Below are positions 1 through 64,000 of a stretch of DNA of 64,000 nt, in pieces. The stretch is from positions 250,902-314,901 of the forward strand of contig CAVRXN010000002.1 in the NCBI GenBank assembly GCA_963725235.1. Reading direction: 5' to 3'. This stretch comes from an uncultured bacterium (GTDB taxonomy: Bacteria; Patescibacteriota; Minisyncoccia; UBA6257; 2-01-FULL-56-20). The translations under genes were made by a program, and so were the position numbers. The first letter of the stretch is position 1; every line of letters begins with the position of its first letter. The notes under the pieces are model-generated. The model was not told where the DNA came from, ran no database searches, and saw nothing but the letters and a program-made list of their open reading frames with translations.

Positions 1-770
1 AAGCTATTCTTCCACTGAAAGGCAAGATTTTAAACGTCGAACGGGCGCGTTTAGATAAGATGCTCGCCAACGTTGAAATTCGTTCTTTAGTCGTGGCCAT
101 CGGCACCGCGATCGGCGAAGAATTTAATCTCGAAAAATTACGTTATCACAAGATCGTCATCATGACCGATGCTGACGTTGACGGCGCACACATCCGGACG
201 TTATTGTTGACGTTGTTCTATCGCTATTTCAAATCAGTTGTCGAAGGCGGTTATATTTACATCGCCCAGCCGCCGCTTTATAAGGTTCAGTTTGGGAAAA
301 CGATTCGCTATGCGTTTTCGGATGATGAGCGCGATCGGGTGATTGCGGAGATGCAGAAAGTCTCGCCGGCGAGCATAAAAGCTGCGGCAGCGAAAGCGGG
401 AGGTAAAGGCAAAAAGGAAAAAGTTTTAGTGACTGACGCCGCAAGTTTGGCCGACGCGGCTGCTGCGATCGAAGGCGAGGAAGCGATGGCGGTCGGTGCC
501 GATGGTGAACTTACCGAGGGCGCACCGGCAGCCGATGGCCGCCGCATGCCGAACATCCAGCGCTACAAAGGTTTGGGTGAAATGAACGCCGATCAACTTT
601 GGGAAACGACGATGAATCCGGAGAATCGATTGATGCTACAAGTGACAATCGATGACGCTGAAAAAGCTGACAAGCTGTTTGATGTCCTGATGGGCGAAGC
701 TGTCGAGCCGCGCAAGAATTTCATTCAGGCGAACGCGGCGAATGTGAAGAATTTGGATTTGGTAGCGTAA
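1..770 (+). CDS. gyrB: DNA gyrase subunit B, C-terminal part (5' end outside the window)
   Basis: Frame of ORF 60..770 stays open to the window edge. Motifs [26 protein letters not shown] and [17 protein letters not shown] roughly 70-aa Ala/Gly/Glu-rich insert precedes QRYKGLGEM. Confidence 0.9.
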
Positions 771-785
771 AAATAGCCAAAACAA

Positions 786-847
786 AAAAGGCCCATTCCT
801 GGGACTTTTTTGTATCCAACACGATACTGATCCGGCTTGCGACCCGT
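786..847 (-). ncRNA. Candidate ~60-nt small RNA, antisense-complementary to the long arm of the neighbouring tRNA-like RNA
   Basis: It is bounded by the predicted promoter at 854-881 (minus) and the hairpin/T-run at 790-811. Its first 18 nt (846->829) are the perfect complement of tRNA-like positions 959->942. Confidence 0.25.
790..811. terminator. Weak bidirectional hairpin flanked by an A-run and a T-run
   Basis: aaaaaaGGCCCAttccTGGGACtttttt lies directly after the gyrB stop. The core stem is short (CCCA/TGGG), with an A-run upstream and a T-run downstream. Confidence 0.4.
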
Positions 848-853
848 AAATAC

Positions 854-881
854 ATTTTAGCAGGCATAAAATAGTTGTCAA
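854..881 (-). promoter_or_regulatory. Sigma70-like promoter, TTGACA-16 nt-TAAAAT, on the minus strand
   Basis: Minus-strand TTGACA at 881-876 and TAAAAT at 859-854. The predicted start near 847 coincides with the start of the inverted-repeat copy. Confidence 0.4.
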
Positions 882-910
882 TCCATGTCGGAAATATGCC
901 TTTTCTGCGG

Positions 911-989
911 TGGAAGCGCGGGGAGTCAAACCCCGTGGATCCGGGTCGCAAGCCGGATCCAGCAATCGTGCCGCTCCCACCGCGCCCCC
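911..989 (-). ncRNA. Atypical tRNA-Ala-like RNA (resembles a tmRNA tRNA-like domain)
   Basis: Minus strand has a 7-bp acceptor GGGGGCG/CGCTTCC with G3:U70 and discriminator A. T-arm is CGGGG-TTTGACT-CCCCG. The central arm is GGATCCGG-CTTGCGAC-CCGGATCC, whose loop contains CT-TGC-GA. There is no convincing D-arm, and the length is 79 nt without CCA. Confidence 0.45.
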
Positions 990-1100
990 AGTATACCAAA
1001 AAGGTGATTAAAAAATTCTAAAGATGGCAGCGAGGGAAAAATGGGAATTTATTCACATTTTTACCGAGCGAACCATCTTGAGCGCGAAGCGCTCTAAGAT

Positions 1101-1129
1101 TTGCATTTCCTCGCCATCCGCGCTATAAT
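1101..1129 (+). promoter_or_regulatory. Sigma70-like promoter upstream of secE
   Basis: TTGCAT (1101-1106), 17-nt spacer, TATAAT (1124-1129), 20 nt before the secE ATG. Confidence 0.5.
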
Positions 1130-1149
1130 CGTCCTATTGAGTCAAATAT

Positions 1150-1338
1150 ATGTGGACCCGTATTAAACGTTTCTTTGAAGAGTCACGGCAAGAGATCCGG
1201 CACGTCAACTGGCCGACCCGCACGGAGGCAACCCGCCTGACGCTGATCGTTATCGTCATCGCACTCGGCATGGCGGTATTTTTGGGTTTCTTCGACTGGC
1301 TGTTCACGAACCTTATTAAAAGCTTTATTCTTCAATAA
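1150..1338 (+). CDS. secE: Preprotein translocase subunit SecE
   Basis: 62 aa with a single C-terminal TM helix. Motif VNWPTRTEA. Immediately upstream of nusG, the conserved gene order. Confidence 0.85.
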   Translation: MWTRIKRFFEESRQEIRHVNWPTRTEATRLTLIVIVIALGMAVFLGFFDWLFTNLIKSFILQ

Positions 1339-1380
1339 AAATCGGCTATTATTAAAATTGTATTAACTAAAATCTACCCA

Positions 1381-1953
1381 ATGGCACTCTCTTCGCGACC
1401 AGGCAGCACGCAAAACGAAAAACCGGGCATCCGGCAGTGGTACGCCGTCCAGACCTACTCGGGCTACGAGGAGGCGGTTGCGCGCTATCTGAAACAGCGC
1501 GTCGAGTCGCTGACGATGGGCGATAAGATTTTTAATATTTTGGTGCCGAAGGAAAAGACGATCCGCGTAAAAGGCGGTAAGCGGCAGACGGTCGAGGAGA
1601 AGATCTATCCGGGCTACGTGCTCGTCGAGATGGTACTGACCGAGGATTCTTGGTATGTCGTGCGCAATACGCCGCGCGTCACCGGCTTCGTCGGTCCCGA
1701 CAACACGACGCCGACCGCGCTTTCGAAAGAAGAAGTCGATTCGCTCCTTGCCCGCGCCGAACATGACGAGACCAAGACTACTATTGACTTTGAGGTGGGT
1801 GATCTGGTAAAAATAACCGACGGTCCGTTTAAGGAATACGACGGCAAGATCTCCGAGGTCAACCGGGAGAAGGGAAGCATCAAGGTCCTCGTCCCAATCT
1901 TCGGCCGTGAAACCGCCGTCGAACTGGATTCCTTGCAGGTTAAAAAAATCTAA
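1381..1953 (+). CDS. nusG: Transcription termination/antitermination factor NusG
   Basis: NGN domain WYAVQTYSGYE. KOW domain GDLVKITDGPFKEYDGKISEV. Confidence 0.95.
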   Translation: MALSSRPGSTQNEKPGIRQWYAVQTYSGYEEAVARYLKQRVESLTMGDKIFNILVPKEKTIRVKGGKRQTVEEKIYPGYVLVEMVLTEDSWYVVRNTPRVTGFVGPDNTTPTALSKEEVDSLLARAEHDETKTTIDFEVGDLVKITDGPFKEYDGKISEVNREKGSIKVLVPIFGRETAVELDSLQVKKI

Positions 1954-1957
1954 ACTG

Positions 1958-2176
1958 ATGGAAAATTTCGAAAGAAAATTTAACGTGAATCCTGAAGGTG
2001 AGGCTGAAGAGGAGAAGCTTCCTGAAAAGGACAGATTAGAAAATTTTAAGAAGGTTCATGAAACGAAAGGGAAGGTCATTTTTAGAAAAGTAGGGAATGA
2101 GACTCGTCGGTTCGTCGTTGATGAGAATGGTGAAGCTAAAATAGAAGAATTAGATAAAGATAAAAAAGAATCATAA
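1958..2176 (+). CDS. Small acidic hypothetical protein
   Basis: ATG at 1958 inside track ORF 1907..2176, just after the nusG stop. Glu/Lys-rich with no recognisable motif. Confidence 0.4.
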   Translation: MENFERKFNVNPEGEAEEEKLPEKDRLENFKKVHETKGKVIFRKVGNETRRFVVDENGEAKIEELDKDKKES

Positions 2177-2178
2177 CC

Positions 2179-2379
2179 ATGCAACAGTGTTTCTTTTGCT
2201 CACAGAATTTAAAAAACATCGACTATAAAGAGACCGAGCTTTTGCGTCGGTTCGTTTCGAGCCAGGCAAAAATCATCGATCCGCGCCACACGCATATCTG
2301 CGCGAAGCATCAGCGGAAACTTGCTGAAGCGATCAAGCGCGCGCGGTTCATGGCGTTGCTGCCGTACGTGAGGAAATAA
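2179..2379 (+). CDS. rpsR: 30S ribosomal protein S18
   Basis: Motifs IDYKETELLRRFVS, RHTHICAKHQRKLAEAIKRARFMALLPY. Confidence 0.9.
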   Translation: MQQCFFCSQNLKNIDYKETELLRRFVSSQAKIIDPRHTHICAKHQRKLAEAIKRARFMALLPYVRK

Positions 2380-2427
2380 CTTGATGCACTTTTGGGTGTA
2401 TGCTATCTTTTCGATAGGAGGGTCTCT

Positions 2428-2670
2428 ATGATAGATAGTCTCTGGATTCGAGCCATTTTACTGGCAATCGGTGGATGTATCATTGGCGTACAATTTGCCC
2501 CGCACGTGTTGGGTTTGATGAGTGCGGCGGTAGTAACTCTAGCTCTTATCGTTGCCATGATAAACTCTTTCCGGGAAAGGGAACAGGCTGTCTTCGTACA
2601 TGGCATCCAGCTGGTGTCTTTCATTATTCCAATGTGGATTGTATGGCTCGGGTCGCATTCTTTTGCCTGA
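2428..2670 (+). CDS. Small membrane protein (hypothetical)
   Basis: GGAGG lies 7 nt before ATG 2428. About three hydrophobic helices. The overlapping antisense and alternative-frame ORFs look like shadows. Confidence 0.5.
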   Translation: MIDSLWIRAILLAIGGCIIGVQFAPHVLGLMSAAVVTLALIVAMINSFREREQAVFVHGIQLVSFIIPMWIVWLGSHSFA

Positions 2671-2752
2671 CCCAAATTGTGCAGATAGTCTCTATGCTTC
2701 GGCGTAGGGACTTTTTTTATTCAAATTTCTTTGAAGGTGTTAGAATGAATTC

Positions 2753-3289
2753 ATGTCCGCCCTCGCCCCCCTCAACCAGTCCCTCTTCCTCTGGCTCCAC
2801 CACTTCGCCGGCCGGTGGCCGTTGCTCGACGGCACGGCGATATTCTTCGCTGAGTGGTTGCCGTGGTTGCTATGCGCAGCATTTCTCGTTCTCGTCCTAT
2901 ACCAACCCGGCGCGCGCCGCAAACTCTATCTCTTCGCCGAGGGCGCGCTCGCGATCATCCTCGCGCGCGGCATCATCACAACCGCGATCCACTTCTTCTA
3001 TTACCACGCGCGCCCGTTCGTCGTTTACAGCTTCGCGCCGTTGATCAATGAGTCCGGCTCATCCTTCCCGTCGGCACATGCCGCATGGTTCTTCGCGCTC
3101 GCGACGACCGTCTGGTACGCGAACCGGACGTGGGGCTGGTGGTTCTTCGCGCTCGCGACGCTGATGGGCATCGCGCGCATCTACGCCGGCGTCCATTTTC
3201 CACTCGACATCATCGGCGGCGCAGTGATCGGCTGGGCGGCGGGGTGGTTTGTCCACTGGCTTTTGAAAAAACAGCGCGAGGCGATTTGA
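2753..3289 (+). CDS. PAP2-family lipid phosphatase (BcrC/undecaprenyl-diphosphatase-like)
   Basis: PAP2 motifs SFPSAHAA and ARIYAGVHFPLDIIGGA. Multiple TM helices. Confidence 0.8.
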   Translation: MSALAPLNQSLFLWLHHFAGRWPLLDGTAIFFAEWLPWLLCAAFLVLVLYQPGARRKLYLFAEGALAIILARGIITTAIHFFYYHARPFVVYSFAPLINESGSSFPSAHAAWFFALATTVWYANRTWGWWFFALATLMGIARIYAGVHFPLDIIGGAVIGWAAGWFVHWLLKKQREAI

Positions 3290-3356
3290 TGAAACAGAGT
3301 CAACGCAAAGAAAAAGCCCCCATCGGAATTTCAGGTGAGGGCTAAAAAATGACAGT

Positions 3357-4520
3357 TTATTTGTTCTTTCCCGCAGCCGCCCGCGAAGTTTTATTTCCCG
3401 ATACCGCGATCGGCTGAGGTGCCGGGGAAGGGCGATGTGATACTTCTTCTGGTCTCTGCGCCGTGACTTCACTGATCGGCAGATCTTCGCTCGATCTCGA
3501 GAAGACGAGCGAATGGATCTCATCGTAGTCGACATAGATGAAATCTCCCCGTCCGACTTGGTTGCTTGCTATCAGGTTTGAAAAAGGTGTAACGAGGTGA
3601 CGCTCGAGCGCGCGTTTGATATCCCGTGCGCCATATCTGATATCGGTACCTTCAGTTAGGAGAAAGTTCCGAGCCGAAGGGGTGAGTCGGAACAAAAATG
3701 GTTCAGCTATATTTCCGATTCTCCTCTGTATGTAATCGACTTCAATATCCAGGATTTGCTCAAGATCAATCGCTGTCAAAGGATGGAAGACGACAATCTT
3801 GTCGATACGGTTAATAAATTCGGGAGTGAATTTTTGCCGTGCCGCAGCATTGCCCACATTGCTGAGCTTTCGGTGCAGTTTGGTATCTGCGAGATCTGCA
3901 GGTTTACCCCCCGTGAATCCATATCCAGGATGGAGCATCTTACCCATTTCCACGGAGCCCAGATTGCTCGTCATGAAGATCATTGTCCGGGAAAAATCGA
4001 CCTTACGATTGTCGCCGAGTGTCAGTGTGGCTTTGTCGAGAATTCCCAGAAGGATATTCCAGAGGGCATCGCTTGCTTTTTCGATTTCATCGAAAAGAAC
4101 CAAGCTGAGCTTAATCGAATCGCCCCAGCAATGGTTCAGCACTTCTTGGCTCAAGAGCGGATGCGTCTCTCGATGCCCGAGATAGCCGGGAGGCGAACCG
4201 ATGAGCTTCGCAATTTCGTGGCTATGCTGGAATTCCGCGCAATCGATTTTTACAACCGCACGCGAGTTTTTGAACAGCGATTCCGCGGTTGCTTCGACGC
4301 TTCGCGTCTTTCCCGAACCCGTTGGCCCGAGAAAAAGAAAATTGGCAACAGGCCTTCCGAGAGCCGTCATGCCGGACAAAAATGATTGATACGCATCGGC
4401 AATCGCCCGAACTGCGGTATCTTGGCCAACGATCATCTTTCGGAGTTTCGTTAACAGTTCTTCACCTTCGGTGCCGCGTTGCGACGGGTCGAGCCGTTGC
4501 ATTTTGGGAGCCATAACCAA
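3357..4520 (-). CDS. Stand-alone AAA+ ATPase resembling the D2 module of ClpA/ClpB/ClpC
   Basis: Walker A GPTGSGKT, PPGYLGH, Walker B LVLFDEIEKA, FMTSNLG. No N-domain or D1 module within 387 aa. Confidence 0.8.
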   Translation of the reverse strand: MVMAPKMQRLDPSQRGTEGEELLTKLRKMIVGQDTAVRAIADAYQSFLSGMTALGRPVANFLFLGPTGSGKTRSVEATAESLFKNSRAVVKIDCAEFQHSHEIAKLIGSPPGYLGHRETHPLLSQEVLNHCWGDSIKLSLVLFDEIEKASDALWNILLGILDKATLTLGDNRKVDFSRTMIFMTSNLGSVEMGKMLHPGYGFTGGKPADLADTKLHRKLSNVGNAAARQKFTPEFINRIDKIVVFHPLTAIDLEQILDIEVDYIQRRIGNIAEPFLFRLTPSARNFLLTEGTDIRYGARDIKRALERHLVTPFSNLIASNQVGRGDFIYVDYDEIHSLVFSRSSEDLPISEVTAQRPEEVSHRPSPAPQPIAVSGNKTSRAAAGKNK

Positions 4521-4612
4521 CCTCGCTTTCTTGCCTGATGGCAGTATAAATATTACTATCTACTATTCTCACCCTACACCCAATACAATTTTTTTGCCAG
4601 TTCGTGTCTCCT

Positions 4613-6859
4613 CTACCATCCCTCCACCATCAACATCTTCTCCGGCCGGAAAATTTGGTACACCGCTTCCGTAATGTACGGCATGAACGGATGGAGCATC
4701 TTCAGCGACTCGAGTAATAAATATTCGAGCAGCGCATACGATGTCGCTTTCTCTTCGGCGCTGCCATCGCGCAACCGCGATTTTTCAGCTTCGATGATCT
4801 TATCCGCCAAAGTGTGCCAGATATAGTGGTAGATTTTTTCGGAGGCGAGATGGAATTCGTATGCATCGAGGTGCGCCGTAATCTCGGTTTTCAGCGCGGC
4901 GATTTCTTTTATATATTCATGTTCGGCGTGGGTATGCGCCGCAGTCGCGTTCCGGTCGGTCGTCTCTCCTGTCTCTTTGTCTCCTTGTCTCTGTGTCTCT
5001 CCTGTCATCTTCACAAACCTCGCAATATTCCAAATCTTCGTCGCAAAGTTGCGATAGCCCTTCACGCGCTGCTCGTCGAACTTAACATCATTGCCCGGCG
5101 CGGCGCCGACGATCAGCGCCATCCGCAGCGCGTCCGCACCGTACTTGTCGGCGAGCTCGACCGGGTCGATGCCGTTACCTTTCGACTTGCTGAACTTTTC
5201 GCCCTTCGCGTCGCGCACGATGCCGTGGATATAGACGGTTTTAAACGGCACCTCGCTGAGGAGCGCGCCACTCATCAGAATCATGCGGGACACCCAAAGA
5301 TAAAGAATTTCATAACCCGGAGCCATGAACGAATTAGGGAAATACGTTTTGAAATCTGCCGCCGAAGTATCCGGCCAGCCTAATGTAGAAAAAGGCCACA
5401 TTCCGGACGAGAACCAAGTGTCAAATGTATCTGGATCCTGCTGCCATCCATCACCATGCGGCGGTTCGATACCGATATAAATTTCTTCACCTTTATACCA
5501 AGCCGGTATTCGGTGGCCAAACCAAAGCTGACGCGAAAGGCACCAATCGCGAAGATTATCGATCCAATTGAAATAGTTTTTCTCAAATCGCTCCGGCAGG
5601 ATTTTTACTTTGCCGCTTTCGACCGCATCTCGCATCATCTCTTTAATAGTAATTTCCTGTCCATCCCTTTTAATTTTCGCATCCACGCTAAGGAACCATT
5701 GCAATTTCGGGAGCGGTTCGATAACAGCACCAGTGCGTTCGGCGATCGAGATATTCTGGGTAATATCCTCTTCCTTTTCTAACAAATCATCAGTCCGGAG
5801 CATTTCGACGATCTTATCTCGGGCTTCGGTTGTCTTTAGCCCATTTAAAGAACTCTCAGGCGCATTCGTTAATTCCATTCGCGCATGTTCATTAATGACC
5901 GGAATAACGGAGAGATAATGTTTTTGAGACATCTCCCAATCGATCATGCTATGGGCGGGCGTAACACCTAAGGCGCCAGTGCCAAAATCTTTTTCCACGG
6001 AATCGTCGCCGATAATTTTTATCGTAAGGGAAACATCACAGAATGTTCCGGTGAATTCTTTTCCAATCAAATAACGATAGCGTTCGTCGGTTGGATGAAC
6101 TGCAACAGCAGTATCGCCGACTTTGGTTTCGGGACGTGTAGTCGAGATCGAGATAGGGAAGTCCCTCCAATAACGGAAGGTATATAATTTTCCTTTGCGC
6201 TCTTCGTGGAGAACTTCGTCATCCGAGATAACCGTTTGCCCTTTTGGATCCCAGTTTACAACGCGCAAGCCCCGATAGATCAACCCGAGGTCATACATTT
6301 TTTTGAACGCAGTCCGGACGGCGAGCGAGCGCGGCGCGTCCAAAGTATACGCCTCGCGGCTCCAGTCGAGCGATGCGCCGAGCCGCTTCACCTGGCGAAC
6401 GATCGTGTCGTGCGATTCCTGGGCGAATGCTTCGACGCGGCGGAGGAATTCCTCACGGCCGAGGTCGTGCTTGGTCAGCTTATGCGTTTTTCCATCCGGA
6501 CCGACAGGCCCATCTTCCTTCGCCAAATCTTTTTCGACGCGCGACTGCGTCGCGATCGCCGCATGGTCCGTGCCCGGCACCCAGAGCGTCCGCTTGCCCC
6601 GCATGCGCTCGTAGCGGATGACCGCATCCTGGATCGAGTGCTCGAACGCGTGGCCGATGTGCAGCGTGCCGGTAACGTTCGGCGGCGGCAGGACGAGCGA
6701 GAACGGCTCCGCACCCGCGGCCGTCACCCCGCGCTCGACGCACACGTCCGGATTAAAAAACCCCGACTGCTCCCAGGCGGCGTAGATGCGTGCTTCGATT
6801 TCCTTGATGTCGTAGCGGGGGTCCATAGATTTGGCAGCGAATAGAGCCACGGTAACCAT
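4613..6859 (-). CDS. valS: Valine--tRNA ligase (compact form)
   Basis: PPPNVTGTLHIGHA (HIGH), KFSKSKGN (KMSKS), WCLSRQLWFGHRIPAWY. At 748 aa it lacks the long C-terminal coiled coil. Confidence 0.9.
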   Translation of the reverse strand: MVTVALFAAKSMDPRYDIKEIEARIYAAWEQSGFFNPDVCVERGVTAAGAEPFSLVLPPPNVTGTLHIGHAFEHSIQDAVIRYERMRGKRTLWVPGTDHAAIATQSRVEKDLAKEDGPVGPDGKTHKLTKHDLGREEFLRRVEAFAQESHDTIVRQVKRLGASLDWSREAYTLDAPRSLAVRTAFKKMYDLGLIYRGLRVVNWDPKGQTVISDDEVLHEERKGKLYTFRYWRDFPISISTTRPETKVGDTAVAVHPTDERYRYLIGKEFTGTFCDVSLTIKIIGDDSVEKDFGTGALGVTPAHSMIDWEMSQKHYLSVIPVINEHARMELTNAPESSLNGLKTTEARDKIVEMLRTDDLLEKEEDITQNISIAERTGAVIEPLPKLQWFLSVDAKIKRDGQEITIKEMMRDAVESGKVKILPERFEKNYFNWIDNLRDWCLSRQLWFGHRIPAWYKGEEIYIGIEPPHGDGWQQDPDTFDTWFSSGMWPFSTLGWPDTSAADFKTYFPNSFMAPGYEILYLWVSRMILMSGALLSEVPFKTVYIHGIVRDAKGEKFSKSKGNGIDPVELADKYGADALRMALIVGAAPGNDVKFDEQRVKGYRNFATKIWNIARFVKMTGETQRQGDKETGETTDRNATAAHTHAEHEYIKEIAALKTEITAHLDAYEFHLASEKIYHYIWHTLADKIIEAEKSRLRDGSAEEKATSYALLEYLLLESLKMLHPFMPYITEAVYQIFRPEKMLMVEGW

Positions 6860-6896
6860 TCGATTTTACCTGATTTTTCAGCATTTCCATAGGGGA

Positions 6897-6926
6897 TTGA
6901 CAAATCGTTGCCAAATGCTATATAAT
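6897..6926 (+). promoter_or_regulatory. Sigma70-like promoter for the DGR target gene
   Basis: TTGACA (6897-6902), 18-nt spacer, TATAAT (6921-6926). AAGGAGG Shine-Dalgarno before ATG 6974. Confidence 0.5.
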
Positions 6927-6973
6927 ATAAGTGTTCTTTAACAACTCTCTACGGAGAAAATTCAACAAGGAGG

Positions 6974-7873
6974 ATGATAACGATGACACCGTCGATTACA
7001 TCCAGCATCACCGAAGGTCAGGCGAAGCAGTATCGCCGTTTTGTCGAGGACGCGACCAAGAATGGTTGCGATCTCGCGCTGCAAGAAATTCCGCTCGATA
7101 AAGACGGATTGCAGAAACTCTTTGAGCGTGGCGACGAGTTCAGCGTGACCATCGCACGAGCAATCGCCGACACGACTCGCGAGTTGTCGCTCAGCAACCA
7201 GTTTGCGAACGAAGAAGTTCGTTCCAGCTGCACCTATCCGAAGAAGTATCGCGTCAGGGACATAATTGGGCAGACGAATGCCCTGCGTCAACTTTTCTCG
7301 GGCGTCGGATTTGCGGATGAGGAACTGGCCCAGCGGCCGCTTCCCGTCGGAGCTGAAGGATGGTTTGCCATCCCGCGCTGGGAAAATATCGCCGCGACTT
7401 ACAATGACGCGTTACAAAAAGTTCTCGCACTCATCAAATCCAAGCGGACATTCTACAATTTCCGTGAGGGCGAGTTGGGCGAGAACCAACTGAAGCAGAC
7501 CGAACGCGCCATTGCCGCATGGAAGAAACTTGGCGAATCGCAGAAAGGCGACATTCTGATTGTTGCGGCGCAATTCGGGTTGCGACATCGGGGACGTTCC
7601 GTCCGCCGCGCTCGCGAGGTGTTCATAGCCAATGAATTCGGCCTCGGCGCTTTCGCATCTGGTATTATGCTGCTCACCCATCCCGAACGGGAAGAGAAGT
7701 GGGAGCAACTCCATATCGACTGCGCCGGAGATGAGTTTAGTCCGGATGCGGGCGGCCGGTTCGTGAGGGCGCCGATCTTCTACTTCAGCGACGACAGGCT
7801 GGAGTTCCGCACCAGCGATGTGGGCAACGCCAACGAGGACGATGGCTCCGCGTCGGGCTTCCTCCCGCAGTAA
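6974..7873 (+). CDS. DGR target (variable) protein, no signal peptide
   Basis: The last 44 codons are the VR that matches the TR. The C-terminus ends GSASGFLPQ. The N-terminal ~250 aa have no recognised motif. Confidence 0.85.
   Translation: MITMTPSITSSITEGQAKQYRRFVEDATKNGCDLALQEIPLDKDGLQKLFERGDEFSVTIARAIADTTRELSLSNQFANEEVRSSCTYPKKYRVRDIIGQTNALRQLFSGVGFADEELAQRPLPVGAEGWFAIPRWENIAATYNDALQKVLALIKSKRTFYNFREGELGENQLKQTERAIAAWKKLGESQKGDILIVAAQFGLRHRGRSVRRAREVFIANEFGLGAFASGIMLLTHPEREEKWEQLHIDCAGDEFSPDAGGRFVRAPIFYFSDDRLEFRTSDVGNANEDDGSASGFLPQ
7738..7871 (+). repeat. DGR variable repeat (VR)
   Basis: 134 nt aligned without gaps to 8222-8355, with 14 differences. 13 of them fall where the TR has A. 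Confidence 0.85.
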
Positions 7874-8221
7874 ATCGCTCCTTGAGATCTCGAATGCTCG
7901 GGCCTTTGATTTTTTCTTTTTGATCCCTTGCATCCGAATTTTTCAGGCCATTCGCACTTATTGCGGGTGGCTTGCTTCTTTTCTATAATTCATTCGAGCT
8001 TAGGCCATTGCGCGGTTGTCTATGGATAGCCGTCGCCGAACTCTCTCTTCAAAAAGAGAAGCCAGAATCCGAACGATTACGATTTTTCGGAGCGTGCTGT
8101 CTTGGGGAGATTACTGCTTTGCTCCTGCCTTGCGCGGATGCTTTTTCCGAAGCTGCCGCCGAATAAGTTCAGGAATGAGAGGCTTGCCTCGAACTCCGGT
8201 GACGTGAATGGGCGGGGGCAA

Positions 8222-8355
8222 TAGTCCGAATGCGGACGGCCAGTTCGTGAAGGCGCCGATCTTCAACTTCAACGACGACAAGCTGAAGTTCAACACCAAC
8301 GATGTGGGCAACGCCAACGAGAACTATGGCTCCGCGTCGGGCTTCCTCCCGAAGT
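8222..8355 (+). repeat. DGR template repeat (TR)
   Basis: Non-coding copy of the VR, rich in AAC codons in the VR reading frame (aac ttc aac gac gac aag ctg aag ttc aac acc aac). Confidence 0.85.
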
Positions 8356-8375
8356 CGCTGCCCCAAGAGATGAGG

Positions 8376-8400
8376 ATGCCCCCGATCAATTCGGGGGCAT
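8376..8400. other. Perfect 10-bp GC-rich hairpin between the TR and the avd 3' end
   Basis: ATGCCCCCGA-tcaat-TCGGGGGCAT. It lies 20 nt after the TR and 7 nt beyond the avd stop. No clean T-run on either strand. Confidence 0.5.
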
Positions 8401-8407
8401 TGCTTCA

Positions 8408-8761
8408 TTACTGCTTTGTTGATCGTATCCATCCACCGATCTGCCGACCGATTTCATCAACGATTGTCTGAAGCGCGAGATACTTCTTTGCGTCGATCGC
8501 TTTCGTCTCTTTCATGAGCCGAATAAAAATGCGGAGAAAATTCAGTTTGATACTTGCACGCTCGAGAACGGCAGTTTTATCACTTCCAACTTTCGGCAAT
8601 TTGCTGGCCGTTAGGATACTTTCTAAGACATCGAGAATAATCAGCTCGCATCGTTCATAGATGGCATATCGGTCCTGTTTCGGAATAAGGTTTCGGTAGC
8701 TATAAAACGTTTTGTAGAGGTCGTAGGTTTGTTTGAAGATGGGTATATCAAAGTCGTCCAT
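8408..8761 (-). CDS. avd: DGR accessory variability determinant (Avd, four-helix-bundle family)
   Basis: 117 aa and helical. N-terminal IPIFKQTYDLYK and C-terminal EIGRQIGGWIRS fit the Avd / 23S-IVS four-helix-bundle pattern. Located between the TR and the RT. Confidence 0.8.
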   Translation of the reverse strand: MDDFDIPIFKQTYDLYKTFYSYRNLIPKQDRYAIYERCELIILDVLESILTASKLPKVGSDKTAVLERASIKLNFLRIFIRLMKETKAIDAKKYLALQTIVDEIGRQIGGWIRSTKQ

Positions 8762-8775
8762 ATAATTATTTTTTA

Positions 8776-9833
8776 ATGAAAATTTATCGCGACCTGTTCG
8801 ATCGTATCATCGCTCTCAAAAACCTATTCACCGCGTGGGAGACATTCAAGCAGGGGAAGAGAAGTAAGATCGATGTCATTGCGTTCGAGCGTGATCTTGA
8901 GCAGAATATTTTTCAGTTGCGACGAGATCTGCAGAGGAAAACGTACAGACATGGTTCGTACGCCGGCTTCTATATTCACGATCCGAAGCAGCGCCATATC
9001 CACAAAGCGGCGGTTCGCGATCGCGTTTTGCATCACGCCGTCTTCTCGGCGATCAATCCGATATTCGAGCCGACTTTTATCCCTACTTCGTTTTCCTGTC
9101 GCGTCGGATTCGGAACGCATAAAGGATTCGAAGTGCTTGTTGGCATGCTTCGGAAATGCGCTCAGAATAATACGCGCCCATGCTTTGTCTTGAAAGCAGA
9201 TATACGAAAATTCTTCGACAGCGTTGACCACGATATTCTACTCGAAATTTTGGCAAAACGGATTCAGGATGAAGACGCGATGTGGCTCTTGCGCGAAATC
9301 GTAAAAAGTTACGTAATTAAACAGAGAAGAGAGAGAGAGAGTTCCAAGTCGAATCCAAAAATGGCATTCCTATCGGTAATCTGACCTCGCAATTGTTCGC
9401 GAATGTCTATATGAATGAGTTTGATCAATTTATTAAGCATGAATTGCGAGTGAAAAATTATGTCCGTTATACCGATGATTTCGTGATCGTAAGCGACCGG
9501 CAAGAATATCTGGAAAAATTATTGCCGCGGATTGCAGAATTCTTACAATCTCGACTATCGCTCATACTACATCCAAAGAAAATCATACTTCGACCGTTTC
9601 ATCAAGGCATCGATTTTCTGGGCTATATAGCTTTACCAAAATATCGATCCATTCGCACGAAAACGAAGCAGAGAATTTTCAGGAAAATTGGCTACCGAAT
9701 CGCTGAATATGAACGAGGCCATCTTTCAAAAGATACGCTGAACCAGGTTTTCCAATCGTATCTTGGGGTTTTATCTCACGCCGATACGTATGAATTACAA
9801 AAGCGACTACTTAATGAATTTCCGTTGGGATAG
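8776..9833 (+). CDS. DGR reverse transcriptase, reading frame interrupted inside an (AG)7 tract
   Basis: Pieces 8776..9384 (frame 1) and 9321/9393..9833 (frame 0). Motifs KADIRKFFDSVDH, GIPIGNLTSQLFANVYMNEFD (DGR-type IGxxxSQ) and RYTDDFVIV (YxDD). Confidence 0.85.
9328..9341 (+). repeat. (AG)7 dinucleotide tract at the RT frameshift site
   Basis: agagagagagagag, preceded by agaga. Both RT reading frames are open only across this tract. Confidence 0.9.
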
Positions 9834-9895
9834 TAAAGGCATTGGGCAGATTGGAGCTCTTGCATCCCACTCCCATTTCTGCTATTCTATTCACC

Positions 9896-10111
9896 ATGGC
9901 AATCGAAGCACGAAAACGGGAAGGGGAAGCAGGCAACGCCCTCTTATACAGCTTCACCCGCAAGGTGAAGCGCAGCGGCATATTAAAAGAGGTGCGCAAT
10001 CGCAAGTTCTATAAGCGTACCGTCAGCCGCATCAAGCGCCGCTCATCCGCGATCCACCGCGAGGAGAAGAAAGCTGAAGTGGAGCGCATGAAGAAGCTTG
10101 GCCTGCTCTAG
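9896..10111 (+). CDS. rpsU: 30S ribosomal protein S21
   Basis: ATG 9896 inside track ORF 9842..10111. Motifs ALLYSFTRKVKRSGILKEVRNRKFYKRTVSRIK. Confidence 0.85.
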   Translation: MAIEARKREGEAGNALLYSFTRKVKRSGILKEVRNRKFYKRTVSRIKRRSSAIHREEKKAEVERMKKLGLL

Positions 10112-10152
10112 GACCTAGCGCACTCGCGTGGGCGACATGATATAATAGACGA

Positions 10153-10614
10153 ATGCTGTACGAACAGATCAACGCCGACCTGAAGACCGCAATGAAGGCG
10201 CACGAGCAATCGCGCGTCGAAGTTTTGCGTTTCGTGTTGTCAGGATTAAATAATGTTAAAAAAGAGAAAGAGATTAAAGAGCCAGGTGCGACGCTGACGG
10301 ACGAGGAAACGATTTCGACGCTGCAGAAAGAGGTGAAGCGCCGCCGCGACTCGATTGAACTTTTTAAGCAGGGGAATCGCGATGACCTGGTCACGAAAGA
10401 AGAAGGCGACCTCGCGATTATCGCAGCATACCTGCCGAAAGAATTGACGCGCGAGGAAATAGAAAAAATTGTCGACGATGCAATTGCCACGGTCAGCGCC
10501 GCCACCGGCGCGAAAGATTTTAACAGCGTAATGAAGGAGACGATGAAAGCGGTCAAAGGCCGCGCGGATGGGAAAGCGGTGGGCGAGATTATCAAGGCGA
10601 AATTGGGGAGTTAA
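10153..10614 (+). CDS. yqeY: GatB/YqeY domain protein
   Basis: N-terminus INADLKTAMKA...RVEVLR and the overall 150-aa helical pattern are typical of YqeY. Confidence 0.85.
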   Translation: MLYEQINADLKTAMKAHEQSRVEVLRFVLSGLNNVKKEKEIKEPGATLTDEETISTLQKEVKRRRDSIELFKQGNRDDLVTKEEGDLAIIAAYLPKELTREEIEKIVDDAIATVSAATGAKDFNSVMKETMKAVKGRADGKAVGEIIKAKLGS

Positions 10615-10615
10615 T

Positions 10616-11029
10616 ATGGCGAAGTCGATTCGAACGACGGTTACCGAAGCCCAGCTGCACAAGCTCGTCAAAAAAATATTGCTCCAGCTCAAAAAGCGAG
10701 GTTACACCCTCGATATTTTTTTACTTCCGCACGCGGAGATAAAAAAGCTGAAAGCGCGATTTATAAAAAAAAAGACTGAGCCGAACGTCCTGGCCTTCCC
10801 CGAGCCAATCGCATTCCCGCACCCAGAATCCAGCCGGAATAAAAAATATCTCGGTGAAATATTTTTGAATAAAGATATTCTGAAAAAATCCCCCGAACGG
10901 ACAGCGCCATTGCTCTTGCATGGAATCCTGCACCTGCTTGGATATGACCATATAAAGAAAGCCGATGCAGTGAAAATGGAAGGATTGGAGGAGAAGATTT
11001 TAATGAAAGTTTCATCCGCAGAAAGATAA
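10616..11029 (+). CDS. ybeY: rRNA maturation endoribonuclease YbeY
   Basis: Zinc motif HGILHLLGYDH. ATG 10616 chosen directly after the yqeY stop. Confidence 0.85.
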   Translation: MAKSIRTTVTEAQLHKLVKKILLQLKKRGYTLDIFLLPHAEIKKLKARFIKKKTEPNVLAFPEPIAFPHPESSRNKKYLGEIFLNKDILKKSPERTAPLLLHGILHLLGYDHIKKADAVKMEGLEEKILMKVSSAER

Positions 11030-11087
11030 AAAAGTCCACGCAACGGAGTTGCGCGGAAGGTAAAGGGCGATATCCCAGAAAGCGAAA

Positions 11088-11240
11088 TCAGCTGATGCCG
11101 AGCTCTTTTTGATCGTCCTTCCATTTGACGGTCTTACAATTGATACATGGCTCGCCGATGTAGAGCTCTCCGGTCGGGCCTTCGATTAAAGGGATCGGCG
11201 GTCGAAAAGCGTGCTCGCATTGAGAAGGATCAGTATCCAT
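11088..11240 (-). CDS. Possible 50-aa protein (CxxC)
   Basis: Below the track cutoff. GGAGG lies about 13 nt upstream of the ATG. Translation MDTDPSQCEHAF...GEPCINCKTVKWKDD. Confidence 0.3.
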   Translation of the reverse strand: MDTDPSQCEHAFRPPIPLIEGPTGELYIGEPCINCKTVKWKDDQKELGIS

Positions 11241-11337
11241 AATGATTGAAAACCTCCGAACTCATCCTACCGCCGGAAGCCGGTCTTTGTCCACTTTTCC
11301 ACTATCCTTTTTAACCCTTTCTTCATATAATTGAGAT

Positions 11338-12585
11338 ATGAAATTTGGAGGCATGAACCAGGGCGGCGATTTTATCACGGGCCTCGACGTTGGCACGTCG
11401 TCGATCAAGCTCGTCGTTGCCGAACGGCGCGCACATCGGCCGGCGCTCTTGCACGTCCATAAAGAAATGTGCGGCGGGATGCGGAAGGGTGCGATAACAG
11501 AAATTTCAGAAGTGTCGCAGGCGGTCAACCGTGCGCTGACCGAGGCAAAAAAAATCTCGAAAGCGGCAACGAAAAGAATTTACGTCAGCATCGGCACGCC
11601 ACTCGTTAAATTGCAATCATCGCGCGGCATCGTCGCCGTTTCGCGCGCCGACGCAGAGATTTATCAGGACGACATCGACCGCGCGAAGCGGGCAAGCGAA
11701 GCCGTCAATCTGCCGCAGAACCGGATGATTTTGCATACGATCGTAAAAGAATTCATGGTCGACGGCGTTGGCGATATCGCCGATCCACTCGGCCTTTCAG
11801 GCAGCCGTCTCGAAGTCCAGTCATTGATCATCGACGCTTTCGCACCGCATATCAAAACGCTCATCCACGCCGTCGAGCTCGCCGGCGGCGACATCGCCGG
11901 CATGATTTTCAGTCCGCTCGCTGCCGCCCGTGCCGCACTTTCGAAACGCCAGCGCGATCTCGGCGCCGCAATTATCGACATCGGTTTCGGAACGACCGGC
12001 GTCGCCGTCTTCGAAGAAAATAAATTGGTGACGACCGCAAAGTTTCCGGTCGGTGCCGGAAATATTTCGAACGACCTCGCGGTCGGATTAAAAATCGGCG
12101 TCGATGCCGCGGAAGCAGTCAAGCTCCACTATGGCTATGCGTTCGCAAAAGACGTCAACCAAAAAGAACAAGTCGAATTAAAAAAATTCACGCCCGAAGC
12201 GCGTTCGACGGTTTCGCGACGTTTCATCGCGGAGATTATAGAGAGCCGCCTCGAAGAGATTTTCGATCTTGTTAATAATGAATTAAAACTCGTGCAGAAA
12301 TTCGGTGAATTGCCGGGCGGTGTCGTCCTTGTTGGCGGGGGAGCAAAACTGCCGGGCCTGACGGATCTCGTCAAGCAGGAGATGCGACTGTCGACGCAGG
12401 TCGGCAGCGCGATTTCGAGCGAATGGGAAGCCGACGGCGGCGCATTCAAAGAATACCTCGAGGATCCAGAGTTTGTGGACGCTTTTGGCCTGGTTCTTGA
12501 AGGCATGAATATCGAGGGTTGGACGACCGAAAAGCAAGGCCCGAAGATTGATATCAAGGGGATTTGGAAGTATTTTACGCCGTAA
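11338..12585 (+). CDS. ftsA: Cell division protein FtsA
   Basis: Actin-like ATPase start ITGLDVGTSSIKLVV, plus GGGAKLPGL. Immediately upstream of ftsZ. Confidence 0.9.
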   Translation: MKFGGMNQGGDFITGLDVGTSSIKLVVAERRAHRPALLHVHKEMCGGMRKGAITEISEVSQAVNRALTEAKKISKAATKRIYVSIGTPLVKLQSSRGIVAVSRADAEIYQDDIDRAKRASEAVNLPQNRMILHTIVKEFMVDGVGDIADPLGLSGSRLEVQSLIIDAFAPHIKTLIHAVELAGGDIAGMIFSPLAAARAALSKRQRDLGAAIIDIGFGTTGVAVFEENKLVTTAKFPVGAGNISNDLAVGLKIGVDAAEAVKLHYGYAFAKDVNQKEQVELKKFTPEARSTVSRRFIAEIIESRLEEIFDLVNNELKLVQKFGELPGGVVLVGGGAKLPGLTDLVKQEMRLSTQVGSAISSEWEADGGAFKEYLEDPEFVDAFGLVLEGMNIEGWTTEKQGPKIDIKGIWKYFTP

Positions 12586-12614
12586 AAGAAGCATGCTAGA
12601 ATTATGAAAATTTC

Positions 12615-13925
12615 ATGAAAAAGAACAATAGCCAAGATAAGTTCCAGCCTCTGCGGGCAAACGTAAAAGTTATCGGCATCGGCGGCGGCGGTAGCAATGC
12701 GGTTTCGCGGATGGCAAAAGATTTTTATCGCGGCGTCGACTTTATCGCGATCAATACGGATCATCAGGACCTCGATCACTGCGCAGTCAAACACAAGCTC
12801 TACATCGGAAAAAGTTTGACGAAGGGATTGGGCACCGGCATGAACCCGGACATCGGCCGGCAAGCGGCTGAAGAAAATCGCTCGGAGATCGCGGAAGCGG
12901 TGCAGGGTGCGGATCTCGTTTTCTTGTCGGCGGGCCTCGGTGGCGGCACCGGTTCCGGCGCCACGCCAATTGTCGCGGAAGCCGCAAAACAGTCAGGCGC
13001 ACTGACCGTCGCGGTCGTGACGAAACCATTTTCATTCGAAGGCGCACAGCGCGAGCGGATCGCTGCAGAAGCGCTGATGAAATTAAAAGATAAAGTGGAC
13101 GCGATTATCGTCGTACCGAACGATCGCATCTTTACGATCATCGGCAAAGACACGCCGATCCTCAAAGCGTTCGAAGCGATCGATGATGTGTTGCGCCGCG
13201 CTTTGAAAGGCCTCGTCGAAATTATCGCAATGCCGGGCATTATCAATGTCGACTTCGCCGACGTAAAAAATATTATGCAAGACGCGGGCGTCGCGATCGT
13301 TGGCGTTGGCGTCGCGAGCGGGCCAGAGCGCGCCGTTAACGCGGTCAACATGGCACTCCATTCGCCGCTCCTCGAAACAAGCCCCGAAGGCGCGAAAGCA
13401 ATTTTGCTCGGCATCTCCGGCGGCCGCGATCTGAAAATGACGGAAATTAACGAAGCAGCGAAAGTTATCGGCCAGGTCGCCGACCCGGGCGCGCGAATAA
13501 TTTTCGGTGCGTATTACGACCGGACATTGAAAGCCGGCCAGATAAAAGTGACGGTCGTCGCAGCAGGTTTCAATTCGAGCCAGGCGAATTCTTTGTTTGG
13601 GAGTGCGAACGGACCGCTCGCCGGACATTTTGGCGGCGGTACCGCTCCCGGCTCGAACCGTGAGTCGATGTTCGGATCGCGTCCGGAAACGCCATCGTTC
13701 GGTTCTTCGAAAAAACCGTATCGCGATCTTGATGAGCCAGCCGAATCGAGCTTCGCCGATGACGCGGCCGTGACTCCTGCGCCGAAGTTTAATCCGTATC
13801 CGATGCCGGCGAAAAAAACGGAAACGACAAACACAAACAAAGAGACAAAGGACTCGAAGGACAAGAACGGAAAAGAAAGTGACCCGTGGGACATTCCGGC
13901 GTTCTTACGGCGGCGCAAGAGATAG
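12615..13925 (+). CDS. ftsZ: Cell division protein FtsZ
   Basis: Tubulin signature GGGTGSGATPIVAE, NTDHQDL, and the C-terminal peptide DIPAFLRRR. Confidence 0.95.
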   Translation: MKKNNSQDKFQPLRANVKVIGIGGGGSNAVSRMAKDFYRGVDFIAINTDHQDLDHCAVKHKLYIGKSLTKGLGTGMNPDIGRQAAEENRSEIAEAVQGADLVFLSAGLGGGTGSGATPIVAEAAKQSGALTVAVVTKPFSFEGAQRERIAAEALMKLKDKVDAIIVVPNDRIFTIIGKDTPILKAFEAIDDVLRRALKGLVEIIAMPGIINVDFADVKNIMQDAGVAIVGVGVASGPERAVNAVNMALHSPLLETSPEGAKAILLGISGGRDLKMTEINEAAKVIGQVADPGARIIFGAYYDRTLKAGQIKVTVVAAGFNSSQANSLFGSANGPLAGHFGGGTAPGSNRESMFGSRPETPSFGSSKKPYRDLDEPAESSFADDAAVTPAPKFNPYPMPAKKTETTNTNKETKDSKDKNGKESDPWDIPAFLRRRKR

Positions 13926-13974
13926 GTCTAGACAAGCGATAGATAATTCGGTAGTGTTTCCGAAGGAGGTTCAC

Positions 13975-14193
13975 ATGGCTGGAGTTAGTAATTTAGGAGG
14001 CGACGCGCCTGAGGTGTTTGGACATCTTCCAAACTTTCTCGAGGAACCAACCCAAACGTTAGTATCCGAAGAGGAAATCGTTCGTATCATTAAAAAAGTT
14101 GAGGACGATGCCAAAAAATCGGAATCGAATGCTACGGGCGTCATCATGATGCTCCGTAATGAATTCAGAAAAATCGGCGTCAACTTTCCGTGA
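13975..14193 (+). CDS. Small hypothetical protein
   Basis: GGAGG lies 6 nt before ATG 13975 (inside track ORF 13879..14193). Followed by a terminator. Confidence 0.4.
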   Translation: MAGVSNLGGDAPEVFGHLPNFLEEPTQTLVSEEEIVRIIKKVEDDAKKSESNATGVIMMLRNEFRKIGVNFP

Positions 14194-14218
14194 CGCGTAA
14201 GCAAGGGATGGTTCTCTA

Positions 14219-14245
14219 GGCGTGCCCTGCAAGCGCGCCTTTTTT
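14219..14245 (+). terminator. Rho-independent terminator
   Basis: GGCGTG-ccctgcaag-CGCGCC followed by TTTTTT. Confidence 0.55.
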
Positions 14246-14275
14246 GCGCAGAGGAATATATGTTAAAATTTCATT

Positions 14276-14983
14276 ATGTACAAACCAAAGCCAACGTTCG
14301 CGTGCGACATGCCGAACTGCAAAGCGGATCCGGCGACCGAGCCGATAAATGTGCTCGTGCTGAATGCGTCATTGAAACACAAAGACGATCCAGCGCCGTC
14401 GAACACGGAAGAGGTTGCGCAATTGGTTTTAGATGAAATGAAAGCGCTGGGAGAAGCGGCCGGAGCCGGCGCGGCTGCGATAACCACCGAAATAATCCGG
14501 CTCGCCGATAAAAACATTCCGGTCGGTTTGAAATTTAAAGAGAGCGACGACGACCAGTGGCCGGAGATTGCGACGAAGTTGCGCGCGGCGGACATCGTCA
14601 TTTTCGCGACGCCGATCTGGTGGGGCGGGCGATCGAGCTTGATGCAGCGCGTTATCGAACGCCTCGACGCGTTCGACGAAGAATATATCGCCGAAGGCCG
14701 CAGCGCTTTCTATAACAAAGTTGCCGGCATCGTTGTCACGGGGAGCGAGGATGGTGCACTTTCGGTCATGGGCACGATCATGATGGTTTTGACCTGGATG
14801 GGTTTCACGTTGCCACCCGAATGCGCAACGTACTGGATCGGCGAAGTCGGCCAGCCGACATCGACCGACCGCGCACGTCGCCTCGCGAACGCCGCGACGC
14901 CGCATATGGCCAAAAACATGGCACGGAATTTGTTGTACTATGCGCATTTGCTGAAGCAGCATCCGCTGGAGGCGAAGAAGTAA
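14276..14983 (+). CDS. Flavodoxin-like NAD(P)H-dependent FMN reductase family protein
   Basis: VLVLNASLKH and IVIFATPIWWGGRSS are typical of the FMN_red/flavodoxin-like fold. Confidence 0.7.
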   Translation: MYKPKPTFACDMPNCKADPATEPINVLVLNASLKHKDDPAPSNTEEVAQLVLDEMKALGEAAGAGAAAITTEIIRLADKNIPVGLKFKESDDDQWPEIATKLRAADIVIFATPIWWGGRSSLMQRVIERLDAFDEEYIAEGRSAFYNKVAGIVVTGSEDGALSVMGTIMMVLTWMGFTLPPECATYWIGEVGQPTSTDRARRLANAATPHMAKNMARNLLYYAHLLKQHPLEAKK

Positions 14984-14988
14984 CTTAG

Positions 14989-15063
14989 TGGTAGCCCCAC
15001 GGGGAATCGAACCCCGATTTACGCCGTGAAAGGGCGTCGTCCTAGCCATTAGACGATGAGGCC
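14989..15063 (-). tRNA. tRNA-Glu (anticodon UUC)
   Basis: Clean cloverleaf on the minus strand: acceptor GGCCTCA/TGGGGCT, anticodon arm ACGCC-CTTTCAC-GGCGT, 4-nt variable loop, T-arm CGGGG-TTCGATT-CCCCG, CCA encoded. Confidence 0.85.
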
Positions 15064-15441
15064 AAAGCGGCTGGTGCCTACTGCGAGCCGCGCTGCATAA
15101 CTTTGCTATTTTATGATTTTTTAAAGAATTTGGCAATCTAAATTCTTGGCCAGCTTGATATTTCCAGCTAACAGGAGTGTAATATGATACGTTCCTTTGG
15201 TCAGCTTTTTTGACATAACCCCATGAAAAGGAGATTAGAATGAATGCCAGAAAGAGCGTACGAACTTCTTCGCCCGACCTGCCGAGGGCTATTGTCACTG
15301 AAGTCCCTATTGTTTACGGGAGCAAACTCTATCATGATATTTTGGCACTGCTCCCGGTGTCGAAAAGACGGCGGTTCGAACGTTCCTGCCGACGCGGACC
15401 TGCTAAAAAAACCAAGAGATAATTAGTACAAGGTTTATCAA

Positions 15442-15468
15442 GGCCACTCCGAAAGGAGGGGCCTTTTT
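15442..15468. terminator. Hairpin terminator between the small-ORF region and the hydrolase gene
   Basis: GGCCaCTCC-gaaa-GGAGgGGCC followed by TTTTT. It abuts the stop of the minus-strand hydrolase gene. Confidence 0.55.
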
Positions 15469-15470
15469 CT

Positions 15471-16085
15471 TCAACATGATTTCATGTCCTCCACCAACTC
15501 CGGAAACGTCTCCTGATTGAAGTGTCCACGATCGGCAAAAGTTCGGGCGATAGCGGTTGGCAACGCTTTTTGATATTTTGCTAAATCTACAAACGGAACA
15601 ACTTTGTCGTCGCTGCTGTGGTAAAGAAAAATGCGCGGGCTTTGTTCAGCAAAATGATCGAGATTTTCCGGCAACACAAAATCTGCCAAAGAATAATCGG
15701 AGTTTTTATCATCATAACAAGCGGCGACCAGAAAAGTAGCAGCTATCGATTTCGGCAATGTATTTTCGGAAAGATATTCTGCCAAAAAGATTCCGCCGAG
15801 TGAATGGCCGACTAAAATAATTTCCGGCTCGAGATAGGGAGTGAATTTTTCAAACCAGATTTTCCATTCCTCATATTTCGCATTGCTCTTGTCCGGCATG
15901 TCGGGTGAAATGATTTCGTATCCATCGCCGAGCGCAAGGCCGAGCGTGCGTTTCCAATTCGGAGTATTGCTACGATAGCGCTCAAAGTCGATTTGGTAGC
16001 TATTCAAAAATGAGAGGTAATCCTCATAGCTGGCGAACGTGTCACCGCCATGGATGATGACAACCTGTTTTTTGGCGCTGGGCAT
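15471..16085 (-). CDS. Alpha/beta hydrolase (YdeN/RBBP9-like serine hydrolase)
   Basis: Nucleophile elbow VGHSLGG, plus HSSDD and GHF. Start set at ATG 16085 (MPSAKKQVVIIHGG). The longer track ORF extension runs antisense into parA. Confidence 0.75.
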   Translation of the reverse strand: MPSAKKQVVIIHGGDTFASYEDYLSFLNSYQIDFERYRSNTPNWKRTLGLALGDGYEIISPDMPDKSNAKYEEWKIWFEKFTPYLEPEIILVGHSLGGIFLAEYLSENTLPKSIAATFLVAACYDDKNSDYSLADFVLPENLDHFAEQSPRIFLYHSSDDKVVPFVDLAKYQKALPTAIARTFADRGHFNQETFPELVEDMKSC

Positions 16086-16124
16086 TGATGAAATTATAAT
16101 GAAAATAAGGTAAAATGATAAGCA

Positions 16125-16946
16125 ATGGCACGAGTGATTGCAATCTGTAATGCAAAAGGCGGCGTCGGGAAAACAACGACCGCCGTCAACCTTGGCGCGT
16201 ATCTCGCTGCCGCCGGCAAACGCACGCTCGTCATCGATTTTGACCCGCAGGCGAACGCGAGCTCGGCGCTCGGTTACGATCCGCGGACAACTGAGATGAG
16301 CGTCTACCACGGTGTCATCGGTGCGGTGGAACATGAAGAAATCATTAAACCGACCGTCCTCTACAATTTGCATCTCATCCCGTCCGCCCCGCATCTCGCC
16401 GGTGCACTTATAGAATTCGTCGACATGCCCGAGCGCGAATATTTTTTGCGAAAGTTCATCAATCGCATCCGTCATATGTACGACTATATTCTAATCGACC
16501 TGCCGCCGTCGCTCAGCTTGCTTACTGTCAATGGCCTTGTCGCAGCAGATGAAGTGCTGATTCCGGTGCAGGCCGAATATTACAGCTTGGAAGGTTTGGG
16601 CCAACTGCTCGACACGGTTCAGTTGATCCGCGAAAATTTGCAACATCCGTTACGTGTCGCGGGCGCGGTCGTTACGATGTTCGACAAGCGTGAGCATCTG
16701 AGCCGCGAGGTCGCTCGCAACTTGCGCGCAAATTTTCCGCATCACGTATTCGAAGTCGAGATCCCACGCAGCGTCGCGCTCGCCGAAGCGCCGAGTTTTT
16801 CAAAACCCGTCATTTTGTATGATTCAAATTCACCGGGTGCACACGGCTATCGTCGCCTCGCCGCCGAAATCATCGACCAGGAAAAAAGTTTCATGTTGCC
16901 CGCGACAGCGATCGCGAGCGAAAATTTTGGGGAATTAAATATTTAA
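16125..16946 (+). CDS. parA: Chromosome partitioning ATPase ParA/Soj
   Basis: Deviant Walker A NAKGGVGKTTTAVNL. Followed by parB. Confidence 0.9.
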   Translation: MARVIAICNAKGGVGKTTTAVNLGAYLAAAGKRTLVIDFDPQANASSALGYDPRTTEMSVYHGVIGAVEHEEIIKPTVLYNLHLIPSAPHLAGALIEFVDMPEREYFLRKFINRIRHMYDYILIDLPPSLSLLTVNGLVAADEVLIPVQAEYYSLEGLGQLLDTVQLIRENLQHPLRVAGAVVTMFDKREHLSREVARNLRANFPHHVFEVEIPRSVALAEAPSFSKPVILYDSNSPGAHGYRRLAAEIIDQEKSFMLPATAIASENFGELNI

Positions 16947-16958
16947 CGATTTTTTAAC

Positions 16959-18002
16959 ATGTTAGGAAAAGGTTTAGAATCTTTAATACCGCCTCAGAAA
17001 AATCCGGATCCGGGGAACGGGCTTGGCCAACCGACTCAGCCGACGGAGCCGCAGTCGGTCCAGCCGATCCGTCCGGAGCCAGAGGTTTTATATCCGGCGC
17101 CGATGAAAACGCCGCCAGTCGAGCCGCCAAAGGAAACGCAAGTTTTTGAAAAGGCGGTCGCATCGGTTTCGCAAACAGGACCTTCATCCGATTCGATCTT
17201 CCATATCGAAGTCGAAAAAATTGTACCAAACCCGAGCCAGCCGCGCCGCGACTTTAACCAGGACGCACTCCGCGATCTCGCGTCATCGATCCGCGAGTTT
17301 GGCCTCCTCCAGCCGCTCGTCGTTACAAAAATAGAAAAAGAAACCGTGAACGGCGTCGATGTCGAATATCAGATTATCGCGGGCGAACGCCGTTTTCTCG
17401 CATCGAAAATTCTCGGGCTGCGAACGGTGCCGGCGATCATCCGTCAGGTGAAACTCGAGCGCGAGAAGCTTGAACTGGCGGTCATCGAGAATATTCAAAG
17501 AGAAAATTTGAATCCTGTCGAAGTCGCGCGCTCATTCCAGCGCTTGCAAGAGGAGTTTCATTTAACCCAGCGCGAGATCGCGTCGAAGCTCGGCAAGAGT
17601 CGCGAGACCGTGGCGAATGCGGTTCGCTTGCTCGACTTGCCGGCATATATTCAAGAAGCGTTGCAGAAAGGGGAGATTACCGAAAGCCACGGCCGCTTAC
17701 TCCTCGCCGTCGACGATCCCGCCGCGCAGAAAAAATTGTTCGATGATATTTCGATGTATCGGCTAACCACGCGCGACGTAAAAGAGCGCGTCGAACGATT
17801 GAAGAAGCCGGGCGATGCGCGCGAGCGCGATGGTGAAAATCTCCCGCCCGAGGTGCAGGCGATGAAGGACTCGCTCAGTCAATCGCTCGGTGCGCCTGTC
17901 GAGATCAAGAAGGGCGTCAACACTGGCCGGATTTCGATAACGTTCTATTCGGAGGAGGAGCTCGAGAATATTTTGCGGCGGCTTGGGAAGGAGGGGGTGT
18001 AG
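16959..18002 (+). CDS. parB: Chromosome partitioning protein ParB/Spo0J
   Basis: ParB box IVPNPSQPRRDF, GLLQPLVV, AGERRFLASK, and HTH QREIASKLGKSRETVANAVRLL. Confidence 0.9.
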   Translation: MLGKGLESLIPPQKNPDPGNGLGQPTQPTEPQSVQPIRPEPEVLYPAPMKTPPVEPPKETQVFEKAVASVSQTGPSSDSIFHIEVEKIVPNPSQPRRDFNQDALRDLASSIREFGLLQPLVVTKIEKETVNGVDVEYQIIAGERRFLASKILGLRTVPAIIRQVKLEREKLELAVIENIQRENLNPVEVARSFQRLQEEFHLTQREIASKLGKSRETVANAVRLLDLPAYIQEALQKGEITESHGRLLLAVDDPAAQKKLFDDISMYRLTTRDVKERVERLKKPGDARERDGENLPPEVQAMKDSLSQSLGAPVEIKKGVNTGRISITFYSEEELENILRRLGKEGV

Positions 18003-18074
18003 GTTTGTTCGCATATGCACTTGTCTTTTGTCTGAGTATATGCTATAAAAATTACCGGTAGAGAAAGGATTGCC

Positions 18075-18473
18075 ATGTCAATAAAAATTGAATTCGATGG
18101 ACCTACACCTAGTGGCGTCTTAGCGATAACGGATCTTATCGGTCGGGGTCTTGCAGATTTCTCCGTCAAGCAGCTTTTCGAAGTTTATCGACCAGCGGTT
18201 GGAGCTCATCAAGACCTGGTTGCGGGCTATCTGGTTGATTGCGATGTTGCTAACGTCTACGCGGAGTATTTACAAGCGATGAGTTATGATGGTGGCGGTA
18301 ACTGGTTAACTCGCCAGGTGCCGGCGCTGACGGATGACTCGATAGTTTTTCCGTTTTTATCACTTGGTAAGGCGGGCAGGATGATCAACCTAGAGCACGC
18401 CCGGATCGAAGCCAAAAAATGGTTTTTGGGCAAGTTAACACACAGTCAGCAAGTTCTTCTTGAGTTGTTATAA
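18075..18473 (+). CDS. Hypothetical protein
   Basis: AAAGGA before the ATG. 132 aa with no motif recognised. Confidence 0.5.
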   Translation: MSIKIEFDGPTPSGVLAITDLIGRGLADFSVKQLFEVYRPAVGAHQDLVAGYLVDCDVANVYAEYLQAMSYDGGGNWLTRQVPALTDDSIVFPFLSLGKAGRMINLEHARIEAKKWFLGKLTHSQQVLLELL

Positions 18474-18582
18474 CTACGTCACCATGTTCTCAAATGGCTC
18501 GGATCCATGTATCCGAGCCATTTTCTATTTGCCAAAACGCCAAAAATGAATAATAATAGGAGAATTGCTGTATTAATCTCCT

Positions 18583-19842
18583 ATGGCGCGCAAAGCTACT
18601 AAACGAAAATTGACAAAAAAGCCCAAAACAACGGGACGGAAAGGGGCCAAGAAATCGTTAAAACCGAAGAAGCCGGCGGGGAAAAAGACGCCTAAGGCCG
18701 GTGCGAAAAAAGCACAAAAAAACCTGAAGCCGGCGAAGCCGCTTTCGAAGCTCGATAAGGCATTGAAGGCGAATGCGAAGGAGATTGATGAACTGATCGA
18801 GCGGGGCCGACCGCGCGGATTCGTGACAGACAACGAGATCCTCTATTATTTCCCAAAGATCGAGGACAACGTCGAGATGCTCGACGAAATTTATGACCGG
18901 CTCGAGAAGGCGGGGATTAAGGTTATCGAGACGAGCGCACTGATCGATTTTTCGAAGGATGAGAATGAAAAAGTACTCGATGATTCGATGGCGTTCGAGG
19001 GCGACGTGCCGGACGCGGTGCAAATGTATTTAAAAGAGATCGGCAAGACGCCGCTGTTGTCGAAGGATGAGGAGCGCGAGCTCGCGAAGCGGGCGGAGAA
19101 AGGAGAAGAGGAGGCGCGCCAGCGATTGATGAAGGCGAACTTGCGGTTGGTCGTTTCGATCGCGAAGCGGTATGTCAATCGGACGCCGCACTTGAGCATT
19201 TTGGATTTGATTCAAGAAGGCAATATCGGTCTCTCGCGCGCCGTCGAAAAATTCGACTATCGCCGCGGCTTTAAGTTCTCGACATACGCAACATGGTGGA
19301 TTCGCCAGGCGATCACGCGTGCCCTCGCCGACCAGTCGCGCACAGTCCGCATCCCGGTCCACATGGTTGAAACGATTTCGAAATACACGCAGGTTCGCCG
19401 CCAGCTGATCCAGGAACTCGGCCGTGATCCGCTCGCCGAAGAGATCGCCGCCGAGATGGGCATCGATGTCGACAAGGTTCGGCACATCCAAAAGATTTCG
19501 CAGGAAGTGCTGTCGATCGAAACACCGATCGGCGATGAGGATGATTCGACGCTGTCCGATTTCATCCAGGATGAAAAAAATCCGACGCCATCGCAGCTGA
19601 CCGCGCGCGCGATGCTCCGCGATCTTATAAAAGAAATTATGATCGACTTGTCCGAGCGTGAACAGCAAATTTTGAAAATGCGGTTTGGCCTCGAAGACGG
19701 CGTTTCGCACACACTCGAAGAAGTCGGCAAAGCGTTTGGTGTCACGCGCGAACGTATCCGCCAGATCGAAGCAAAAGCTCTCGAAAAAATCCGTGAACAC
19801 GGCAAGGCCGCAGCGCTCGAAGGATTTGAGAATTTAGGGTAG
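18583..19842 (+). CDS. rpoD: RNA polymerase sigma factor RpoD (lysine-rich N-terminus)
   Basis: Region 2 [13 protein letters not shown], region 4 [23 protein letters not shown]. Confidence 0.9.
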
Positions 19843-19874
19843 GGGTGGTAGAATAGGCTTTAGAGGAGGCGTAA

Positions 19875-20177
19875 GTGGAAACTACACTCAATCGTTATGG
19901 TTCGAATCAGATCGGGCTTGGTTGGATGGGCTCGGTGTTGGGCGGGCTTGCGGCAGTTGCTGTCGTGTTGTTTTTAGGAATTCAACTTTTCCTGAATGAG
20001 TATAACCAGCTCTTGGGTTGGTGGGCTGTCCTAACGTTCGTCGGGATTATTGCAAGCATGATCACGGCTTATCGGCTTGTAAGGCTCGGTCGATTTCGGT
20101 CGTGTTGGTGCGCGTTCAGCATCGCTGTCGTCGCAGGATGGGTCGTCGCGTTCCTGTGGTTTTGGCTGACGGCCTAG
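19875..20177 (+). CDS. Small membrane protein (hypothetical)
   Basis: GAGGAGG lies 6 nt before the GTG start. Three hydrophobic helices. Confidence 0.5.
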   Translation: METTLNRYGSNQIGLGWMGSVLGGLAAVAVVLFLGIQLFLNEYNQLLGWWAVLTFVGIIASMITAYRLVRLGRFRSCWCAFSIAVVAGWVVAFLWFWLTA

Positions 20178-20298
20178 TTACATTAACAAAACTCATCCGT
20201 AAAACTAGCCCGCCGCATTCGCGTCGGGCCTTTTCTTGTTTGCAAGGATGAAATTTTCAATAAATGAAGCTTGCGCGTAAACCTAAGAAAATGCTTAA

Positions 20299-22350
20299 AT
20301 GAACATTATGGAAATCGCTGAAATCCGCAAAAAATACCTCGATTTTTTTAAAGCGCGCCAGCACGTCATTATCCCGTCCGCACCGCTGGTGCCCGAGAAT
20401 GATCCGACGACGCTGTTCACGGGCAGCGGTATGCAGCCGATGATCCGTTATTTGCTTGGTGCGAATCATCCTGAGGGCGCGCGCATCGCGGATTCCCAGA
20501 AAGCTTTTCGGACGGGAGATATCGAAGAAATAGGCGACAATCGTCATACGACGTTTTTCGAAATGCTTGGCAATTGGTCGCTCGGAGATTATTTCAGAGA
20601 AGAACAATTGCCATGGATCTTTGAGTTTCTGACGGGAACATCTTCTGGCGGCGGCATCGGCCTCGATCCGAAACGGATCTATGTCACGGCGTTCGCTGGG
20701 GATGAAAAAAATAATTTGCCACGAGATACAGAAGCGGCCGAAATTTGGCAGCGGCTTTTTAAAGAGCGGGGAATTGATGCTACAGTTGCACTCATCGGTT
20801 CCGAGTCGGATGGCTATCAGCGCGGTATAAAATCTGGCGAGCGAATTTTTTATTACGACGCGAAAAAAAATTGGTGGAGCCGCGCTGGCGTTCCGGATAA
20901 TATGCCCGCAGGCGAACCGGGCGGGCCGGATTCGGAAATGTTCTACCGCTTCGACGATTCAGTACACACCCCCGCCGAGCAGAAAAAGTTTGGTATGCAT
21001 TGCCATCCGAACTGCGATTGCGGCCGTTTCGTTGAGATTGGCAATAGCGTTTTCATGCAATACGTTAAAAATCCCGATGGATCTTTTGGATTGCTTCCCA
21101 AAAGAAACGTTGATTTCGGTGGCGGTCTTGAGCGCATTGCGATGGCGGCAAACGTGCCCGACATTATCGCGGTATGCCATCGACCCATTATCGACGCGCT
21201 CGAAAAGGTTTCGGGCAAAAAATATGTTGGTGGGTTGCTTGCTTCCGAAGACGATATTTCTTTCCGCATCATAGCCGACCATATCAAAGCCGCGGCATTT
21301 CTGATCGGCGATGGTGTTTTACCCGGGAACGTTGAGCGCGGCTACTTCGTACGTCGATTGTTGCGCCGCGCGATACGGCATGTCCATAAGCTCGGCATCC
21401 GCGGTTTCAAAATAGCATCACTCGTCGATCCGGCACTCGAACAATATAAGAATGCGTATCCCGAAACGTATGTCGCGCGGGAAGCCATTAGGCAAGTTAT
21501 TGACGATGAAGCATTGAAATTCGGCAAAACACTGAAGAAAGCACTCTGGGCGTTCGATCGCGCTTTTGGTGTCGGGGATTCACCGGAACAGCCGTTTGGT
21601 CCGGAAGATTTCGATATGCCAAAAGATATTATCCGCAAACTTCCGAAAAAGGGTGCACCATCCGGCGAGAATCTTGGCGAACTGCTCTTTTATTTCAATC
21701 AGTCATTTGGTTTTCCGCTCGAGCTATCGCTCGAAAAAATCCACGAATATGGGATCAAATTTACGGAAGCAGACATCGAAAAAATAAAGCAAGATTATCA
21801 AACAGCAAACGATGAACATGTACTCAAATCACGCGCGAGCGTCGAGCAAAAATTTCGCGGTGGTCTTGCTGATCATTCCGAAAAAACGACGCGCTTGCAC
21901 ACGGCGCATCATTTATTATTACGCGCCCTGCAAACCGTTCTCGGCCCGCAAGTGAAGCAGCGCGGCAGTAATATAACGAGCGAACGTTTGCGGCTCGATT
22001 TTAATTACGATGGCAAGATGACGGATGAACAAAAGCGCGAGGTTGAAAAAATCGTCAACGAAAAAATTGCTGAGGACTTGCCCGTCATAAGAACCGAGAT
22101 GGCGCGCGAGGATGCGGAGAAGCTCGGCGCGGAACATGAGTTCGGCGCAAAATATCCGGAGCGTGTGTCGGTCTATTCGATCGGGCCGCGCGATGCGACG
22201 CAAGCCGACCCGAAATTTGCAGAGGCATTCTCGATCGAATTCTGCGGCGGCCCGCATGTCACGCGGACGAGCGAGGTCGGACATTTCAAACTGGCAAAAG
22301 AAGAGGCGGTTGCGGCAGGGGTGCGGAGGGTTCGCGGGGTGGTGGACTAA
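20299..22350 (+). CDS. alaS: Alanine--tRNA ligase (compact, no C-Ala domain)
   Basis: FTGSGMQP, HTTFFEMLGNWS, and editing-domain HTAHHLL and CGGPHV. 683 aa. Confidence 0.9.
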   Translation: MNIMEIAEIRKKYLDFFKARQHVIIPSAPLVPENDPTTLFTGSGMQPMIRYLLGANHPEGARIADSQKAFRTGDIEEIGDNRHTTFFEMLGNWSLGDYFREEQLPWIFEFLTGTSSGGGIGLDPKRIYVTAFAGDEKNNLPRDTEAAEIWQRLFKERGIDATVALIGSESDGYQRGIKSGERIFYYDAKKNWWSRAGVPDNMPAGEPGGPDSEMFYRFDDSVHTPAEQKKFGMHCHPNCDCGRFVEIGNSVFMQYVKNPDGSFGLLPKRNVDFGGGLERIAMAANVPDIIAVCHRPIIDALEKVSGKKYVGGLLASEDDISFRIIADHIKAAAFLIGDGVLPGNVERGYFVRRLLRRAIRHVHKLGIRGFKIASLVDPALEQYKNAYPETYVAREAIRQVIDDEALKFGKTLKKALWAFDRAFGVGDSPEQPFGPEDFDMPKDIIRKLPKKGAPSGENLGELLFYFNQSFGFPLELSLEKIHEYGIKFTEADIEKIKQDYQTANDEHVLKSRASVEQKFRGGLADHSEKTTRLHTAHHLLLRALQTVLGPQVKQRGSNITSERLRLDFNYDGKMTDEQKREVEKIVNEKIAEDLPVIRTEMAREDAEKLGAEHEFGAKYPERVSVYSIGPRDATQADPKFAEAFSIEFCGGPHVTRTSEVGHFKLAKEEAVAAGVRRVRGVVD

Positions 22351-22423
22351 AGTCATCGGATAAGGTATAATCTCCATTAGTTGGGTCCGTCGGTCATCAA
22401 TTCAATATCGTGGAGGAACAACA

Positions 22424-23188
22424 GTGATGCAGGTAAGTCACGTTTCGATCGGTGAACCGGTCGTTCAGTCAGTATTGAGCGGTCGTTTCAACAAGACGGC
22501 CGTGTACATTAACCGTCTGAACTGGAAGCTCTCATTCGATCAAATCATTGATCGGCTCCAAAAAGGAGATTCGTTGGCGTCCATTGCTAAGGATGCTGGC
22601 GTGACCAGGCAAGCTTTCCAGCATATGTATGATCTTCGACTCAGGAAGTGTCTTCCTGGCCGGCTGAGCGGAAGAGGTCGCCAAAGGGTTTTTCGAGAGA
22701 AGCATCGGGAAGAACGGTCGAAAAACGAAATTCCATCTAATCCCGAGTTCGCAAAGATTATAGAAGAGCTGCGCTCCCGGCAATCCGTGGTTAGCCTGAT
22801 TCGGACCGCTGATCACGCGAATGCTAAGTTTTGCGAAACTCATGCAGTCATCAATGGTCAATTGTGTTCGTTTCACTGCGTGACACGAAAGACCAAGCAC
22901 CCACGTGGTAAACGAGAATTTGCTCGTACGCATATTCGTTGCTCCCGGTTGAGAAAGGTAATGTTTGTAATTTTCGCTATTCGAATCGATGGGCTCGAAG
23001 CTCAGAATTTCGTCATCCCGGCTGTCGATCTTTTGGCGGACTGTCCAGAAGGTGGAAATAGCGTGGCGATCAGAGTCCCGCTGAAGGATTTGGAAGCCTA
23101 CAATAACATCAATCCGCGGCGGGATATGCTTAGTTATCAAGATGCATGGCATCTGATCACCGAGAGGATACATTCTTCGCCTCGCTGA
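22424..23188 (+). CDS. Hypothetical protein with an N-terminal helix-turn-helix
   Basis: GGAGG before the start. HTH-like SLASIAKDAGVTRQAFQHMY. The C-terminal half is unassigned. The antisense ORF 22532..23173 is judged a shadow. Confidence 0.55.
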   Translation: MMQVSHVSIGEPVVQSVLSGRFNKTAVYINRLNWKLSFDQIIDRLQKGDSLASIAKDAGVTRQAFQHMYDLRLRKCLPGRLSGRGRQRVFREKHREERSKNEIPSNPEFAKIIEELRSRQSVVSLIRTADHANAKFCETHAVINGQLCSFHCVTRKTKHPRGKREFARTHIRCSRLRKVMFVIFAIRIDGLEAQNFVIPAVDLLADCPEGGNSVAIRVPLKDLEAYNNINPRRDMLSYQDAWHLITERIHSSPR

Positions 23189-23271
23189 TCTCAGAACTAA
23201 AGGGCACCTTCCAAGCCGAGGGCGCCCGTTTTTTATTTTGCCTCGCCAAGAGATGATGCTAAACTAAACCT

Positions 23272-24465
23272 GTGACCCCTGTCTCCCAACTCTCCAAGAA
23301 AACCAAGCGCCTGCTTGCCCCGCGCGAGAAATTTCTGGTCCTCGAGGTGACGCCAGCAGGGACGAATGCGCTCTTCCTAAGTGTCGACGAGGATAATGTA
23401 TTGACGATCGAAAAATCGGTCGCCGGCGCAGACCTTAAAAAATTCTTAAATTCACCGTTTCGGAGCATTACACAAAAATCATGGGAAGGAAAATACTTTT
23501 TTAAATCACGCCGGAAAGTGATCGTCTCCGCCGACCCTTCGCTCGCGACGACGATGCCGATTCCGCTCGACCTCGCGCGCGACCGGACGAAATGGAAAGA
23601 TGAAATAACACTCGACGAGCTCGAAAATCTAATAGCACAGGCGATGCAAAAAGTGTTCACGCAGTGCCGCAGCGAAGCGGCAAAGCGGCTCGGCGTCGAT
23701 GACATCCATACGATTATGGTCGGCGCGAAAGTGAATCGGTTTAAAATCGACGGGCATGCCGTCATGAACCCGATCGAATTCACCGGCAAAAAAATCTCGC
23801 TCCTGCTTGAACTGACGTTTACGAGCCGCGACGTCTTCGAAAATTTGAAACAATTTTTCAGTGCGCCCGACGAATTCTTTTTTATAGAATCACCGCAGGC
23901 GGCGCTCCTTTCGATCGCCCGCGCCCGCGAATTGCCGATCAGCATCGTGATGGGCAACCAGCTTTTCGTCTTCCAAAAAGTCGAAGGTGACTATCCGGTC
24001 TTGTATCGCGAGCCGCTGCCGTGGTCATTCGCATCGATTTTTCGGCGGATCGCCGACGAATTCGGCGTGAGCGAAAAAGTAGCCAAGGATCTCTATTACG
24101 CATACCGGCGCGGCGAACTTTCAGAAAGCGCCAAACGCGGATTGAAAAAAGCGATCCAACCCGCGGTTGATAATTTCTTCGAAGCCATCGCAAAAGCAAA
24201 ACTGACCGGGACGGTGTATATCGATACGGCATATCCATTGCCGTTCGATGCGCCACATCGCGAGAGCGGCGCCAAGTTCGAGGAATTGCCGATTGGCGAA
24301 ATTTTGGCAGAACTCGGCCTGCAGTCGACGACCGACGGTTCAACCAACAGCGAGTTACAAGCGCTGTTCCGTAATCTTGCACCATTCCTCGAATCATATT
24401 TCGCAAAAAGCACATCCGAGATCAACCAGAAATTGCGCCGACGTCTGCACTGGCTGGCGGATTAA
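23272..24465 (+). CDS. Hypothetical protein
   Basis: 397-aa ORF with a GTG start. Coding-like composition and no motif recognised. Confidence 0.5.
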   Translation: MTPVSQLSKKTKRLLAPREKFLVLEVTPAGTNALFLSVDEDNVLTIEKSVAGADLKKFLNSPFRSITQKSWEGKYFFKSRRKVIVSADPSLATTMPIPLDLARDRTKWKDEITLDELENLIAQAMQKVFTQCRSEAAKRLGVDDIHTIMVGAKVNRFKIDGHAVMNPIEFTGKKISLLLELTFTSRDVFENLKQFFSAPDEFFFIESPQAALLSIARARELPISIVMGNQLFVFQKVEGDYPVLYREPLPWSFASIFRRIADEFGVSEKVAKDLYYAYRRGELSESAKRGLKKAIQPAVDNFFEAIAKAKLTGTVYIDTAYPLPFDAPHRESGAKFEELPIGEILAELGLQSTTDGSTNSELQALFRNLAPFLESYFAKSTSEINQKLRRRLHWLAD

Positions 24466-24505
24466 CTATGGTATAATTTTTAATGTAATCGCGTATTAAA
24501 AACAT

Positions 24506-26233
24506 ATGAAAAAAATAACCGTTGATAAAAACGAAGGGATTGCGGAAGTCATCGATCGGATGTTGGCAACCGAGGACGCTGAAGTATTGCTGATCATACC
24601 GAAGGGTTCGGCGCTCGGGAAATCGGCAAGCAATTTTCGCTTATTGAAGCGTGAAGCGGCAGCGGCCGAGAAAACAATCCAGATCGAATCAACCGACCAG
24701 GAGGTCGCCGCATTCGCGGAAATGCACGGGCTCGATATGGCGGACACGCGCGCCGGATCGAAGCGGGTTTCGGACATTATCCCGAAATCTGCCATGAATG
24801 AGGATGAGGCGGAGGATGAAGAGGGTGGCGAGGCGAGCCGGACGCGCAAGAAGGCAGGGATCAAGCTGACGGTGCATGCCGAGGCAAGCCCCGTCAATGA
24901 AGACGATAGCGAAGACGAGGATAAGGAGGAGGAAGAAAAGATGTTCTCCAGCGAGAACCGATTTTTCAAGCCGCGAACCAACATTAGTGCAGGCGCAGGA
25001 GCAAACAAGAATGACGACGATGACGATAACGAACGAACGGGCGGCGGCGCCGGAAAAGTAGTTGCCTGGATTGTCGGCGCAGTGATCGTCCTCGCTGCAA
25101 TATTCTACGGCGTGACGATATTTTTTGGCCATGCCCAAGTGACGATCGACTTCACGCAAACGCCGTGGAACTATCAGGGTAGTTTCATCGCCGCGAAGAA
25201 TGCGTCGGCTATCGAGGCGAATACGGCGAGCGCGTCGGGCGTTGGTACGATAACCATCCCGGCACAGGTTTTCACGGCGCAAAAAAATATTACCGAACTG
25301 TTTCCGGCAACCGGGCCGTCCGTCAGCGGTTCGACGAAGGCGCAGGGGACGATAACGATATATAACGATTACAGCTCGGCGCCGCAGGAACTCGTCGCGA
25401 CGACGAGGTTCGTAACGCCCGCCGGCCAAATTTTCCGGCTCGTAAACGGCGTCACGATTCCGGGCGCAACCGTCGCGGCAAATGGCGTAATAACACCGTC
25501 ATCGATAACCGCCGCGATCATCGCCGACCAGGGTGGCTCGGCGTATAACGTCGGCCCGATTGCGAAGCTTACCATCCCTGGATTCCAAAATGACCCGGGC
25601 AGGTATGCGGGTTTCTACGGTGCAATAACGGGCATGACGACCGGCGGTGGTTCGGGCACGCATCCCGTGGCGAGCGCCTCCGACATCGCCGCCGCGAAAG
25701 CGAGCACGACAGCAATCTTACAATCCGATCTGCAAAGTGGCCTCTCCGGCAGTTACACGAATAATTTTAAAATCCTCGACGGCGCAACCGACATCCAAGT
25801 CGGCAAGCTGACCGTCAATACCTCGACCGATGCAAACGGCGACTTCAGTGTCTTTGGTGAAGCATCGTTGACCGCGATCGGTTTCGATGAGAATGCGCTC
25901 GAAAACTACCTACTCGCCGCAGCGGAAGCCGCCGCAACGGGCGGCGACGCGAACGTCAGCTCGACGTTTAAGACAATCAATCTTAGCTACGCGAACGTCC
26001 AGGCAAATTTCAGCACCGGTCAAGTAAGTTTTTCACTGAACGGCACCGGTTCAATCGAACCCGCATTCTCGCCAACCGATTTTGCCGCCTCGCTCGCCGG
26101 CCAAAGCATCAGCAGCGCTCGGACCACGATCGCATCGCTTCCAGAGCTGTCCAACGGCACAATCTCCGTTTGGCCGATCTGGCTCTGGAGCATGCCCTCA
26201 AATCCAGACAAGATCGAAGTTACTGCGCAGTAG
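24506..26233 (+). CDS. Membrane-anchored hypothetical protein with an acidic linker
   Basis: Asp/Glu-rich tract, single TM helix VVAWIVGAVIVLAAIFYGVTIFF, then a large Thr/Ser/Ala/Gly-rich extracytoplasmic part. Confidence 0.55.
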   Translation: MKKITVDKNEGIAEVIDRMLATEDAEVLLIIPKGSALGKSASNFRLLKREAAAAEKTIQIESTDQEVAAFAEMHGLDMADTRAGSKRVSDIIPKSAMNEDEAEDEEGGEASRTRKKAGIKLTVHAEASPVNEDDSEDEDKEEEEKMFSSENRFFKPRTNISAGAGANKNDDDDDNERTGGGAGKVVAWIVGAVIVLAAIFYGVTIFFGHAQVTIDFTQTPWNYQGSFIAAKNASAIEANTASASGVGTITIPAQVFTAQKNITELFPATGPSVSGSTKAQGTITIYNDYSSAPQELVATTRFVTPAGQIFRLVNGVTIPGATVAANGVITPSSITAAIIADQGGSAYNVGPIAKLTIPGFQNDPGRYAGFYGAITGMTTGGGSGTHPVASASDIAAAKASTTAILQSDLQSGLSGSYTNNFKILDGATDIQVGKLTVNTSTDANGDFSVFGEASLTAIGFDENALENYLLAAAEAAATGGDANVSSTFKTINLSYANVQANFSTGQVSFSLNGTGSIEPAFSPTDFAASLAGQSISSARTTIASLPELSNGTISVWPIWLWSMPSNPDKIEVTAQ

Positions 26234-26702
26234 CGAGTGCCGTCGTCGAGCTCGGCTCGCTGATAATGACGATATTCGTATGGTCCATACCGAACCGGAT
26301 GGCCGCGTTAACCGACGGCATCCAGATGTCGATCGTATTCTTGATGCGCGTGCTCATGCGGTCCTCGATCGTAAAGATCTGGGCACCGAACAAGGCCGGG
26401 ATCTCGATCTTGGTGCCGAACGGCAGGATATTCGAGGCGGCTTCGCCGAAATAGACGTGCGTGCCATTTGCCGTTATAAACGGGGTACTGTCGGTCTCGT
26501 CGGGAACACTCGCATAGGCCGTCACGCGCATGTAGAGCGGCGTTGGGATAGCTGGGATGGCGTCAGCGGCACTGGCCGCAGTTGAGGCAGTATTGGTCGT
26601 ATCCACGCCGGGATTACCGCCGGCCTGGGCGACTACAAAGGGCAGGGCGGCATAATAAACGAGCGTAGCCGCCGTGACCAGGTATATAAAGTATTTTCTC
26701 AT
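26220..26702 (-). CDS. 3D-domain (RlpA/MltA-like) cell-wall protein
   Basis: Signal-like N-terminus. MRVTAYASVPDETDSTPFITANGT and IEDRM fit the 3D domain. Confidence 0.7.
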   Translation of the reverse strand: MRKYFIYLVTAATLVYYAALPFVVAQAGGNPGVDTTNTASTAASAADAIPAIPTPLYMRVTAYASVPDETDSTPFITANGTHVYFGEAASNILPFGTKIEIPALFGAQIFTIEDRMSTRIKNTIDIWMPSVNAAIRFGMDHTNIVIISEPSSTTALATAQ

Positions 26703-26838
26703 GTGATACAGCCAAATCTTCCAACAAAAAACGCCCTCGCGGGCATTTAAACGTTATCCAATTCAGTTGTAGGTAAAGTATAGCAAACCCACGGCCGAAG
26801 TCAAGTCCCCGTTTTGCGACAGATAACTAGACGGCCGT

Positions 26839-26867
26839 TTGACGGAAAAGGGGCGCCTTGCTATACT
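26839..26867 (+). promoter_or_regulatory. Sigma70-like promoter placing the start at or near the rpsP ATG (leaderless?)
   Basis: TTGACG (26839-26844), 17-nt spacer, TATACT (26862-26867), then only 7 nt to ATG 26875 and no SD. Confidence 0.4.
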
Positions 26868-26874
26868 TTTCTCC

Positions 26875-27285
26875 ATGTTATCCATCAAGTTACAGCGCAT
26901 AGGCAAGAAGCACCAGCCGAGCTATCGGCTCGTTGTCGCTGAAGCGCGCTCGAAGATGGCCGCTCCGCCGGTAGAGGATTTGGGTTCATATCAGCCACGC
27001 GGCAAAGCAGCTGCGTTTAAGAAGGATCGCGTCTCGTACTGGCTCGGCGTCGGCGCCCAGCCAACCGTCTCAGTCCATAACTTCCTCGTCGCACAGGGAA
27101 TCGTTACCGGCGGGAAGCTCGCCGTGAAGATGCCAAGAAAACTGGTAGAGCCGGCAGCGAAGGAGGCGGCGGTGGCGGAAGCCGCGGCGGCGCCGGAAAC
27201 GGCCACCCCAGCCGCGGAGGCCTCGACCGAAACTCCAGCAGAACCCGTTGCGGAAATTCCAGCAGAAGAAACACCGGCCGCGTAG
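26875..27285 (+). CDS. rpsP: 30S ribosomal protein S16 with an Ala/Glu/Pro-rich C-terminal tail
   Basis: MLSIKLQRIGKKHQPSYRLVVAEARS. ATG 26875 lies inside track ORF 26839..27285. Confidence 0.9.
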   Translation: MLSIKLQRIGKKHQPSYRLVVAEARSKMAAPPVEDLGSYQPRGKAAAFKKDRVSYWLGVGAQPTVSVHNFLVAQGIVTGGKLAVKMPRKLVEPAAKEAAVAEAAAAPETATPAAEASTETPAEPVAEIPAEETPAA

Positions 27286-27326
27286 CCGGTTTTTTCTTGT
27301 GCTATAATAAAATTTCTAAATCCCGC

Positions 27327-29145
27327 ATGACCCTTCTCTATTCCTATCTGAAGCGCTATCAAAAGCTGTTGTGGCTGACGCTCGTGTTCGCAACGATCAA
27401 CACGGTTTTTTCACTCGTCGATCCGCAAGTCTTCCGGTTGATCGTCGATAATTATGTTTCGCAGATCGGCACGATCTCCCGCGCCGACTTTTTGCGCGGT
27501 GTCGGGCTGCTCCTTGGCGCGAGCGTGGCCGCCGCATTCATCTCGCGCGTCGCGAAAAATTTCCAGCAATATTACGAAAATGTCGTCACGCAACGCGTCG
27601 GCACGGATCTCTACGCCCATAGCGTTGCGCACTCATTCTCGCTTCCGTACGCGATTTTCGAAGATCAGCGCTCCGGTGAACTCCTGCAAAAACTCCAAAA
27701 AGCGCGGCTCGATTCGCAGCAGCTGATCGTCAACTTTGTCGATATCGTCTTCGTCGCGCTCGTCGGCATCGTCCTCGTCATCGCGTACGCATTCTACATA
27801 AACTGGATCATCGGCCTGCTTATATTTCCTTGTCATTCCGATCCTCGGCACCGTTTTATTCTTCATCGGCCGTAAAATCAAGACGATTCAAAAAACCATC
27901 GTCGTCGAATCCGCGAACCTTGCCGGCTCGACGACTGAGACGCTAAGAAATGTTGAGCTCGTCAAAAGCCTAGGACTTGAAGACCAGGAAACAAAACGGT
28001 TGAATGCGGTCAATGATAAAGTGCTGGCGCTCGAGCTGTCGAAGCTAACGTTAATTCGAAAATTAAGTTTCACGCAGGGAACGACGGTCAACGCAATGCG
28101 TTCGGCGATTCTGTTTGCAATGCTGTGGCTGATTTTGATCGGTTCGATTTCGCTCGGTGAGTTTTTGACACTCTGGTTCTATTCGTTCTACATTTTCGCG
28201 CCGCTCGGTGATGTCGGCACGGTTGCCGCGCAGTACCAAGAAGCGAAAGGCAGCTTGGAGAAGCTCGAAGAAATTTTGGATATCAAGTCGGAAGAGAAGC
28301 CGGCTAATCCGGTCGCGATCGGGCAGTTGAAGGATGTTACGTTCGATCATGTCAGTTTTTCATACGGGGAAGCGGCTGTGGCAGCCGGCGGTAAGGATGG
28401 CTTGGTTGTCGCGCTCGCCGATGTTTCGCTCGAGATTCGCGGCGGCGAAGTCATCGCGTTCGCCGGCTATTCCGGTTCCGGCAAAACGACGATGATCAAA
28501 CTGCTCGTCGGGTTATACAAGCCGACCGTCGGAAATGTTTCCCTGAACGGCGTCGATGGTAACAATATCGATTACGACGTCCTGCGCCAGCACATCGGTT
28601 ATGTTTCGCAGGATACACAATTATTCGCCGGCACAATCCGCGAAAACTTGCTGTTCGTAAATCCGGATGCGACTGATGACGCGTGCTGGGAAGCGTTGCG
28701 CAGCGCCGCAGTCGCCGACGTCGCCGATCGCGGCGGCAAAGGACTCGATACGAAAATTGGCGAAGGCGGTTTGAAATTGTCCGGCGGCGAACGCCAGCGC
28801 CTCGCGATCGCGCGCGCGCTCGTTCGTAATCCCGATTTAATAATTTTTGACGAGGCAACGTCGTCACTCGATTCAATAACCGAGCGCTCGATAACCGACA
28901 CGATCAAGGAGATCACCCGTTCACGGCCGAACCTGATTACCGTGATGGTCGCACACCGTCTTTCGACCATCGCACACGCCGACCGTATCTACGTTTTGCA
29001 GAAAGGCAAAATCATCGAGTCGGGCTCGCATGATGCATTATTAAAAAATCATGATGGATTGTATGCGGCGCTGTGGAAAGAGCAGAGTGGTGCGGCTGCC
29101 GAACGTGGCGGCGCGACGGCGGGCGCTATCACCGCTGCGGTATAA
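27327..29145 (+). CDS. ABC exporter (fused permease + ATPase, MsbA-like), interrupted by one frameshift
   Basis: Walker A GYSGSGKTT, signature LSGGERQRLAIARAL, Walker B IIFDEATS. The TMD reads in frame 0 up to about 27825 and continues in frame 1 (open from 27802). The junction is in tatatttcc. Confidence 0.85.
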
Positions 29146-29152
29146 TAACAAC

Positions 29153-30367
29153 ATGTATACACCCGACAAAAAGATCATTGAGCGATATGCGGATGTCCTC
29201 GTTAATTTTGCATTAAATAAGGGGAAGGGAATAAAGAAGGGCGAAGTGGTGCATCTGATCGCCGAGGAGAGCGCTAAGCCACTTTTTGTCGCAACGCTCG
29301 CATCCATTACGAAAGCCGGTGGCCATGCGTTGACGCATTATTCACCGGATCACGATAAGAATTTCAATACCTCACGCGATTTTTATCTGAACGCGAAAGA
29401 CCATCAACTGAATTTTTTTCCGGCGAAATATTATCGCGGGTTGATTGATGAAATTCATCATACGATCTTCATCGAAAGCGAAGCGGACGTCGAAGCACTG
29501 CGCGGCCTTGATCCGAAAAAGATTATGACGAAGCGTCGATCGATGAAGCTGTATCGCGAGTGGCGAGACGAGAAAGAAAATCGCAACGCGTATTCTTGGA
29601 CGCTCGCGCTCTACGGAACGCCGGCGATGGCGCGTGAAGCCGGCCTCAGCGAAAAGGAATATTGGAAGCAGATTATCGATGCATGCTTTTTGAACTCATC
29701 CGATCCGGTGGGCGAATGGCGTCGGACCGTCGCGCGAATCAATGTTATTAAAAAATCGTTAAATAATTTACACATCGAAAAATTACATGTCGTCGGCCCG
29801 GATGCAGACCTTTGGGTAATGCTCGGCGAGAAACGAATCTGGGAAGGCGGCCGCGGTGCAAACATCCCAAGCTTCGAAATTTTCACGTCGCCCGACTGGC
29901 GCGGGACGGAAGGTTGGATGCGATTCAATCAGCCGTGCTACTCGGGCGGCAACCTAATCAAAGGAGTCGAGCTCGAATTTAAAAAAGGCAAAGTGGTCCG
30001 CTCGAGCGCGCGCCAAGGTGAAAAATTCCTTAAGGAACTCATCAAAACCCCGAACGCCGACAAGATCGGCGAATACTCGCTGACCGACAAACGGTTTTCG
30101 CGGATAACGAAATTCATGGCGACGACCTTGTACGACGAAAACATCGGTGGCCCGAACGGCAACACGCATCTCGCGATCGGTAGCTCGTACCACGACTGCT
30201 ACGACGGCGATCCTTCGAAACCGACCAAAGCGCAGTGGGCCAAACTCGGTTTTAACAATTCCGCCGTCCACCAAGATTTCATCTCGACCGCACCGCGGAC
30301 CGTGACGGCGTACCTGCAAAACGGCAAAGAGAAAGTGATTTATAAGAACGGGATGTTTACGATATAG
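29153..30367 (+). CDS. M29-family aminopeptidase (AmpS/PepS-like)
   Basis: ATG 29153. The N-terminus RYADVLVNFALN..KGEVVHLI and the ~400-aa length fit the M29 family. Confidence 0.75.
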   Translation: MYTPDKKIIERYADVLVNFALNKGKGIKKGEVVHLIAEESAKPLFVATLASITKAGGHALTHYSPDHDKNFNTSRDFYLNAKDHQLNFFPAKYYRGLIDEIHHTIFIESEADVEALRGLDPKKIMTKRRSMKLYREWRDEKENRNAYSWTLALYGTPAMAREAGLSEKEYWKQIIDACFLNSSDPVGEWRRTVARINVIKKSLNNLHIEKLHVVGPDADLWVMLGEKRIWEGGRGANIPSFEIFTSPDWRGTEGWMRFNQPCYSGGNLIKGVELEFKKGKVVRSSARQGEKFLKELIKTPNADKIGEYSLTDKRFSRITKFMATTLYDENIGGPNGNTHLAIGSSYHDCYDGDPSKPTKAQWAKLGFNNSAVHQDFISTAPRTVTAYLQNGKEKVIYKNGMFTI

Positions 30368-30435
30368 TAATCACCGCCGCTTTCTCTTGCAAAAACAAAC
30401 TGCACGGAGTAAAATCCCCGCAGAAGGAGTTCAAA

Positions 30436-31104
30436 TTGAATACACCGCAACTGAAAGTTATACCGATGCCGACGAACGGAAAGGAAATGACGGCGACGCA
30501 CTACGAGCAAATGTTCCAACTGTCGCGCTCTCCGTTGACGCGCCTGGAAGTGTTTGATCATCAGATACGGCTACTAACCGAAGCATTGCGGCCGTATGGT
30601 CTTTTTTATCCGCAGGATATGCTGCCATTGCGCGACCGTTTGGATGAGCTTCCGAACGATCGGTTTCTCGTCGTCCCGTACCAACCGGAGCAGCTCGATT
30701 TCGATATGCTGATGTCAAAAGTACATATCGCTGGTCGAACGGGGACTAGCAAAATTCAACGGCGATATCTGGAGGATGTAATGTTATTTCCGAAAGAGCC
30801 GATGTTGCTGACCGATGTAGAAGACGGGAGAAGTCGGCTCGGCGTGCCGCTGCAGTTGGCCTACGAAAATATCCGCGATGAGGAGCGTTATCCGTATTGC
30901 GTATGGTGGAGTATCATACACGCAATCGTGTTTCGCTGGGTGATGAACCATCACTGCATCAGCCCCGTCGGCTCTCGCCACGACGGATATTTTATCGAAA
31001 TCAACAAGCGTGGATATACGCCGAGTTTGCACGGTCTCTTCAATCCGTGCACTCCATATCTCGGCGCACCTTCGGCCGGGGGTATTATCCCAATTCGTCG
31101 GTGA
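30436..31104 (+). CDS. Hypothetical protein
   Basis: GAAGGAG lies 7 nt before the TTG start. 222 aa with no motif recognised. A terminator hairpin at 31138-31170 follows. Confidence 0.5.
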   Translation: MNTPQLKVIPMPTNGKEMTATHYEQMFQLSRSPLTRLEVFDHQIRLLTEALRPYGLFYPQDMLPLRDRLDELPNDRFLVVPYQPEQLDFDMLMSKVHIAGRTGTSKIQRRYLEDVMLFPKEPMLLTDVEDGRSRLGVPLQLAYENIRDEERYPYCVWWSIIHAIVFRWVMNHHCISPVGSRHDGYFIEINKRGYTPSLHGLFNPCTPYLGAPSAGGIIPIRR

Positions 31105-31197
31105 GCGCGCTGCCGTCGTCCGCGCGGGTATCGGGTATGCGGCAGGGGAGAAATCCTCCGCCGCTTTTTTGTTGTCCGCGAAACAAAAAAAGACGCC

Positions 31198-31962
31198 TCA
31201 TTGCGGCGTCTGTTCTCCTTTCGGAAAGAAGAAATGATCGAGGTCGGCACCCCATCGGACCGGAAACGGATTCGATGGGTCGTCCGGACGATATGTCCTG
31301 GCACTCAAGGGTACCGTGCGAAAAGCATCGAGATCATGGATGCATCCGCCATACGCCGGCTCTTTCAAGAATGAGAACCCGATATCGTGAAGGCGACTGC
31401 GGATGCGAAGCCATCGTTCGTATATTCTCCCACGCAACGATGCTCGAGGGGCGTCGGCTACTAACTGAATGCGTTCGACTCCGCTGATGGGCTGATAGTT
31501 TTTACCTTGTCGCCATGCGATAAGCATCCAATCGGTGAGGCAGTTGCCATGGATCCCATGTCCACTCGCGATGACGCCGCAGCGATCAGCCGGAACCCCA
31601 TTCGTGATCATAAGTTTGATCAAGTTATAGGAGTAGCAGCATTCGCTGACGACGAGCACCCGATTGGGTAGCGAGCCGATTATTTCAACCAAAAGCTTAA
31701 AAAGCATCTGTTCGCCATCACTCGAATATGCCCATCCGATCTGGCTGCCGTGGCCGCAGTATCCGAGCAGGATAACGTCGTCCGGGTTAGTTTCCGTCAA
31801 GAACGCACTGATACTCATACGTAATTCGAATGGTGACGAGTATGCTGGTTTAGAGAGTTCGATTGTATCGACACCCGCTTCATTTTTGAGAAAATCCCTA
31901 AATTCCAGGGCAGTGTCGAGGAATCTCACGCCTGCCCCAATAACTAACAATGCTTTTGTCAT
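31198..31962 (-). CDS. Putative clan-CD (caspase-like) cysteine peptidase
   Basis: GGAGG directly upstream of ATG 31962. Candidate His/Cys dyad in ILLGYCGHG ... VLVVSECCYS, about 40 aa apart after beta-strand-like segments. Confidence 0.4.
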   Translation of the reverse strand: MTKALLVIGAGVRFLDTALEFRDFLKNEAGVDTIELSKPAYSSPFELRMSISAFLTETNPDDVILLGYCGHGSQIGWAYSSDGEQMLFKLLVEIIGSLPNRVLVVSECCYSYNLIKLMITNGVPADRCGVIASGHGIHGNCLTDWMLIAWRQGKNYQPISGVERIQLVADAPRASLRGRIYERWLRIRSRLHDIGFSFLKEPAYGGCIHDLDAFRTVPLSARTYRPDDPSNPFPVRWGADLDHFFFPKGEQTPQ

Positions 31963-32078
31963 ATGCCTCCTGAGAGTTGCTGGTTGTGTTATAGCACGGC
32001 GGTGGATTGGGGGCAATGTTTTTTGTCTCAAAAAACTTTAGAAAGATTTAATGCCCTTTTTGTTATGATGGACGCATT

Positions 32079-32324
32079 ATGACAAAAAATGAAATAACCC
32101 AGTTTATTGGTTCATTCGATGAAAAGTGGGAGCGGACGATCGTAATTGTTGATTTCGGGAATGTGGTCCGATGGGATCGAAGCTTGCGGTGGCGCCGTGA
32201 AGCGTATCCTTTACGCCGACGACTTCGAATATCGCTTGAGTATGGACAGATTCCGTTAAAATCAGAAATCCGCCCGAAGGCGGATTTCGATCAAAGTCGA
32301 GCAAGCTTGATGCTTACGCAGTAA
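32079..32324 (+). pseudogene. Possible NYN/LabA-like gene remnant
   Basis: Only the N-terminus (TIVIVDFGNVVRWD) looks domain-like. The remainder is Arg-rich nonsense-like sequence and contains a perfect hairpin at 32264-32287. Confidence 0.25.
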
Positions 32325-32429
32325 GTATAGCGGATTGAATGTAGGTGTCAAATAAAAAAGAGCCAGCCAATGCGGCCGGCTCGGATTGCTGCGGGAAACA
32401 GGGAGGAACAAGGAGGCGGGGAAGTACGA

Positions 32430-32735
32430 TCAATCGTCGAGTTTAACTTTCATAGCGATCAGAAACTCGTTGTCCTCATCGGTGACCGCTTGCTTCGGCA
32501 ACGGGGGCACGACTTGGAGGGCCATCTCGGTATTCACCGGGCTGGGGCAATTCGCGTTCAGTTCGGCAATGGGAAAGTCGCAAAATAGATACGCATCGCA
32601 ACTTTTACAGTGCCCCTGAAGACGAAGCTTTTGCTCACTTGTTGGCCCCCACCTCTCGATATTCAAGACGCCGCCACACTCATCTGCCGTATGAACGATC
32701 TCAGGGTAAAAGTTAACTGAAGCATAGTTGCTCAT
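32430..32735 (-). CDS. Hypothetical 101-aa Cys-rich protein
   Basis: AAGGAG before ATG 32735. The longer track ORF 32430..33464 continues antisense through the HAD gene and is not believed. Confidence 0.45.
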   Translation of the reverse strand: MSNYASVNFYPEIVHTADECGGVLNIERWGPTSEQKLRLQGHCKSCDAYLFCDFPIAELNANCPSPVNTEMALQVVPPLPKQAVTDEDNEFLIAMKVKLDD

Positions 32736-32834
32736 GCGGACTCCTTTCTGATTACATTGTACAACACGATGCAATTTCTTGCATTTTCCCCAAGGGGTTT
32801 CTCGCAAGGGAGGCCCTTTTGTTATACTACCTCC

Positions 32835-33473
32835 ATGCGCATAGGAATCGATTTCGATGATACGATTGCCGCGGCGACCAAGGCAATTATCAAGCTGCAT
32901 AACCGGCAGTACGGGACGAACTATAAATGGGAGGAGGCGACGGATCATCATCTCGAAAATGTTTTGGAGGGAGCCGGAACCAAGGAGGAATGGGAGGCGA
33001 AGCTCAACGAGTTCTTTTCGGCGAAGAATATCGAGCATCTCGATCCGGTTGCGGGCGCGATTCCGGCGATCGACGCACTGAAGAAGGCCGGCCACGAGCT
33101 CTATATCATCACCGCTCGCTCGGACAGTGATGTCGAGGCGACCGAGCTCTGGCTCGCGCGACACTTCTTTTCTTCTTGGCCGACGACGTTCGCCGGCGTC
33201 CACTACGGCCGATCCCGCGACGCAGATCCCACGCGGCGGCGCCTGAAGTCCGCACTCTGCCGCGAACTCGGCATCGAGCTCATGATCGACGACACGCTCG
33301 GCAACGCCCGCGATTGCGCCGAGGCAGGGATCCGCGTGTTGCTGCTGGATCAGCCGTGGAATCAGGTTGGCGGCGCTGGTGCTGGCGAGCCGCCGCTGCC
33401 TGCGGGTGTGGAGCGGGTGAGGGGATGGGAGGAGGTGGTGGAGAGGGTGGTAAATAATTCTCAAAAGACTTAA
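32835..33473 (+). CDS. HAD-superfamily 5'(3')-nucleotidase-like phosphatase
   Basis: Motif I IGIDFDDTI, motif II IITARS, motif IV LMIDD. ATG 32835 lies inside track ORF 32757..33473. Confidence 0.7.
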   Translation: MRIGIDFDDTIAAATKAIIKLHNRQYGTNYKWEEATDHHLENVLEGAGTKEEWEAKLNEFFSAKNIEHLDPVAGAIPAIDALKKAGHELYIITARSDSDVEATELWLARHFFSSWPTTFAGVHYGRSRDADPTRRRLKSALCRELGIELMIDDTLGNARDCAEAGIRVLLLDQPWNQVGGAGAGEPPLPAGVERVRGWEEVVERVVNNSQKT

Positions 33474-33482
33474 AATTCCTGT

Positions 33483-34388
33483 ATGCCAACCGCGACAGGT
33501 TTAAAAAAAGCAAAAATAAATGCGCAAAAGAAGCCTGCAAAATCTTTAGAAAAATTTAATGGTGTTTTTGGTAATCTTAAGGAAAAGATTATGCAAAAAC
33601 CTTATTACGATAATCCAAGTTTTGTTCTCTACAATGGAGATTCTCTAAATATCTTGGCTCAGTTGCCGGAGAATTCAATAGATATGATATTTGCCGATCC
33701 GCCATATAACCTTTCAAATGGAGGATTTTCGGTTCATGCGGGCAAAATGGTCAGTGTAAATAAAGGAGATTGGGATAAAAGCAAAGGTTTCCAAGATGAT
33801 TATGATTTTCACTATAAATGGCTTGAAGCGGCTAGGCGTGTTTTAAAGCCGCATGGAACATTGTGGGTGAGTGGTACTTATCATTCGATTTATCAGTGCG
33901 GTCATGCCATTCAGGCGCTTGGATATCATATTTTAAATGATGTAGCTTGGTTCAAACCGAATGCTGCGCCGAATTTGAGCGCTCGATATTTTACGGCAAG
34001 TCATGAAACATTGATTTGGGCGCGTAAAGATAAAAAAGCAAAACATATCTTCAACTACAATTTGATGAAGAATGGAGATTGGAATGAAGATTTTCTCAAA
34101 AAACCGAATATGCAGATGAGATCGGTTTGGGCGATTGGAACTCCGAAGCCGGCAGAGAAAATTTTTGGCAAACATCCGACACAAAAACCGAGCGCGTTGC
34201 TCAACCGCATCGTTCTTGCGAGTACTAATAAAGGAGATATCATCCTCGATCCGTTCACTGGGAGCTCGACGACCGGTTTGGCGGCTCATCTTCAAGATAG
34301 AAAGTTTATTGGCATCGATACTGAAAAACAATTCTTAGATTTGTCAATAAAACGGTTCGAACAGTTATCCAGTGTTATGCTAGCTTGA
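33483..34388 (+). CDS. Type II DNA methyltransferase (N6-adenine or N4-cytosine, beta class)
   Basis: Motif IV FADPPYN precedes motif I ILDPFTGSSTTG, plus HPTQKP. The true start may be the internal ATG near 33591. Confidence 0.9.
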   Translation: MPTATGLKKAKINAQKKPAKSLEKFNGVFGNLKEKIMQKPYYDNPSFVLYNGDSLNILAQLPENSIDMIFADPPYNLSNGGFSVHAGKMVSVNKGDWDKSKGFQDDYDFHYKWLEAARRVLKPHGTLWVSGTYHSIYQCGHAIQALGYHILNDVAWFKPNAAPNLSARYFTASHETLIWARKDKKAKHIFNYNLMKNGDWNEDFLKKPNMQMRSVWAIGTPKPAEKIFGKHPTQKPSALLNRIVLASTNKGDIILDPFTGSSTTGLAAHLQDRKFIGIDTEKQFLDLSIKRFEQLSSVMLA

Positions 34389-34427
34389 TCTTCTGCCCGA
34401 TTGCTATATATTTGATCCGTACATACC

Positions 34428-34841
34428 ATGCCCCGAGATACTCGAACAGGCGGTGTTCTGGAAGCAATGATTTTGCCGTCTTTGGCTAGGGGCGGTTATC
34501 AAGCTCAATCACAGGTGCAAGTTGGCATCCGGTTGGGCGGTGGTGGCCGGCATTTTGTCGATGCAACGGCTCAGAAGGAAGAAAAGAAATATCTCGTTTC
34601 TTTAAAATGGCAACAAACCTCCGGAACCGCAGAGCAAAAAGTTCCGTTTGAAATTATTTGCTTAATTGATGCTGTCGAAACTCATGGATACGATAAGGCG
34701 TATTTAGTGCTCGGCGGAGAAGGATGGACCTTGAGAGATTTTTATGTTGGAGGTGGGCTGAAGAAATATCTGCCTCATGATAAAGTAGAGGTTATGACGT
34801 TGGAAGGATTTGTGGCGAAGGCGAATAAGGGATTGCTGTAA
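34428..34841 (+). CDS. Putative type II restriction endonuclease (PD-(D/E)XK-like)
   Basis: Lies 39 nt downstream of the MTase on the same strand. HFVD ... VSLKWQ fits a D...(S/E)xK nuclease core. 137 aa. Confidence 0.55.
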   Translation: MPRDTRTGGVLEAMILPSLARGGYQAQSQVQVGIRLGGGGRHFVDATAQKEEKKYLVSLKWQQTSGTAEQKVPFEIICLIDAVETHGYDKAYLVLGGEGWTLRDFYVGGGLKKYLPHDKVEVMTLEGFVAKANKGLL

Positions 34842-34978
34842 TTATTTGACTTTTTATCCTTTGACGAACAGAATGCCACAACACATTATAGAAAGGGCTT
34901 ATAAAACTCATCAACTGAGGCATTTTGTTGTAAATCGTAATAAGATAAACTAAAAGAATATTTTAGGAATTAAAATTT

Positions 34979-37084
34979 ATGATAGACGTAATTCGCGGAG
35001 CTAATAAGAAGGAGAATTCGACGGCACAATTGGTTGAATACCTCCAGAAATATTTTTCATCAGGCACAGAAGCAGTCGTTTATATAGGATATCCCATCTT
35101 AAGCACTGCTGTTGGGGGGATAACACTTGACGCCGTTCTTGTCGCAGAATCTTATGGAATAATCGTTTTTGATTTAGTTGAAGGTACGTCATGCGGTGAT
35201 AGGACCGAGCAGAGAGATCAGTTGTTTGCCAATATGAAATCAAAGCTGATCCAAAACCCTGAACTAATGGAAAAGCGGGACCTCGGAGTTAGTTTAGAAG
35301 TTCTTACTTTTGCTCCTCAGGTAAAAAGTTCAGATGACATATCTGAAGACTTTATTAATACCTTAGATCTTTTATCGAAACGCCTTGATAAAATTAAAAA
35401 TGAGAAAAATGAGAAATATATCAGAAGTCTTATTTCGGTGATACAGGTAGTCACTAAACTTAACAGTTCACGGAGGCGACGTGTAAACAAACCTGATTCA
35501 AGAGGTGCTAAACTGAAAGAGCTTGAGGAATCTATAGCTAATCTGGATAGTAGGCAAAATCGAGCGGTTATCGAAACGGTAGACGGGCCACAGCGTATCA
35601 GGGGATTGGCAGGATCGGGAAAAACAATTATCTTAGCCTTGAAGGCTGCATACTTGCATTCTAGATATCCAGAATGGGACATTGCCATCACTTTTAATAC
35701 TCGATCCCTGAAACAGCAATTTGTTGATTTGGTTACCAAATTTACCATCGAGCAAAAGCGGGAAGATCCCGATTGGACCAAATTGAAGATTCTTCAATCT
35801 TGGGGTAGCCATGCATCAACTGGAATATATTATGAATTCTGTATGGCAAATAACGTGGAACCTCTTGATTATAAAAACGCAAACGCAAAAGCGCGAAATT
35901 TGTCTCCCCTTGGGTACGCCTGCTTAACAGCTTTAAATCATTTGATTGCAAGGAAAATAGAACCTATTCAAAAATACGATGCAATTTTGATAGATGAAGC
36001 TCAAGATTTATCGCCTCTATTTCTAAAGCTTTGTTACAAATTCTTGAAACCACCAAAAAGAATTATTTGGGCATATGATGAGTTACAAAATCTCAGCTTG
36101 TTAAGGATGCAGTCGCCACGGGAATTATTTGGAATTGAACTAAGCAACGACCAAGAAGCTGCCCAGCAAGATATAATACTTGATAGATGTTACCGAAACT
36201 CTCGGCCAGTTCTTGTTACTGCTCATGGCTTAGGTTTTGGAACTGTGCGTGAAGAAGGTTTAGTTCAGATGTTTGACGAGCCGTCGCTTTGGAAGGAGAT
36301 TGGCTATGAAGTAGAAGGGAAACTAGCTCAAAAAAATAAAGTTTCTCTATATAGAACAAAAGTAACCAGCCCACCCTTTTTAGAGGTACACTCTTCTGAG
36401 GATGATTTAATACAATTTCATAAGTTTACAGGCAGAGAAGAAGAAAGTGATTGGATTGCAGAGCAAATAGAAAAGAATTTAAGAGAAGACGAATTAACAA
36501 CTCGTGACATCGTGGTGATTAATTTAAATTCTCTTACGACGAAAGAAGACACTGCCCTTTTGAGGGCAAAACTTCTCGAGCGTGATATAAATAGCCACAT
36601 TGCTGGATTAACAACGTCGCCTGATCAATTCTTCAAAGATGATTCCATTGCGGTGACAGGCATTTATCGTGCTAAGGGCAATGAAGCTGCAATGGTTTAC
36701 GTTATGAATAGCGAATATGCGTATGGAGGAATTGAGTTGATAAAAAAGAGAAATATGTTATTTTCCGCAATTACTCGTAGTAGGGCGTGGGTTCGTGTGG
36801 CCGGTTGTGGATTACAAATGGACGCACTAATTAAGGAGTTTGAAGGTATAAAAAATGCAGGGTTTAGGCTATCTTTCATATATCCAACTCCAGAAGAAAT
36901 GCAGCGAATGAGGTTGATTAATAGGGATCTTACTGAAAATGAAAAAAAGAGGAAACAAAAATCACTTTACGACATTGAACAGCTTACCGCAGCACTTGAA
37001 AGTGGAGATGTTCTCATTGAAGATATTGACCCACAGACAAAGCAAAAATTATCCTTATTACTGAAACAATCAAACGATGAGTAG
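34979..37084 (+). CDS. SF1 (UvrD-like) helicase with an N-terminal NERD-like domain, defence-type
   Basis: Walker A GLAGSGKT, Walker B ILIDEAQD, CYRNSRP, YRAKGNEA, ITRSRAW. The N-terminal ~110 aa are nuclease-related-domain-like. Confidence 0.8.
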   Translation: MIDVIRGANKKENSTAQLVEYLQKYFSSGTEAVVYIGYPILSTAVGGITLDAVLVAESYGIIVFDLVEGTSCGDRTEQRDQLFANMKSKLIQNPELMEKRDLGVSLEVLTFAPQVKSSDDISEDFINTLDLLSKRLDKIKNEKNEKYIRSLISVIQVVTKLNSSRRRRVNKPDSRGAKLKELEESIANLDSRQNRAVIETVDGPQRIRGLAGSGKTIILALKAAYLHSRYPEWDIAITFNTRSLKQQFVDLVTKFTIEQKREDPDWTKLKILQSWGSHASTGIYYEFCMANNVEPLDYKNANAKARNLSPLGYACLTALNHLIARKIEPIQKYDAILIDEAQDLSPLFLKLCYKFLKPPKRIIWAYDELQNLSLLRMQSPRELFGIELSNDQEAAQQDIILDRCYRNSRPVLVTAHGLGFGTVREEGLVQMFDEPSLWKEIGYEVEGKLAQKNKVSLYRTKVTSPPFLEVHSSEDDLIQFHKFTGREEESDWIAEQIEKNLREDELTTRDIVVINLNSLTTKEDTALLRAKLLERDINSHIAGLTTSPDQFFKDDSIAVTGIYRAKGNEAAMVYVMNSEYAYGGIELIKKRNMLFSAITRSRAWVRVAGCGLQMDALIKEFEGIKNAGFRLSFIYPTPEEMQRMRLINRDLTENEKKRKQKSLYDIEQLTAALESGDVLIEDIDPQTKQKLSLLLKQSNDE

Positions 37085-37712
37085 ATTAGCAAATGAAATA
37101 AGAAGTGAGATATCATCCCTGACTCAGCTTTTGACTCAGGAAAGTCTATCTATCGATTCTCGTATTGCGCAACTCCAGATGCGAAATGGTATCTGCGAGG
37201 TGGGATGGTCAAAAAATGGACCCAATATTGCTTTAGCATTAAAAGATATCGGCTATTCGGAGTGTCATAAATATTTTTTTAGCAATCAGCAATATAATTT
37301 AATCTTACCTGACGGCGCGTTACTTCAGTTTCTTTACAGATTCGAAAAAGAGAAATTAATAGAGCATAGGGTTTCTTATATGCCCGCCCCTACAGATTTT
37401 GATGACAATGAGGAATTCGATATTGCTTCGAACGCAGCTCTACCGATTAGAATCGATTTTTCTCCAGATCAAGCTGTGCTCATAAATCACTCTGCGGCTC
37501 ATGTTCATTTGGGACACAATGTAGACTGGCGAATTCCGACTTCGGCTCCCATAACGCCTAAAGATTTTACACTTTTTATATTAAGAAGTTTTTATGCAGA
37601 TAAGCTTTCGCCAAAAATTATAACTGCCCTGTGTCAATCGCGTTCAGCCTTCCCCGAATCCATTGAAGAGATCGAAAAAGAAGCCATATATATTAAAGTA
37701 CCGAGCATTTGA
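37077..37712 (+). CDS. Hypothetical protein translationally coupled to the helicase (possible DUF2290-type partner)
   Basis: The start overlaps the helicase stop by 8 nt (ATGAGTAG). 211 aa. The family assignment rests on the two-gene architecture only. Confidence 0.55.
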   Translation: MSRLANEIRSEISSLTQLLTQESLSIDSRIAQLQMRNGICEVGWSKNGPNIALALKDIGYSECHKYFFSNQQYNLILPDGALLQFLYRFEKEKLIEHRVSYMPAPTDFDDNEEFDIASNAALPIRIDFSPDQAVLINHSAAHVHLGHNVDWRIPTSAPITPKDFTLFILRSFYADKLSPKIITALCQSRSAFPESIEEIEKEAIYIKVPSI

Positions 37713-37811
37713 AAAATCTTTAATGTATGTAGGTTTACAATGAAATAATCTTTTATGAAGAGATTATTCGAAATATTACGGGTTATTAAAACGATTCCGC
37801 ACTCATTTGCT

Positions 37812-37921
37812 ATCTTGTTTCCTCCACCCCCGCACGCCGTGAGCACGGTCGGACGTGATGGGTAAGGTGTTGTGGGCGATGTCGCAACTGCCGGGTCACG
37901 GGGGATTGGTGAGAGGAAGAT
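37812..37921 (+). repeat. GC-rich long-hairpin element, copy C
   Basis: ATCTTgtttCCTCCACCCCCG ... CGGGGGATTGGTGAGAGGaAGAT. A C-rich 5' arm pairs with a G-rich 3' arm, set in AT-rich surroundings. Confidence 0.6.
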
Positions 37922-38008
37922 TTAGATAAATAAAAGGGGGAGTAACCTGGATGGCACTCCCCGGCGGTGACATATTCTTTTTTTGAACAGGATTCACTGC
38001 CATTGAGG

Positions 38009-38173
38009 TTATTTGCGTTTCTCGTCTCGCGCTTTAAACTTCACCTCAACTTTTTCCTTAACCATTTCATGCGCCTTGAAAGAAACAGGGCCGTTCTTGG
38101 TTTCAAACGAAACCCGTATGGGCTCTTTCTTTGGCTTTTCGGCGTAGAAATCAACTAAATGTTTTTTAGCCAT
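38009..38173 (-). CDS. Possible 54-aa lysine-rich protein downstream of lexA
   Basis: Translation MAKKHLVDFYAEKPKKEPIRVSFETKNGPVSFKAHEMV... No clear SD. The opposite-strand track ORF 37967..38158 looks non-coding. Confidence 0.25.
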   Translation of the reverse strand: MAKKHLVDFYAEKPKKEPIRVSFETKNGPVSFKAHEMVKEKVEVKFKARDEKRK

Positions 38174-38236
38174 GGAAATTTTATTAATTTTGGGTAGCTA
38201 CCGTCGACCTTCGCGGTAGATTAATTTCTAGGATAA

Positions 38237-38845
38237 TCATTGGGAGATATTTTTAATAACATCGATGACCACTCCTTGAATTGCGAATCCAGTATTCCCG
38301 CTTCTTACGATAATCGGCTCCATTTTTTTATTTGCTGGTTGCAGGCGAATATGATCTTTTTCTTGGAAGAATGTTTTTAGTGTTGTTTCATAGTTATCGA
38401 TGAGAGCAACAACTTTTTCGCCATTATGCGCGATAGACTGATCTCTAACTAAGATGATGTCGCCATCATTGATATGTTCATCAATCATGCTTTCTCCAAC
38501 AACTTTTAATGCATAGATTCCTTCTAGGGACTGAGGTAATCTACTTCTTGGGACGGCGATAATTTCCTGTCCTTCTGTTATCGCTTCAATCGGCTGGCCC
38601 GCTGCAACTCTGCCAAGTAAAGGTATCTGAATTAAGTGATCTGATTTGATATGGAGAGAGCGTGCTTTATTTATCCCCGTGCCGAGATAGCCTTTCTCGC
38701 GCAATTTTTCTATATGCTCTTGGACGGTTCCTAAAGAGGTGACACCTAAATGATTGGCGATTTCCCTGAGAGATGGAGCTACGCCTCGTTTAGTGATCTG
38801 TATTCCAATAAAATCGAGGATTTCTTTTTGACGTTTAGTTAACAT
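38237..38845 (-). CDS. lexA: LexA-like S24 autopeptidase repressor
   Basis: Winged HTH PSLREIANHLGVTSLGTVQEHIEKL, Ala-Gly cleavage site VAAGQP, Ser nucleophile GESM, Lys in TTLKTF. Confidence 0.85.
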   Translation of the reverse strand: MLTKRQKEILDFIGIQITKRGVAPSLREIANHLGVTSLGTVQEHIEKLREKGYLGTGINKARSLHIKSDHLIQIPLLGRVAAGQPIEAITEGQEIIAVPRSRLPQSLEGIYALKVVGESMIDEHINDGDIILVRDQSIAHNGEKVVALIDNYETTLKTFFQEKDHIRLQPANKKMEPIIVRSGNTGFAIQGVVIDVIKNISQ

Positions 38846-38878
38846 GATGTTTTAATATGGTTAATATTGACCTATGGC

Positions 38879-38907
38879 TTGACTTGCGGGTCATTTACGG
38901 GTACTAT
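38879..38907 (+). promoter_or_regulatory. Sigma70-like promoter of the cyclase operon
   Basis: TTGACT (38879-38884), 17-nt spacer, TACTAT (38902-38907). Confidence 0.45.
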
Positions 38908-38910
38908 CTC

Positions 38911-38939
38911 ATTGTAATTCAGGAATGCTGTTTTGGCAA
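38911..38939 (-). promoter_or_regulatory. Sigma70-like promoter of lexA, overlapping the cyclase promoter
   Basis: Minus-strand TTGCCA (38939-38934), 17-nt spacer, TACAAT (38916-38911). The two -10 boxes are 3 bp apart on opposite strands. Confidence 0.45.
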
Positions 38940-38978
38940 GGAATGATAATTGCTTTATAAAATTAATCAAAAACTAAC

Positions 38979-39800
38979 ATGAATGATTTTGAAGAAAAGC
39001 TTTTCGTCGATGGCGTTTTAGAAATAGTCGATGAAGCCGATAAGAGATACGCGGCAGGTGTATCCATCGAAAAAAAAGATTTTATACCCCTGACGGATTC
39101 TATGCCGCTGGAAACAAATACTTGGTGGAGGGTGGATGACGTGGTGTGCTTGTACATCGACATGAAAGATTCAACCAAGCTATCCGTCCAGCATAAAGAT
39201 AAAGTTGCGGCAAAGATATATCAATATTTTACGGGAACGGCAGTAAAAATTCTGGATCACTTCGGGGCTTCTTATATCGATGTTCGCGGTGACGGAGCGT
39301 TTGGTTTGTTTGACAAAAATAAGATTTATCATGCATTTTCTGCTGCTATAACTTTTAAAACTATCGTTATGAAATATCTCAGCGAGGCCACAAAGGATGA
39401 CGATGTAAAAATTACTTGCCATCTCGGTATGGATATAAAAACTGTTTTGGTTAAGCGAATTGGTATGCGAAAGGTGGCTGGAAAATCAACAAAACAAAAT
39501 GAAGTATGGGCAGGGAAGCCGGTTAATATGGCTGCCAAGCTGGCATCAAAAGGAGATGCTAATCAATTGTTAATTTCCGAGCGGGTGTATTCAATTTTCG
39601 AGAAAGATGGGTCGGATCTAATTTTGTGGACTTGTGGATGTGGCAACATCGAAAAACCAGGCGAAAAAGTTCCGATTTGGAAGAAGATGGAATTAGAATC
39701 ACCGATTTTTGATTTTGCAGAAGCTTATTCCATGGAAAATTGTTGGTGCGAAAGTCATGGTAGCGAGTTTTGTTTTGGCATAATGGATTTGGATAAATAA
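38979..39800 (+). CDS. Class III nucleotidyl cyclase (Pycsar PycC-like), paralogue 1
   Basis: Metal Asp motifs LYIDMKDSTKL and VRGDGAFGLF, GKPVNMAAKLAS (Asn present, Lys where Arg is usual), LLISERVY. Confidence 0.8.
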   Translation: MNDFEEKLFVDGVLEIVDEADKRYAAGVSIEKKDFIPLTDSMPLETNTWWRVDDVVCLYIDMKDSTKLSVQHKDKVAAKIYQYFTGTAVKILDHFGASYIDVRGDGAFGLFDKNKIYHAFSAAITFKTIVMKYLSEATKDDDVKITCHLGMDIKTVLVKRIGMRKVAGKSTKQNEVWAGKPVNMAAKLASKGDANQLLISERVYSIFEKDGSDLILWTCGCGNIEKPGEKVPIWKKMELESPIFDFAEAYSMENCWCESHGSEFCFGIMDLDK

Positions 39801-39807
39801 TACTTAC

Positions 39808-40311
39808 ATGGGAAATACTCACAAAGAAATTACTATTGGGCGCGCAGAAAGCAATCTACAGCGGCAACTAGATTGGATCGGTCGATATGACGCCAGAATT
39901 TCGTTTGTAACGGGCATATGCATAGGTATGATTGGTTTATTGGTCGGTATAGTTCCTGCACCCGATAAGTGGACAACGGTTCTATGTATATCATTTTTTG
40001 CCACTATTGGCTTACTGATCGTGAGTCTTGTCTATGTTTACCTAGGTCAATATCCAAAAACGGATTCACCGAATCAATCCCTTCTTTTCTTTGGCACGAT
40101 TGCCAAGTTAAAACATGATGAATTCAATAAAAATTTTAAAGCAGCTTCAGACGATGATTATTTAGAGGATTTGCTTTCGCAGTGTCATATTAATGCTCAA
40201 ATCTTAAGTAAGAAATTTTATGTTTTTAAAAGAGCCTTGATATTAATGCTAATTGCGGTTGTTCCGTGGGCGATAGCTATTTATATAGTTAAATTGATAC
40301 CAGTGTCATAA
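39808..40311 (+). CDS. Three-TM small membrane protein (candidate PycTM-type effector)
   Basis: 167 aa. TM helices ISFVTGICIGMIGLLVGIV, WTTVLCISFFATIGLLIVSLVYVYL and ALILMLIAVVPWAIAIYIV. There is no room for a CAP-type cNMP-binding domain. Lies 7 nt after cyclase 1 and 4 nt before cyclase 2. Confidence 0.6.
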   Translation: MGNTHKEITIGRAESNLQRQLDWIGRYDARISFVTGICIGMIGLLVGIVPAPDKWTTVLCISFFATIGLLIVSLVYVYLGQYPKTDSPNQSLLFFGTIAKLKHDEFNKNFKAASDDDYLEDLLSQCHINAQILSKKFYVFKRALILMLIAVVPWAIAIYIVKLIPVS

Positions 40312-40315
40312 TCAA

Positions 40316-41023
40316 ATGGATTGGCCCGAAATATTAACAAATGAAGCCGAGGAAATCTTGACGACTAAATGGGATGAACGCGCTGGAAGTGTTGTCCCAG
40401 AATCCGATAGCGTTACCCTTAAGGATGGAGCGGTTAAAATTGATGCTACATTTTTATATGCTGATCTTGCTGGATCGTCGAAATTAGCAAGATTTTGTCC
40501 ATGGCAGACTACTGCAAAAATAATCCGTGCATATCTTTCGTGTTCGGTTCGGTTAATCAAAGCTTATGGAGGAGAGGTTCGTAGTTTTGACGGCGACCGT
40601 GTGATGGGTATTTTTATGGGAGATTTGAAAAATACTTATGCAGTAAGATGTGCACGGGAAATTGATTGGGTGGTAGAAAAGATAATCAATCCGAAAGCCA
40701 AGGAAAAATTTGAATCAGTAAGGAAGAACGGAATTGCAATTCGACATTGTGTTGGAATAGATACAGGAGAAACAGTCGCTGTACGTGCGGGGGTTCGCAA
40801 CAATAACGATCTTATCTGGATTGGGCGAGCGCCTAGCTTAGCGGCAAAACTTTCCGACATTCGCGCCTTTCCATATACTATCTATATAAGCAAAGATATA
40901 TATGGAGTTTTAGGAGCTACGGAAAAAGTTGTGAATAATACGCTGATTTGGGAGGAGGAAAATTTTATCTTCGCTGGTGATAATTTATCTGTTTACAGAA
41001 CTTCGTATTATCGAACTCCTTAA
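40316..41023 (+). CDS. Class III nucleotidyl cyclase, paralogue 2 (divergent catalytic set)
   Basis: LYADLAGSSKL, FDGDRVMGIF, GRAPSLAAKLSD (Ser at the usual Asn position), IYISKDIY. Confidence 0.75.
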   Translation: MDWPEILTNEAEEILTTKWDERAGSVVPESDSVTLKDGAVKIDATFLYADLAGSSKLARFCPWQTTAKIIRAYLSCSVRLIKAYGGEVRSFDGDRVMGIFMGDLKNTYAVRCAREIDWVVEKIINPKAKEKFESVRKNGIAIRHCVGIDTGETVAVRAGVRNNNDLIWIGRAPSLAAKLSDIRAFPYTIYISKDIYGVLGATEKVVNNTLIWEEENFIFAGDNLSVYRTSYYRTP

Positions 41024-41029
41024 TTTTAT

Positions 41030-41168
41030 CTTACCCACCCCTCCCAGCCCCGCACCCGCACCCACCTCCAATCTGCCCACGGCGTTGTGGTAGCGCACGG
41101 TCATCGTCTGCCGCACCCGCCGGGCCCGCGCGTGCGTGGCGGGAGGGGGATTGGGGGAGGGAATTAAG
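41030..41168 (+). repeat. GC-rich long-hairpin element, copy A (contains a G4 motif)
   Basis: CTTACCCACCCCTCCCAGCCCC ... GGGAGGGGGATTGGGGGAGGGaatTAAG. A 55-nt core (41108-41162) matches copy B at 53/55 positions. Confidence 0.7.
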
Positions 41169-41185
41169 AGATGTTGACACGATAT

Positions 41186-41213
41186 AAAAAGGGCCTCGAC
41201 TGGAGTCGGGCCC
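41186..41213 (-). terminator. Rho-independent terminator of the minus-strand two-gene operon
   Basis: Minus strand reads GGGCCCGACTccAGTCGaGGCCC followed by TTTTT. Confidence 0.55.
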
Positions 41214-41246
41214 GTGAAGTATGAACAGAGTGAAAGAACGGGTTGG

Positions 41247-41495
41247 TTAGGCGATTTTCTTTTCTTCATGCAGCCATCTGGAGTGTAATTTTACACCTTC
41301 GACGCTGCAAGAGTCGTGGATGACATAGCGGATGCTCCCCTCATTGAGATGATCTTCGATCCCATAGAGCAGCATCGACAGCATCTTCACGGGATCTTCA
41401 TCGACCGCTCGTTGGTTGCCGGTAAAAGCCACGATGCGGCGAAGGCGATCAATAATGTCCTTTGGCAGTTCATTCGGGCGTTGCGGTTCATTCAT
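41247..41495 (-). CDS. Hypothetical 82-aa protein
   Basis: Overlaps the upstream 287-aa gene by 8 nt, implying translational coupling. No motif recognised. Confidence 0.5.
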   Translation of the reverse strand: MNEPQRPNELPKDIIDRLRRIVAFTGNQRAVDEDPVKMLSMLLYGIEDHLNEGSIRYVIHDSCSVEGVKLHSRWLHEEKKIA

Positions 41496-42351
41496 CTGAT
41501 TGCTCCTTTGCCTGTGCTGCGTCCATTATAGCACGCTCCAGGGATTCCGAGCGCGGCTTCATGATGTTGATATTGAAATGGAAGATACTGCTGACCCAAA
41601 TTTCATCTTCCAATTTCTTGCCTTCTTCGGCTTCGGCTACTTGCACGACGCGTTTCCAAAGTTCCCGGACGAGGAAACCAAAGATAAAGAGTCCGCAGTC
41701 GTCGATCCATTTGGTGATTGAGCCCGCTAGCCGTTTGTAATTTTCTTCGGCATAGCGTCGTTTATCGGCTTTCCATTCTTGATGACGCCCGAGGAAGCGA
41801 CCCATTTCGCCGTCGCTCCAATAGGCGTCATAGTCGGTATGCCCGTAAATACTCATTACCCAATACAAAATGGCACGATACACGTCGAGATGTCCTGCTT
41901 CGATCGCCACCTTTTCTTCGTCGTGATTGAAAACGAAGATGAGCCGGATGATCTGCGTACGCTCCTCATCGATCCGTTGTTTGCCGTCTTGTCCTTTTTT
42001 GGCAAGAAATACGCCATCGACTTCATGCATCGACCATCCATGAAAAGGGGATGTATACATCTTCATCCGCGCTTCTGCTTGCTCAAGTGTTGGCCGAACT
42101 TTGGACGATTCGGACGATGTGTAACGATCCGGATCGAACCAATGAGGATAGACAGACAGTTCGGTCTCAAGGAGGAGTTGCGCAAGTTTGATGAGCCTCA
42201 TTCTTACGCGCTCCTCATCAAGGCCATTGCTTAGAGCTTCAAATATCGCGCCTTGATAAGCAACTTTCTTCGGAAAATAAATTTCCGTGAAAATACTTCG
42301 CTTGCCTGGCTCGAATTCGTACGAGATAGGCGTTGTCCCATCATTTGTCAT
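41488..42351 (-). CDS. Hypothetical 287-aa protein
   Basis: AAAGGA before the ATG. The promoter at 42402-42430 is upstream. No motif recognised. Confidence 0.6.
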   Translation of the reverse strand: MTNDGTTPISYEFEPGKRSIFTEIYFPKKVAYQGAIFEALSNGLDEERVRMRLIKLAQLLLETELSVYPHWFDPDRYTSSESSKVRPTLEQAEARMKMYTSPFHGWSMHEVDGVFLAKKGQDGKQRIDEERTQIIRLIFVFNHDEEKVAIEAGHLDVYRAILYWVMSIYGHTDYDAYWSDGEMGRFLGRHQEWKADKRRYAEENYKRLAGSITKWIDDCGLFIFGFLVRELWKRVVQVAEAEEGKKLEDEIWVSSIFHFNINIMKPRSESLERAIMDAAQAKEQSDE

Positions 42352-42401
42352 TATTCATCCTTTCTGTTGTCGGTTATATCAAAGAACTGAAATTCGGCAT
42401 G

Positions 42402-42430
42402 ATTATACGATAATTTTGACCGAGAAGCAA
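42402..42430 (-). promoter_or_regulatory. Sigma70-like promoter of the 287-aa/82-aa operon
   Basis: Minus-strand TTGCTT (42430-42425), 17-nt spacer, TATAAT (42407-42402). Confidence 0.5.
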
Positions 42431-42445
42431 ATTGTCGCGCGTCTG

Positions 42446-42537
42446 CCTCCCGCCCCTTTCGCCTCATTCACCACCCTGCCGCACCCGCCGGGCCCGCGCG
42501 TGCGTGGCGGGAGAGGGATTGGGGGAAGGATGTTTAG
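42446..42537 (+). repeat. GC-rich hairpin element, copy B
   Basis: CCTCCCGCC ... GGCGGGAGAGGGATTGGGGGAAGGA. The core at 42476-42530 matches copy A at 53/55 positions. Confidence 0.7.
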
Positions 42538-42619
42538 GAGAATACGTCCTTTTCAGGATTACCTCCGTCTGTTATGCTAGAAGAAGATTTTCGCAGTAAT
42601 AATCCGTGTAGAAAGGAAT

Positions 42620-43057
42620 GTGGGCATGTCTCAGCCGAACAAGAAGAAGCCGGAAAAGAAGTATCTCTATCTGGTAGATCTTATCTGCCTTGAGAATCTG
42701 GATCCCCCGATTATAATCCGCGGGTATCTCACGGGGGCCAGTAAGTTTTCCCTTTTGAAAAAAGCTATTAGGTGGCGCGACTTCAAGAGGGAGGAATTTA
42801 TGAAGGAAAAAGGGGAAGCGGTTCAAATTGCATCATTCGTTCGTTGGAACGATGATGGTAAGCTAAAGACCGCACCGGATCTTACGGGAGTTGAGAACAT
42901 CGAGGATTTCCTGCGGGTCTTGGATGAGCTGGAAGAGGTGCTAGCGGCAACAGAAGAGTCAGCTCCGCAAGCGGTTCCCGAAGCGTTTCAATCTTTCGAG
43001 AGCCAGATGCAGCAATTTCTCAGCCAATCTTCCGGGCAGTCCGAGGGCAGTGATTAG
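42620..43057 (+). CDS. Hypothetical protein with an acidic C-terminus
   Basis: 145-aa ORF with a GTG start (or ATG 42626). Followed by a strong terminator. Confidence 0.5.
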   Translation: MGMSQPNKKKPEKKYLYLVDLICLENLDPPIIIRGYLTGASKFSLLKKAIRWRDFKREEFMKEKGEAVQIASFVRWNDDGKLKTAPDLTGVENIEDFLRVLDELEEVLAATEESAPQAVPEAFQSFESQMQQFLSQSSGQSEGSD

Positions 43058-43063
43058 TTCTGT

Positions 43064-43095
43064 AGAGCGCTTCTTTTCGGAGGAGCGCTCTTTTT
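43064..43095 (+). terminator. Rho-independent terminator
   Basis: AGAGCGCT-tcttttcggagg-AGCGCTCT followed by TTTT. Confidence 0.6.
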
Positions 43096-43455
43096 GTCTG
43101 TGCGTGCTCTGAAGATGTTATAATAAATCCAATGCCTTTTGATTATTATTCACTCGGCTCCAACGCACCGTTTCTTTTCCTGGGCATCCTTCTCGCGGCG
43201 ATCTTATTGTTCCTGCTTCTGCGCGAGCTCGTGACGTGGTATTGGATATCAATGAGACGATTGAGGTTTTGAAAGAGATCAACCTGAGCCTAAGACATAT
43301 CGCGGCTGCCATCGTCCAGCACACTAACCAGTCATCAAAATCCCAGTTACCAAATTGACTTCTACGACATCTCCGACGCGGATCATACCCGCTTTGCCGG
43401 AGCAAGATAAAAAAGCAGGCGACCGGATGAACGGGCCGCCTGCGGAATATCGCGC

Positions 43456-43761
43456 CTAAACCGCAGCTGCGAGAATTTGGTTCGCAGATATTGTCGCTTT
43501 TGGCGCTGGGCGATAGCAGCAAAGGATCAAATAAGGATTCTTTTGTTCGTCCCTTCGAGGAGCAATGCGGAATGCTTTTCCTTGGTGCACGAATCTCTCG
43601 TCGAGCGCTTTGGCCAGGCCGCTCAGCCAGAAAGCGATCGCGCAATCCTGCGTCGTCGGGATAAACGGCCATTCCATCACCCGATTCTCGTCGGGTGACA
43701 TGTCGTTCGCTGGCTGCTCGAATAGTTCAACCAACTCTTCCAAATAGGGTTTTTCTGACAT
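43456..43761 (-). CDS. Hypothetical 101-aa protein
   Basis: GGAGG about 12 nt upstream of the ATG. No motif recognised. Confidence 0.5.
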   Translation of the reverse strand: MSEKPYLEELVELFEQPANDMSPDENRVMEWPFIPTTQDCAIAFWLSGLAKALDERFVHQGKAFRIAPRRDEQKNPYLILCCYRPAPKATISANQILAAAV

Positions 43762-43816
43762 CGACAGAGTATGCCTCCAAAAAAGATTTAACTATTATTT
43801 AATATATCACATTCGG

Positions 43817-44317
43817 GTGGGCAATGATAAAATGGTTATTATGCTTTTCTTTACCCGTCCCAGCGCGCAGTCGCGTCCTCGCCGCCTGACGCGTCTAACC
43901 CGCGCCGACTATCTCCGCAACAAGCCGGCCGCCGCCGCGCTCGTCAGGCAAAAAATCGCGCAGCTGAATACTGCGTACGGTTTCGAATTTCGCGCCGTCG
44001 CGATCCGCAACCAAAAAACGCGATGGGGGAGTTGCTCACGCCGCGGCAACCTGAGTTTCAACTGGCGGATCGTGCTGCTCGACGAGCCCGCGCAGAATTA
44101 TCTGATCGTGCACGAGCTCTGCCACCTCGCCGAGTTCAACCACTCACCGCGCTTCTGGGCGCTCGTCGCACGGACCGTGCCGGAGTATGCCGCGATCCGG
44201 CGCCGGCTACGACGCGTGCGACTCGCGGATTTAGTTGCGAGCGTTGAGTCCCAGCGGCCAGCGGATCCGGAGCCGACTTCGCCAGCGCAACCTTCTGCGT
44301 CCGTGGCCATTTCTTAA
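43817..44317 (+). CDS. YgjP/SprT-like zinc metallopeptidase-fold protein (DUF45-type)
   Basis: WGSCS..GNLSFNWRI and the zinc motif HELCHLAEFNHS. Confidence 0.75.
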   Translation: MGNDKMVIMLFFTRPSAQSRPRRLTRLTRADYLRNKPAAAALVRQKIAQLNTAYGFEFRAVAIRNQKTRWGSCSRRGNLSFNWRIVLLDEPAQNYLIVHELCHLAEFNHSPRFWALVARTVPEYAAIRRRLRRVRLADLVASVESQRPADPEPTSPAQPSASVAIS

Positions 44318-44510
44318 TCTCTGCCTCGCGCTTCAGAGCTGCACTCCGCGTCGCGCGCCTTTCAAAATACAAAATTCGCCGCGCACCATGCGCCCGCGTA
44401 TACGCACCACCCTTGCCGCGCCGATGTTCCTCGAACCGCCGCGCGACATCCGTCGTTATGCCGGTATATATAGTGCGGTCAGCGCATTCAAGGAGGTAGA
44501 CGTAGTACAT
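44136..44510 (-). CDS. GIY-YIG nuclease-domain protein
   Basis: YYVYLLECADRTIYTGITTDVARRFEEH ... EAEIKKW. The ORF has no stop until 44136, so its tail overlaps the convergent YgjP-like gene by about 180 nt. Confidence 0.65.
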   Translation of the reverse strand: MYYVYLLECADRTIYTGITTDVARRFEEHRRGKGGAYTRAHGARRILYFERRATRSAALKREAEIKKWPRTQKVALAKSAPDPLAAGTQRSQLNPRVARVVAGAGSRHTPARSVRRAPRSAVSG

Positions 44511-44660
44511 ATATAGATATTCTACCATTGGCGCTTCGCGGATTTTTCTGCTATACTTCTTCAGTACTGACCCCCTATGAGCCGAGCTCGGGGGCATTTC
44601 ACGCATTAGCGAGATTAAATTTTTATTAAATTCGCGCGGCGTAAATTTAACAAAATTTTC

Positions 44661-47296
44661 ATGAAAGACAAAATCATCATCAAAGGTGCGCGGGAACACA
44701 ATCTGAAAAATATCTCGCTTGAATTGCCGCGGGACAAGATGATCGTGTTCACTGGGCTTTCGGGTTCGGGGAAATCGTCGCTCGCGTTCGACACGATTTT
44801 CGCCGAAGGCCAGCGCCGCTATATCGAATCGCTGTCCGCTTACGCGCGGCAGTTTTTGGGCCGCCTCGATAAGCCGGACGTGGACGACATCGAGGGCTTG
44901 TCGCCGGCGATTTCGATCGACCAGAAATCGCCATTCGGCGAATCCGCGCTCGACGGTCGCGACGATCACGGAAATTTACGATTATCTTCGCGTGCTTTTT
45001 GCGCGCGCGGGAAAGCCGTATTGCCCGACGCTGCGGCCGAGAAATCCGCAAACTGACGAACGAAGAGATCGTCGACGTCGCGATCGAGTTCGCGGATGAG
45101 AGTAATGACAGGCAAGAAGCAAGTTGAAGTCGCGGTCGGAAAAAAGCGCATCATCGGCGGAAATTTATTGATCCTGGCGCCGGTCGTCCGCGGCCGGAAA
45201 GGGGAGTATTACCAGATGCTCTATGATTTCCTGAACGCCGGATTCAGCGAAGTGCGCGTCGACGGCAAATATCATTCGCTCCGCGAGCGCGTCGAACTCT
45301 CGCGCTACAAAGCGCACAACATCGATCTCGTCGTCGACCGCATTCCGGGCGGCATGGATTTCAAAGAAAAAGATAATCGGTTGCGCTTGTCCGAAGCGAT
45401 CGAGTCCGGCTTGAAATATGGCGAAGGCGTCGTCACGATCATTGCGAGCGGCACGGTGCAAGAGAAGAAGCGCCGCTGGAACAAAGAGGTTTCGTTGTCC
45501 GCAAAATTCACCTGTCCGAACGACGGCTTTTCGTTCCCGGAAATCGAGCCGCGCCTGTTCTCTTTCAATAGCCCGTATGGCGCATGTCCGGAATGCCATG
45601 GCCTCGGCACGAAAGATTTATGGTCCGAAGAAATTTGTCCGGTCTGCGACGGCAAGCGTCTGCGCGAAGAAAGTTTGAACGTTTTGATCGATGGAAAAAA
45701 TATCGTTACCGTCACGGCATATTCGATCGAGGACGCGCTCGAGTTTTTTAAAAAACTGGAATCATCGTTTTTCGCGCAAAAAAAGAATGCGTCGCTTGCC
45801 GAAGTTGCCGAAGCGCCGCTCCGAGAGATTAAAGCCGATTAAAATTCATGATGGATGTCGGTCTGGAATATCTGACGCTCGACCGCAAAGCGGGGACGCT
45901 CTCCGGCGGCGAAGCGCAGCGAATCCGGCTCGCGTCGCAGATCGGCTCGCGCCTCGTCGGCACGCTCTATATATTAGATGAGCCGACGATTGGCCTGCAT
46001 CAGCGCGACAACGCGAAACTGATCAAAACGCTCCAGGATCTGCGCGATCTCGGCAACACGATCATCGTCGTCGAACACGACGAAGACACGATCCGCGCGT
46101 CGGATTATCTCGTGGACATCGGCCCGGCGGCGGGCGTGCATGGCGGCCAAGTCGTCGCGCAGGGCCCGATCCCGGAAATATTAAAAGATCCTGAAACAAA
46201 ATTCGCTCGACGCTGCAATATTTGCGCGGCAAGAAATTTATCGAGGTGCCGGAAAAGCGGCGGCAAGTCGATTTCAAGAAAATCGAGAGTATCAAAGATC
46301 CGCGGCGCGCACGCAGAACAATTTAAAAGATGTTAACGTCGATATTCCGTTGCGACGCTTCACGGCGGTGACCGGCGTTTCCGGCTCCGGCAAAGTCGAG
46401 TTTGGTCTACGACGTTTTGTACAAAGCGGTTGCGGACAAGCTCAATCGATCAGCGTGAACCGGCTACAAACCGGTCGGCTACAAATCCATCCTCGGCCTC
46501 GAATACATCAAGCGCATCATCAACATCGACCAGGCCGCGATCGGCCGCACGCCGCGCTCGAACCCCGCGACCTACGTCGGCGCGTGGACGCACATCCGCG
46601 ACCTGTTCGCCTCATCCGAAGACGCGCGCGTGCGCGGCTACAAGCCGGGCCGGTTCAGCTTCAACGTTCCCGGCGGCCGCTGCGAAAATTGCGAAGGCCA
46701 TGGCACGATCGCGATCGAAATGCACTTCTTGCCGACGGTTTACGTCACGTGCGACATCTGCAAAGGCAAACGCTTCGACCGTGAAACGCTCGAAGTGGAA
46801 TACAAAGGCAAAAATATTTATGACATCCTCCAGCATGACGGTCGAGGAAGCCGTCAAATTCTTCGAAGATATTCCGTGGCTGTTCGAGAAATTTAAAATC
46901 CTCGAAGAGGTCGGCTTGGGATATCTCGAACTCGGCCAGTCGGCGACGACGTTGTCCGGCGGCGAAGCACAACGGATTAAGCTTTCCGCCGAGCTCGGCA
47001 AGCGCGACACGCGCCGGACGTTATACTTACTCGACGAACCGACGACCGGTTTACATTTCGCCGACATCGACCAACTATTAAAAGTTTTACAGCGCCTCGT
47101 CGACCGCGGCAACACAGTCGTCGTTATCGAACACAATCTCGATGTCATCAAGACCGCCGACTGGGTCATCGACCTCGGTCCCGAAGGCGGCGCGCGCGGC
47201 GGCAAGATCATCGCGACTGGAACGCCGGAAGAGATCGCACGGAAGGCGGGGAGCTTTACGGGGCAGTACTTGCGGAAAGTGTTGCAGAAATCATGA
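44661..47296 (+). pseudogene. uvrA: Excinuclease ABC subunit A, heavily disrupted (about 9 frameshifts plus 1 in-frame TGA)
   Basis: UvrA motifs are spread over three frames. They include [129 protein letters not shown] and [12 protein letters not shown]. Track pieces are 44661..45056, 45096..45842, 45848..46336, 46350..46784, 46630..46896 and 46430..47296. Confidence 0.9.
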
Positions 47297-47346
47297 ATTT
47301 ATGGTAAGATAGAATCCGGACCTTAGATTCGAAAGGGGGATTACAT

Positions 47347-47745
47347 TTGAAGACGATAATATCTGTGTTTGCCGGCCTTTTGGGCACAACGGCAACTATT
47401 GGGGGAGGCCTCATGGTGGGATGGATTTGGTATTTCACGAAGCTTCCGCCAAACGTCGTGTTACTGTTCGATTTTTTCGAGCAGTCGTTGCCCGACCCAC
47501 ATAGCTTGACGGGCAAAGTAGTCGGAACAATAATCGGGGTGCTGTTTATGATCGGAGGCCTCTACTGCCTAAAATCAGTTAAGTCTTTCAGATCAAAAGA
47601 TTCCGAGGAGGACTACGACTATCGCTGCGAATCGGAACAATCACCTCGTGATGCAGCTCGTCGCAGGCAAACCATTTACGACAGGTATTGCGCTGCCAAT
47701 GGCGATGCAGAGCCGCGACCCGTGCGACCCATAGCGCGGCAGTGA
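47347..47745 (+). CDS. Membrane protein (hypothetical)
   Basis: AAGGGGG before the TTG start. Three hydrophobic segments and a charged tail. Confidence 0.45.
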   Translation: MKTIISVFAGLLGTTATIGGGLMVGWIWYFTKLPPNVVLLFDFFEQSLPDPHSLTGKVVGTIIGVLFMIGGLYCLKSVKSFRSKDSEEDYDYRCESEQSPRDAARRRQTIYDRYCAANGDAEPRPVRPIARQ

Positions 47746-47829
47746 ATGATCTTTGGCTCCAACTATCCGCGGCCCGCTCTGTGCGCGGCCGCTTTTTCTT
47801 TCTGTCGGATTGCGGTACATTAAAGAATC

Positions 47830-49107
47830 ATGAAAAACCCATTTGCAAAAACATCAATTCCATACAAAAAGCTTCCGGACTCACCGGGCGTCTACATTAT
47901 GAAAGACGCGGGCGACCGCGTGCTCTACGTCGGCAAAGCAGGCAACTTACGCCGGCGGGTTTCGAGCTACTTCGAGCGGCCACATGATGTCCGGATCGAA
48001 ACACTTGTCAACAAAATTGCAACAATCGACCACGAAAAAACCGACACCGCACTCGAAGCGTTGATCCTCGAAGCGGAGTTGATTCGGAAGCTGACACCGC
48101 CATTCAACATCAAAGAAAAAGATGACAAAAGTTTTTTGTATGTCGGGATAACGCGCGACAAATTTCCGCGCGTGTTACTCGTTCGCCGGACCGACGCTGC
48201 ATTTTCTTCGCGGACCGCCGCGCAGTACGGCCCATTCACGTCGGCCTCGTCCGCCCGCGAGGCGATGAAAATCTTGCGGAAAATTTTCCCGTGGTCAACA
48301 CATGATCCCGAACGCATCGGCACATTCGAGCGGCCGTGTTTCGACTACGAAATCGGTTTGTGCCCGGGGACATGCATTGGCGCGATCACGCGTGAGGATT
48401 ATCTGAAGAACATCGACCGGCTAAAATTATTTTTCGAAGGCAAGAAGAAGCAAGTGATCCGAGCAATCGAAAAAGATATGGCTACCGCAGCACGGGCACT
48501 CGACTTCGAACGCGCCGCGAAGCTGCGCCACCAGCTCTTCGCGTTAAAACATATCCGCGATACCGCGTTGATTTCTGATGCGAGCGCGACAATCGTTTTG
48601 CCCACCGATGATGAAAAAAATATTAAAACAGGAGGCGTCGGCACACCCTACCGCATCGAGGGCTACGACATCTCAAACATCTCCGGCACATCGGCCGTCG
48701 GCTCGATGGTGGTTTTTGAAAATGGCGAACCAAACAAAAACGAATATCGAAAGTTCAAAATTCGCACGATTTTCAAACCGAATGACGTCGGCATGTTGAC
48801 CGAAGTGCTCGAGCGGCGATTTAAACATGGCACCGAACCAACCGGCTGGTCGCTGCCAAACTTGATATTAATAGATGGCGGTATCGCGCAGGCGAACGCC
48901 GCGAAAAAAGTGCTGATGCGGGCTGGATTGCGCATCCCGATCCTCGGTATTGCGAAGGGTGCAGAGCGAAAACGGAACGATATCCTCGGCGCGATCCCGC
49001 GCGGCAGCGGCGTTACGAAGGAAATTTTAATCCGCGTGCGCAACGAGGCGCACCGGTTTGCGATCGGGTATCATAAAAAGCTCCGCGCGTGGACGACGCT
49101 GCAATAA
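47830..49107 (+). CDS. uvrC: Excinuclease ABC subunit C (compact, no C-terminal HhH2)
   Basis: GIY-YIG domain GVYIMKD..VLYVGKAGNLRRRVSSY. UVR domain FERAAKLRHQL. RNase H-like endonuclease domain IEGYDISNISG. Confidence 0.85.
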   Translation: MKNPFAKTSIPYKKLPDSPGVYIMKDAGDRVLYVGKAGNLRRRVSSYFERPHDVRIETLVNKIATIDHEKTDTALEALILEAELIRKLTPPFNIKEKDDKSFLYVGITRDKFPRVLLVRRTDAAFSSRTAAQYGPFTSASSAREAMKILRKIFPWSTHDPERIGTFERPCFDYEIGLCPGTCIGAITREDYLKNIDRLKLFFEGKKKQVIRAIEKDMATAARALDFERAAKLRHQLFALKHIRDTALISDASATIVLPTDDEKNIKTGGVGTPYRIEGYDISNISGTSAVGSMVVFENGEPNKNEYRKFKIRTIFKPNDVGMLTEVLERRFKHGTEPTGWSLPNLILIDGGIAQANAAKKVLMRAGLRIPILGIAKGAERKRNDILGAIPRGSGVTKEILIRVRNEAHRFAIGYHKKLRAWTTLQ

Positions 49108-49114
49108 TTAATAT

Positions 49115-49705
49115 TTAGTTAATAATTGTAAATGCCGGGCTGACGATCGGCTTCAAATTGTTGCCGTCGAATGAAACTTCGATCTTATAGCTGCCCGGCA
49201 CGACATCGGTTTTTTGCGGATCGCTGCGATTGAGGAAAACGTCGCGCGTGTTCCATGTATACGACGTTTGCTTCGGACCGATTTCCGGCAAGATGATGCC
49301 GATCGATTGGCCGGTTGCAGCGCTCAAAAGCGAGATCGCACCGCTGACGTTCGGCGCAGCGCTCCACGCAATCGGGTTTTGGTTGCCAATCGTCCAGATG
49401 TCGTTCACGACGGGGGTGACGAATTTGATGACCGGGGCGGCTGGCGCAGCTACGATAGGGGCGGAGGTTTTACCGCCGGCGCTGGCAGGGTTTTCGCCCG
49501 TGGAAGGGGCTGTTCCGGTTGGGGCGGGGGCGTTCGCGCCGAGCAACGTGCTACCGATCGAATCAGTTGCAGTCGATGACGCGTCTAGGGCGGCCGTTTG
49601 GCTGCTGCCCGTGCTTGCGACGATGATCCAAATGATAAGGACGGCTGCGACGACAGCGACGATGATTACCTTGGCGACGTTGCTTAATTTGCCCGTTCCA
49701 TTCAT
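49115..49705 (-). CDS. Secreted/anchored hypothetical protein
   Basis: N-terminal TM anchor VAKVIIVAVVAAVLIIWIIVA, a Ser/Thr/Ala/Pro-rich linker, and a beta-rich C-terminal domain. Confidence 0.55.
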   Translation of the reverse strand: MNGTGKLSNVAKVIIVAVVAAVLIIWIIVASTGSSQTAALDASSTATDSIGSTLLGANAPAPTGTAPSTGENPASAGGKTSAPIVAAPAAPVIKFVTPVVNDIWTIGNQNPIAWSAAPNVSGAISLLSAATGQSIGIILPEIGPKQTSYTWNTRDVFLNRSDPQKTDVVPGSYKIEVSFDGNNLKPIVSPAFTIIN

Positions 49706-49742
49706 GCTTAAACAGTAACAAGGATACTATGAGGAGGCAACT

Positions 49743-49874
49743 CTTGACTGAAAAATTAAAAAAAGGTGAAATCGGCGTCATGCCGACCGACACGATTTAT
49801 GGCATTGTCGGTTCTGCGCTGCGCCCTTCGATGGGGGAGAGCGAAATTCAAAGCCGTCAACACTTATTAAAATA
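49743..49874 (+). pseudogene. tsaC: Remnant of L-threonylcarbamoyladenylate synthase (TsaC/YrdC/Sua5 N-terminus)
   Basis: Only KKGEIGVMPTDTIYGIVGSAL (YrdC motif PTDTxYG) is retained, followed by a stop after about 43 codons. Confidence 0.4.
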
Positions 49875-49934
49875 GAAAATGGGATAGTCGTTACATTGCG
49901 CCGATAGATAAAAGTGAGCATGGATTTTGAAAAT

Positions 49935-49974
49935 AAAAAAGGGCGCGCAGGAAAGAGTCTGTTCTTGCGCGCCC
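49935..49974 (-). terminator. Rho-independent terminator of the deaminase-like gene
   Basis: Minus strand reads GGGCGCGCA-16 nt-TGCGCGCCC followed by TTTTTT. Confidence 0.55.
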
Positions 49975-49988
49975 AGCTCTGCGACCTA

Positions 49989-50561
49989 CTAATGTTGACT
50001 ATCCCGCGTCCATTCTCTCTCAAGTTCAAGTAGGTCCTTAGATGGCCTCGATCGCCTACGTTCCGCGTAAACTTGTGGATATAATATATCGATCGGAAGT
50101 TTCACAAGGTTATCTGCTTCCAGAGCCGAGATCCATCTAGAATCATCGATTCCAAATGGAACAATAAATTTAAGAAAGGGCTGACATTGGCGGGCAACCT
50201 CACGACACCGTGCGCATGGATACACGACGTGGGTCTTCTGAATGATCCCAAGAGAGCCATCTGCCCGGACGGTAACAATCGCAGTGAGTCCAACTTGCAG
50301 CTTCTCTGCGACATTGACGATGAGATCAAATTCCGCGCACTGAGAATGCTGCGCGATTTTGGAATCGAATTGCAAACCATAGATAATCTCTTTTCCTCGG
50401 GTTAGGGCTGCCGAAGCCAACTGATGATATCCTTTGTCAAAGTGCTTTCGGATGTATTCATCCGCGCTTACCACCAATTTCTTGTCATCGGAGGTAAATG
50501 GGTTGAGTGAAACTATTCTCTCAAGGGCATCAAGATAGATTCTTTTAGCCAGATCGTCCAT
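49989..50561 (-). CDS. Cytidine/deoxycytidylate deaminase-fold zinc protein
   Basis: GGAGG before ATG 50561. Zinc motifs CAE (HSQCAEFDL) and PCARCRE (PCxxC). Confidence 0.6.
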   Translation of the reverse strand: MDDLAKRIYLDALERIVSLNPFTSDDKKLVVSADEYIRKHFDKGYHQLASAALTRGKEIIYGLQFDSKIAQHSQCAEFDLIVNVAEKLQVGLTAIVTVRADGSLGIIQKTHVVYPCARCREVARQCQPFLKFIVPFGIDDSRWISALEADNLVKLPIDILYPQVYAERRRSRPSKDLLELEREWTRDSQH

Positions 50562-50639
50562 ATGTACCTCCTGTGGAGAGTTATAACAAATCGTATATTG
50601 TACGTCAACCATTTGTTATTTTATGGTAAACTATGACTA

Positions 50640-52358
50640 ATGCTCTCCGCCGACCTCAAAAAACTCATCCACGGCGACATCGCAACCGACGACGCAACGC
50701 TCGCGAAATTCAGCCGCGACTACTCGATTTTTAAAGTCCGCCCGACAGTCGTCGTATCGCCGAAGGACGTCGACGATATAAAAAACTTGGTGAAGTTCGT
50801 AACCGCGGCAAAACAAAAGGGCGAAAACATTTCCTTAACAGGAAGGTCGGCCGGCACCGACATGACCGGCGGCCCGTTGACCCAATCTATCGTCGTCTCA
50901 TTTACAAAATATTTCAACCGCATCGTTGGCATCGGCCCAGCCGAGCACTCCGCGGGTCCCGATGCAAAAAACGACGCTGCCGAAGTCAAAGTCCAACCGG
51001 GCGTCTACTTCCGGGACCTCGAAAAAGAGCTAACGGCAAAAGGATTGTTGTACCCACCCTATCCAGCATCGAAAGATCTCTGCGCACTTGGCGGGATGGT
51101 TAACAATAATTCCGGCGGCGAGAAGACGCTCGCGTACGGCAAAACGGAAAATTATGTCCGCGCGGTAAAAATAGTTCTCGCCGACGGCGAAGAACACACG
51201 ATCTGGCCGCTCGGCCGCACCGACCTGCAGTCGAAACTCGCCGAGCAAAGCTACGAAGGCGATCTCTATCGTCGCCTCTACGAATTGATCACGACAAATT
51301 ATGAAATAATTATGAAAGCGAAGCCGACCGTCTCGAAAAACTCGGCCGGCTATTATCTCTGGAACGTGTGGGACAAAGAAAAAGGAATATTCGACCTGAC
51401 AAAATTGATCGTCGGTTCGCAGGGAACATTCGGCTTGCTGACCGAAGCGAAGCTTGGCGTCGTGCCGCTTAAAAAACATTCACGCCTCGCCGTCGTGTTT
51501 TTGAAAACGCTCGATCCGGTCGGCGATCTTGTTAATGAAGTATTAAAATTTCATCCGGAAAGCATCGAGTCATACGACGATAAAACGATTCAGGTCGCGG
51601 TCAATCTCTGGCGGCAGGTGCTCGGTTCGATGAAGGGAAATATTTTCAAACTCGCGTGGCAATTCTTGCCGGAGTCTTGGATGGTTTTGCGCGGCGGTAT
51701 GCCGAAGATGATTATGCTTATCGAGCTGACGGGGGATGATGAGAAAGCACTTGTCGAAAAACTCGAAAAGCTCGGCGACGCGATTAAAAGTTTTGAAAAA
51801 ACACATGCTGGTGTCCAGTTAAAATTGCTGAAGCGCGAGAGCGACGAAGAAAAATATTGGACGATTCGTCGCGAAAGTTTTGCCCTGCTCCACAACAATT
51901 CCGTCGGCCGCGACACGGCGCCCTTTATTGACGACTTCGTTATCCAGCCGAAAGACATCCACGAAGTCCTGCCGAAGGTAAACGCGATTCTCGATAAGTA
52001 TAAACGCGACCTGATTTACACGATCGCCGGCCATCCCGGCAACGGCAATTTCCACATCATCCCGTTGATGGACTTGAAATCCGAACGCGTCCGTGCGTTG
52101 ATCCCAAAAATTTCCGATGAGGTTTACAAAGTTATTTTCCAATATCACGGTTCAATGACTGGCGAGCACAACGACGGCATCATCCGCACGCCGTATCTCG
52201 AAGAAATGTACGGCCCGAAAATTGTCGGACTATTTGCTGCGACCAAAAAGATTTTCGACCCGCTCGATATCTTTAACCCCGGCAAGAAGGTCGGTGGGAG
52301 TTTGAAGTACGCCGAAGAACATATTGCGGCGACGATCGAGGCGACGCCGGTGAAATAG
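50640..52358 (+). CDS. FAD-binding oxidoreductase (GlcD / D-lactate dehydrogenase-like)
   Basis: PCMH-type FAD domain GRSAGTDMTGG and GGMVNNNSGGEKTLAYG. C-terminal GEHNDG. Confidence 0.85.
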   Translation: MLSADLKKLIHGDIATDDATLAKFSRDYSIFKVRPTVVVSPKDVDDIKNLVKFVTAAKQKGENISLTGRSAGTDMTGGPLTQSIVVSFTKYFNRIVGIGPAEHSAGPDAKNDAAEVKVQPGVYFRDLEKELTAKGLLYPPYPASKDLCALGGMVNNNSGGEKTLAYGKTENYVRAVKIVLADGEEHTIWPLGRTDLQSKLAEQSYEGDLYRRLYELITTNYEIIMKAKPTVSKNSAGYYLWNVWDKEKGIFDLTKLIVGSQGTFGLLTEAKLGVVPLKKHSRLAVVFLKTLDPVGDLVNEVLKFHPESIESYDDKTIQVAVNLWRQVLGSMKGNIFKLAWQFLPESWMVLRGGMPKMIMLIELTGDDEKALVEKLEKLGDAIKSFEKTHAGVQLKLLKRESDEEKYWTIRRESFALLHNNSVGRDTAPFIDDFVIQPKDIHEVLPKVNAILDKYKRDLIYTIAGHPGNGNFHIIPLMDLKSERVRALIPKISDEVYKVIFQYHGSMTGEHNDGIIRTPYLEEMYGPKIVGLFAATKKIFDPLDIFNPGKKVGGSLKYAEEHIAATIEATPVK

Positions 52359-52427
52359 GCAAAAACACAGTTTTGCTGGCGATTTTTCTTGAGAATTTTT
52401 TAATGAGGTTTTTGGTATGATAACACC

Positions 52428-52901
52428 ATGCTGGAATATATTTTCGCCATACTTGAATGGTGCAGGGTTATTATTACTCTTCGAGCCGAAGATAAGAAGG
52501 TCCTTTTCAAAGAAGGCGAGATTTGGTGGTGCAGCATCGGGATGAATGTCGGCACTGAGATTTTTGGCAAAGGTCGGCGATTTACCAGGCCAGTTTTGGT
52601 TTTTAAGAAATTTGGCTCATATTCTTTTCTCGGTATTCCTATAACAAGCCAAGAAAAAGAAGGTGAATGATATGTGCCAGTACGGTATAACGATCGAAAT
52701 GATAAAGCGGTCTTGGTACAGGTGAGATCTTTGGATGTTCGACGCTTGATCAAACGAATGGGCACTCTTGGGAGTGAGAATTTTAAGGAGATTCAAGCTG
52801 CATTTCTTGCGTTCTATGGGGACGAAACAATAATCGATGAGAGTGAAGTTCTATCTCCGGATAGTATTCACCCCGCCAATGGGGCGGGGATCGGTGGATA
52901 A
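52428..52901 (+). pseudogene. PemK/MazF-family toxin-like gene with an in-frame TGA
   Basis: Track ORFs 52428..52670 and 52674..52901 share one frame, separated by TGA at 52668-52670. Motifs FKEGEIWWCSIGMNVGTE and RPVLVFKKF. Confidence 0.6.
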
Positions 52902-52966
52902 TTCCAAAAATATACCCTTATTCTACCCCTTTGAATATTCTTGTCAAATAGTTGTAGGATTGCAGT

Positions 52967-53236
52967 ATGCGGCGCGTCAATATAAAAATCTACGGTGAGG
53001 TGCAAGGCGTCGGTTTTCGCGACGCGGCATATTGGAAGGCGCGCAAATCGCAGATCGCCGGCTTCGTCATGAATGAACCTGATGGCTCGGTCTATATTGA
53101 GGCAGAAGGAGACGAGGACGCGCTGAAAGAGTTCGTCGAATGGTGCGGGAAGGGACCATTCCCGGCAAAAGTGGAAAAAATTGAAACGGAATGGACGGAA
53201 GCCGGCGGGAAGTTCACTGGATTCAGAATCGCTTAG
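52967..53236 (+). CDS. acyP: Acylphosphatase
   Basis: Signature IYGEVQGVGFR and GFVMNEPDGSVYIEAEG. Confidence 0.85.
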   Translation: MRRVNIKIYGEVQGVGFRDAAYWKARKSQIAGFVMNEPDGSVYIEAEGDEDALKEFVEWCGKGPFPAKVEKIETEWTEAGGKFTGFRIA

Positions 53237-55186
53237 TTATTCCAAGTGATACACAAACATCGTCGTCCCAATGCGGTAATCCGGCGTCGGCACGTTGCCC
53301 ATCGTGCTGCCGAACCAGTTCGTCGTAGTCGCGATTGGTCGCAGCGCGGTCAGCCAGGAATACGTATCACTCGCACTGCGGCTATCGGACGCTTCATCGG
53401 CACCAAGCGGCTCGATGGCACCTTGAAGTTGGTTAACCGAAACGGCGAACCAATGGATGCCTTGCGCAGCGGGATTGCCGTCAGACGATGACCAGTTAAC
53501 CTCGCGCGATCCGAGATAATAGCTCGGATCACCGCCGCCAAAATAATCGACAGCAATTTTGTCATTCGGACCGATGACACCCGACGTCGCGACCCAATTT
53601 TGCAATCGCAGTAAATCTTGCCCCCAGTCATAGTTCGAATCGGTGACGTAATGGTAGCCACCCCAAACGCCGCCGCCGAATTCATTAAAATATGATAAAA
53701 AGTATGGCGCGGCGAAGAGGGTTTCGAGGATGAGCCAAATGAATAAAGCGAGCAGAAGGATATATTTGAAGGCGATCGAAATAACGCTGCGCCGCAACGC
53801 GAAAATATTAAATTGCATAACCCATTTTTTCCAAACGCCGGCGGCGAGGATGTATATCAGCGGCAATGTCGGGAGAATGTGGCGGATGCCGATGTTGAGG
53901 GGCGACTGGATGCTGTAGGCCCAATAGATGACGATGAATGAGGCGAGAGAGAATTCGGTCAGATGGCTGCCGAGGTAATCACAGAAATTTTTTAGATCTT
54001 CTCCCGACGTCGTGTTCGATGAAATTTTCTTAAAAATTCCATACAGCGCTAAAGCGAGCGCGACAAAGATAATAATCAACGTCGGGATCGGCTCTTTTAA
54101 TAGGAAGAGTACGGGGAAATAGATCCAGCCGCCTGTGTTGACGACCCGGCCCAAGAAATAGATCGTGTTACCGCCGGCGGAGCGTTGGAGTGACATCAAT
54201 AAGCCGAGCAGATATTCCGCGTAAGGCCGCGTCAGGGCGTGCCCTGCACCCCAGATGTCGAGATCGGCGAGGCAGCGCATGCCTTTGCAGAGTTGGCCTG
54301 CCGGCGTCGGGCCGTTCGCAAATGAGGTCAGGATCGCCGTCGTATCAGAGACCTGTTTCGCGACAGGGTAATGAACCGTAAACAACGTGTAGACGGGGTA
54401 GACAACGAAGACATAGCCGATGACAATCATTAAAATTAACTTAAAAAGCCAGCGGCCGCCGCGCCAGCTCCACCGGCGCTGGACAACGATCATTTCGCGC
54501 GCCCATAAAACGAGTGCGATGAAAAGAAACGCGACCGTGATCAAAGGCGTCGAAAATTTCGTTATCTGGCCGATGCCGAACGCGAGGCCGGCGAGCCAGA
54601 GGTTACCCGTCGACGGGCGTTCGAGATATCGCAGGAAAAAGAAAAATGACAAAACAGTTGCGAACGCGGCGCCGACGTCGGTCGTAACGTAATGGCCGTG
54701 CGCGAGAATCGTTGGGTCGAGAGCGAACAAAAACGAAGGCAGTAAGCTCCACCACGCGCCGAGCCGCCGCCGTGCCAATAAATATATTAAAATAATTGTT
54801 AAAATTGTCAGCAGAATCGGGAAAATGCGCGCGGTCTGTATAATCGCATTCGCATCATTGCCGGACTGATACAAAAACTGCGTGCCCATAATCCACTCAC
54901 CATTGATCGCCGTCGTCCACGCCGCCGACGCCGTCGGAAAATTCGGATGCTCGAACAACAAAACCGGCAGCATCGCGAGTGCTTTCACCAACGGCGGATG
55001 CTCCGGGTTGAGATCATATGAAAGCTGGCTGACGTAGCCATAGCCTGCGGGAATATGCGCGAGCTCATCATCAATCGCCGAGTCTGTCCGCGAAGCCCAG
55101 AACATCAGCGCGAACGACGCGATGCAAATTAAGGCCAGTGCCCACCAGGCGAGCGAGGATGAGATTTTTCGGAGCTGCGGGAACAT
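53237..55186 (-). CDS. GT-C family glycosyltransferase (ArnT/PMT-like, GT39/83)
   Basis: More than 10 TM helices. The first-loop DE motif is AIDDELAHIPAGYGY. Large C-terminal periplasmic-type domain. Confidence 0.8.
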   Translation of the reverse strand: MFPQLRKISSSLAWWALALICIASFALMFWASRTDSAIDDELAHIPAGYGYVSQLSYDLNPEHPPLVKALAMLPVLLFEHPNFPTASAAWTTAINGEWIMGTQFLYQSGNDANAIIQTARIFPILLTILTIILIYLLARRRLGAWWSLLPSFLFALDPTILAHGHYVTTDVGAAFATVLSFFFFLRYLERPSTGNLWLAGLAFGIGQITKFSTPLITVAFLFIALVLWAREMIVVQRRWSWRGGRWLFKLILMIVIGYVFVVYPVYTLFTVHYPVAKQVSDTTAILTSFANGPTPAGQLCKGMRCLADLDIWGAGHALTRPYAEYLLGLLMSLQRSAGGNTIYFLGRVVNTGGWIYFPVLFLLKEPIPTLIIIFVALALALYGIFKKISSNTTSGEDLKNFCDYLGSHLTEFSLASFIVIYWAYSIQSPLNIGIRHILPTLPLIYILAAGVWKKWVMQFNIFALRRSVISIAFKYILLLALFIWLILETLFAAPYFLSYFNEFGGGVWGGYHYVTDSNYDWGQDLLRLQNWVATSGVIGPNDKIAVDYFGGGDPSYYLGSREVNWSSSDGNPAAQGIHWFAVSVNQLQGAIEPLGADEASDSRSASDTYSWLTALRPIATTTNWFGSTMGNVPTPDYRIGTTMFVYHLE

Positions 55187-55239
55187 TGCTTAGATTATAG
55201 CAAATTTCGACGAGCCGTTTTTCATGCTAAAATAAACCC

Positions 55240-57297
55240 ATGGCCAAGCTCCATAGCGACGAAGAAATCCGCGCGAACGACCTCGCGAAGATCATTCAAA
55301 AAGAAAAGCCGGATGCGGGCGGCGAGAAATTAAAAGATATCGACCCGACGCCGGAAAATTATAAAAAATTCCATGGCGAAGAACGGTCGCATAAGCCATT
55401 GCCGCCTAGCATTAAATGGGGCGTCGCCGGCCTCGTCGTTTTATTTGTCGCCGGCTCGATAATATCATTCTACGTCATTAAAGCGAAGGTGAAAGCGACG
55501 ATCGCATCGCAGGTCGGGACGCTGCAGGCCGGTGTCGCGGATCTGCAAAATTTCGACACGCAGGATGCGCAGCAGGAATTCGCAATGCTCTCGAGTACCA
55601 GTTCCACGCCGAGCTGGGAAAGTGTCCTCGGCATGTTCGGTTTCCTCTATAAAGGTGGCAGCAGCGCCGTCTCATCCTTTACCGACCTCGCCACGCAATT
55701 GACGGCGCTCTCGCAAGAAGCCGGCTCGCTCGAGTCCGGCGTTTTCAGTTTTACCGCAAACGGCCAAGGCGGTAATTTGATAACCGGCCTAACCCAGGTC
55801 CGCAGCACGCTCGCCGCGATCGACAACGACAGCAACCAGCTTTCGAGCGCCGCATCGCTCGTCGGCGTGAGTGCGAGCTCGACCATCGGCGGCAGCAATT
55901 TCTATTTGCCACTTAAAACGCAGATCGAGGGCGCTGAAAATTTCCTGAATGTGTTCATCCCATGGCTCGCGACGTCGACGCCGCATCACGTGCTCGTTCT
56001 GTTGCAAAATCCGTCCGAGATGCGCCCGGGCGGCGGCTTCCTCGGCAGCTATGCCGACGTGACGTTGGCCAACGGCAATATAACAAACATTTCCGTACAT
56101 GACATAACCGATGTCGATAAGGCGTTCACGCAAAAAATAATCCCGCCTGCGCCACTGCAACTCGAGAATAATAATTTCCGTCCCGCCGATGCGAATTGGT
56201 TTTTCGACTTTCCGACATCGGCGTCGAAGACGATTGAATTTTTCGAAGACGCGACGTCGACACAATACGACAGCGCGATCGCCGTTTCGCCGCAGGTCGT
56301 GAGCGACTTGTTATCGGTCACCGGGCCGATTACAATTTCTTCTACAACATTCACCTCGACCAACTTGCTGACACAGATCCAAAATATCGTCCAGCAGGGG
56401 CAAGCAACGACCGCAACCTATCCGAAAGCCGTTATCGGCGACTTGGCACATGCGATCTTCACGCAGCTCGCGGCATCATCGACCGACGAAGCGCAAAGCC
56501 AGGAATTACTCGCGATGGCGCTCGATTGGGTGAATAAGCGAAACGTCATGGCGTACTTTACGGATCCGGCGTTCGAAGGATTCGTGCAAAGTTATGGCGC
56601 AGGCGGCGATGTCTATCAGTTGCCACAGAATTTCAACGGCGACTATCTCGCGCTCGCCGATGCGGATATTAATAGTGACAAATCGGAATTATATGTTTCT
56701 CAGACTGTTGACTGGACGGCGCAGATCAATGCGGATAATACGATAACAGACAGTGTGGTGATAGAAAAAACACATACCGGCAACCAAAGCCCGTATTGGT
56801 GGTATCAGACGACGAACCAGGATTATCTCCAGCTCTTCGTTCCGGATGGGGCGGCGCTGACGAATGAAACTGGCGGGTTTTTGAAAAAGATCACGCCGCC
56901 GATTAACTATGCCCACAGCGGTTACTCGACCGACCCGATGATCGCCGCAATCGTATCGTCGACCCAGCCGTACTTGTTATATCCGAACGTAACGACGCAT
57001 GAAGAAGATGGCAAAGAAGTGTTCGCCGCGTGGACACGCGTGGCGAAAGGGCAGTCGACCTCCATCGAGTTCGATTATACGCATCGCGCATTCCTCCCGC
57101 CCGTCGCCGGCACGCAGTATCAATTCGTTTTCGAAAAGCAGGCCGGCTCCGCGCGCTCATACAACTTTACCATCGACGCCCCGCTCGGCTTCATCTTCGC
57201 CGAGAACGGCCTCGCAACCTATCAATATTCATCCGACGATCCGCCGGGGCGATTGATTATTACACTAACACTGGAGGCGATTGGGGCGGGGGAGTAA
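55240..57297 (+). CDS. DUF4012-type membrane-anchored protein
   Basis: Single N-terminal TM helix. HVLVLLQNPSEMRPGGGFLGSYADV is the hallmark stretch of DUF4012 proteins. Confidence 0.75.
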   Translation: MAKLHSDEEIRANDLAKIIQKEKPDAGGEKLKDIDPTPENYKKFHGEERSHKPLPPSIKWGVAGLVVLFVAGSIISFYVIKAKVKATIASQVGTLQAGVADLQNFDTQDAQQEFAMLSSTSSTPSWESVLGMFGFLYKGGSSAVSSFTDLATQLTALSQEAGSLESGVFSFTANGQGGNLITGLTQVRSTLAAIDNDSNQLSSAASLVGVSASSTIGGSNFYLPLKTQIEGAENFLNVFIPWLATSTPHHVLVLLQNPSEMRPGGGFLGSYADVTLANGNITNISVHDITDVDKAFTQKIIPPAPLQLENNNFRPADANWFFDFPTSASKTIEFFEDATSTQYDSAIAVSPQVVSDLLSVTGPITISSTTFTSTNLLTQIQNIVQQGQATTATYPKAVIGDLAHAIFTQLAASSTDEAQSQELLAMALDWVNKRNVMAYFTDPAFEGFVQSYGAGGDVYQLPQNFNGDYLALADADINSDKSELYVSQTVDWTAQINADNTITDSVVIEKTHTGNQSPYWWYQTTNQDYLQLFVPDGAALTNETGGFLKKITPPINYAHSGYSTDPMIAAIVSSTQPYLLYPNVTTHEEDGKEVFAAWTRVAKGQSTSIEFDYTHRAFLPPVAGTQYQFVFEKQAGSARSYNFTIDAPLGFIFAENGLATYQYSSDDPPGRLIITLTLEAIGAGE

Positions 57298-57309
57298 AAG
57301 AAAAATAAG

Positions 57310-59028
57310 CTACACCAACTTATAGCTCACCTCCTTCACGCCCTTGATCTTCTTGATCCTCACGATAAGTTTTGCGATTTTGGGTACGTCAACGGTCTGC
57401 AGTTCAACCCGTTCGAACGAAAGTTTGCCGCCCTTCGGATGCTCGGCGTGATAACTTAAAATATTTATATGATTTCGTGCAATCAAAGTCGAGAGATCCT
57501 GAATGAGGCCGATGCGATCTTCGATGACGATCTTCATCGAGCAGCGCGACGGTTTGTGCCATTTTTGCACGAACTCATCCTTCGCGCGTAAAGCGGCGCG
57601 GATGTGGTTGCGCGCGGCTTCGGTTTTGGCAAATTTTAACCAATCCTCGGACGGTTTCTTGCCACGCTGGCGTACGATTTCCACCATATCGCCCGATGCG
57701 AGTTCATGGTCGAGGGGCATTAAAATTCCATTAACCCGAGCGCCGGTTGCCTGGTCGCCAAGCTCCGAATGAACGTGGTACGCAAAATCGATCGGCGTTG
57801 CGCCGGCGGGAAGGTCGATGACGTCGCCGCGGGGGGTGATGACGAAGATGCGATGCCGGAAGAAATCGATTTTCATCGCCTCGAGAAAATTTTCCGCGTC
57901 GACTTTGCCTTCCGCGTCGCCGCCTTCGCTGCCGAACACGCGATCCTGCCATTCGCGCAGCTGCCGCACCCACGCGATATCATGCGCCAGTTTTTCCGGC
58001 GACACGCCGCGCCGCTTATCCTTCTCTTTATATAACCAATGCGCCGCGACCCCGTATTCGCTTTCCTCATGCATTTCGCGCGTGCGGATCTGGAATTCGA
58101 CGAGATGCTCATCCGGGCCGATGACGGTCGTATGCAAGCTGCGATATGCGTTTGGTTTCGGCAACGCGATATAATCTTTGATCCGGCCGGGGACCGGCGG
58201 CCATGCTTCGTGGATGACGCCGAGGACGGCGTAGCATTCGGCGACAGTGCCGACGATGATGCGCATCGCGACGAGGTCGTGGACGCTGCCGATGTCCATG
58301 TTCCGCTTTAATAATTTTTTGTACAAGCTGCTGTAGCGTTTCGCGCGAAAATCAATCCTGAAATTTTTTATTTCATGTTTTTTTAACAATGCCTCGACCT
58401 CAGGTTTGATCGATTCGAGATAGGCGAGTCGCTCGGCATATTGTTCCTCGGTCGTCCGTTTCAACCATTCATATTCTTTCGGCGAGAGATACGCGAATGC
58501 GATGTCTTCGAGCTCGCCGCTGACACTATACATCCCAAGCCGGTAGGCGAGCGGTGCATAAATTTCGCTCGTCTCGAGCGCTATACGTTTTTGTTTCACG
58601 GGCGGGAGCGCGTCGAGCGTATGCATGTTGTGCATCCGGTCGGCGAGCTTGATAAAAACGACGCGAAGATCTTGCGACAGCGCCAAAACCATCTTCCGCA
58701 TATTTTCCGCCTTGCTCTCGACGCCCCGATATTTCAGCCGGCCGAGTTTCGTCACGCCATCGACAAGGAACGCGACCTCGTCGCCAAACTCGGCGCGAAT
58801 CTTTTCGAGTGACACGCCCGTATCCTCGACGGTGTCGTGCAACAAGCCAGCCGCGATCGTCGCTTCGTCCATATGCCACTGGCTCAGGATCTCCGCCGTC
58901 GCGAGGACGTGGTTAAAGTACGGTTCGCCAGAGCGGCGCTTTTGCGCGCGATGTGCTTTTTCGGCAAACGCGTACGCGCGGGCGATCAGAGTGTCCGGAT
59001 GAGTTTTGAGGGATTCGCGGAGGGACAT
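57310..59028 (-). CDS. relA: Bifunctional (p)ppGpp synthetase/hydrolase RelA/SpoT homologue
   Basis: HD domain HDTVEDT, synthetase domain YRSLHTTV, then TGS and ACT-like C-terminal regions. Confidence 0.9.
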   Translation of the reverse strand: MSLRESLKTHPDTLIARAYAFAEKAHRAQKRRSGEPYFNHVLATAEILSQWHMDEATIAAGLLHDTVEDTGVSLEKIRAEFGDEVAFLVDGVTKLGRLKYRGVESKAENMRKMVLALSQDLRVVFIKLADRMHNMHTLDALPPVKQKRIALETSEIYAPLAYRLGMYSVSGELEDIAFAYLSPKEYEWLKRTTEEQYAERLAYLESIKPEVEALLKKHEIKNFRIDFRAKRYSSLYKKLLKRNMDIGSVHDLVAMRIIVGTVAECYAVLGVIHEAWPPVPGRIKDYIALPKPNAYRSLHTTVIGPDEHLVEFQIRTREMHEESEYGVAAHWLYKEKDKRRGVSPEKLAHDIAWVRQLREWQDRVFGSEGGDAEGKVDAENFLEAMKIDFFRHRIFVITPRGDVIDLPAGATPIDFAYHVHSELGDQATGARVNGILMPLDHELASGDMVEIVRQRGKKPSEDWLKFAKTEAARNHIRAALRAKDEFVQKWHKPSRCSMKIVIEDRIGLIQDLSTLIARNHINILSYHAEHPKGGKLSFERVELQTVDVPKIAKLIVRIKKIKGVKEVSYKLV

Positions 59029-59106
59029 GGGTTTATAGTACTATTATTTACAAATTTATTCATATGGATTATAATAGGCGGCAGATTCGGAAAATTGGAG
59101 GTTATC

Positions 59107-59487
59107 ATGGAAATTTGGCGAGTTAAGGATGGACAATGGGAGAAAAAACCATTTGTCTCGACCGAGTATGGCAGGATAGATGATTGTTTTTCGGGTGGAG
59201 TTTCGCTTGCGCGACTCGTTACTGAAGAGGCTCGAGGTGAGAATGAAAATTACGGGAAACGCTGGATAGTGTTCAGTGAAAGCGAGACCGGCAAGCTAAC
59301 GGCGCCCAGCGATAAGTTGGCCGGACGACAAACTCATGCGGTTTTGGACGCGGTGATTATCAGTGTTCGACGGCTTCTCACGGGGAAAACCATAGGGCTA
59401 AGCGTTATAACCGTGAATTCAAGCAACCCAATCGCAGTACCCGAACGCATGGGTCGACATCAGTTTGCCATCCAGATAGAGGATTGA
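59107..59487 (+). CDS. Hypothetical protein
   Basis: GGAGG 6 nt before ATG 59107 (inside track ORF 58837..59487). 126 aa. Confidence 0.45.
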   Translation: MEIWRVKDGQWEKKPFVSTEYGRIDDCFSGGVSLARLVTEEARGENENYGKRWIVFSESETGKLTAPSDKLAGRQTHAVLDAVIISVRRLLTGKTIGLSVITVNSSNPIAVPERMGRHQFAIQIED

Positions 59488-59506
59488 AGTTCCTCAGCGC
59501 TGGTTC

Positions 59507-59535
59507 CCGGACTCCTAAGGAGTCCGGACTTTTTT
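59507..59535. terminator. Bidirectional hairpin terminator
   Basis: CCGGACTCC-taa-GGAGTCCGG followed by acTTTTTT. It overlaps the topA stop codon. Confidence 0.6.
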
Positions 59536-61789
59536 ATCCTTCGCCCCCTTCTTCTCCGCTTTCGGCTTCGGCGGATTTTCTTTCCAATTTTTCCATGCCG
59601 CGTCGAGCTCTTCCTGCGTCTCCGGCTTTTTGTTCATGACGAACGTGCAGTCAGGGAAGCGCGTGCAGGCGTAGAACGGTTTGCCGCGTCCGCGGGATTT
59701 TTTCTCGACGACATCGCCGGGTTTCTCGGCGCGTTCCGGCGTATGCAAACACTCCGGGCACTTGAAGCCGGTTTTGTTCCAGATTTTCGTAATGCCTTTG
59801 CATTTTGGATAATCGATGCAGCCGAGGAAGTAGCCGAACCGACCGCGGCGCACTTTCATCGGCTTGCCGCAGATCGGGCAAAGTTCGTCTTTCGTTTTTT
59901 CCTCCAGCGCTTTGATCTCGGCCGCTTCTTCCGGCATCGGCAACGTGACTTTCACGCCCGGCTCGGGGCACGCGAGGAATTTGCCCATGCGCCCGAATTT
60001 TATGATCATCGGCTTGCCGCAGTGCGGGCAGGGGACATCGGAAATTTCGATCTGTTTTTCCACGCTCGCTTCTTTTTCTTTCAGATTCTTTTTGAACGGG
60101 TCGTAAAATTCGCGCGCGACATCGGTCCACTTGATTTTACCTTCGGCGATATCATCGAACTCCTCTTCGATGCGCGACGTGAATTTTAGGTCGACGATTT
60201 CGGGAAAGTTTTCGACGAGCAGGTCGTTCACCAAAATGCCGATCTCGGTCGGCGAATATTTCTTGTCAATTTTTTCAACGTAGCCGCGCTCCTGGATCGT
60301 CGAAAGCGTCGGCGCGTAGGTCGACGGGCGGCCGATGCCTTCAGCTTCGAGCGCTTTCACGAGCGTCGCGTCGCTGTAGCGCGCCGGCGGTTCGGTGAAA
60401 TGTTGGATCGGATCGAGCTTCTCGAGTTTCAAGACATCGCCCTTTTCGAGCTTCGGCAATTGGCCTTCGATCTCGCTCGGCGCATCGTCATCATCGCGGC
60501 CTTCGGTGTATGCCCGGATGAAGCCGTCGAATTTTACCGTCTGGCCGTTCGCGCGGAAATTTTCTGCGCCGCTCGGTGTCCGCTTCGATATCGACCGCGG
60601 TTTGCTCGAGGACAGCCTCGCGCATCTGCGACGCGATCGTGCGCTTCCAGATCAGCTCGTAGAGCTTGTCCGCGCCGCGCGCCGAAGCCGCAAAACCGCG
60701 TCCGGTCGTAACGGTCAGATTCGTCGGGCGGATCGCCTCGTGCGCTTCCTGCGCGCCTTTGCTGTGCGTCGCATAGCGGCGCGGCCCTCCGAGCTGATAT
60801 TCCTCTCCGAACTCCGCGCCGATCACTTCGCGCGCTTGCGCAAGAGCCGACTCGGCGAGGTTCACACTGTCGGTACGCATGTACGTAATATGTCCGTTTT
60901 CGTACAGCTTCTGCGCGACCATCATCGTTTGCTTCGCCGACCAGCCGAGTTTGCGCGCCGCTTCCTGTTGGAGCGTCGAGGTCGTGAATGGCGCCGACGG
61001 ATTCCGGCGCACTTCTTTCATCGTAATTTCCGCGATATGATATTTCGCGCCGGCGAGCTCCTCTATAATATGCTTCGCGTCAGCTTCGTCCGTAATGCCC
61101 ATTTTGCCGACCGCTTTGCCGTTGATAGCTTGCAAAACGGCAGGGAACGGCGTTTTGCCACGCGCAGCGGGCGGCAAAAACTCCGCCTCAATCGTCCAGT
61201 ATTCCTCTTTATTAAACGCCTGGATCAGGCGTTCGCGTTCGACAACAAGCCGAACCGCAACGCTCTGCACGCGTCCGGCCGACAAGCCGTAACGGATCTT
61301 GCGCCACAAGAACGGCGATAGCTCATAGCCGACAAGCCGATCGAGAACGCGCCGTGCCTGTTGAGCGTCAACGAGATTGAGATCGAGCGCGCGCGGATTT
61401 TCAAGGGCGTGCAAAATCGCATCCTTTGTAATTTCATGGAAGACGATGCGCTCGATCGGGCGAGCAGTCTTTTTGCCATCACCTTCCTTACCGTCGAGGT
61501 CGAGCGCCTTGATCAAATGCCACGCGATCGCTTCGCCTTCGCGGTCTTCGTCGGTTGCGAGAATGACACGCGTCGCTTTTTTTGCGAGCGCTTTCAGATT
61601 CTCGACGACGGGTTCGGCTTTCTTCGGAATGACATAGGTCGGCTCGAAATCGTGTTTTACATCGATGCCAATTTTGCTTTTTGGAAGATCGCGAACGTGG
61701 CCGTACGATGATTCGACGACGTAGTCCTTGCCGACAAATTTTCCAATCGTTTTCGCTTTGGTTGGTGATTCAACAATAACTAATTCCAT
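59515..61789 (-). CDS. topA: DNA topoisomerase I, interrupted by one frameshift
   Basis: N-terminal piece 60491..61789 has TOPRIM VIVESPTKAKTI and the Tyr region YENGHITYMRTDS. C-terminal piece 59515..60459 has four CxxC zinc ribbons. The C-terminal frame is readable from about 60585 (TPSGAENFRANGQTVKFDGF). Confidence 0.9.
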
Positions 61790-61811
61790 AATTTTGTTTG
61801 CGTTCGCAAGT

Positions 61812-62972
61812 TTACTCTATTATATAGCCCGATTCCGTTTCTTTGACTAATCGCTTGAGTAAAAGGAATGAAATCGTTTGGCTTACGACACGGGGTTCTA
61901 GTTTAGTCAGTTCGATAATTTTGTCAACATCGAGAGGATGCCGTGCGCCGTGCAGCGCAATTAAAACCTGCTTTTCTTCGGCGGTTGCATCGCGCAGCGC
62001 TCGCTCGAACTTCTCTTTTTTGCCGAAACCATACGCTTCGAGAATATGTTCCGGTTCCGTGACGAGCGTAGCCCCTTGACGGATTAAATTATGGGACTCG
62101 AAAAAGTTCGGATGCGTGATTGGGCCGGGGACGACGAAGACGTCGCGATTCTGCTCGAGTGCGAAGTTTGCAGTCGCATACGAGCCCGACCGGGCCGGGC
62201 ATTCTATAATAAGCGAACCGCGCGACAAGCCGCTGATAATCCGATTGCGTTCGATAAATCGGTCCGGATACGGTGGTTCGCCGGGCGGGTATTCCGATAT
62301 AATTGCGCCGCCGGAATCGAGAATTCGCCAGCCCAAATCTTCGTGCTCGCGCGGATAAACCTTGTCGACACCTCGCGCGAGAACGACGACCGTTTTACCC
62401 GCCCCGCTGCTCGCCTCGCCGGCCTCCAGGCATCCTTCGTGTGCTGCTGCGTCGATCCCGAACGCGAGGCCGCTGACGATCGTAAAGCCAGCGGCGGCCA
62501 AGTCGCGTGCGAAGCGGTGGGCAATCAGTTTGCCATCCGGAGTCGCACGGCGGGTACCGACGATCGTGAGGGACAGCGCGGCGATCGTCGCCGGCAACTC
62601 ACCGCGAACATATAAAGCGAGCGGCGCGTCGTGAATATGCCGCAGCAACGCCGGGTACTCCGGTTCATCCAAGAAAATTATACGAATCCCGCGCTGCTCC
62701 AAATTTTCCTGCTCGAGCTCAACATCCGCCATATTTTCCGAGTAAGGCTTCGGCGGCGGTCCACCTTTCTTGCCGGCCCGCCGCCCCTGCGGTCCAAGGC
62801 CACCATCCGCCGCACCGCTCGCCAAATATTCATACGCCGCCACCCAGCCCGGGAAAACGCCGTCGTTCAGTTTCTTCAATCGCTCGACAAGCAGCCGCAT
62901 CCCATATGGACTACCCTCAAGCGTCACCGCAACCGCATTATAAAATATTTTTTCTTGCGTTTTTGTATTCAT
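61812..62972 (-). CDS. dprA: DNA processing protein DprA/Smf
   Basis: VGTRRATPDG and SGLAFGIDAAAHEG, plus a C-terminal winged-helix-like tail. Confidence 0.85.
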   Translation of the reverse strand: MNTKTQEKIFYNAVAVTLEGSPYGMRLLVERLKKLNDGVFPGWVAAYEYLASGAADGGLGPQGRRAGKKGGPPPKPYSENMADVELEQENLEQRGIRIIFLDEPEYPALLRHIHDAPLALYVRGELPATIAALSLTIVGTRRATPDGKLIAHRFARDLAAAGFTIVSGLAFGIDAAAHEGCLEAGEASSGAGKTVVVLARGVDKVYPREHEDLGWRILDSGGAIISEYPPGEPPYPDRFIERNRIISGLSRGSLIIECPARSGSYATANFALEQNRDVFVVPGPITHPNFFESHNLIRQGATLVTEPEHILEAYGFGKKEKFERALRDATAEEKQVLIALHGARHPLDVDKIIELTKLEPRVVSQTISFLLLKRLVKETESGYIIE

Positions 62973-63050
62973 ACTCTCACCATACTCATCCCCAAAAAAA
63001 GCGCAAAAGTTTCTTTAGATTTTTTTAATTTTGTTGTACTATAGAGCGAT

Positions 63051-63611
63051 ATGACTCAGGCGGACCAATATATAAAAGACCTCGATGCGGCACTCGCGGG
63101 CGTTATCGGCAAGCTGAAGCAGGACATTGGCGGTATTCGCGGCAACCGGCCATCGCCGGAAATGTTGCAGGATGTTCGCGTTAACGTTTACGACCAGTCG
63201 CTGTCGATCCGCGAGTTAGGTTCGTTGTCGGTTTTGCCGCCGCGAACGATCCAGATAACGCTATGGGATAAAGATGCGGTGCCGGCCGTTATGAAAGCGA
63301 TCGAAGCTGGACATATGGGGCTCACGGTTTCGAATGATGGCGTGAATATTCGCGCGACGTTGTCGCAGCTTGGCGACGAGCGGCGGGATGAGATGGTGAA
63401 GCTCGTGAAGAAAACGACGGAGGCGGCGCGCATCGACATCCGCCAGCGCCGCGAGACGGCGATCAAGCAGTTGAAGGATGCAGAGGCGCGCAAGGAGATA
63501 ACGGAGGACGATGCGTTCAAAGGACGCGAGCGCGTGCAGAAAGCCGTGGACAAAGCGAACAAGGACGCGGAGGCGATGATGGATGGGAAGATAGGGGAGC
63601 TGGGGGAGTGA
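63051..63611 (+). CDS. frr: Ribosome recycling factor
   Basis: GNRPSPEMLQDVRV, and LPPRTIQITLWDK. 186 aa. Confidence 0.95.
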   Translation: MTQADQYIKDLDAALAGVIGKLKQDIGGIRGNRPSPEMLQDVRVNVYDQSLSIRELGSLSVLPPRTIQITLWDKDAVPAVMKAIEAGHMGLTVSNDGVNIRATLSQLGDERRDEMVKLVKKTTEAARIDIRQRRETAIKQLKDAEARKEITEDDAFKGRERVQKAVDKANKDAEAMMDGKIGELGE

Positions 63612-63683
63612 ATGCCGCCGGAGGGCGGGGCGCCGGAAATAAAAATGGCTCCATCCTGGCGTGTGCTATGGATGAGTCGTGTG

Positions 63684-63932
63684 CTAATAGAGGCTTGCTT
63701 GCGATTCTACGTATGCCGCCATTCGCTTTTCAAGAGATTCGACGAATGTGTTTTTGACATCAAGAGGCAGGAAAATGAATTGCTTCGCTTCTTCCTGCTG
63801 CCGCGGCAACCAGGGGAACACATCGTCATCGACGCTGTCGCATGCGATGACGATGAGCATTATGACAGCCGAAGATGGAACGACCAGGACGAACCAAATG
63901 GCCTGCGCTACGAGCGCTAACAGGTTGACCAC
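63684..63932 (-). CDS. Possible small membrane protein
   Basis: The minus-strand ORF has a plausible TM N-terminus (LLALVAQAIWFVLVVPSSAVIMLIVIA). The competing plus-strand ORF 63612..63920 is Arg/Cys-rich and less protein-like. Confidence 0.3.
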   Translation of the reverse strand: MVNLLALVAQAIWFVLVVPSSAVIMLIVIACDSVDDDVFPWLPRQQEEAKQFIFLPLDVKNTFVESLEKRMAAYVESQASLY

Positions 63933-64000
63933 CGTTATAGCGACTACTTCAGCTATACAAGCGGGGAATCGTACGAAAACAACGTGGGGACGATGTACAG

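What the first reader, a model, noticed from the sequence alone, without database searches (positions are those of the whole stretch)
38237..38978. LexA-like autocleaving repressor transcribed divergently from the cyclase operon through overlapping promoters
The 202-aa protein has every LexA/CI hallmark: a winged HTH, the Ala-Gly site VAAGQP, the Ser nucleophile in GESM and the Lys in TLKTF. It shares the AT-rich composition of the island rather than that of the flanking core genome. Predicted promoters TTGACT-17-TACTAT (plus strand) and TTGCCA-17-TACAAT (minus strand) place the two -10 boxes 3 bp apart. One operator could therefore control both transcription units. This suggests the cyclase cassette is derepressed by RecA-mediated DNA-damage signalling. 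That would be a different logic from the constitutive expression usually assumed for Pycsar. Candidate operator-like symmetry includes TGACC-N16-GGTCA (38868-38893) and the TTAATAT direct repeats at 38852-38868.
Basis: partly seen in the sequence, partly recalled or inferred. Interest (0 to 1): 0.6.

Follow-up and report, generated by a model that had tools for sequence, protein, structure and literature searches.

The report
LexA repressor gating a Pycsar operon
A DNA-damage-sensing repressor (LexA) sits back-to-back with a phage-defence operon (Pycsar) in a tiny CPR bacterium, and one shared binding site lies inside both promoters, so the defence genes are probably switched on by the SOS signal; other CPR bacteria put other defence systems next to lexA too.

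Summary
ORF 38237-38845(-) is a bona fide LexA: it scores above the NCBIfam equivalog cut-off and has the wHTH, Ala82-Gly83, Ser119 and Lys157. It has the low GC3 of a 7.5-kb defence island. It faces a three-gene Pycsar operon (PycC-A, PycTM, PycC-B) across 133 nt, with two face-to-face promoters whose -10 boxes are 3 bp apart.

The likely operator is a period-11 direct repeat, GCGGGTcatttACGGGT (38886-38902). It fills the spacer of the Pycsar promoter and lies at about +1 to +20 of the lexA promoter. A matrix built only from five other CPR lexA promoters ranks this site first of 127,944 window positions. The closest ortholog (L092, 70%) keeps the same module with a different cargo gene.

Four of ten sampled lineages carrying a homologous cassette (seven loci) have an unrelated LexA-like S24 repressor directly upstream. 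In other CPR loci the gene divergent from lexA is a known or candidate defence gene in 10 of 22 cases, against 0 of 14 controls.

The regulatory logic is not new in principle, because DNA-damage regulators next to Pycsar are already described. The use of LexA is a new variant. Binding and cleavage remain untested.

The parts
38237..38845 (-). lexA: 202-aa LexA repressor with an N-terminal winged HTH and a C-terminal S24 self-cleaving domain. Cleavage site Ala82-Gly83 (codons 38597-38602), Ser119 (38489-38491), Lys157 (38375-38377).
   Evidence: TIGR00498 scores 185.7 bits against a cut-off of 110.95. Pfam S24 and LexA_DNA_bind both match. It aligns to the E. coli and Thermotoga LexA structures. 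GC3 is 0.35.
38884..38903 (.). Predicted LexA operator: a direct repeat with period 11, TTGCGGGTCAT/TTACGGGTAC. The CGGGT cores are at 38887-38891 and 38898-38902.
   Evidence: It has the same register as the operators embedded in the lexA promoters of L018, L049, L120 and L135. A matrix from five foreign promoters ranks the site 1st of 127,944 (25.1 bits; next best 16.2), or 3rd using operator columns only. L092 conserves it as ACCCGAAACAAACCCGAA at the same distance (8 nt) from the lexA -10.
38879..38907 (+). Pycsar promoter: TTGACT, a 17-nt spacer that is the operator, then TACTAT.
   Evidence: Found by the consensus scan. Its architecture matches autoregulated CPR lexA promoters such as L120, TTGACCTTCGGGTAATGTTCGGGTATAAT.
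38911..38939 (-). lexA promoter: TTGCCA-17-TACAAT. It reads leftward into the operator, which begins 8 nt after the -10.
   Evidence: It is the best promoter-like site in 37.6-41.4 kb, matching 10 of 12 positions. L092 has the same -10, 8 nt, ACCCG-N6-ACCCG layout.
38979..39800 (+). pycC-A: Pycsar pyrimidine cyclase, 273 aa, with C-terminal Cys/His positions like clade D PycC.
   Evidence: PADLOC PycC PDLC00763 at 3.3e-92. Pfam Guanylate_cyc matches. C219, C221 and C257 are invariant and H260 nearly so among homologs, compared with the AnPycC zinc site in PMC11224242.
39808..40311 (+). pycTM: two-TM Pycsar effector, 167 aa.
   Evidence: Pfam PycTM at 4e-13. PADLOC 2TM effector at 1.3e-40 and PycTM at 2.4e-36.
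40316..41023 (+). pycC-B: a second, paralogous Pycsar cyclase, 235 aa.
   Evidence: PADLOC PycC PDLC00766 at 1.7e-85. The paralog is also present in the homologous cassettes.
38009..38173 (-). orf54: small ORF downstream of lexA, conserved together with it. Function unknown.
   Evidence: A homologous 55-aa ORF follows lexA in L092. It has no Pfam, PHROG or PADLOC match.
38198..38219 (.). Conserved 22-nt hairpin/palindrome between lexA and orf54: CTACCGCGAAGGTCGACGGTAG on the lexA strand.
   Evidence: 21 of 22 bases are identical in L092 while the flanks have diverged. The scan lists it as terminator-like.
42690..42736 (+). Second candidate LexA-controlled promoter: TTGAGA-16-TATAAT, followed 2 nt later by GCGGGTATCTCACGGGG.
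   Evidence: The window holds only two exact matches to GCGGGT-N5-ACGGG, here and at 38886. The site is intergenic, about 65 nt upstream of the ORF at 42800-43057.
42800..43057 (+). orf85: an 85-aa ORF of unknown function behind the second operator. Its composition is host-like (GC3 0.54).
33483..41023 (.). Low-GC defence island: type II MTase, PD-(D/E)XK nuclease, helicase plus DUF2290, orf54, lexA and Pycsar.
   Evidence: GC is 0.39-0.41 against about 0.52 outside. Gene identities come from PADLOC and Pfam.

Best explanation
**What it is.** This is a CPR-type LexA. Its single direct-repeat operator (38884-38903) is shared by two face-to-face promoters.

**Proposed mechanism.**
1. In unstressed cells a LexA dimer sits on the operator.
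2. That occludes the spacer, -35 and -10 of the Pycsar promoter. It also blocks the lexA promoter, whose transcripts would start inside the operator.
3. Single-stranded DNA arises from DNA damage or from a replicating or degraded phage genome. It activates RecA, which stimulates LexA self-cleavage at Ala82-Gly83.
4. Both promoters are then released. The two cyclases and the PycTM effector accumulate, and new LexA restores repression afterwards.
5. Cyclase activation by the phage, cyclic pyrimidine synthesis and membrane killing by PycTM then proceed as in other Pycsar systems.

The SOS signal therefore licenses the system; it does not trigger killing. The two core promoters overlap, so RNA polymerase at one should also exclude the other.

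**Shown here.**
- The protein family and its catalytic residues.
- The promoter and operator geometry.
- Conservation of that geometry in L092 and in other CPR lexA loci.
- Recurrence of S24 repressors next to this Pycsar clade.

**Inferred, not shown.** LexA binding, RecA dependence, inducibility, and the presence of recA in this genome.
For: - **Identity:** LexA identity and catalytic residues.
- **Shared promoter grammar:** CPR lexA promoters carry a period-11 direct repeat between -35 and -10.
- **Matrix test:** the window's + strand promoter has the same register. It ranks 1st of 127,944 positions with a matrix that excludes the window, and 5th with a general 24-locus matrix in exactly the expected register.
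- **Recognition helix:** the window helix SLGTVQEHIEKL groups with LexAs whose half-sites contain CGG. It does not group with its closest clade (STAHHH helix, half-sites TTTCGAT/TTTCTAT).
- **Closest ortholog:** L092 (70% identical) is the only other LexA found with a GTVHEH-type helix in this clade. It conserves the -10, the 8-nt gap, ACCCG-N6-ACCCG and the -35 of the opposing promoter, with 3 bp between the two -10 boxes. The rest of the spacer has diverged.
- **Second site:** a second exact operator copy stands at another promoter.
- **Independent recruitment:** four of the ten other lineages sampled (seven loci) have a different LexA-like S24 gene 1-4 nt upstream of pycC-A, overlapping it, or one small gene away. 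These proteins are 57-73% identical to each other and 24-28% to this LexA, with a Cys-Gly cleavage site and the Ser/Lys dyad.
- **Same layout elsewhere:** the face-to-face pair sharing one operator recurs in CPR lexA loci with CBASS, bSEFIR, PDC-S54 and other cargo.
Against: - There is no experimental evidence for binding, cleavage or induction.
- A profile HMM (nhmmer) of 24 CPR promoter-operators does not retrieve the site. Its half-site (G/A)CGGGT differs from the commonest TTTCGGT.
- The repeat in the 133-nt spacer is not significant on its own (P = 0.14). CGGGT-N6-CGGGT with up to 1 mismatch is not enriched in the window (5 found, 3.2 expected).
- Six of the ten other lineages sampled have no adjacent S24 gene.
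- No lexA locus among 160 fetched carries Pycsar (one search covers the first 80 explicitly).
- recA was not found in the window, and the rest of the genome could not be read.
Confidence: 0.65

Rival explanations
1. Neighbours by accident. In CPR genomes the lexA locus is simply a hot spot where defence genes land. LexA only autoregulates, and the Pycsar operon is expressed from the + strand promoter regardless of LexA, or constitutively at a low level.
For: Genes around lexA are not syntenic across 80 loci. The divergent slot holds many unrelated genes. Six of ten sampled Pycsar relatives lack an S24 gene. The whole island, lexA included, looks horizontally acquired.
Against: The operator is not merely near the Pycsar promoter. 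It is that promoter's 17-nt spacer, in the same register as in autoregulated lexA promoters. Binding that represses lexA can therefore hardly leave Pycsar untouched. An unrelated S24 repressor family was recruited independently to the same cassette.
Confidence: 0.15
2. The repressor answers a signal other than RecA-ssDNA. Examples are a phage anti-repressor, a phage protease, or spontaneous or pH-dependent self-cleavage. Pycsar would then be induced by infection directly and not through the SOS pathway.
For: Some S24 repressors are inactivated by anti-repressors instead of RecA (established knowledge of phage CI-like repressors; not tested here). recA was not seen in the window.
Against: The protein scores as a LexA equivalog with an intact Ala-Gly site and Ser/Lys dyad. 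Its C-terminal domain is 60-70% identical to ordinary CPR LexAs.
Confidence: 0.1
3. The gene is the CI-type maintenance repressor of an integrated phage or other mobile element, and the cyclase genes are cargo that is expressed with the lytic or transfer genes.
For: PHROG 'transcriptional repressor' phrog_4 matches at 3.7e-22. Several homologous cassettes lie beside serine recombinases. Direct repeats lie at or near the island borders.
Against: There is no integrase, recombinase or phage structural gene in 33.4-41.1 kb. The protein is a LexA equivalog and not a CI. Its closest relatives are CPR chromosomal LexAs.
Confidence: 0.05

Closest known systems
LexA/SOS repressor (E. coli LexA; direct-repeat LexA boxes such as GTTC-N7-GTTC of Alphaproteobacteria)
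   Same: The domain architecture, cleavage site and catalytic dyad are the same. The operator lies in the gene's own promoter. It is a direct repeat with period 11, like the alphaproteobacterial box cited in PMC8565304.
   Different: The half-site (G/A)CGGGT is not a described LexA box as far as I could find. The Patescibacteria SOS paper (Sanchez-Osuna et al. 2017, cited in PMC8565304) is not in the library and could not be read. The gene is on a horizontally acquired defence island. The paired divergent unit is an abortive-infection operon, not a repair or cell-division gene.
CapH+CapP, CapW/BrxR and CapK+CapS: DNA-damage-responsive regulators encoded upstream of CBASS, Pycsar, BREX and DISARM operons
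   Same: The logic is the same: a repressor encoded next to an immune operon is inactivated when DNA damage or ssDNA appears (PMC13373217, PMC9122601).
   Different: The proteins differ. Here one polypeptide combines the wHTH with an S24 self-cleaving domain, and it presumably depends on the cell's RecA. There is no metallopeptidase partner, WYL domain or kinase.
[quoted passage not shown]
   Same: PycC and PycTM score strongly against the PADLOC and Pfam models. PycC-A has the Cys/His positions of the clade D zinc site (PMC11224242).
   Different: Two paralogous cyclases flank the effector, whereas solved PycC enzymes are homodimers (PMC11224242). There is also an adjacent LexA.
Genes transcribed divergently from lexA in Gram-positive bacteria (yneA, sosA, chiZ: SOS cell-division inhibitors). 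Recalled from established knowledge, not tested here.
   Same: A small membrane protein gene shares the lexA control region. L092 has a 156-aa two-TM ORF in this slot.
   Different: In the window the slot holds a three-gene immune operon. In other CPR loci it holds CBASS, bSEFIR, PD-Lambda-5 and other defence genes.

Membership tests
LexA (NCBIfam TIGR00498 equivalog) | Whole-protein score above the curated cut-off | tested here: met
   185.7 bits against a cut-off of 110.95, covering residues 2-200.
LexA (NCBIfam TIGR00498 equivalog) | N-terminal LexA-type winged HTH plus C-terminal S24 peptidase domain | tested here: met
   PF01726 at 5.7e-18 (residues 2-62) and PF00717 at 1.6e-28 (residues 75-194).
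LexA (NCBIfam TIGR00498 equivalog) | Ala-Gly cleavage site and Ser/Lys catalytic dyad | tested here: met
   Ala82-Gly83, Ser119 and Lys157 align with E. coli Ala84-Gly85, Ser119 and Lys156.
LexA (NCBIfam TIGR00498 equivalog) | Operator in its own promoter (autoregulation) | tested here: inconclusive
   A conserved direct repeat starts 8 nt after the lexA -10, both here and in L092. Binding was not measured.
LexA (NCBIfam TIGR00498 equivalog) | RecA-ssDNA-stimulated self-cleavage | not testable with these tools
   Needs biochemistry. recA is not in the window.
LexA (NCBIfam TIGR00498 equivalog) | Sole, genome-wide SOS regulator of the organism | tested here: inconclusive
   The source genome could not be retrieved. 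A second exact operator copy lies at 42720. GC3 marks the gene as island-borne.
Pycsar | PycC-type class III cyclase | tested here: met
   PADLOC PycC at 3.3e-92 (A) and 1.7e-85 (B).
Pycsar | Cyclic-nucleotide-activated effector in the same operon | tested here: met
   PycTM PF18967 scores 50.1 bits against a cut-off of 27.2. PADLOC 2TM effector at 1.3e-40.
Pycsar | cCMP or cUMP synthesis and protection against phage | not testable with these tools
   Needs enzymology and infection assays.
CapH+CapP / CapW(BrxR) / CapK+CapS regulators | CapP metallopeptidase with a CapH HTH partner, or a WYL domain, or a kinase with its repressor | tested here: not met
   No such domain is found in the LexA or its neighbours by Pfam or PADLOC. 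It works like these regulators but is not a member.
Phage CI-type prophage repressor | Sits in a prophage or mobile element with an integrase and lytic genes under its control | tested here: not met
   No integrase or phage genes in 33.4-41.1 kb. The protein scores as LexA, not CI.

The most novel reading that the evidence does not exclude
In CPR/Patescibacteria, lexA with its face-to-face promoter pair and single operator is a portable control module for variable immune cargo: Pycsar here, and CBASS, bSEFIR, PD-Lambda-5, OLD-family and several candidate systems elsewhere. In these minimal genomes the RecA/LexA signal would then serve mainly as the licensing switch for abortive-infection immunity and travel with the defence islands, instead of being a fixed chromosomal repair regulator.
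Probability: 0.3. Interest if true: 0.8.

Novelty: new variant of a known kind. Interest (0 to 1): 0.62.

Why it matters
Abortive-infection systems kill their host, so how they are kept silent is a live question. Three dedicated DNA-damage-sensing regulator families are known next to such operons. This locus suggests a fourth and simpler solution: plug the operon straight into the cell's own LexA/RecA circuit through a shared operator.

Two unrelated S24 repressor families are attached to the same Pycsar clade. Defence genes also recur in the slot divergent from lexA across CPR bacteria. Both facts argue that this is selected and not accidental.

The locus gives a concrete, testable operator sequence for a LexA subgroup in an uncultured phylum. 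It also bears on how ultra-small episymbiotic bacteria, which lack many regulators, control immunity.

Tried and rejected
TGACC-N16-GGTCA and the TTAATAT repeats are present but not conserved in L092. Rejected as the main operator.
- **Profile HMM.** An nhmmer profile of 24 CPR promoter-operators did not recover the window site. An ungapped matrix did.
- **Simple enrichment.** CGGGT-N6-CGGGT with up to 1 mismatch is not enriched in the window.
- **Source genome.** An exact look-up of the LexA found no contig. The species-representative genome scan has no identical copy. A second lexA therefore could not be sought.
- **Patescibacteria SOS paper.** Doi 10.1111/1462-2920.13826 is not held. The published motif could not be compared.
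- **Apparent synteny.** Window ORF 28000-29145 matched 13 lexA loci, but it is generic ABC-ATPase similarity. Rejected.
- **Known RNA elements.** Rfam finds nothing in 37700-39100.
- **Viral contigs.** Only one distant PycC-A relative was found, with no S24 gene.
- **Small ORFs.** orf54, orf85, orf287, orf82, orf101 and the 156-aa ORF of L092 have no informative family match.
- **uvrA.** A weak matrix hit upstream of uvrA (44529, 15.2 bits) has only half an operator and was not counted.
- **Metagenome scan.** The scan with LexA found no further member of the window/L092 subgroup.

Full report
**1. The observation**

The ORF at 38237-38845 on the minus strand encodes 202 residues.
- It matches Pfam Peptidase_S24 (1.6e-28) and LexA_DNA_bind (5.7e-18).
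- It scores 185.7 bits on the NCBIfam lexA equivalog TIGR00498, whose cut-off is 110.95.
- Its best solved relatives are LexA structures. The alignment to E. coli LexA puts VAAGQP on VAAGEP, GESM on GMSM and TLK on TVK. This gives Ala82-Gly83, Ser119 and Lys157.

Three bases separate the -10 boxes. The inverted repeat and the TTAATAT repeats are also there.

lexA has GC3 0.35, like the low-GC island genes (0.31-0.41; orf54 is 0.47) and unlike the flanking genes (0.52-0.71).

**2. The surroundings**

The region 33.5-41.0 kb is a defence island. It holds:
- a type II methyltransferase and a PD-(D/E)XK nuclease;
- a helicase (PADLOC 1.5e-272) with DUF2290;
- a 54-aa ORF and lexA;
- on the other strand, PycC-A (3.3e-92), PycTM (1.3e-40) and PycC-B (1.7e-85).

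The organism is a CPR/Patescibacteria bacterium. The nearest LexA relatives (57-71% identical) come from Parcubacteria-type metagenome bins. An identical protein is on record from a 510,887-bp contig that I could not retrieve.

**3. The operator**

Upstream regions of about 35 CPR lexA genes share one grammar. A direct repeat with period 11 fills the spacer between -35 and -10. An example is TTGACA-TTCGGTttttgTTCGG-TATAAT. Lineage-specific half-sites are TTTCTAT, TTTCGAT, TTCGGT and TCGGG. Direct-repeat LexA boxes are known elsewhere (GTTC-N7-GTTC, PMC8565304).

The window's + strand promoter, TTGACT-TGCGGGTCATTTACGGG-TACTAT, has exactly this grammar in the register of the TCGGG class. For comparison, L120 reads TTGACC-TTCGGGTAATGTTCGGG-TATAAT. 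But the window promoter points at pycC-A, not at lexA.

Tests of this reading:
- A matrix from five promoters of other organisms ranks 38879-38907 first of 127,944 positions (25.1 bits; next 16.2). Using the 17 spacer columns alone, it ranks third.
- A general 24-locus matrix ranks it fifth, only in the expected register.
- A profile HMM search did not find it.
- The repeat alone is not significant within the 133-nt spacer.

The case therefore rests on comparison, not on the window alone.

**4. The closest ortholog**

Nearly all close relatives carry the recognition helix SVSTAHHHVKAL and use TTTCGAT or TTTCTAT half-sites. The window has SLGTVQEHIEKL, which resembles the LexAs that use CGG-containing half-sites. 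Only one other sequence in this clade shares such a helix: P0002, on the 1.9-kb contig L092.

In L092 the lexA-sense strand reads TATAAT, 8 nt, ACCCGAAACAAACCCGAA. The window reads TACAAT, 8 nt, ACCCGTAAATGACCCG. On the opposite strand L092 has TTGATA-TTCGGGTTTGTTTCGGG-TATATT, again with 3 bp between the two -10 boxes. The remaining spacer sequence is not conserved.

There the opposing promoter drives a 156-aa two-TM ORF instead of Pycsar. A 54/55-aa ORF and a 22-nt hairpin downstream of lexA are also conserved.

**5. A second site**

GCGGGT-N5-ACGGG occurs exactly twice in 64 kb: at 38886 and at 42720. The second copy starts 2 nt after a TTGAGA-16-TATAAT promoter in an intergenic region. It lies about 65 nt upstream of an 85-aa ORF of host-like composition. 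This LexA therefore probably has at least one target beyond its own locus.

**6. Does the cassette recur with S24 repressors?**

I looked at ten other lineages carrying a PycC-A homolog, nine of them with the same type of cassette.
- Six have no S24 neighbour. They usually follow restriction-modification genes or lie near serine recombinases: L081/82, L083/84, L085/86, L087, L177 and the viral contig L173.
- Four have a LexA-like wHTH+S24 gene on the same strand just upstream. In three it ends 1-4 nt before pycC-A or overlaps it (L088/89, L090/91, L174/175). In L176 one 114-aa ORF intervenes.

These four proteins are 57-73% identical to each other and only 24-28% to the window LexA. They have a Cys-Gly site, as in UmuD, and the Ser/Lys dyad. 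Two different self-cleaving repressor families have thus been attached to the same Pycsar clade.

**7. A wider pattern**

In other CPR lexA loci the gene transcribed divergently from lexA (gap about 30-250 nt) is often a defence gene:

| Locus | Divergent gene | E-value |
|---|---|---|
| L101 | bSEFIR | 2e-112 |
| L014 | CBASS operon: 1TM effector, CD-NTase, E2 | 6e-60, 1e-56, 1e-36 |
| L112 | PD-Lambda-5_A | 5e-46 |
| L105 | OLD/AriA-like ATPase | 3e-21 |
| L016, L135 | PDC-M50A | about 1e-45 |
| L107 | PDC-S54 | 1e-86 |
| L119 | PDC-M48B | 3e-86 |
| L125 | PDC-M30A/M41A | 7e-18 |
| L099 | DUF4238 | 8e-15 (PADLOC); 3e-37 (Pfam) |

That is 10 clear hits in 22 loci tested, against 0 of 14 control ORFs taken 4-8 kb away in the same loci (one-sided Fisher p = 0.0025).

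Caveats apply. The PDC families are candidates only. My first ten picks were partly chosen by eye. The loci were selected by similarity to an island-borne LexA.

Many of these loci show the same face-to-face promoter pair. The second promoter's -35 (TTGACT) lies about 10 nt before the lexA start codon. Its transcripts read through the operator toward the cargo. In the window and L092, lexA and cargo have swapped sides of this module.

**8. Mechanism**

LexA on the shared operator should silence both promoters. RecA-stimulated self-cleavage should release both. This licenses Pycsar when ssDNA appears, and the cyclases still need their own phage trigger. All steps after the sequence geometry are inferred.

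**9. Comparison and novelty**

The protein is a member of the LexA family. Only the biochemical and genome-wide criteria are untested. The operon is a member of Pycsar by its two defining components.

The control logic matches CapW/BrxR, CapH+CapP and CapK+CapS, which are DNA-damage regulators already reported beside Pycsar and other systems (PMC13373217, PMC9122601). The protein is none of these. LexA has been linked to defence genes in regulatory networks in general terms (bioRxiv 10.64898/2025.12.14.694197).

I found no paper that links LexA or S24 repressors with Pycsar or with CPR defence islands. I rate it a new variant of a known kind.

**10. Open points**

- Whether this is the genome's only lexA.
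- Whether recA is present.
- What orf54, orf85 and the L092 membrane protein do.
- Whether the CPR-wide association survives unbiased sampling.

Noticed in passing
L001-L080 CPR loci, 10-40 nt upstream of the lexA -35; window: none: An exact DnaA-box 9-mer (TGTGGATAA/TTATCCACA) lies within 260 nt upstream of lexA in 24 of 35 CPR loci. That accounts for 25 of the 43 occurrences in 441 kb. The window has no copy in 64 kb, and L092 has only a degenerate one.
   Followed up: partly
L014 7941-9710; L006, L007, L018 just after lexA; proteins P0054, P0065, P0070, P0094, P0112: In several CPR genomes lexA is followed directly by, or fused in one ORF with, a DNA methyltransferase (589-aa LexA-MTase ORF in L014). 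In L014 a restriction-enzyme-like ORF lies next to it.
   Followed up: partly
L014 5684-7968 (-): A CBASS operon (1TM effector, CD-NTase, E2) is transcribed divergently from lexA in a Doudnabacteria genome. Its promoter (TTGACT-17-TACTAT) reads through the lexA operator, and the two -10 boxes are 1 bp apart.
   Followed up: yes
window 44661-47296: uvrA is broken into at least four ORFs in two reading frames (44661-45056, 45096-45842, 45848-46336, 46430-47296). This is either a pseudogene or local assembly errors. An ABC transporter also looks split (27297-27875 membrane part, 28000-29145 ATPase).
   Followed up: no
window 41108-41162 and 42476-42530; weak copy 33382-33436: A 55-nt GC-rich direct repeat (96% identical) brackets a 1.37-kb segment holding two unknown minus-strand ORFs (82 and 287 aa). 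A 62% copy sits at the left edge of the low-GC island. These could be attachment-site duplications from serial insertions.
   Followed up: partly
window 38979-41023 and L081-L091, L174-L177: The cassette always has two paralogous cyclases, A (about 270 aa) and B (about 240 aa), with the effector between or after them. Solved PycC enzymes are homodimers (PMC11224242), so this clade may work as a heterodimer. PycC-A keeps Cys219, Cys221, Cys257 and His260, like the clade D zinc site.
   Followed up: partly
window 38198-38219 and L092 1316-1340: A 22-nt palindromic hairpin (CTACCGCGAAGGTCGACGGTAG) between lexA and the 54-aa ORF is 21/22 identical in L092, although the flanks have diverged. Its role is unknown.
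   Followed up: no
L088 5352-5996, L090 5355-5999, L174 4061-4717, L176 3923-4624: This is a distinct LexA-like family (about 214-233 aa) with a Cys-Gly cleavage site. It is always first gene of a Pycsar operon in the cases seen. Repeated TGTCAAC motifs overlap the upstream TTGACA and may be its operator.
   Followed up: partly
window 34979-37712: A helicase (701 aa) plus DUF2290 pair, listed in PADLOC, and a type II restriction-modification pair (33483-34841) share the island with lexA and Pycsar.
   Followed up: no
window 42402-42430 (-): The second-best hit of the promoter-operator matrix (TTGCTT-CTCGGTCAAAATTATCG-TATAAT, 16.2 bits) faces the 287-aa unknown ORF in the same intergenic region as the second exact operator. 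It is only half operator-like.
   Followed up: no

Follow-up and report, generated by a model that had tools for sequence, protein, structure and literature searches.

Insertion-type frameshifts clustered in the uvrA gene of a Paceibacteria contig probably stem from local consensus error

Taken at face value, the 64,000-nucleotide stretch of DNA analysed here (the window) would have its CPR bacterium scored as lacking nucleotide excision repair. On the forward strand, at positions 44661–47296, the open reading frame list and a three-frame translation show pieces of UvrA (excinuclease ABC subunit A) scattered over all three frames, in a gene broken by ten one-base indels and one TGA. Has the organism lost uvrA, or is the deposited sequence at fault? 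The pattern of the sequence favours an intact gene in the cell, and we consider it probable, on sequence grounds, that the lesions are local assembly or consensus errors and not mutations in the organism. The organism itself belongs to the Paceibacteria (Parcubacteria, CPR), as do all of its best protein matches and the 80 related genome loci.

Lesions in the uvrA reading frame

We placed the lesions by a MAFFT nucleotide alignment of the window uvrA with the intact uvrA genes of two related loci, L001 and L002, with which it shares 85–86% nucleotide identity and 93% amino-acid identity (P0001 and P0002). Instead of a single uninterrupted reading frame, the deposited gene has nine +1 insertions, one −1 deletion and one in-frame TGA; all remaining length differences in the alignment are multiples of three. 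The insertions, all on the + strand and written here with the inserted base between hyphens in its codon context, begin with a C at 44931 (TCG-C-CAT, a TCG/TCC wobble pair), an A at 45028 (CCG-A-CGC, a CCG/CCA wobble pair in the first zinc-module CxxC, where L002 has CCA) and a C at 45109 (GA-C-A). Between 45833 and 45834 one base is missing, at the first position of a Ser codon. Further insertions are a G at 46193 (CCT-G-AAA), a C at 46208 (CT-C-G), an A at 46298 (AAAG-A-TCC), an A at 46315 (GC-A-G), a G at 46395 within the second Walker A motif, GSGK-S (AAA-G-TCG), and one at 46832 that can be read as CTCC-A-GC or CT-C-CAGC. Translation and comparison with relatives put the TGA, at 46456–46458, in a hypervariable linker (RSA*TGY versus RVTSKAGY in relatives).

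An earlier reading of the sequence alone had recognized uvrA as broken by frame changes and by the TGA at 46456–46458, and the alignment with L001 and L002 bears this out. Its count of nine frame changes needs correction: there are ten, two of them near 46200. A reassignment of TGA as a sense codon was considered and ruled out, as TGA terminates uvrA itself and 3 of the 22 confident genes.

On the opposite strand, an open reading frame of 277 amino acids (44136–44969) runs from a small GIY-YIG nuclease gene (about 44290–44540) into the 5′ end of uvrA and additionally overlaps a YgjP-like gene. Gene callers that preferred this antisense frame to the uvrA fragments may be the reason that the fragments lack database records. 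Exact look-ups of the 131-, 248- and 162-amino-acid uvrA fragments returned no record, nor did one of the ribosomal protein S16 gene (26875–27285), and two fragment searches of a database of 5.8 billion proteins gave no match at 95% identity or above and recovered no intact sibling copy.

Selection on the repaired protein

To repair the gene, the nine inserted bases were deleted and the deletion was padded before translation. The product is a full-length equivalog match to both NF001503 (1292.7 bits; cut-off, 1147) and TIGR00630 (1232.3 bits; cut-off, 729.8). It retains the Walker A and B motifs, the ABC signature and the zinc-module cysteines, and two LSGGE motifs and the CxxC pairs can be read in the translated pieces of the gene. 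Compared with 82 relatives, it has no difference at the 344 invariant columns and none at the columns that are at least 95% conserved; intact relatives average 0.63 and 4.5 differences, respectively, and the window ranks 81 of 83. Its dN/dS against L001 and L002 is 0.056–0.060, in a range of 0.03–0.063 for pairs of intact genes. Neither the raised dN/dS nor the conserved-site substitutions that mark relaxed selection on a pseudogene were found. The remark, made from the sequence alone, that the motifs are still readable is upheld by the invariant columns and by the NCBIfam UvrA equivalog cut-offs that are passed.

A very recent pseudogene, in which UvrA and with it nucleotide excision repair were lost through eleven independent disabling mutations, is nevertheless suggested by the presence of the lesions in the deposited sequence and by their clustering in one gene, as would be seen for a dead gene among live ones. 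CPR genomes are also reduced. Furthermore, the closest relative, L001, in which uvrA is intact, has a 170-nucleotide frameshifting deletion in uvrC (L001 4293–5421) that separates the GIY-YIG from the UvrC_M region. Either uvrC is truly inactivated there or that JGI contig is misassembled, and given this deletion a real erosion of excision repair in the clade is conceivable. Against such a loss stands the state of the protein. Substitutions ordinarily outnumber indels by at least five to one in mutation-accumulation and pseudogene studies, so some 14 or more replacements at invariant codons would be expected alongside ten neutral indels, and none is seen; indels would have had to outnumber substitutions. 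Eleven disabling mutations without any conserved-site substitution make a recent real loss quite unlikely.

Indel spectrum and clustering

The spectrum of the indels points the same way. Indels and gene decay in bacteria are deletion-biased and arise mostly by slippage in runs; Mira, Ochman and Moran are said to have described the deletion bias of bacterial genomes in 2001. In uvrA, 9 of the 10 indels are insertions, the inserted base is unlike either neighbour in 8 of the 9, and the insertions do not lie in homopolymers. The deletion bias and the slippage in runs of a typical bacterial spectrum are thus both missing, and a nine-to-one insertion bias in non-homopolymer context is the opposite of what bacterial decay produces.

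Six of the nine insertions look as though both synonymous alleles of a wobble site had been written one after the other, against an expected fraction of 0.33 (P = 0.04); in the window this signature is of marginal significance and, at 6/16, it is absent from the two other broken loci described below (L085 and L087). The lesion sites showed no significant association with local divergence (P = 0.12). Sliding-window identity of the window uvrA to the 82 relatives revealed no segment above 93%, and chimerism with a known species is thus not demonstrated. At third codon positions the window uvrA is the most central of the 83 sequences, a position that is confounded by its high GC3.

The lesions are also clustered well beyond chance. 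There are 10 frameshifts in the 2.6 kb of uvrA versus 2 found across the other 61 kb, and the rate outside uvrA would give about 0.09 lesions in the gene. Generic, randomly placed sequencing noise that happened to hit uvrA by bad luck is consistent with the two further frameshifts in the window, at 27818 and about 9350, and with the existence in databases of noisy long-read contigs in which every gene is fragmented (L086 and L085). However, it does not account for the density in uvrA, and a comparison of 14.5 kb outside uvrA with an independent assembly (see below) gave no indel at all; we regard this explanation as highly improbable. The suspicion, voiced from the sequence alone, that the lesions are too clustered for random sequencing error is confirmed by the same densities.

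Neighbouring genes and the rest of the window

Directly downstream, uvrC (47830–49107, + strand) encodes 425 amino acids, versus 419–433 in relatives, with GIY-YIG, UVR and RNase H-like domains; it is identical in a contig of the independent assembly (L003). The sequence-only reading had called uvrC intact, and its length and domains agree. An intact adjoining uvrC, reproduced independently, speaks against a real loss of the repair system.

Lesions in the flanks were sought by comparing the window with all open reading frames of the related loci and with Pfam domains. The genes for ValS, AlaS, RelA, a PMT_2 transferase, a DUF4012 protein, FtsZ, ParA, a ClpX-like protein and others are single full open reading frames with the expected domains. 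The flanks had been described as free of lesions, which is correct for valS, alaS, relA and the genes of the PMT_2 transferase and the DUF4012 protein but overlooks two breaks. One is a +1 insertion at 27818 (CT-G-C, + strand, at the wobble position of a Leu codon), found by open reading frame comparison with relatives, which splits an ABC transporter gene (27297–29145) with permease and ATPase parts; relatives have one protein of about 590–640 amino acids. This insertion is outside a homopolymer and has the wobble-pair form, and is thus of the same type as those in uvrA. The other, detected with Pfam, splits the frame of a reverse transcriptase in a (GA)n run near 9320–9390.

Elsewhere in the window, a region at about 34000–41000 has a GC content of 0.39–0.41 versus about 0.52 in the remainder. 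It contains a UvrD-like helicase with a DUF2290 gene (34979–37712) and a Pycsar-like pair, comprising a cyclase (38979–39800) and a PycTM effector (39808–40311). At its left edge are a DNA methylase (33483–34388) and a PDDEXK_11 gene (about 34428–34841). The region looks like an acquired defence island.

The split reverse transcriptase belongs to a diversity-generating retroelement with a complete set of parts at 6974–9833. These include a target gene (6974–7873) with a variable repeat at 7738–7871; a template repeat (8222–8355), with 13 of the 14 mismatches to the variable repeat at template adenines; a bAvd gene on the − strand (8408–8761); and the reverse transcriptase (8776–9384 plus 9393–9833), with its frameshift in the (GA)n run near 9320–9345. 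A resident system with reverse transcriptase, bAvd and both repeats raises the idea of targeted biological hypermutation or recoding, either by action of the retroelement on uvrA or by programmed frameshifting. However, the changes made by such retroelements are substitutions directed by adenines, within a target set by the repeats, and not insertions, and the template repeat matches 7738–7871 only. A second copy or repeat of uvrA was not found within the window, the ten indel sites, inspected by eye, have no common sequence or methylation-like motif, and the reverse transcriptase is itself split. We therefore consider hypermutation or recoding extremely unlikely.

The same signature in related assemblies

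Comparing the integrity of uvrA in sibling genomes, as had been proposed from the sequence alone, we found the gene uninterrupted in 82 of the 82 relatives examined, which again argues against a real pseudogene. In L001 and L002, as in the window, uvrA follows a YgjP-like gene and precedes uvrC. In the related loci, nucleotide identity between Paceibacteria species is highest for uvrA and uvrB, at 83–89%, versus about 73–80% for their neighbours.

Searches with short UvrA fragments led to two related contigs with Flye-style names. In L087 (ERZ25039529 contig_15687), uvrB and uvrA at 5700–12522 are broken by seven insertions and no deletions, and the genes next to them, for an ABC transporter, UvrC, an FAD oxidase and a VWA protein, are unbroken. 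In L085 (ERZ25039480 contig_120138), uvrB and uvrA at 3020–7850 have 11 insertions and 2 deletions; many genes of this contig are split, not uvrA and uvrB alone. With the window counted in, the three assemblies add up to 28 insertions versus 3 deletions. The error signature thus recurs at the same kind of locus in further assemblies of this style, as would be expected of an artefact, and this recurrence counts against a real pseudogene.

Could the lesions be real all the same, with UvrA just lost from a Paceibacteria population in a burst of non-slippage +1 insertions? Such a burst would point to a new mutational process that favours insertions and strikes the genes of excision repair. The broken uvrA and uvrB genes of L085 and L087, together with the uvrC deletion of L001, could then be parallel cases. 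We consider this reading very unlikely.

Comparison with an independent assembly

An independent check came from three Logan contigs of run ERR11523662 (L003, L084 and L088), which encode proteins identical to those of the window and were retrieved through the neighbouring genes. Together they cover 14,673 nucleotides of the window, a length over which five mismatches but not a single indel occur. The uvrA share of this coverage is 134 nucleotides in the 3′ end, starting at 47163, and includes no lesion site; no contig spanning a lesion site was found among the three. L003 differs from the window at one base only, a synonymous wobble change that falls within those 134 nucleotides of uvrA. One other Logan contig has 0.3% single-base differences, which indicates that close variants coexist in the sample.

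Contigs of ERR11523662 start at conserved ATPase motifs, at 47163 (the DLGPEGG region of UvrA) and at 28465 (Walker A of the ABC transporter). Here the graph of the assembly may fork, at k-mers that would be common to other genomes.

Probable origin of the lesions

Insertion bias away from homopolymers, a protein without signs of relaxed selection, an intact gene in all 82 relatives and the same signature in L085 and L087 together support consensus error as the source of the lesions. Among the three options offered by the sequence-only reading, a locally poor or chimeric assembly is accordingly the one that we favour; recent loss is unlikely and hypermutation is without support. In the cell, uvrA and uvrC most likely form an intact excision-repair set.

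The source contig, 0.2–1 Mb long, belongs to a metagenome-assembled genome and most likely comes from a long-read assembly. Consensus indels that disrupt gene calls are well documented for long reads (PMC9262707), and a large Nanopore-only set of metagenome-assembled genomes, built with Flye plus Medaka, includes many of the relatives of this clade (PMC12313526). Any connection of the window with Nanopore data is guesswork, based on the names of contigs and on the relatives.

We hypothesize that the lesions arise from the conservation of the gene. As uvrA and uvrB are far more conserved than their neighbours, foreign reads would be expected to pile up there in a complex community: reads of related strains, or of unassembled or rare species, may be recruited across species boundaries, or the assembler may collapse the genes. 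Consensus calling or polishing on such a mixed pile-up could then sometimes retain an extra base where the alleles differ, which would yield +1 insertions. The 6/9 wobble pairs, the form of the insertion at 27818, the wobble mismatch of L003, the coexisting variants, the length of the source contig and the many relatives in a Nanopore-only collection fit a mixed pile-up without being decisive. An explanation by consensus error must also account for the TGA at 46456–46458.

Implications

The finding is biologically ordinary. It serves to warn that, in metagenome-assembled genomes, highly conserved genes above all may be mistaken for pseudogenes. Should the proposed mechanism be correct, false pseudogene calls in long-read metagenome genomes would be likeliest for the genes with the highest conservation, among them uvrA, uvrB and probably others, and the inference of metabolic and repair capacities would be biased for uncultured lineages. 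Genes with multiple insertion-type frameshifts that keep all of their conserved residues would make a useful screen.

Comparison with known systems

As a protein, the repaired product resembles canonical class I UvrA (TIGR00630/NF001503): it is full length, has the two ATPase modules together with UvrA_inter and the zinc modules, shares 93% identity with intact UvrA of Paceibacteria, and is encoded in a uvrA–uvrC neighbourhood like that of relatives. In contrast to the canonical gene, the deposited one cannot be translated in one frame. Several frameshifts and a stop in one gene with intact neighbours are also found for pseudogenes of reductive genomes, such as those of Mycobacterium leprae and Rickettsia; unlike these, the window uvrA has no excess of amino-acid substitutions, is insertion-biased and lacks a slippage context. 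A further likeness is to the indel errors of long-read metagenome-assembled genomes, a phenomenon described in general terms in PMC9262707. Here, too, a gene with perfect conservation in all other respects is disrupted by indels of one base, on a contig that is accurate elsewhere, and related long-read-style contigs behave alike. Whereas the classic pattern of such errors is one of homopolymer deletions spread along the contig, the insertions here lie off homopolymers and are concentrated in one highly conserved gene.
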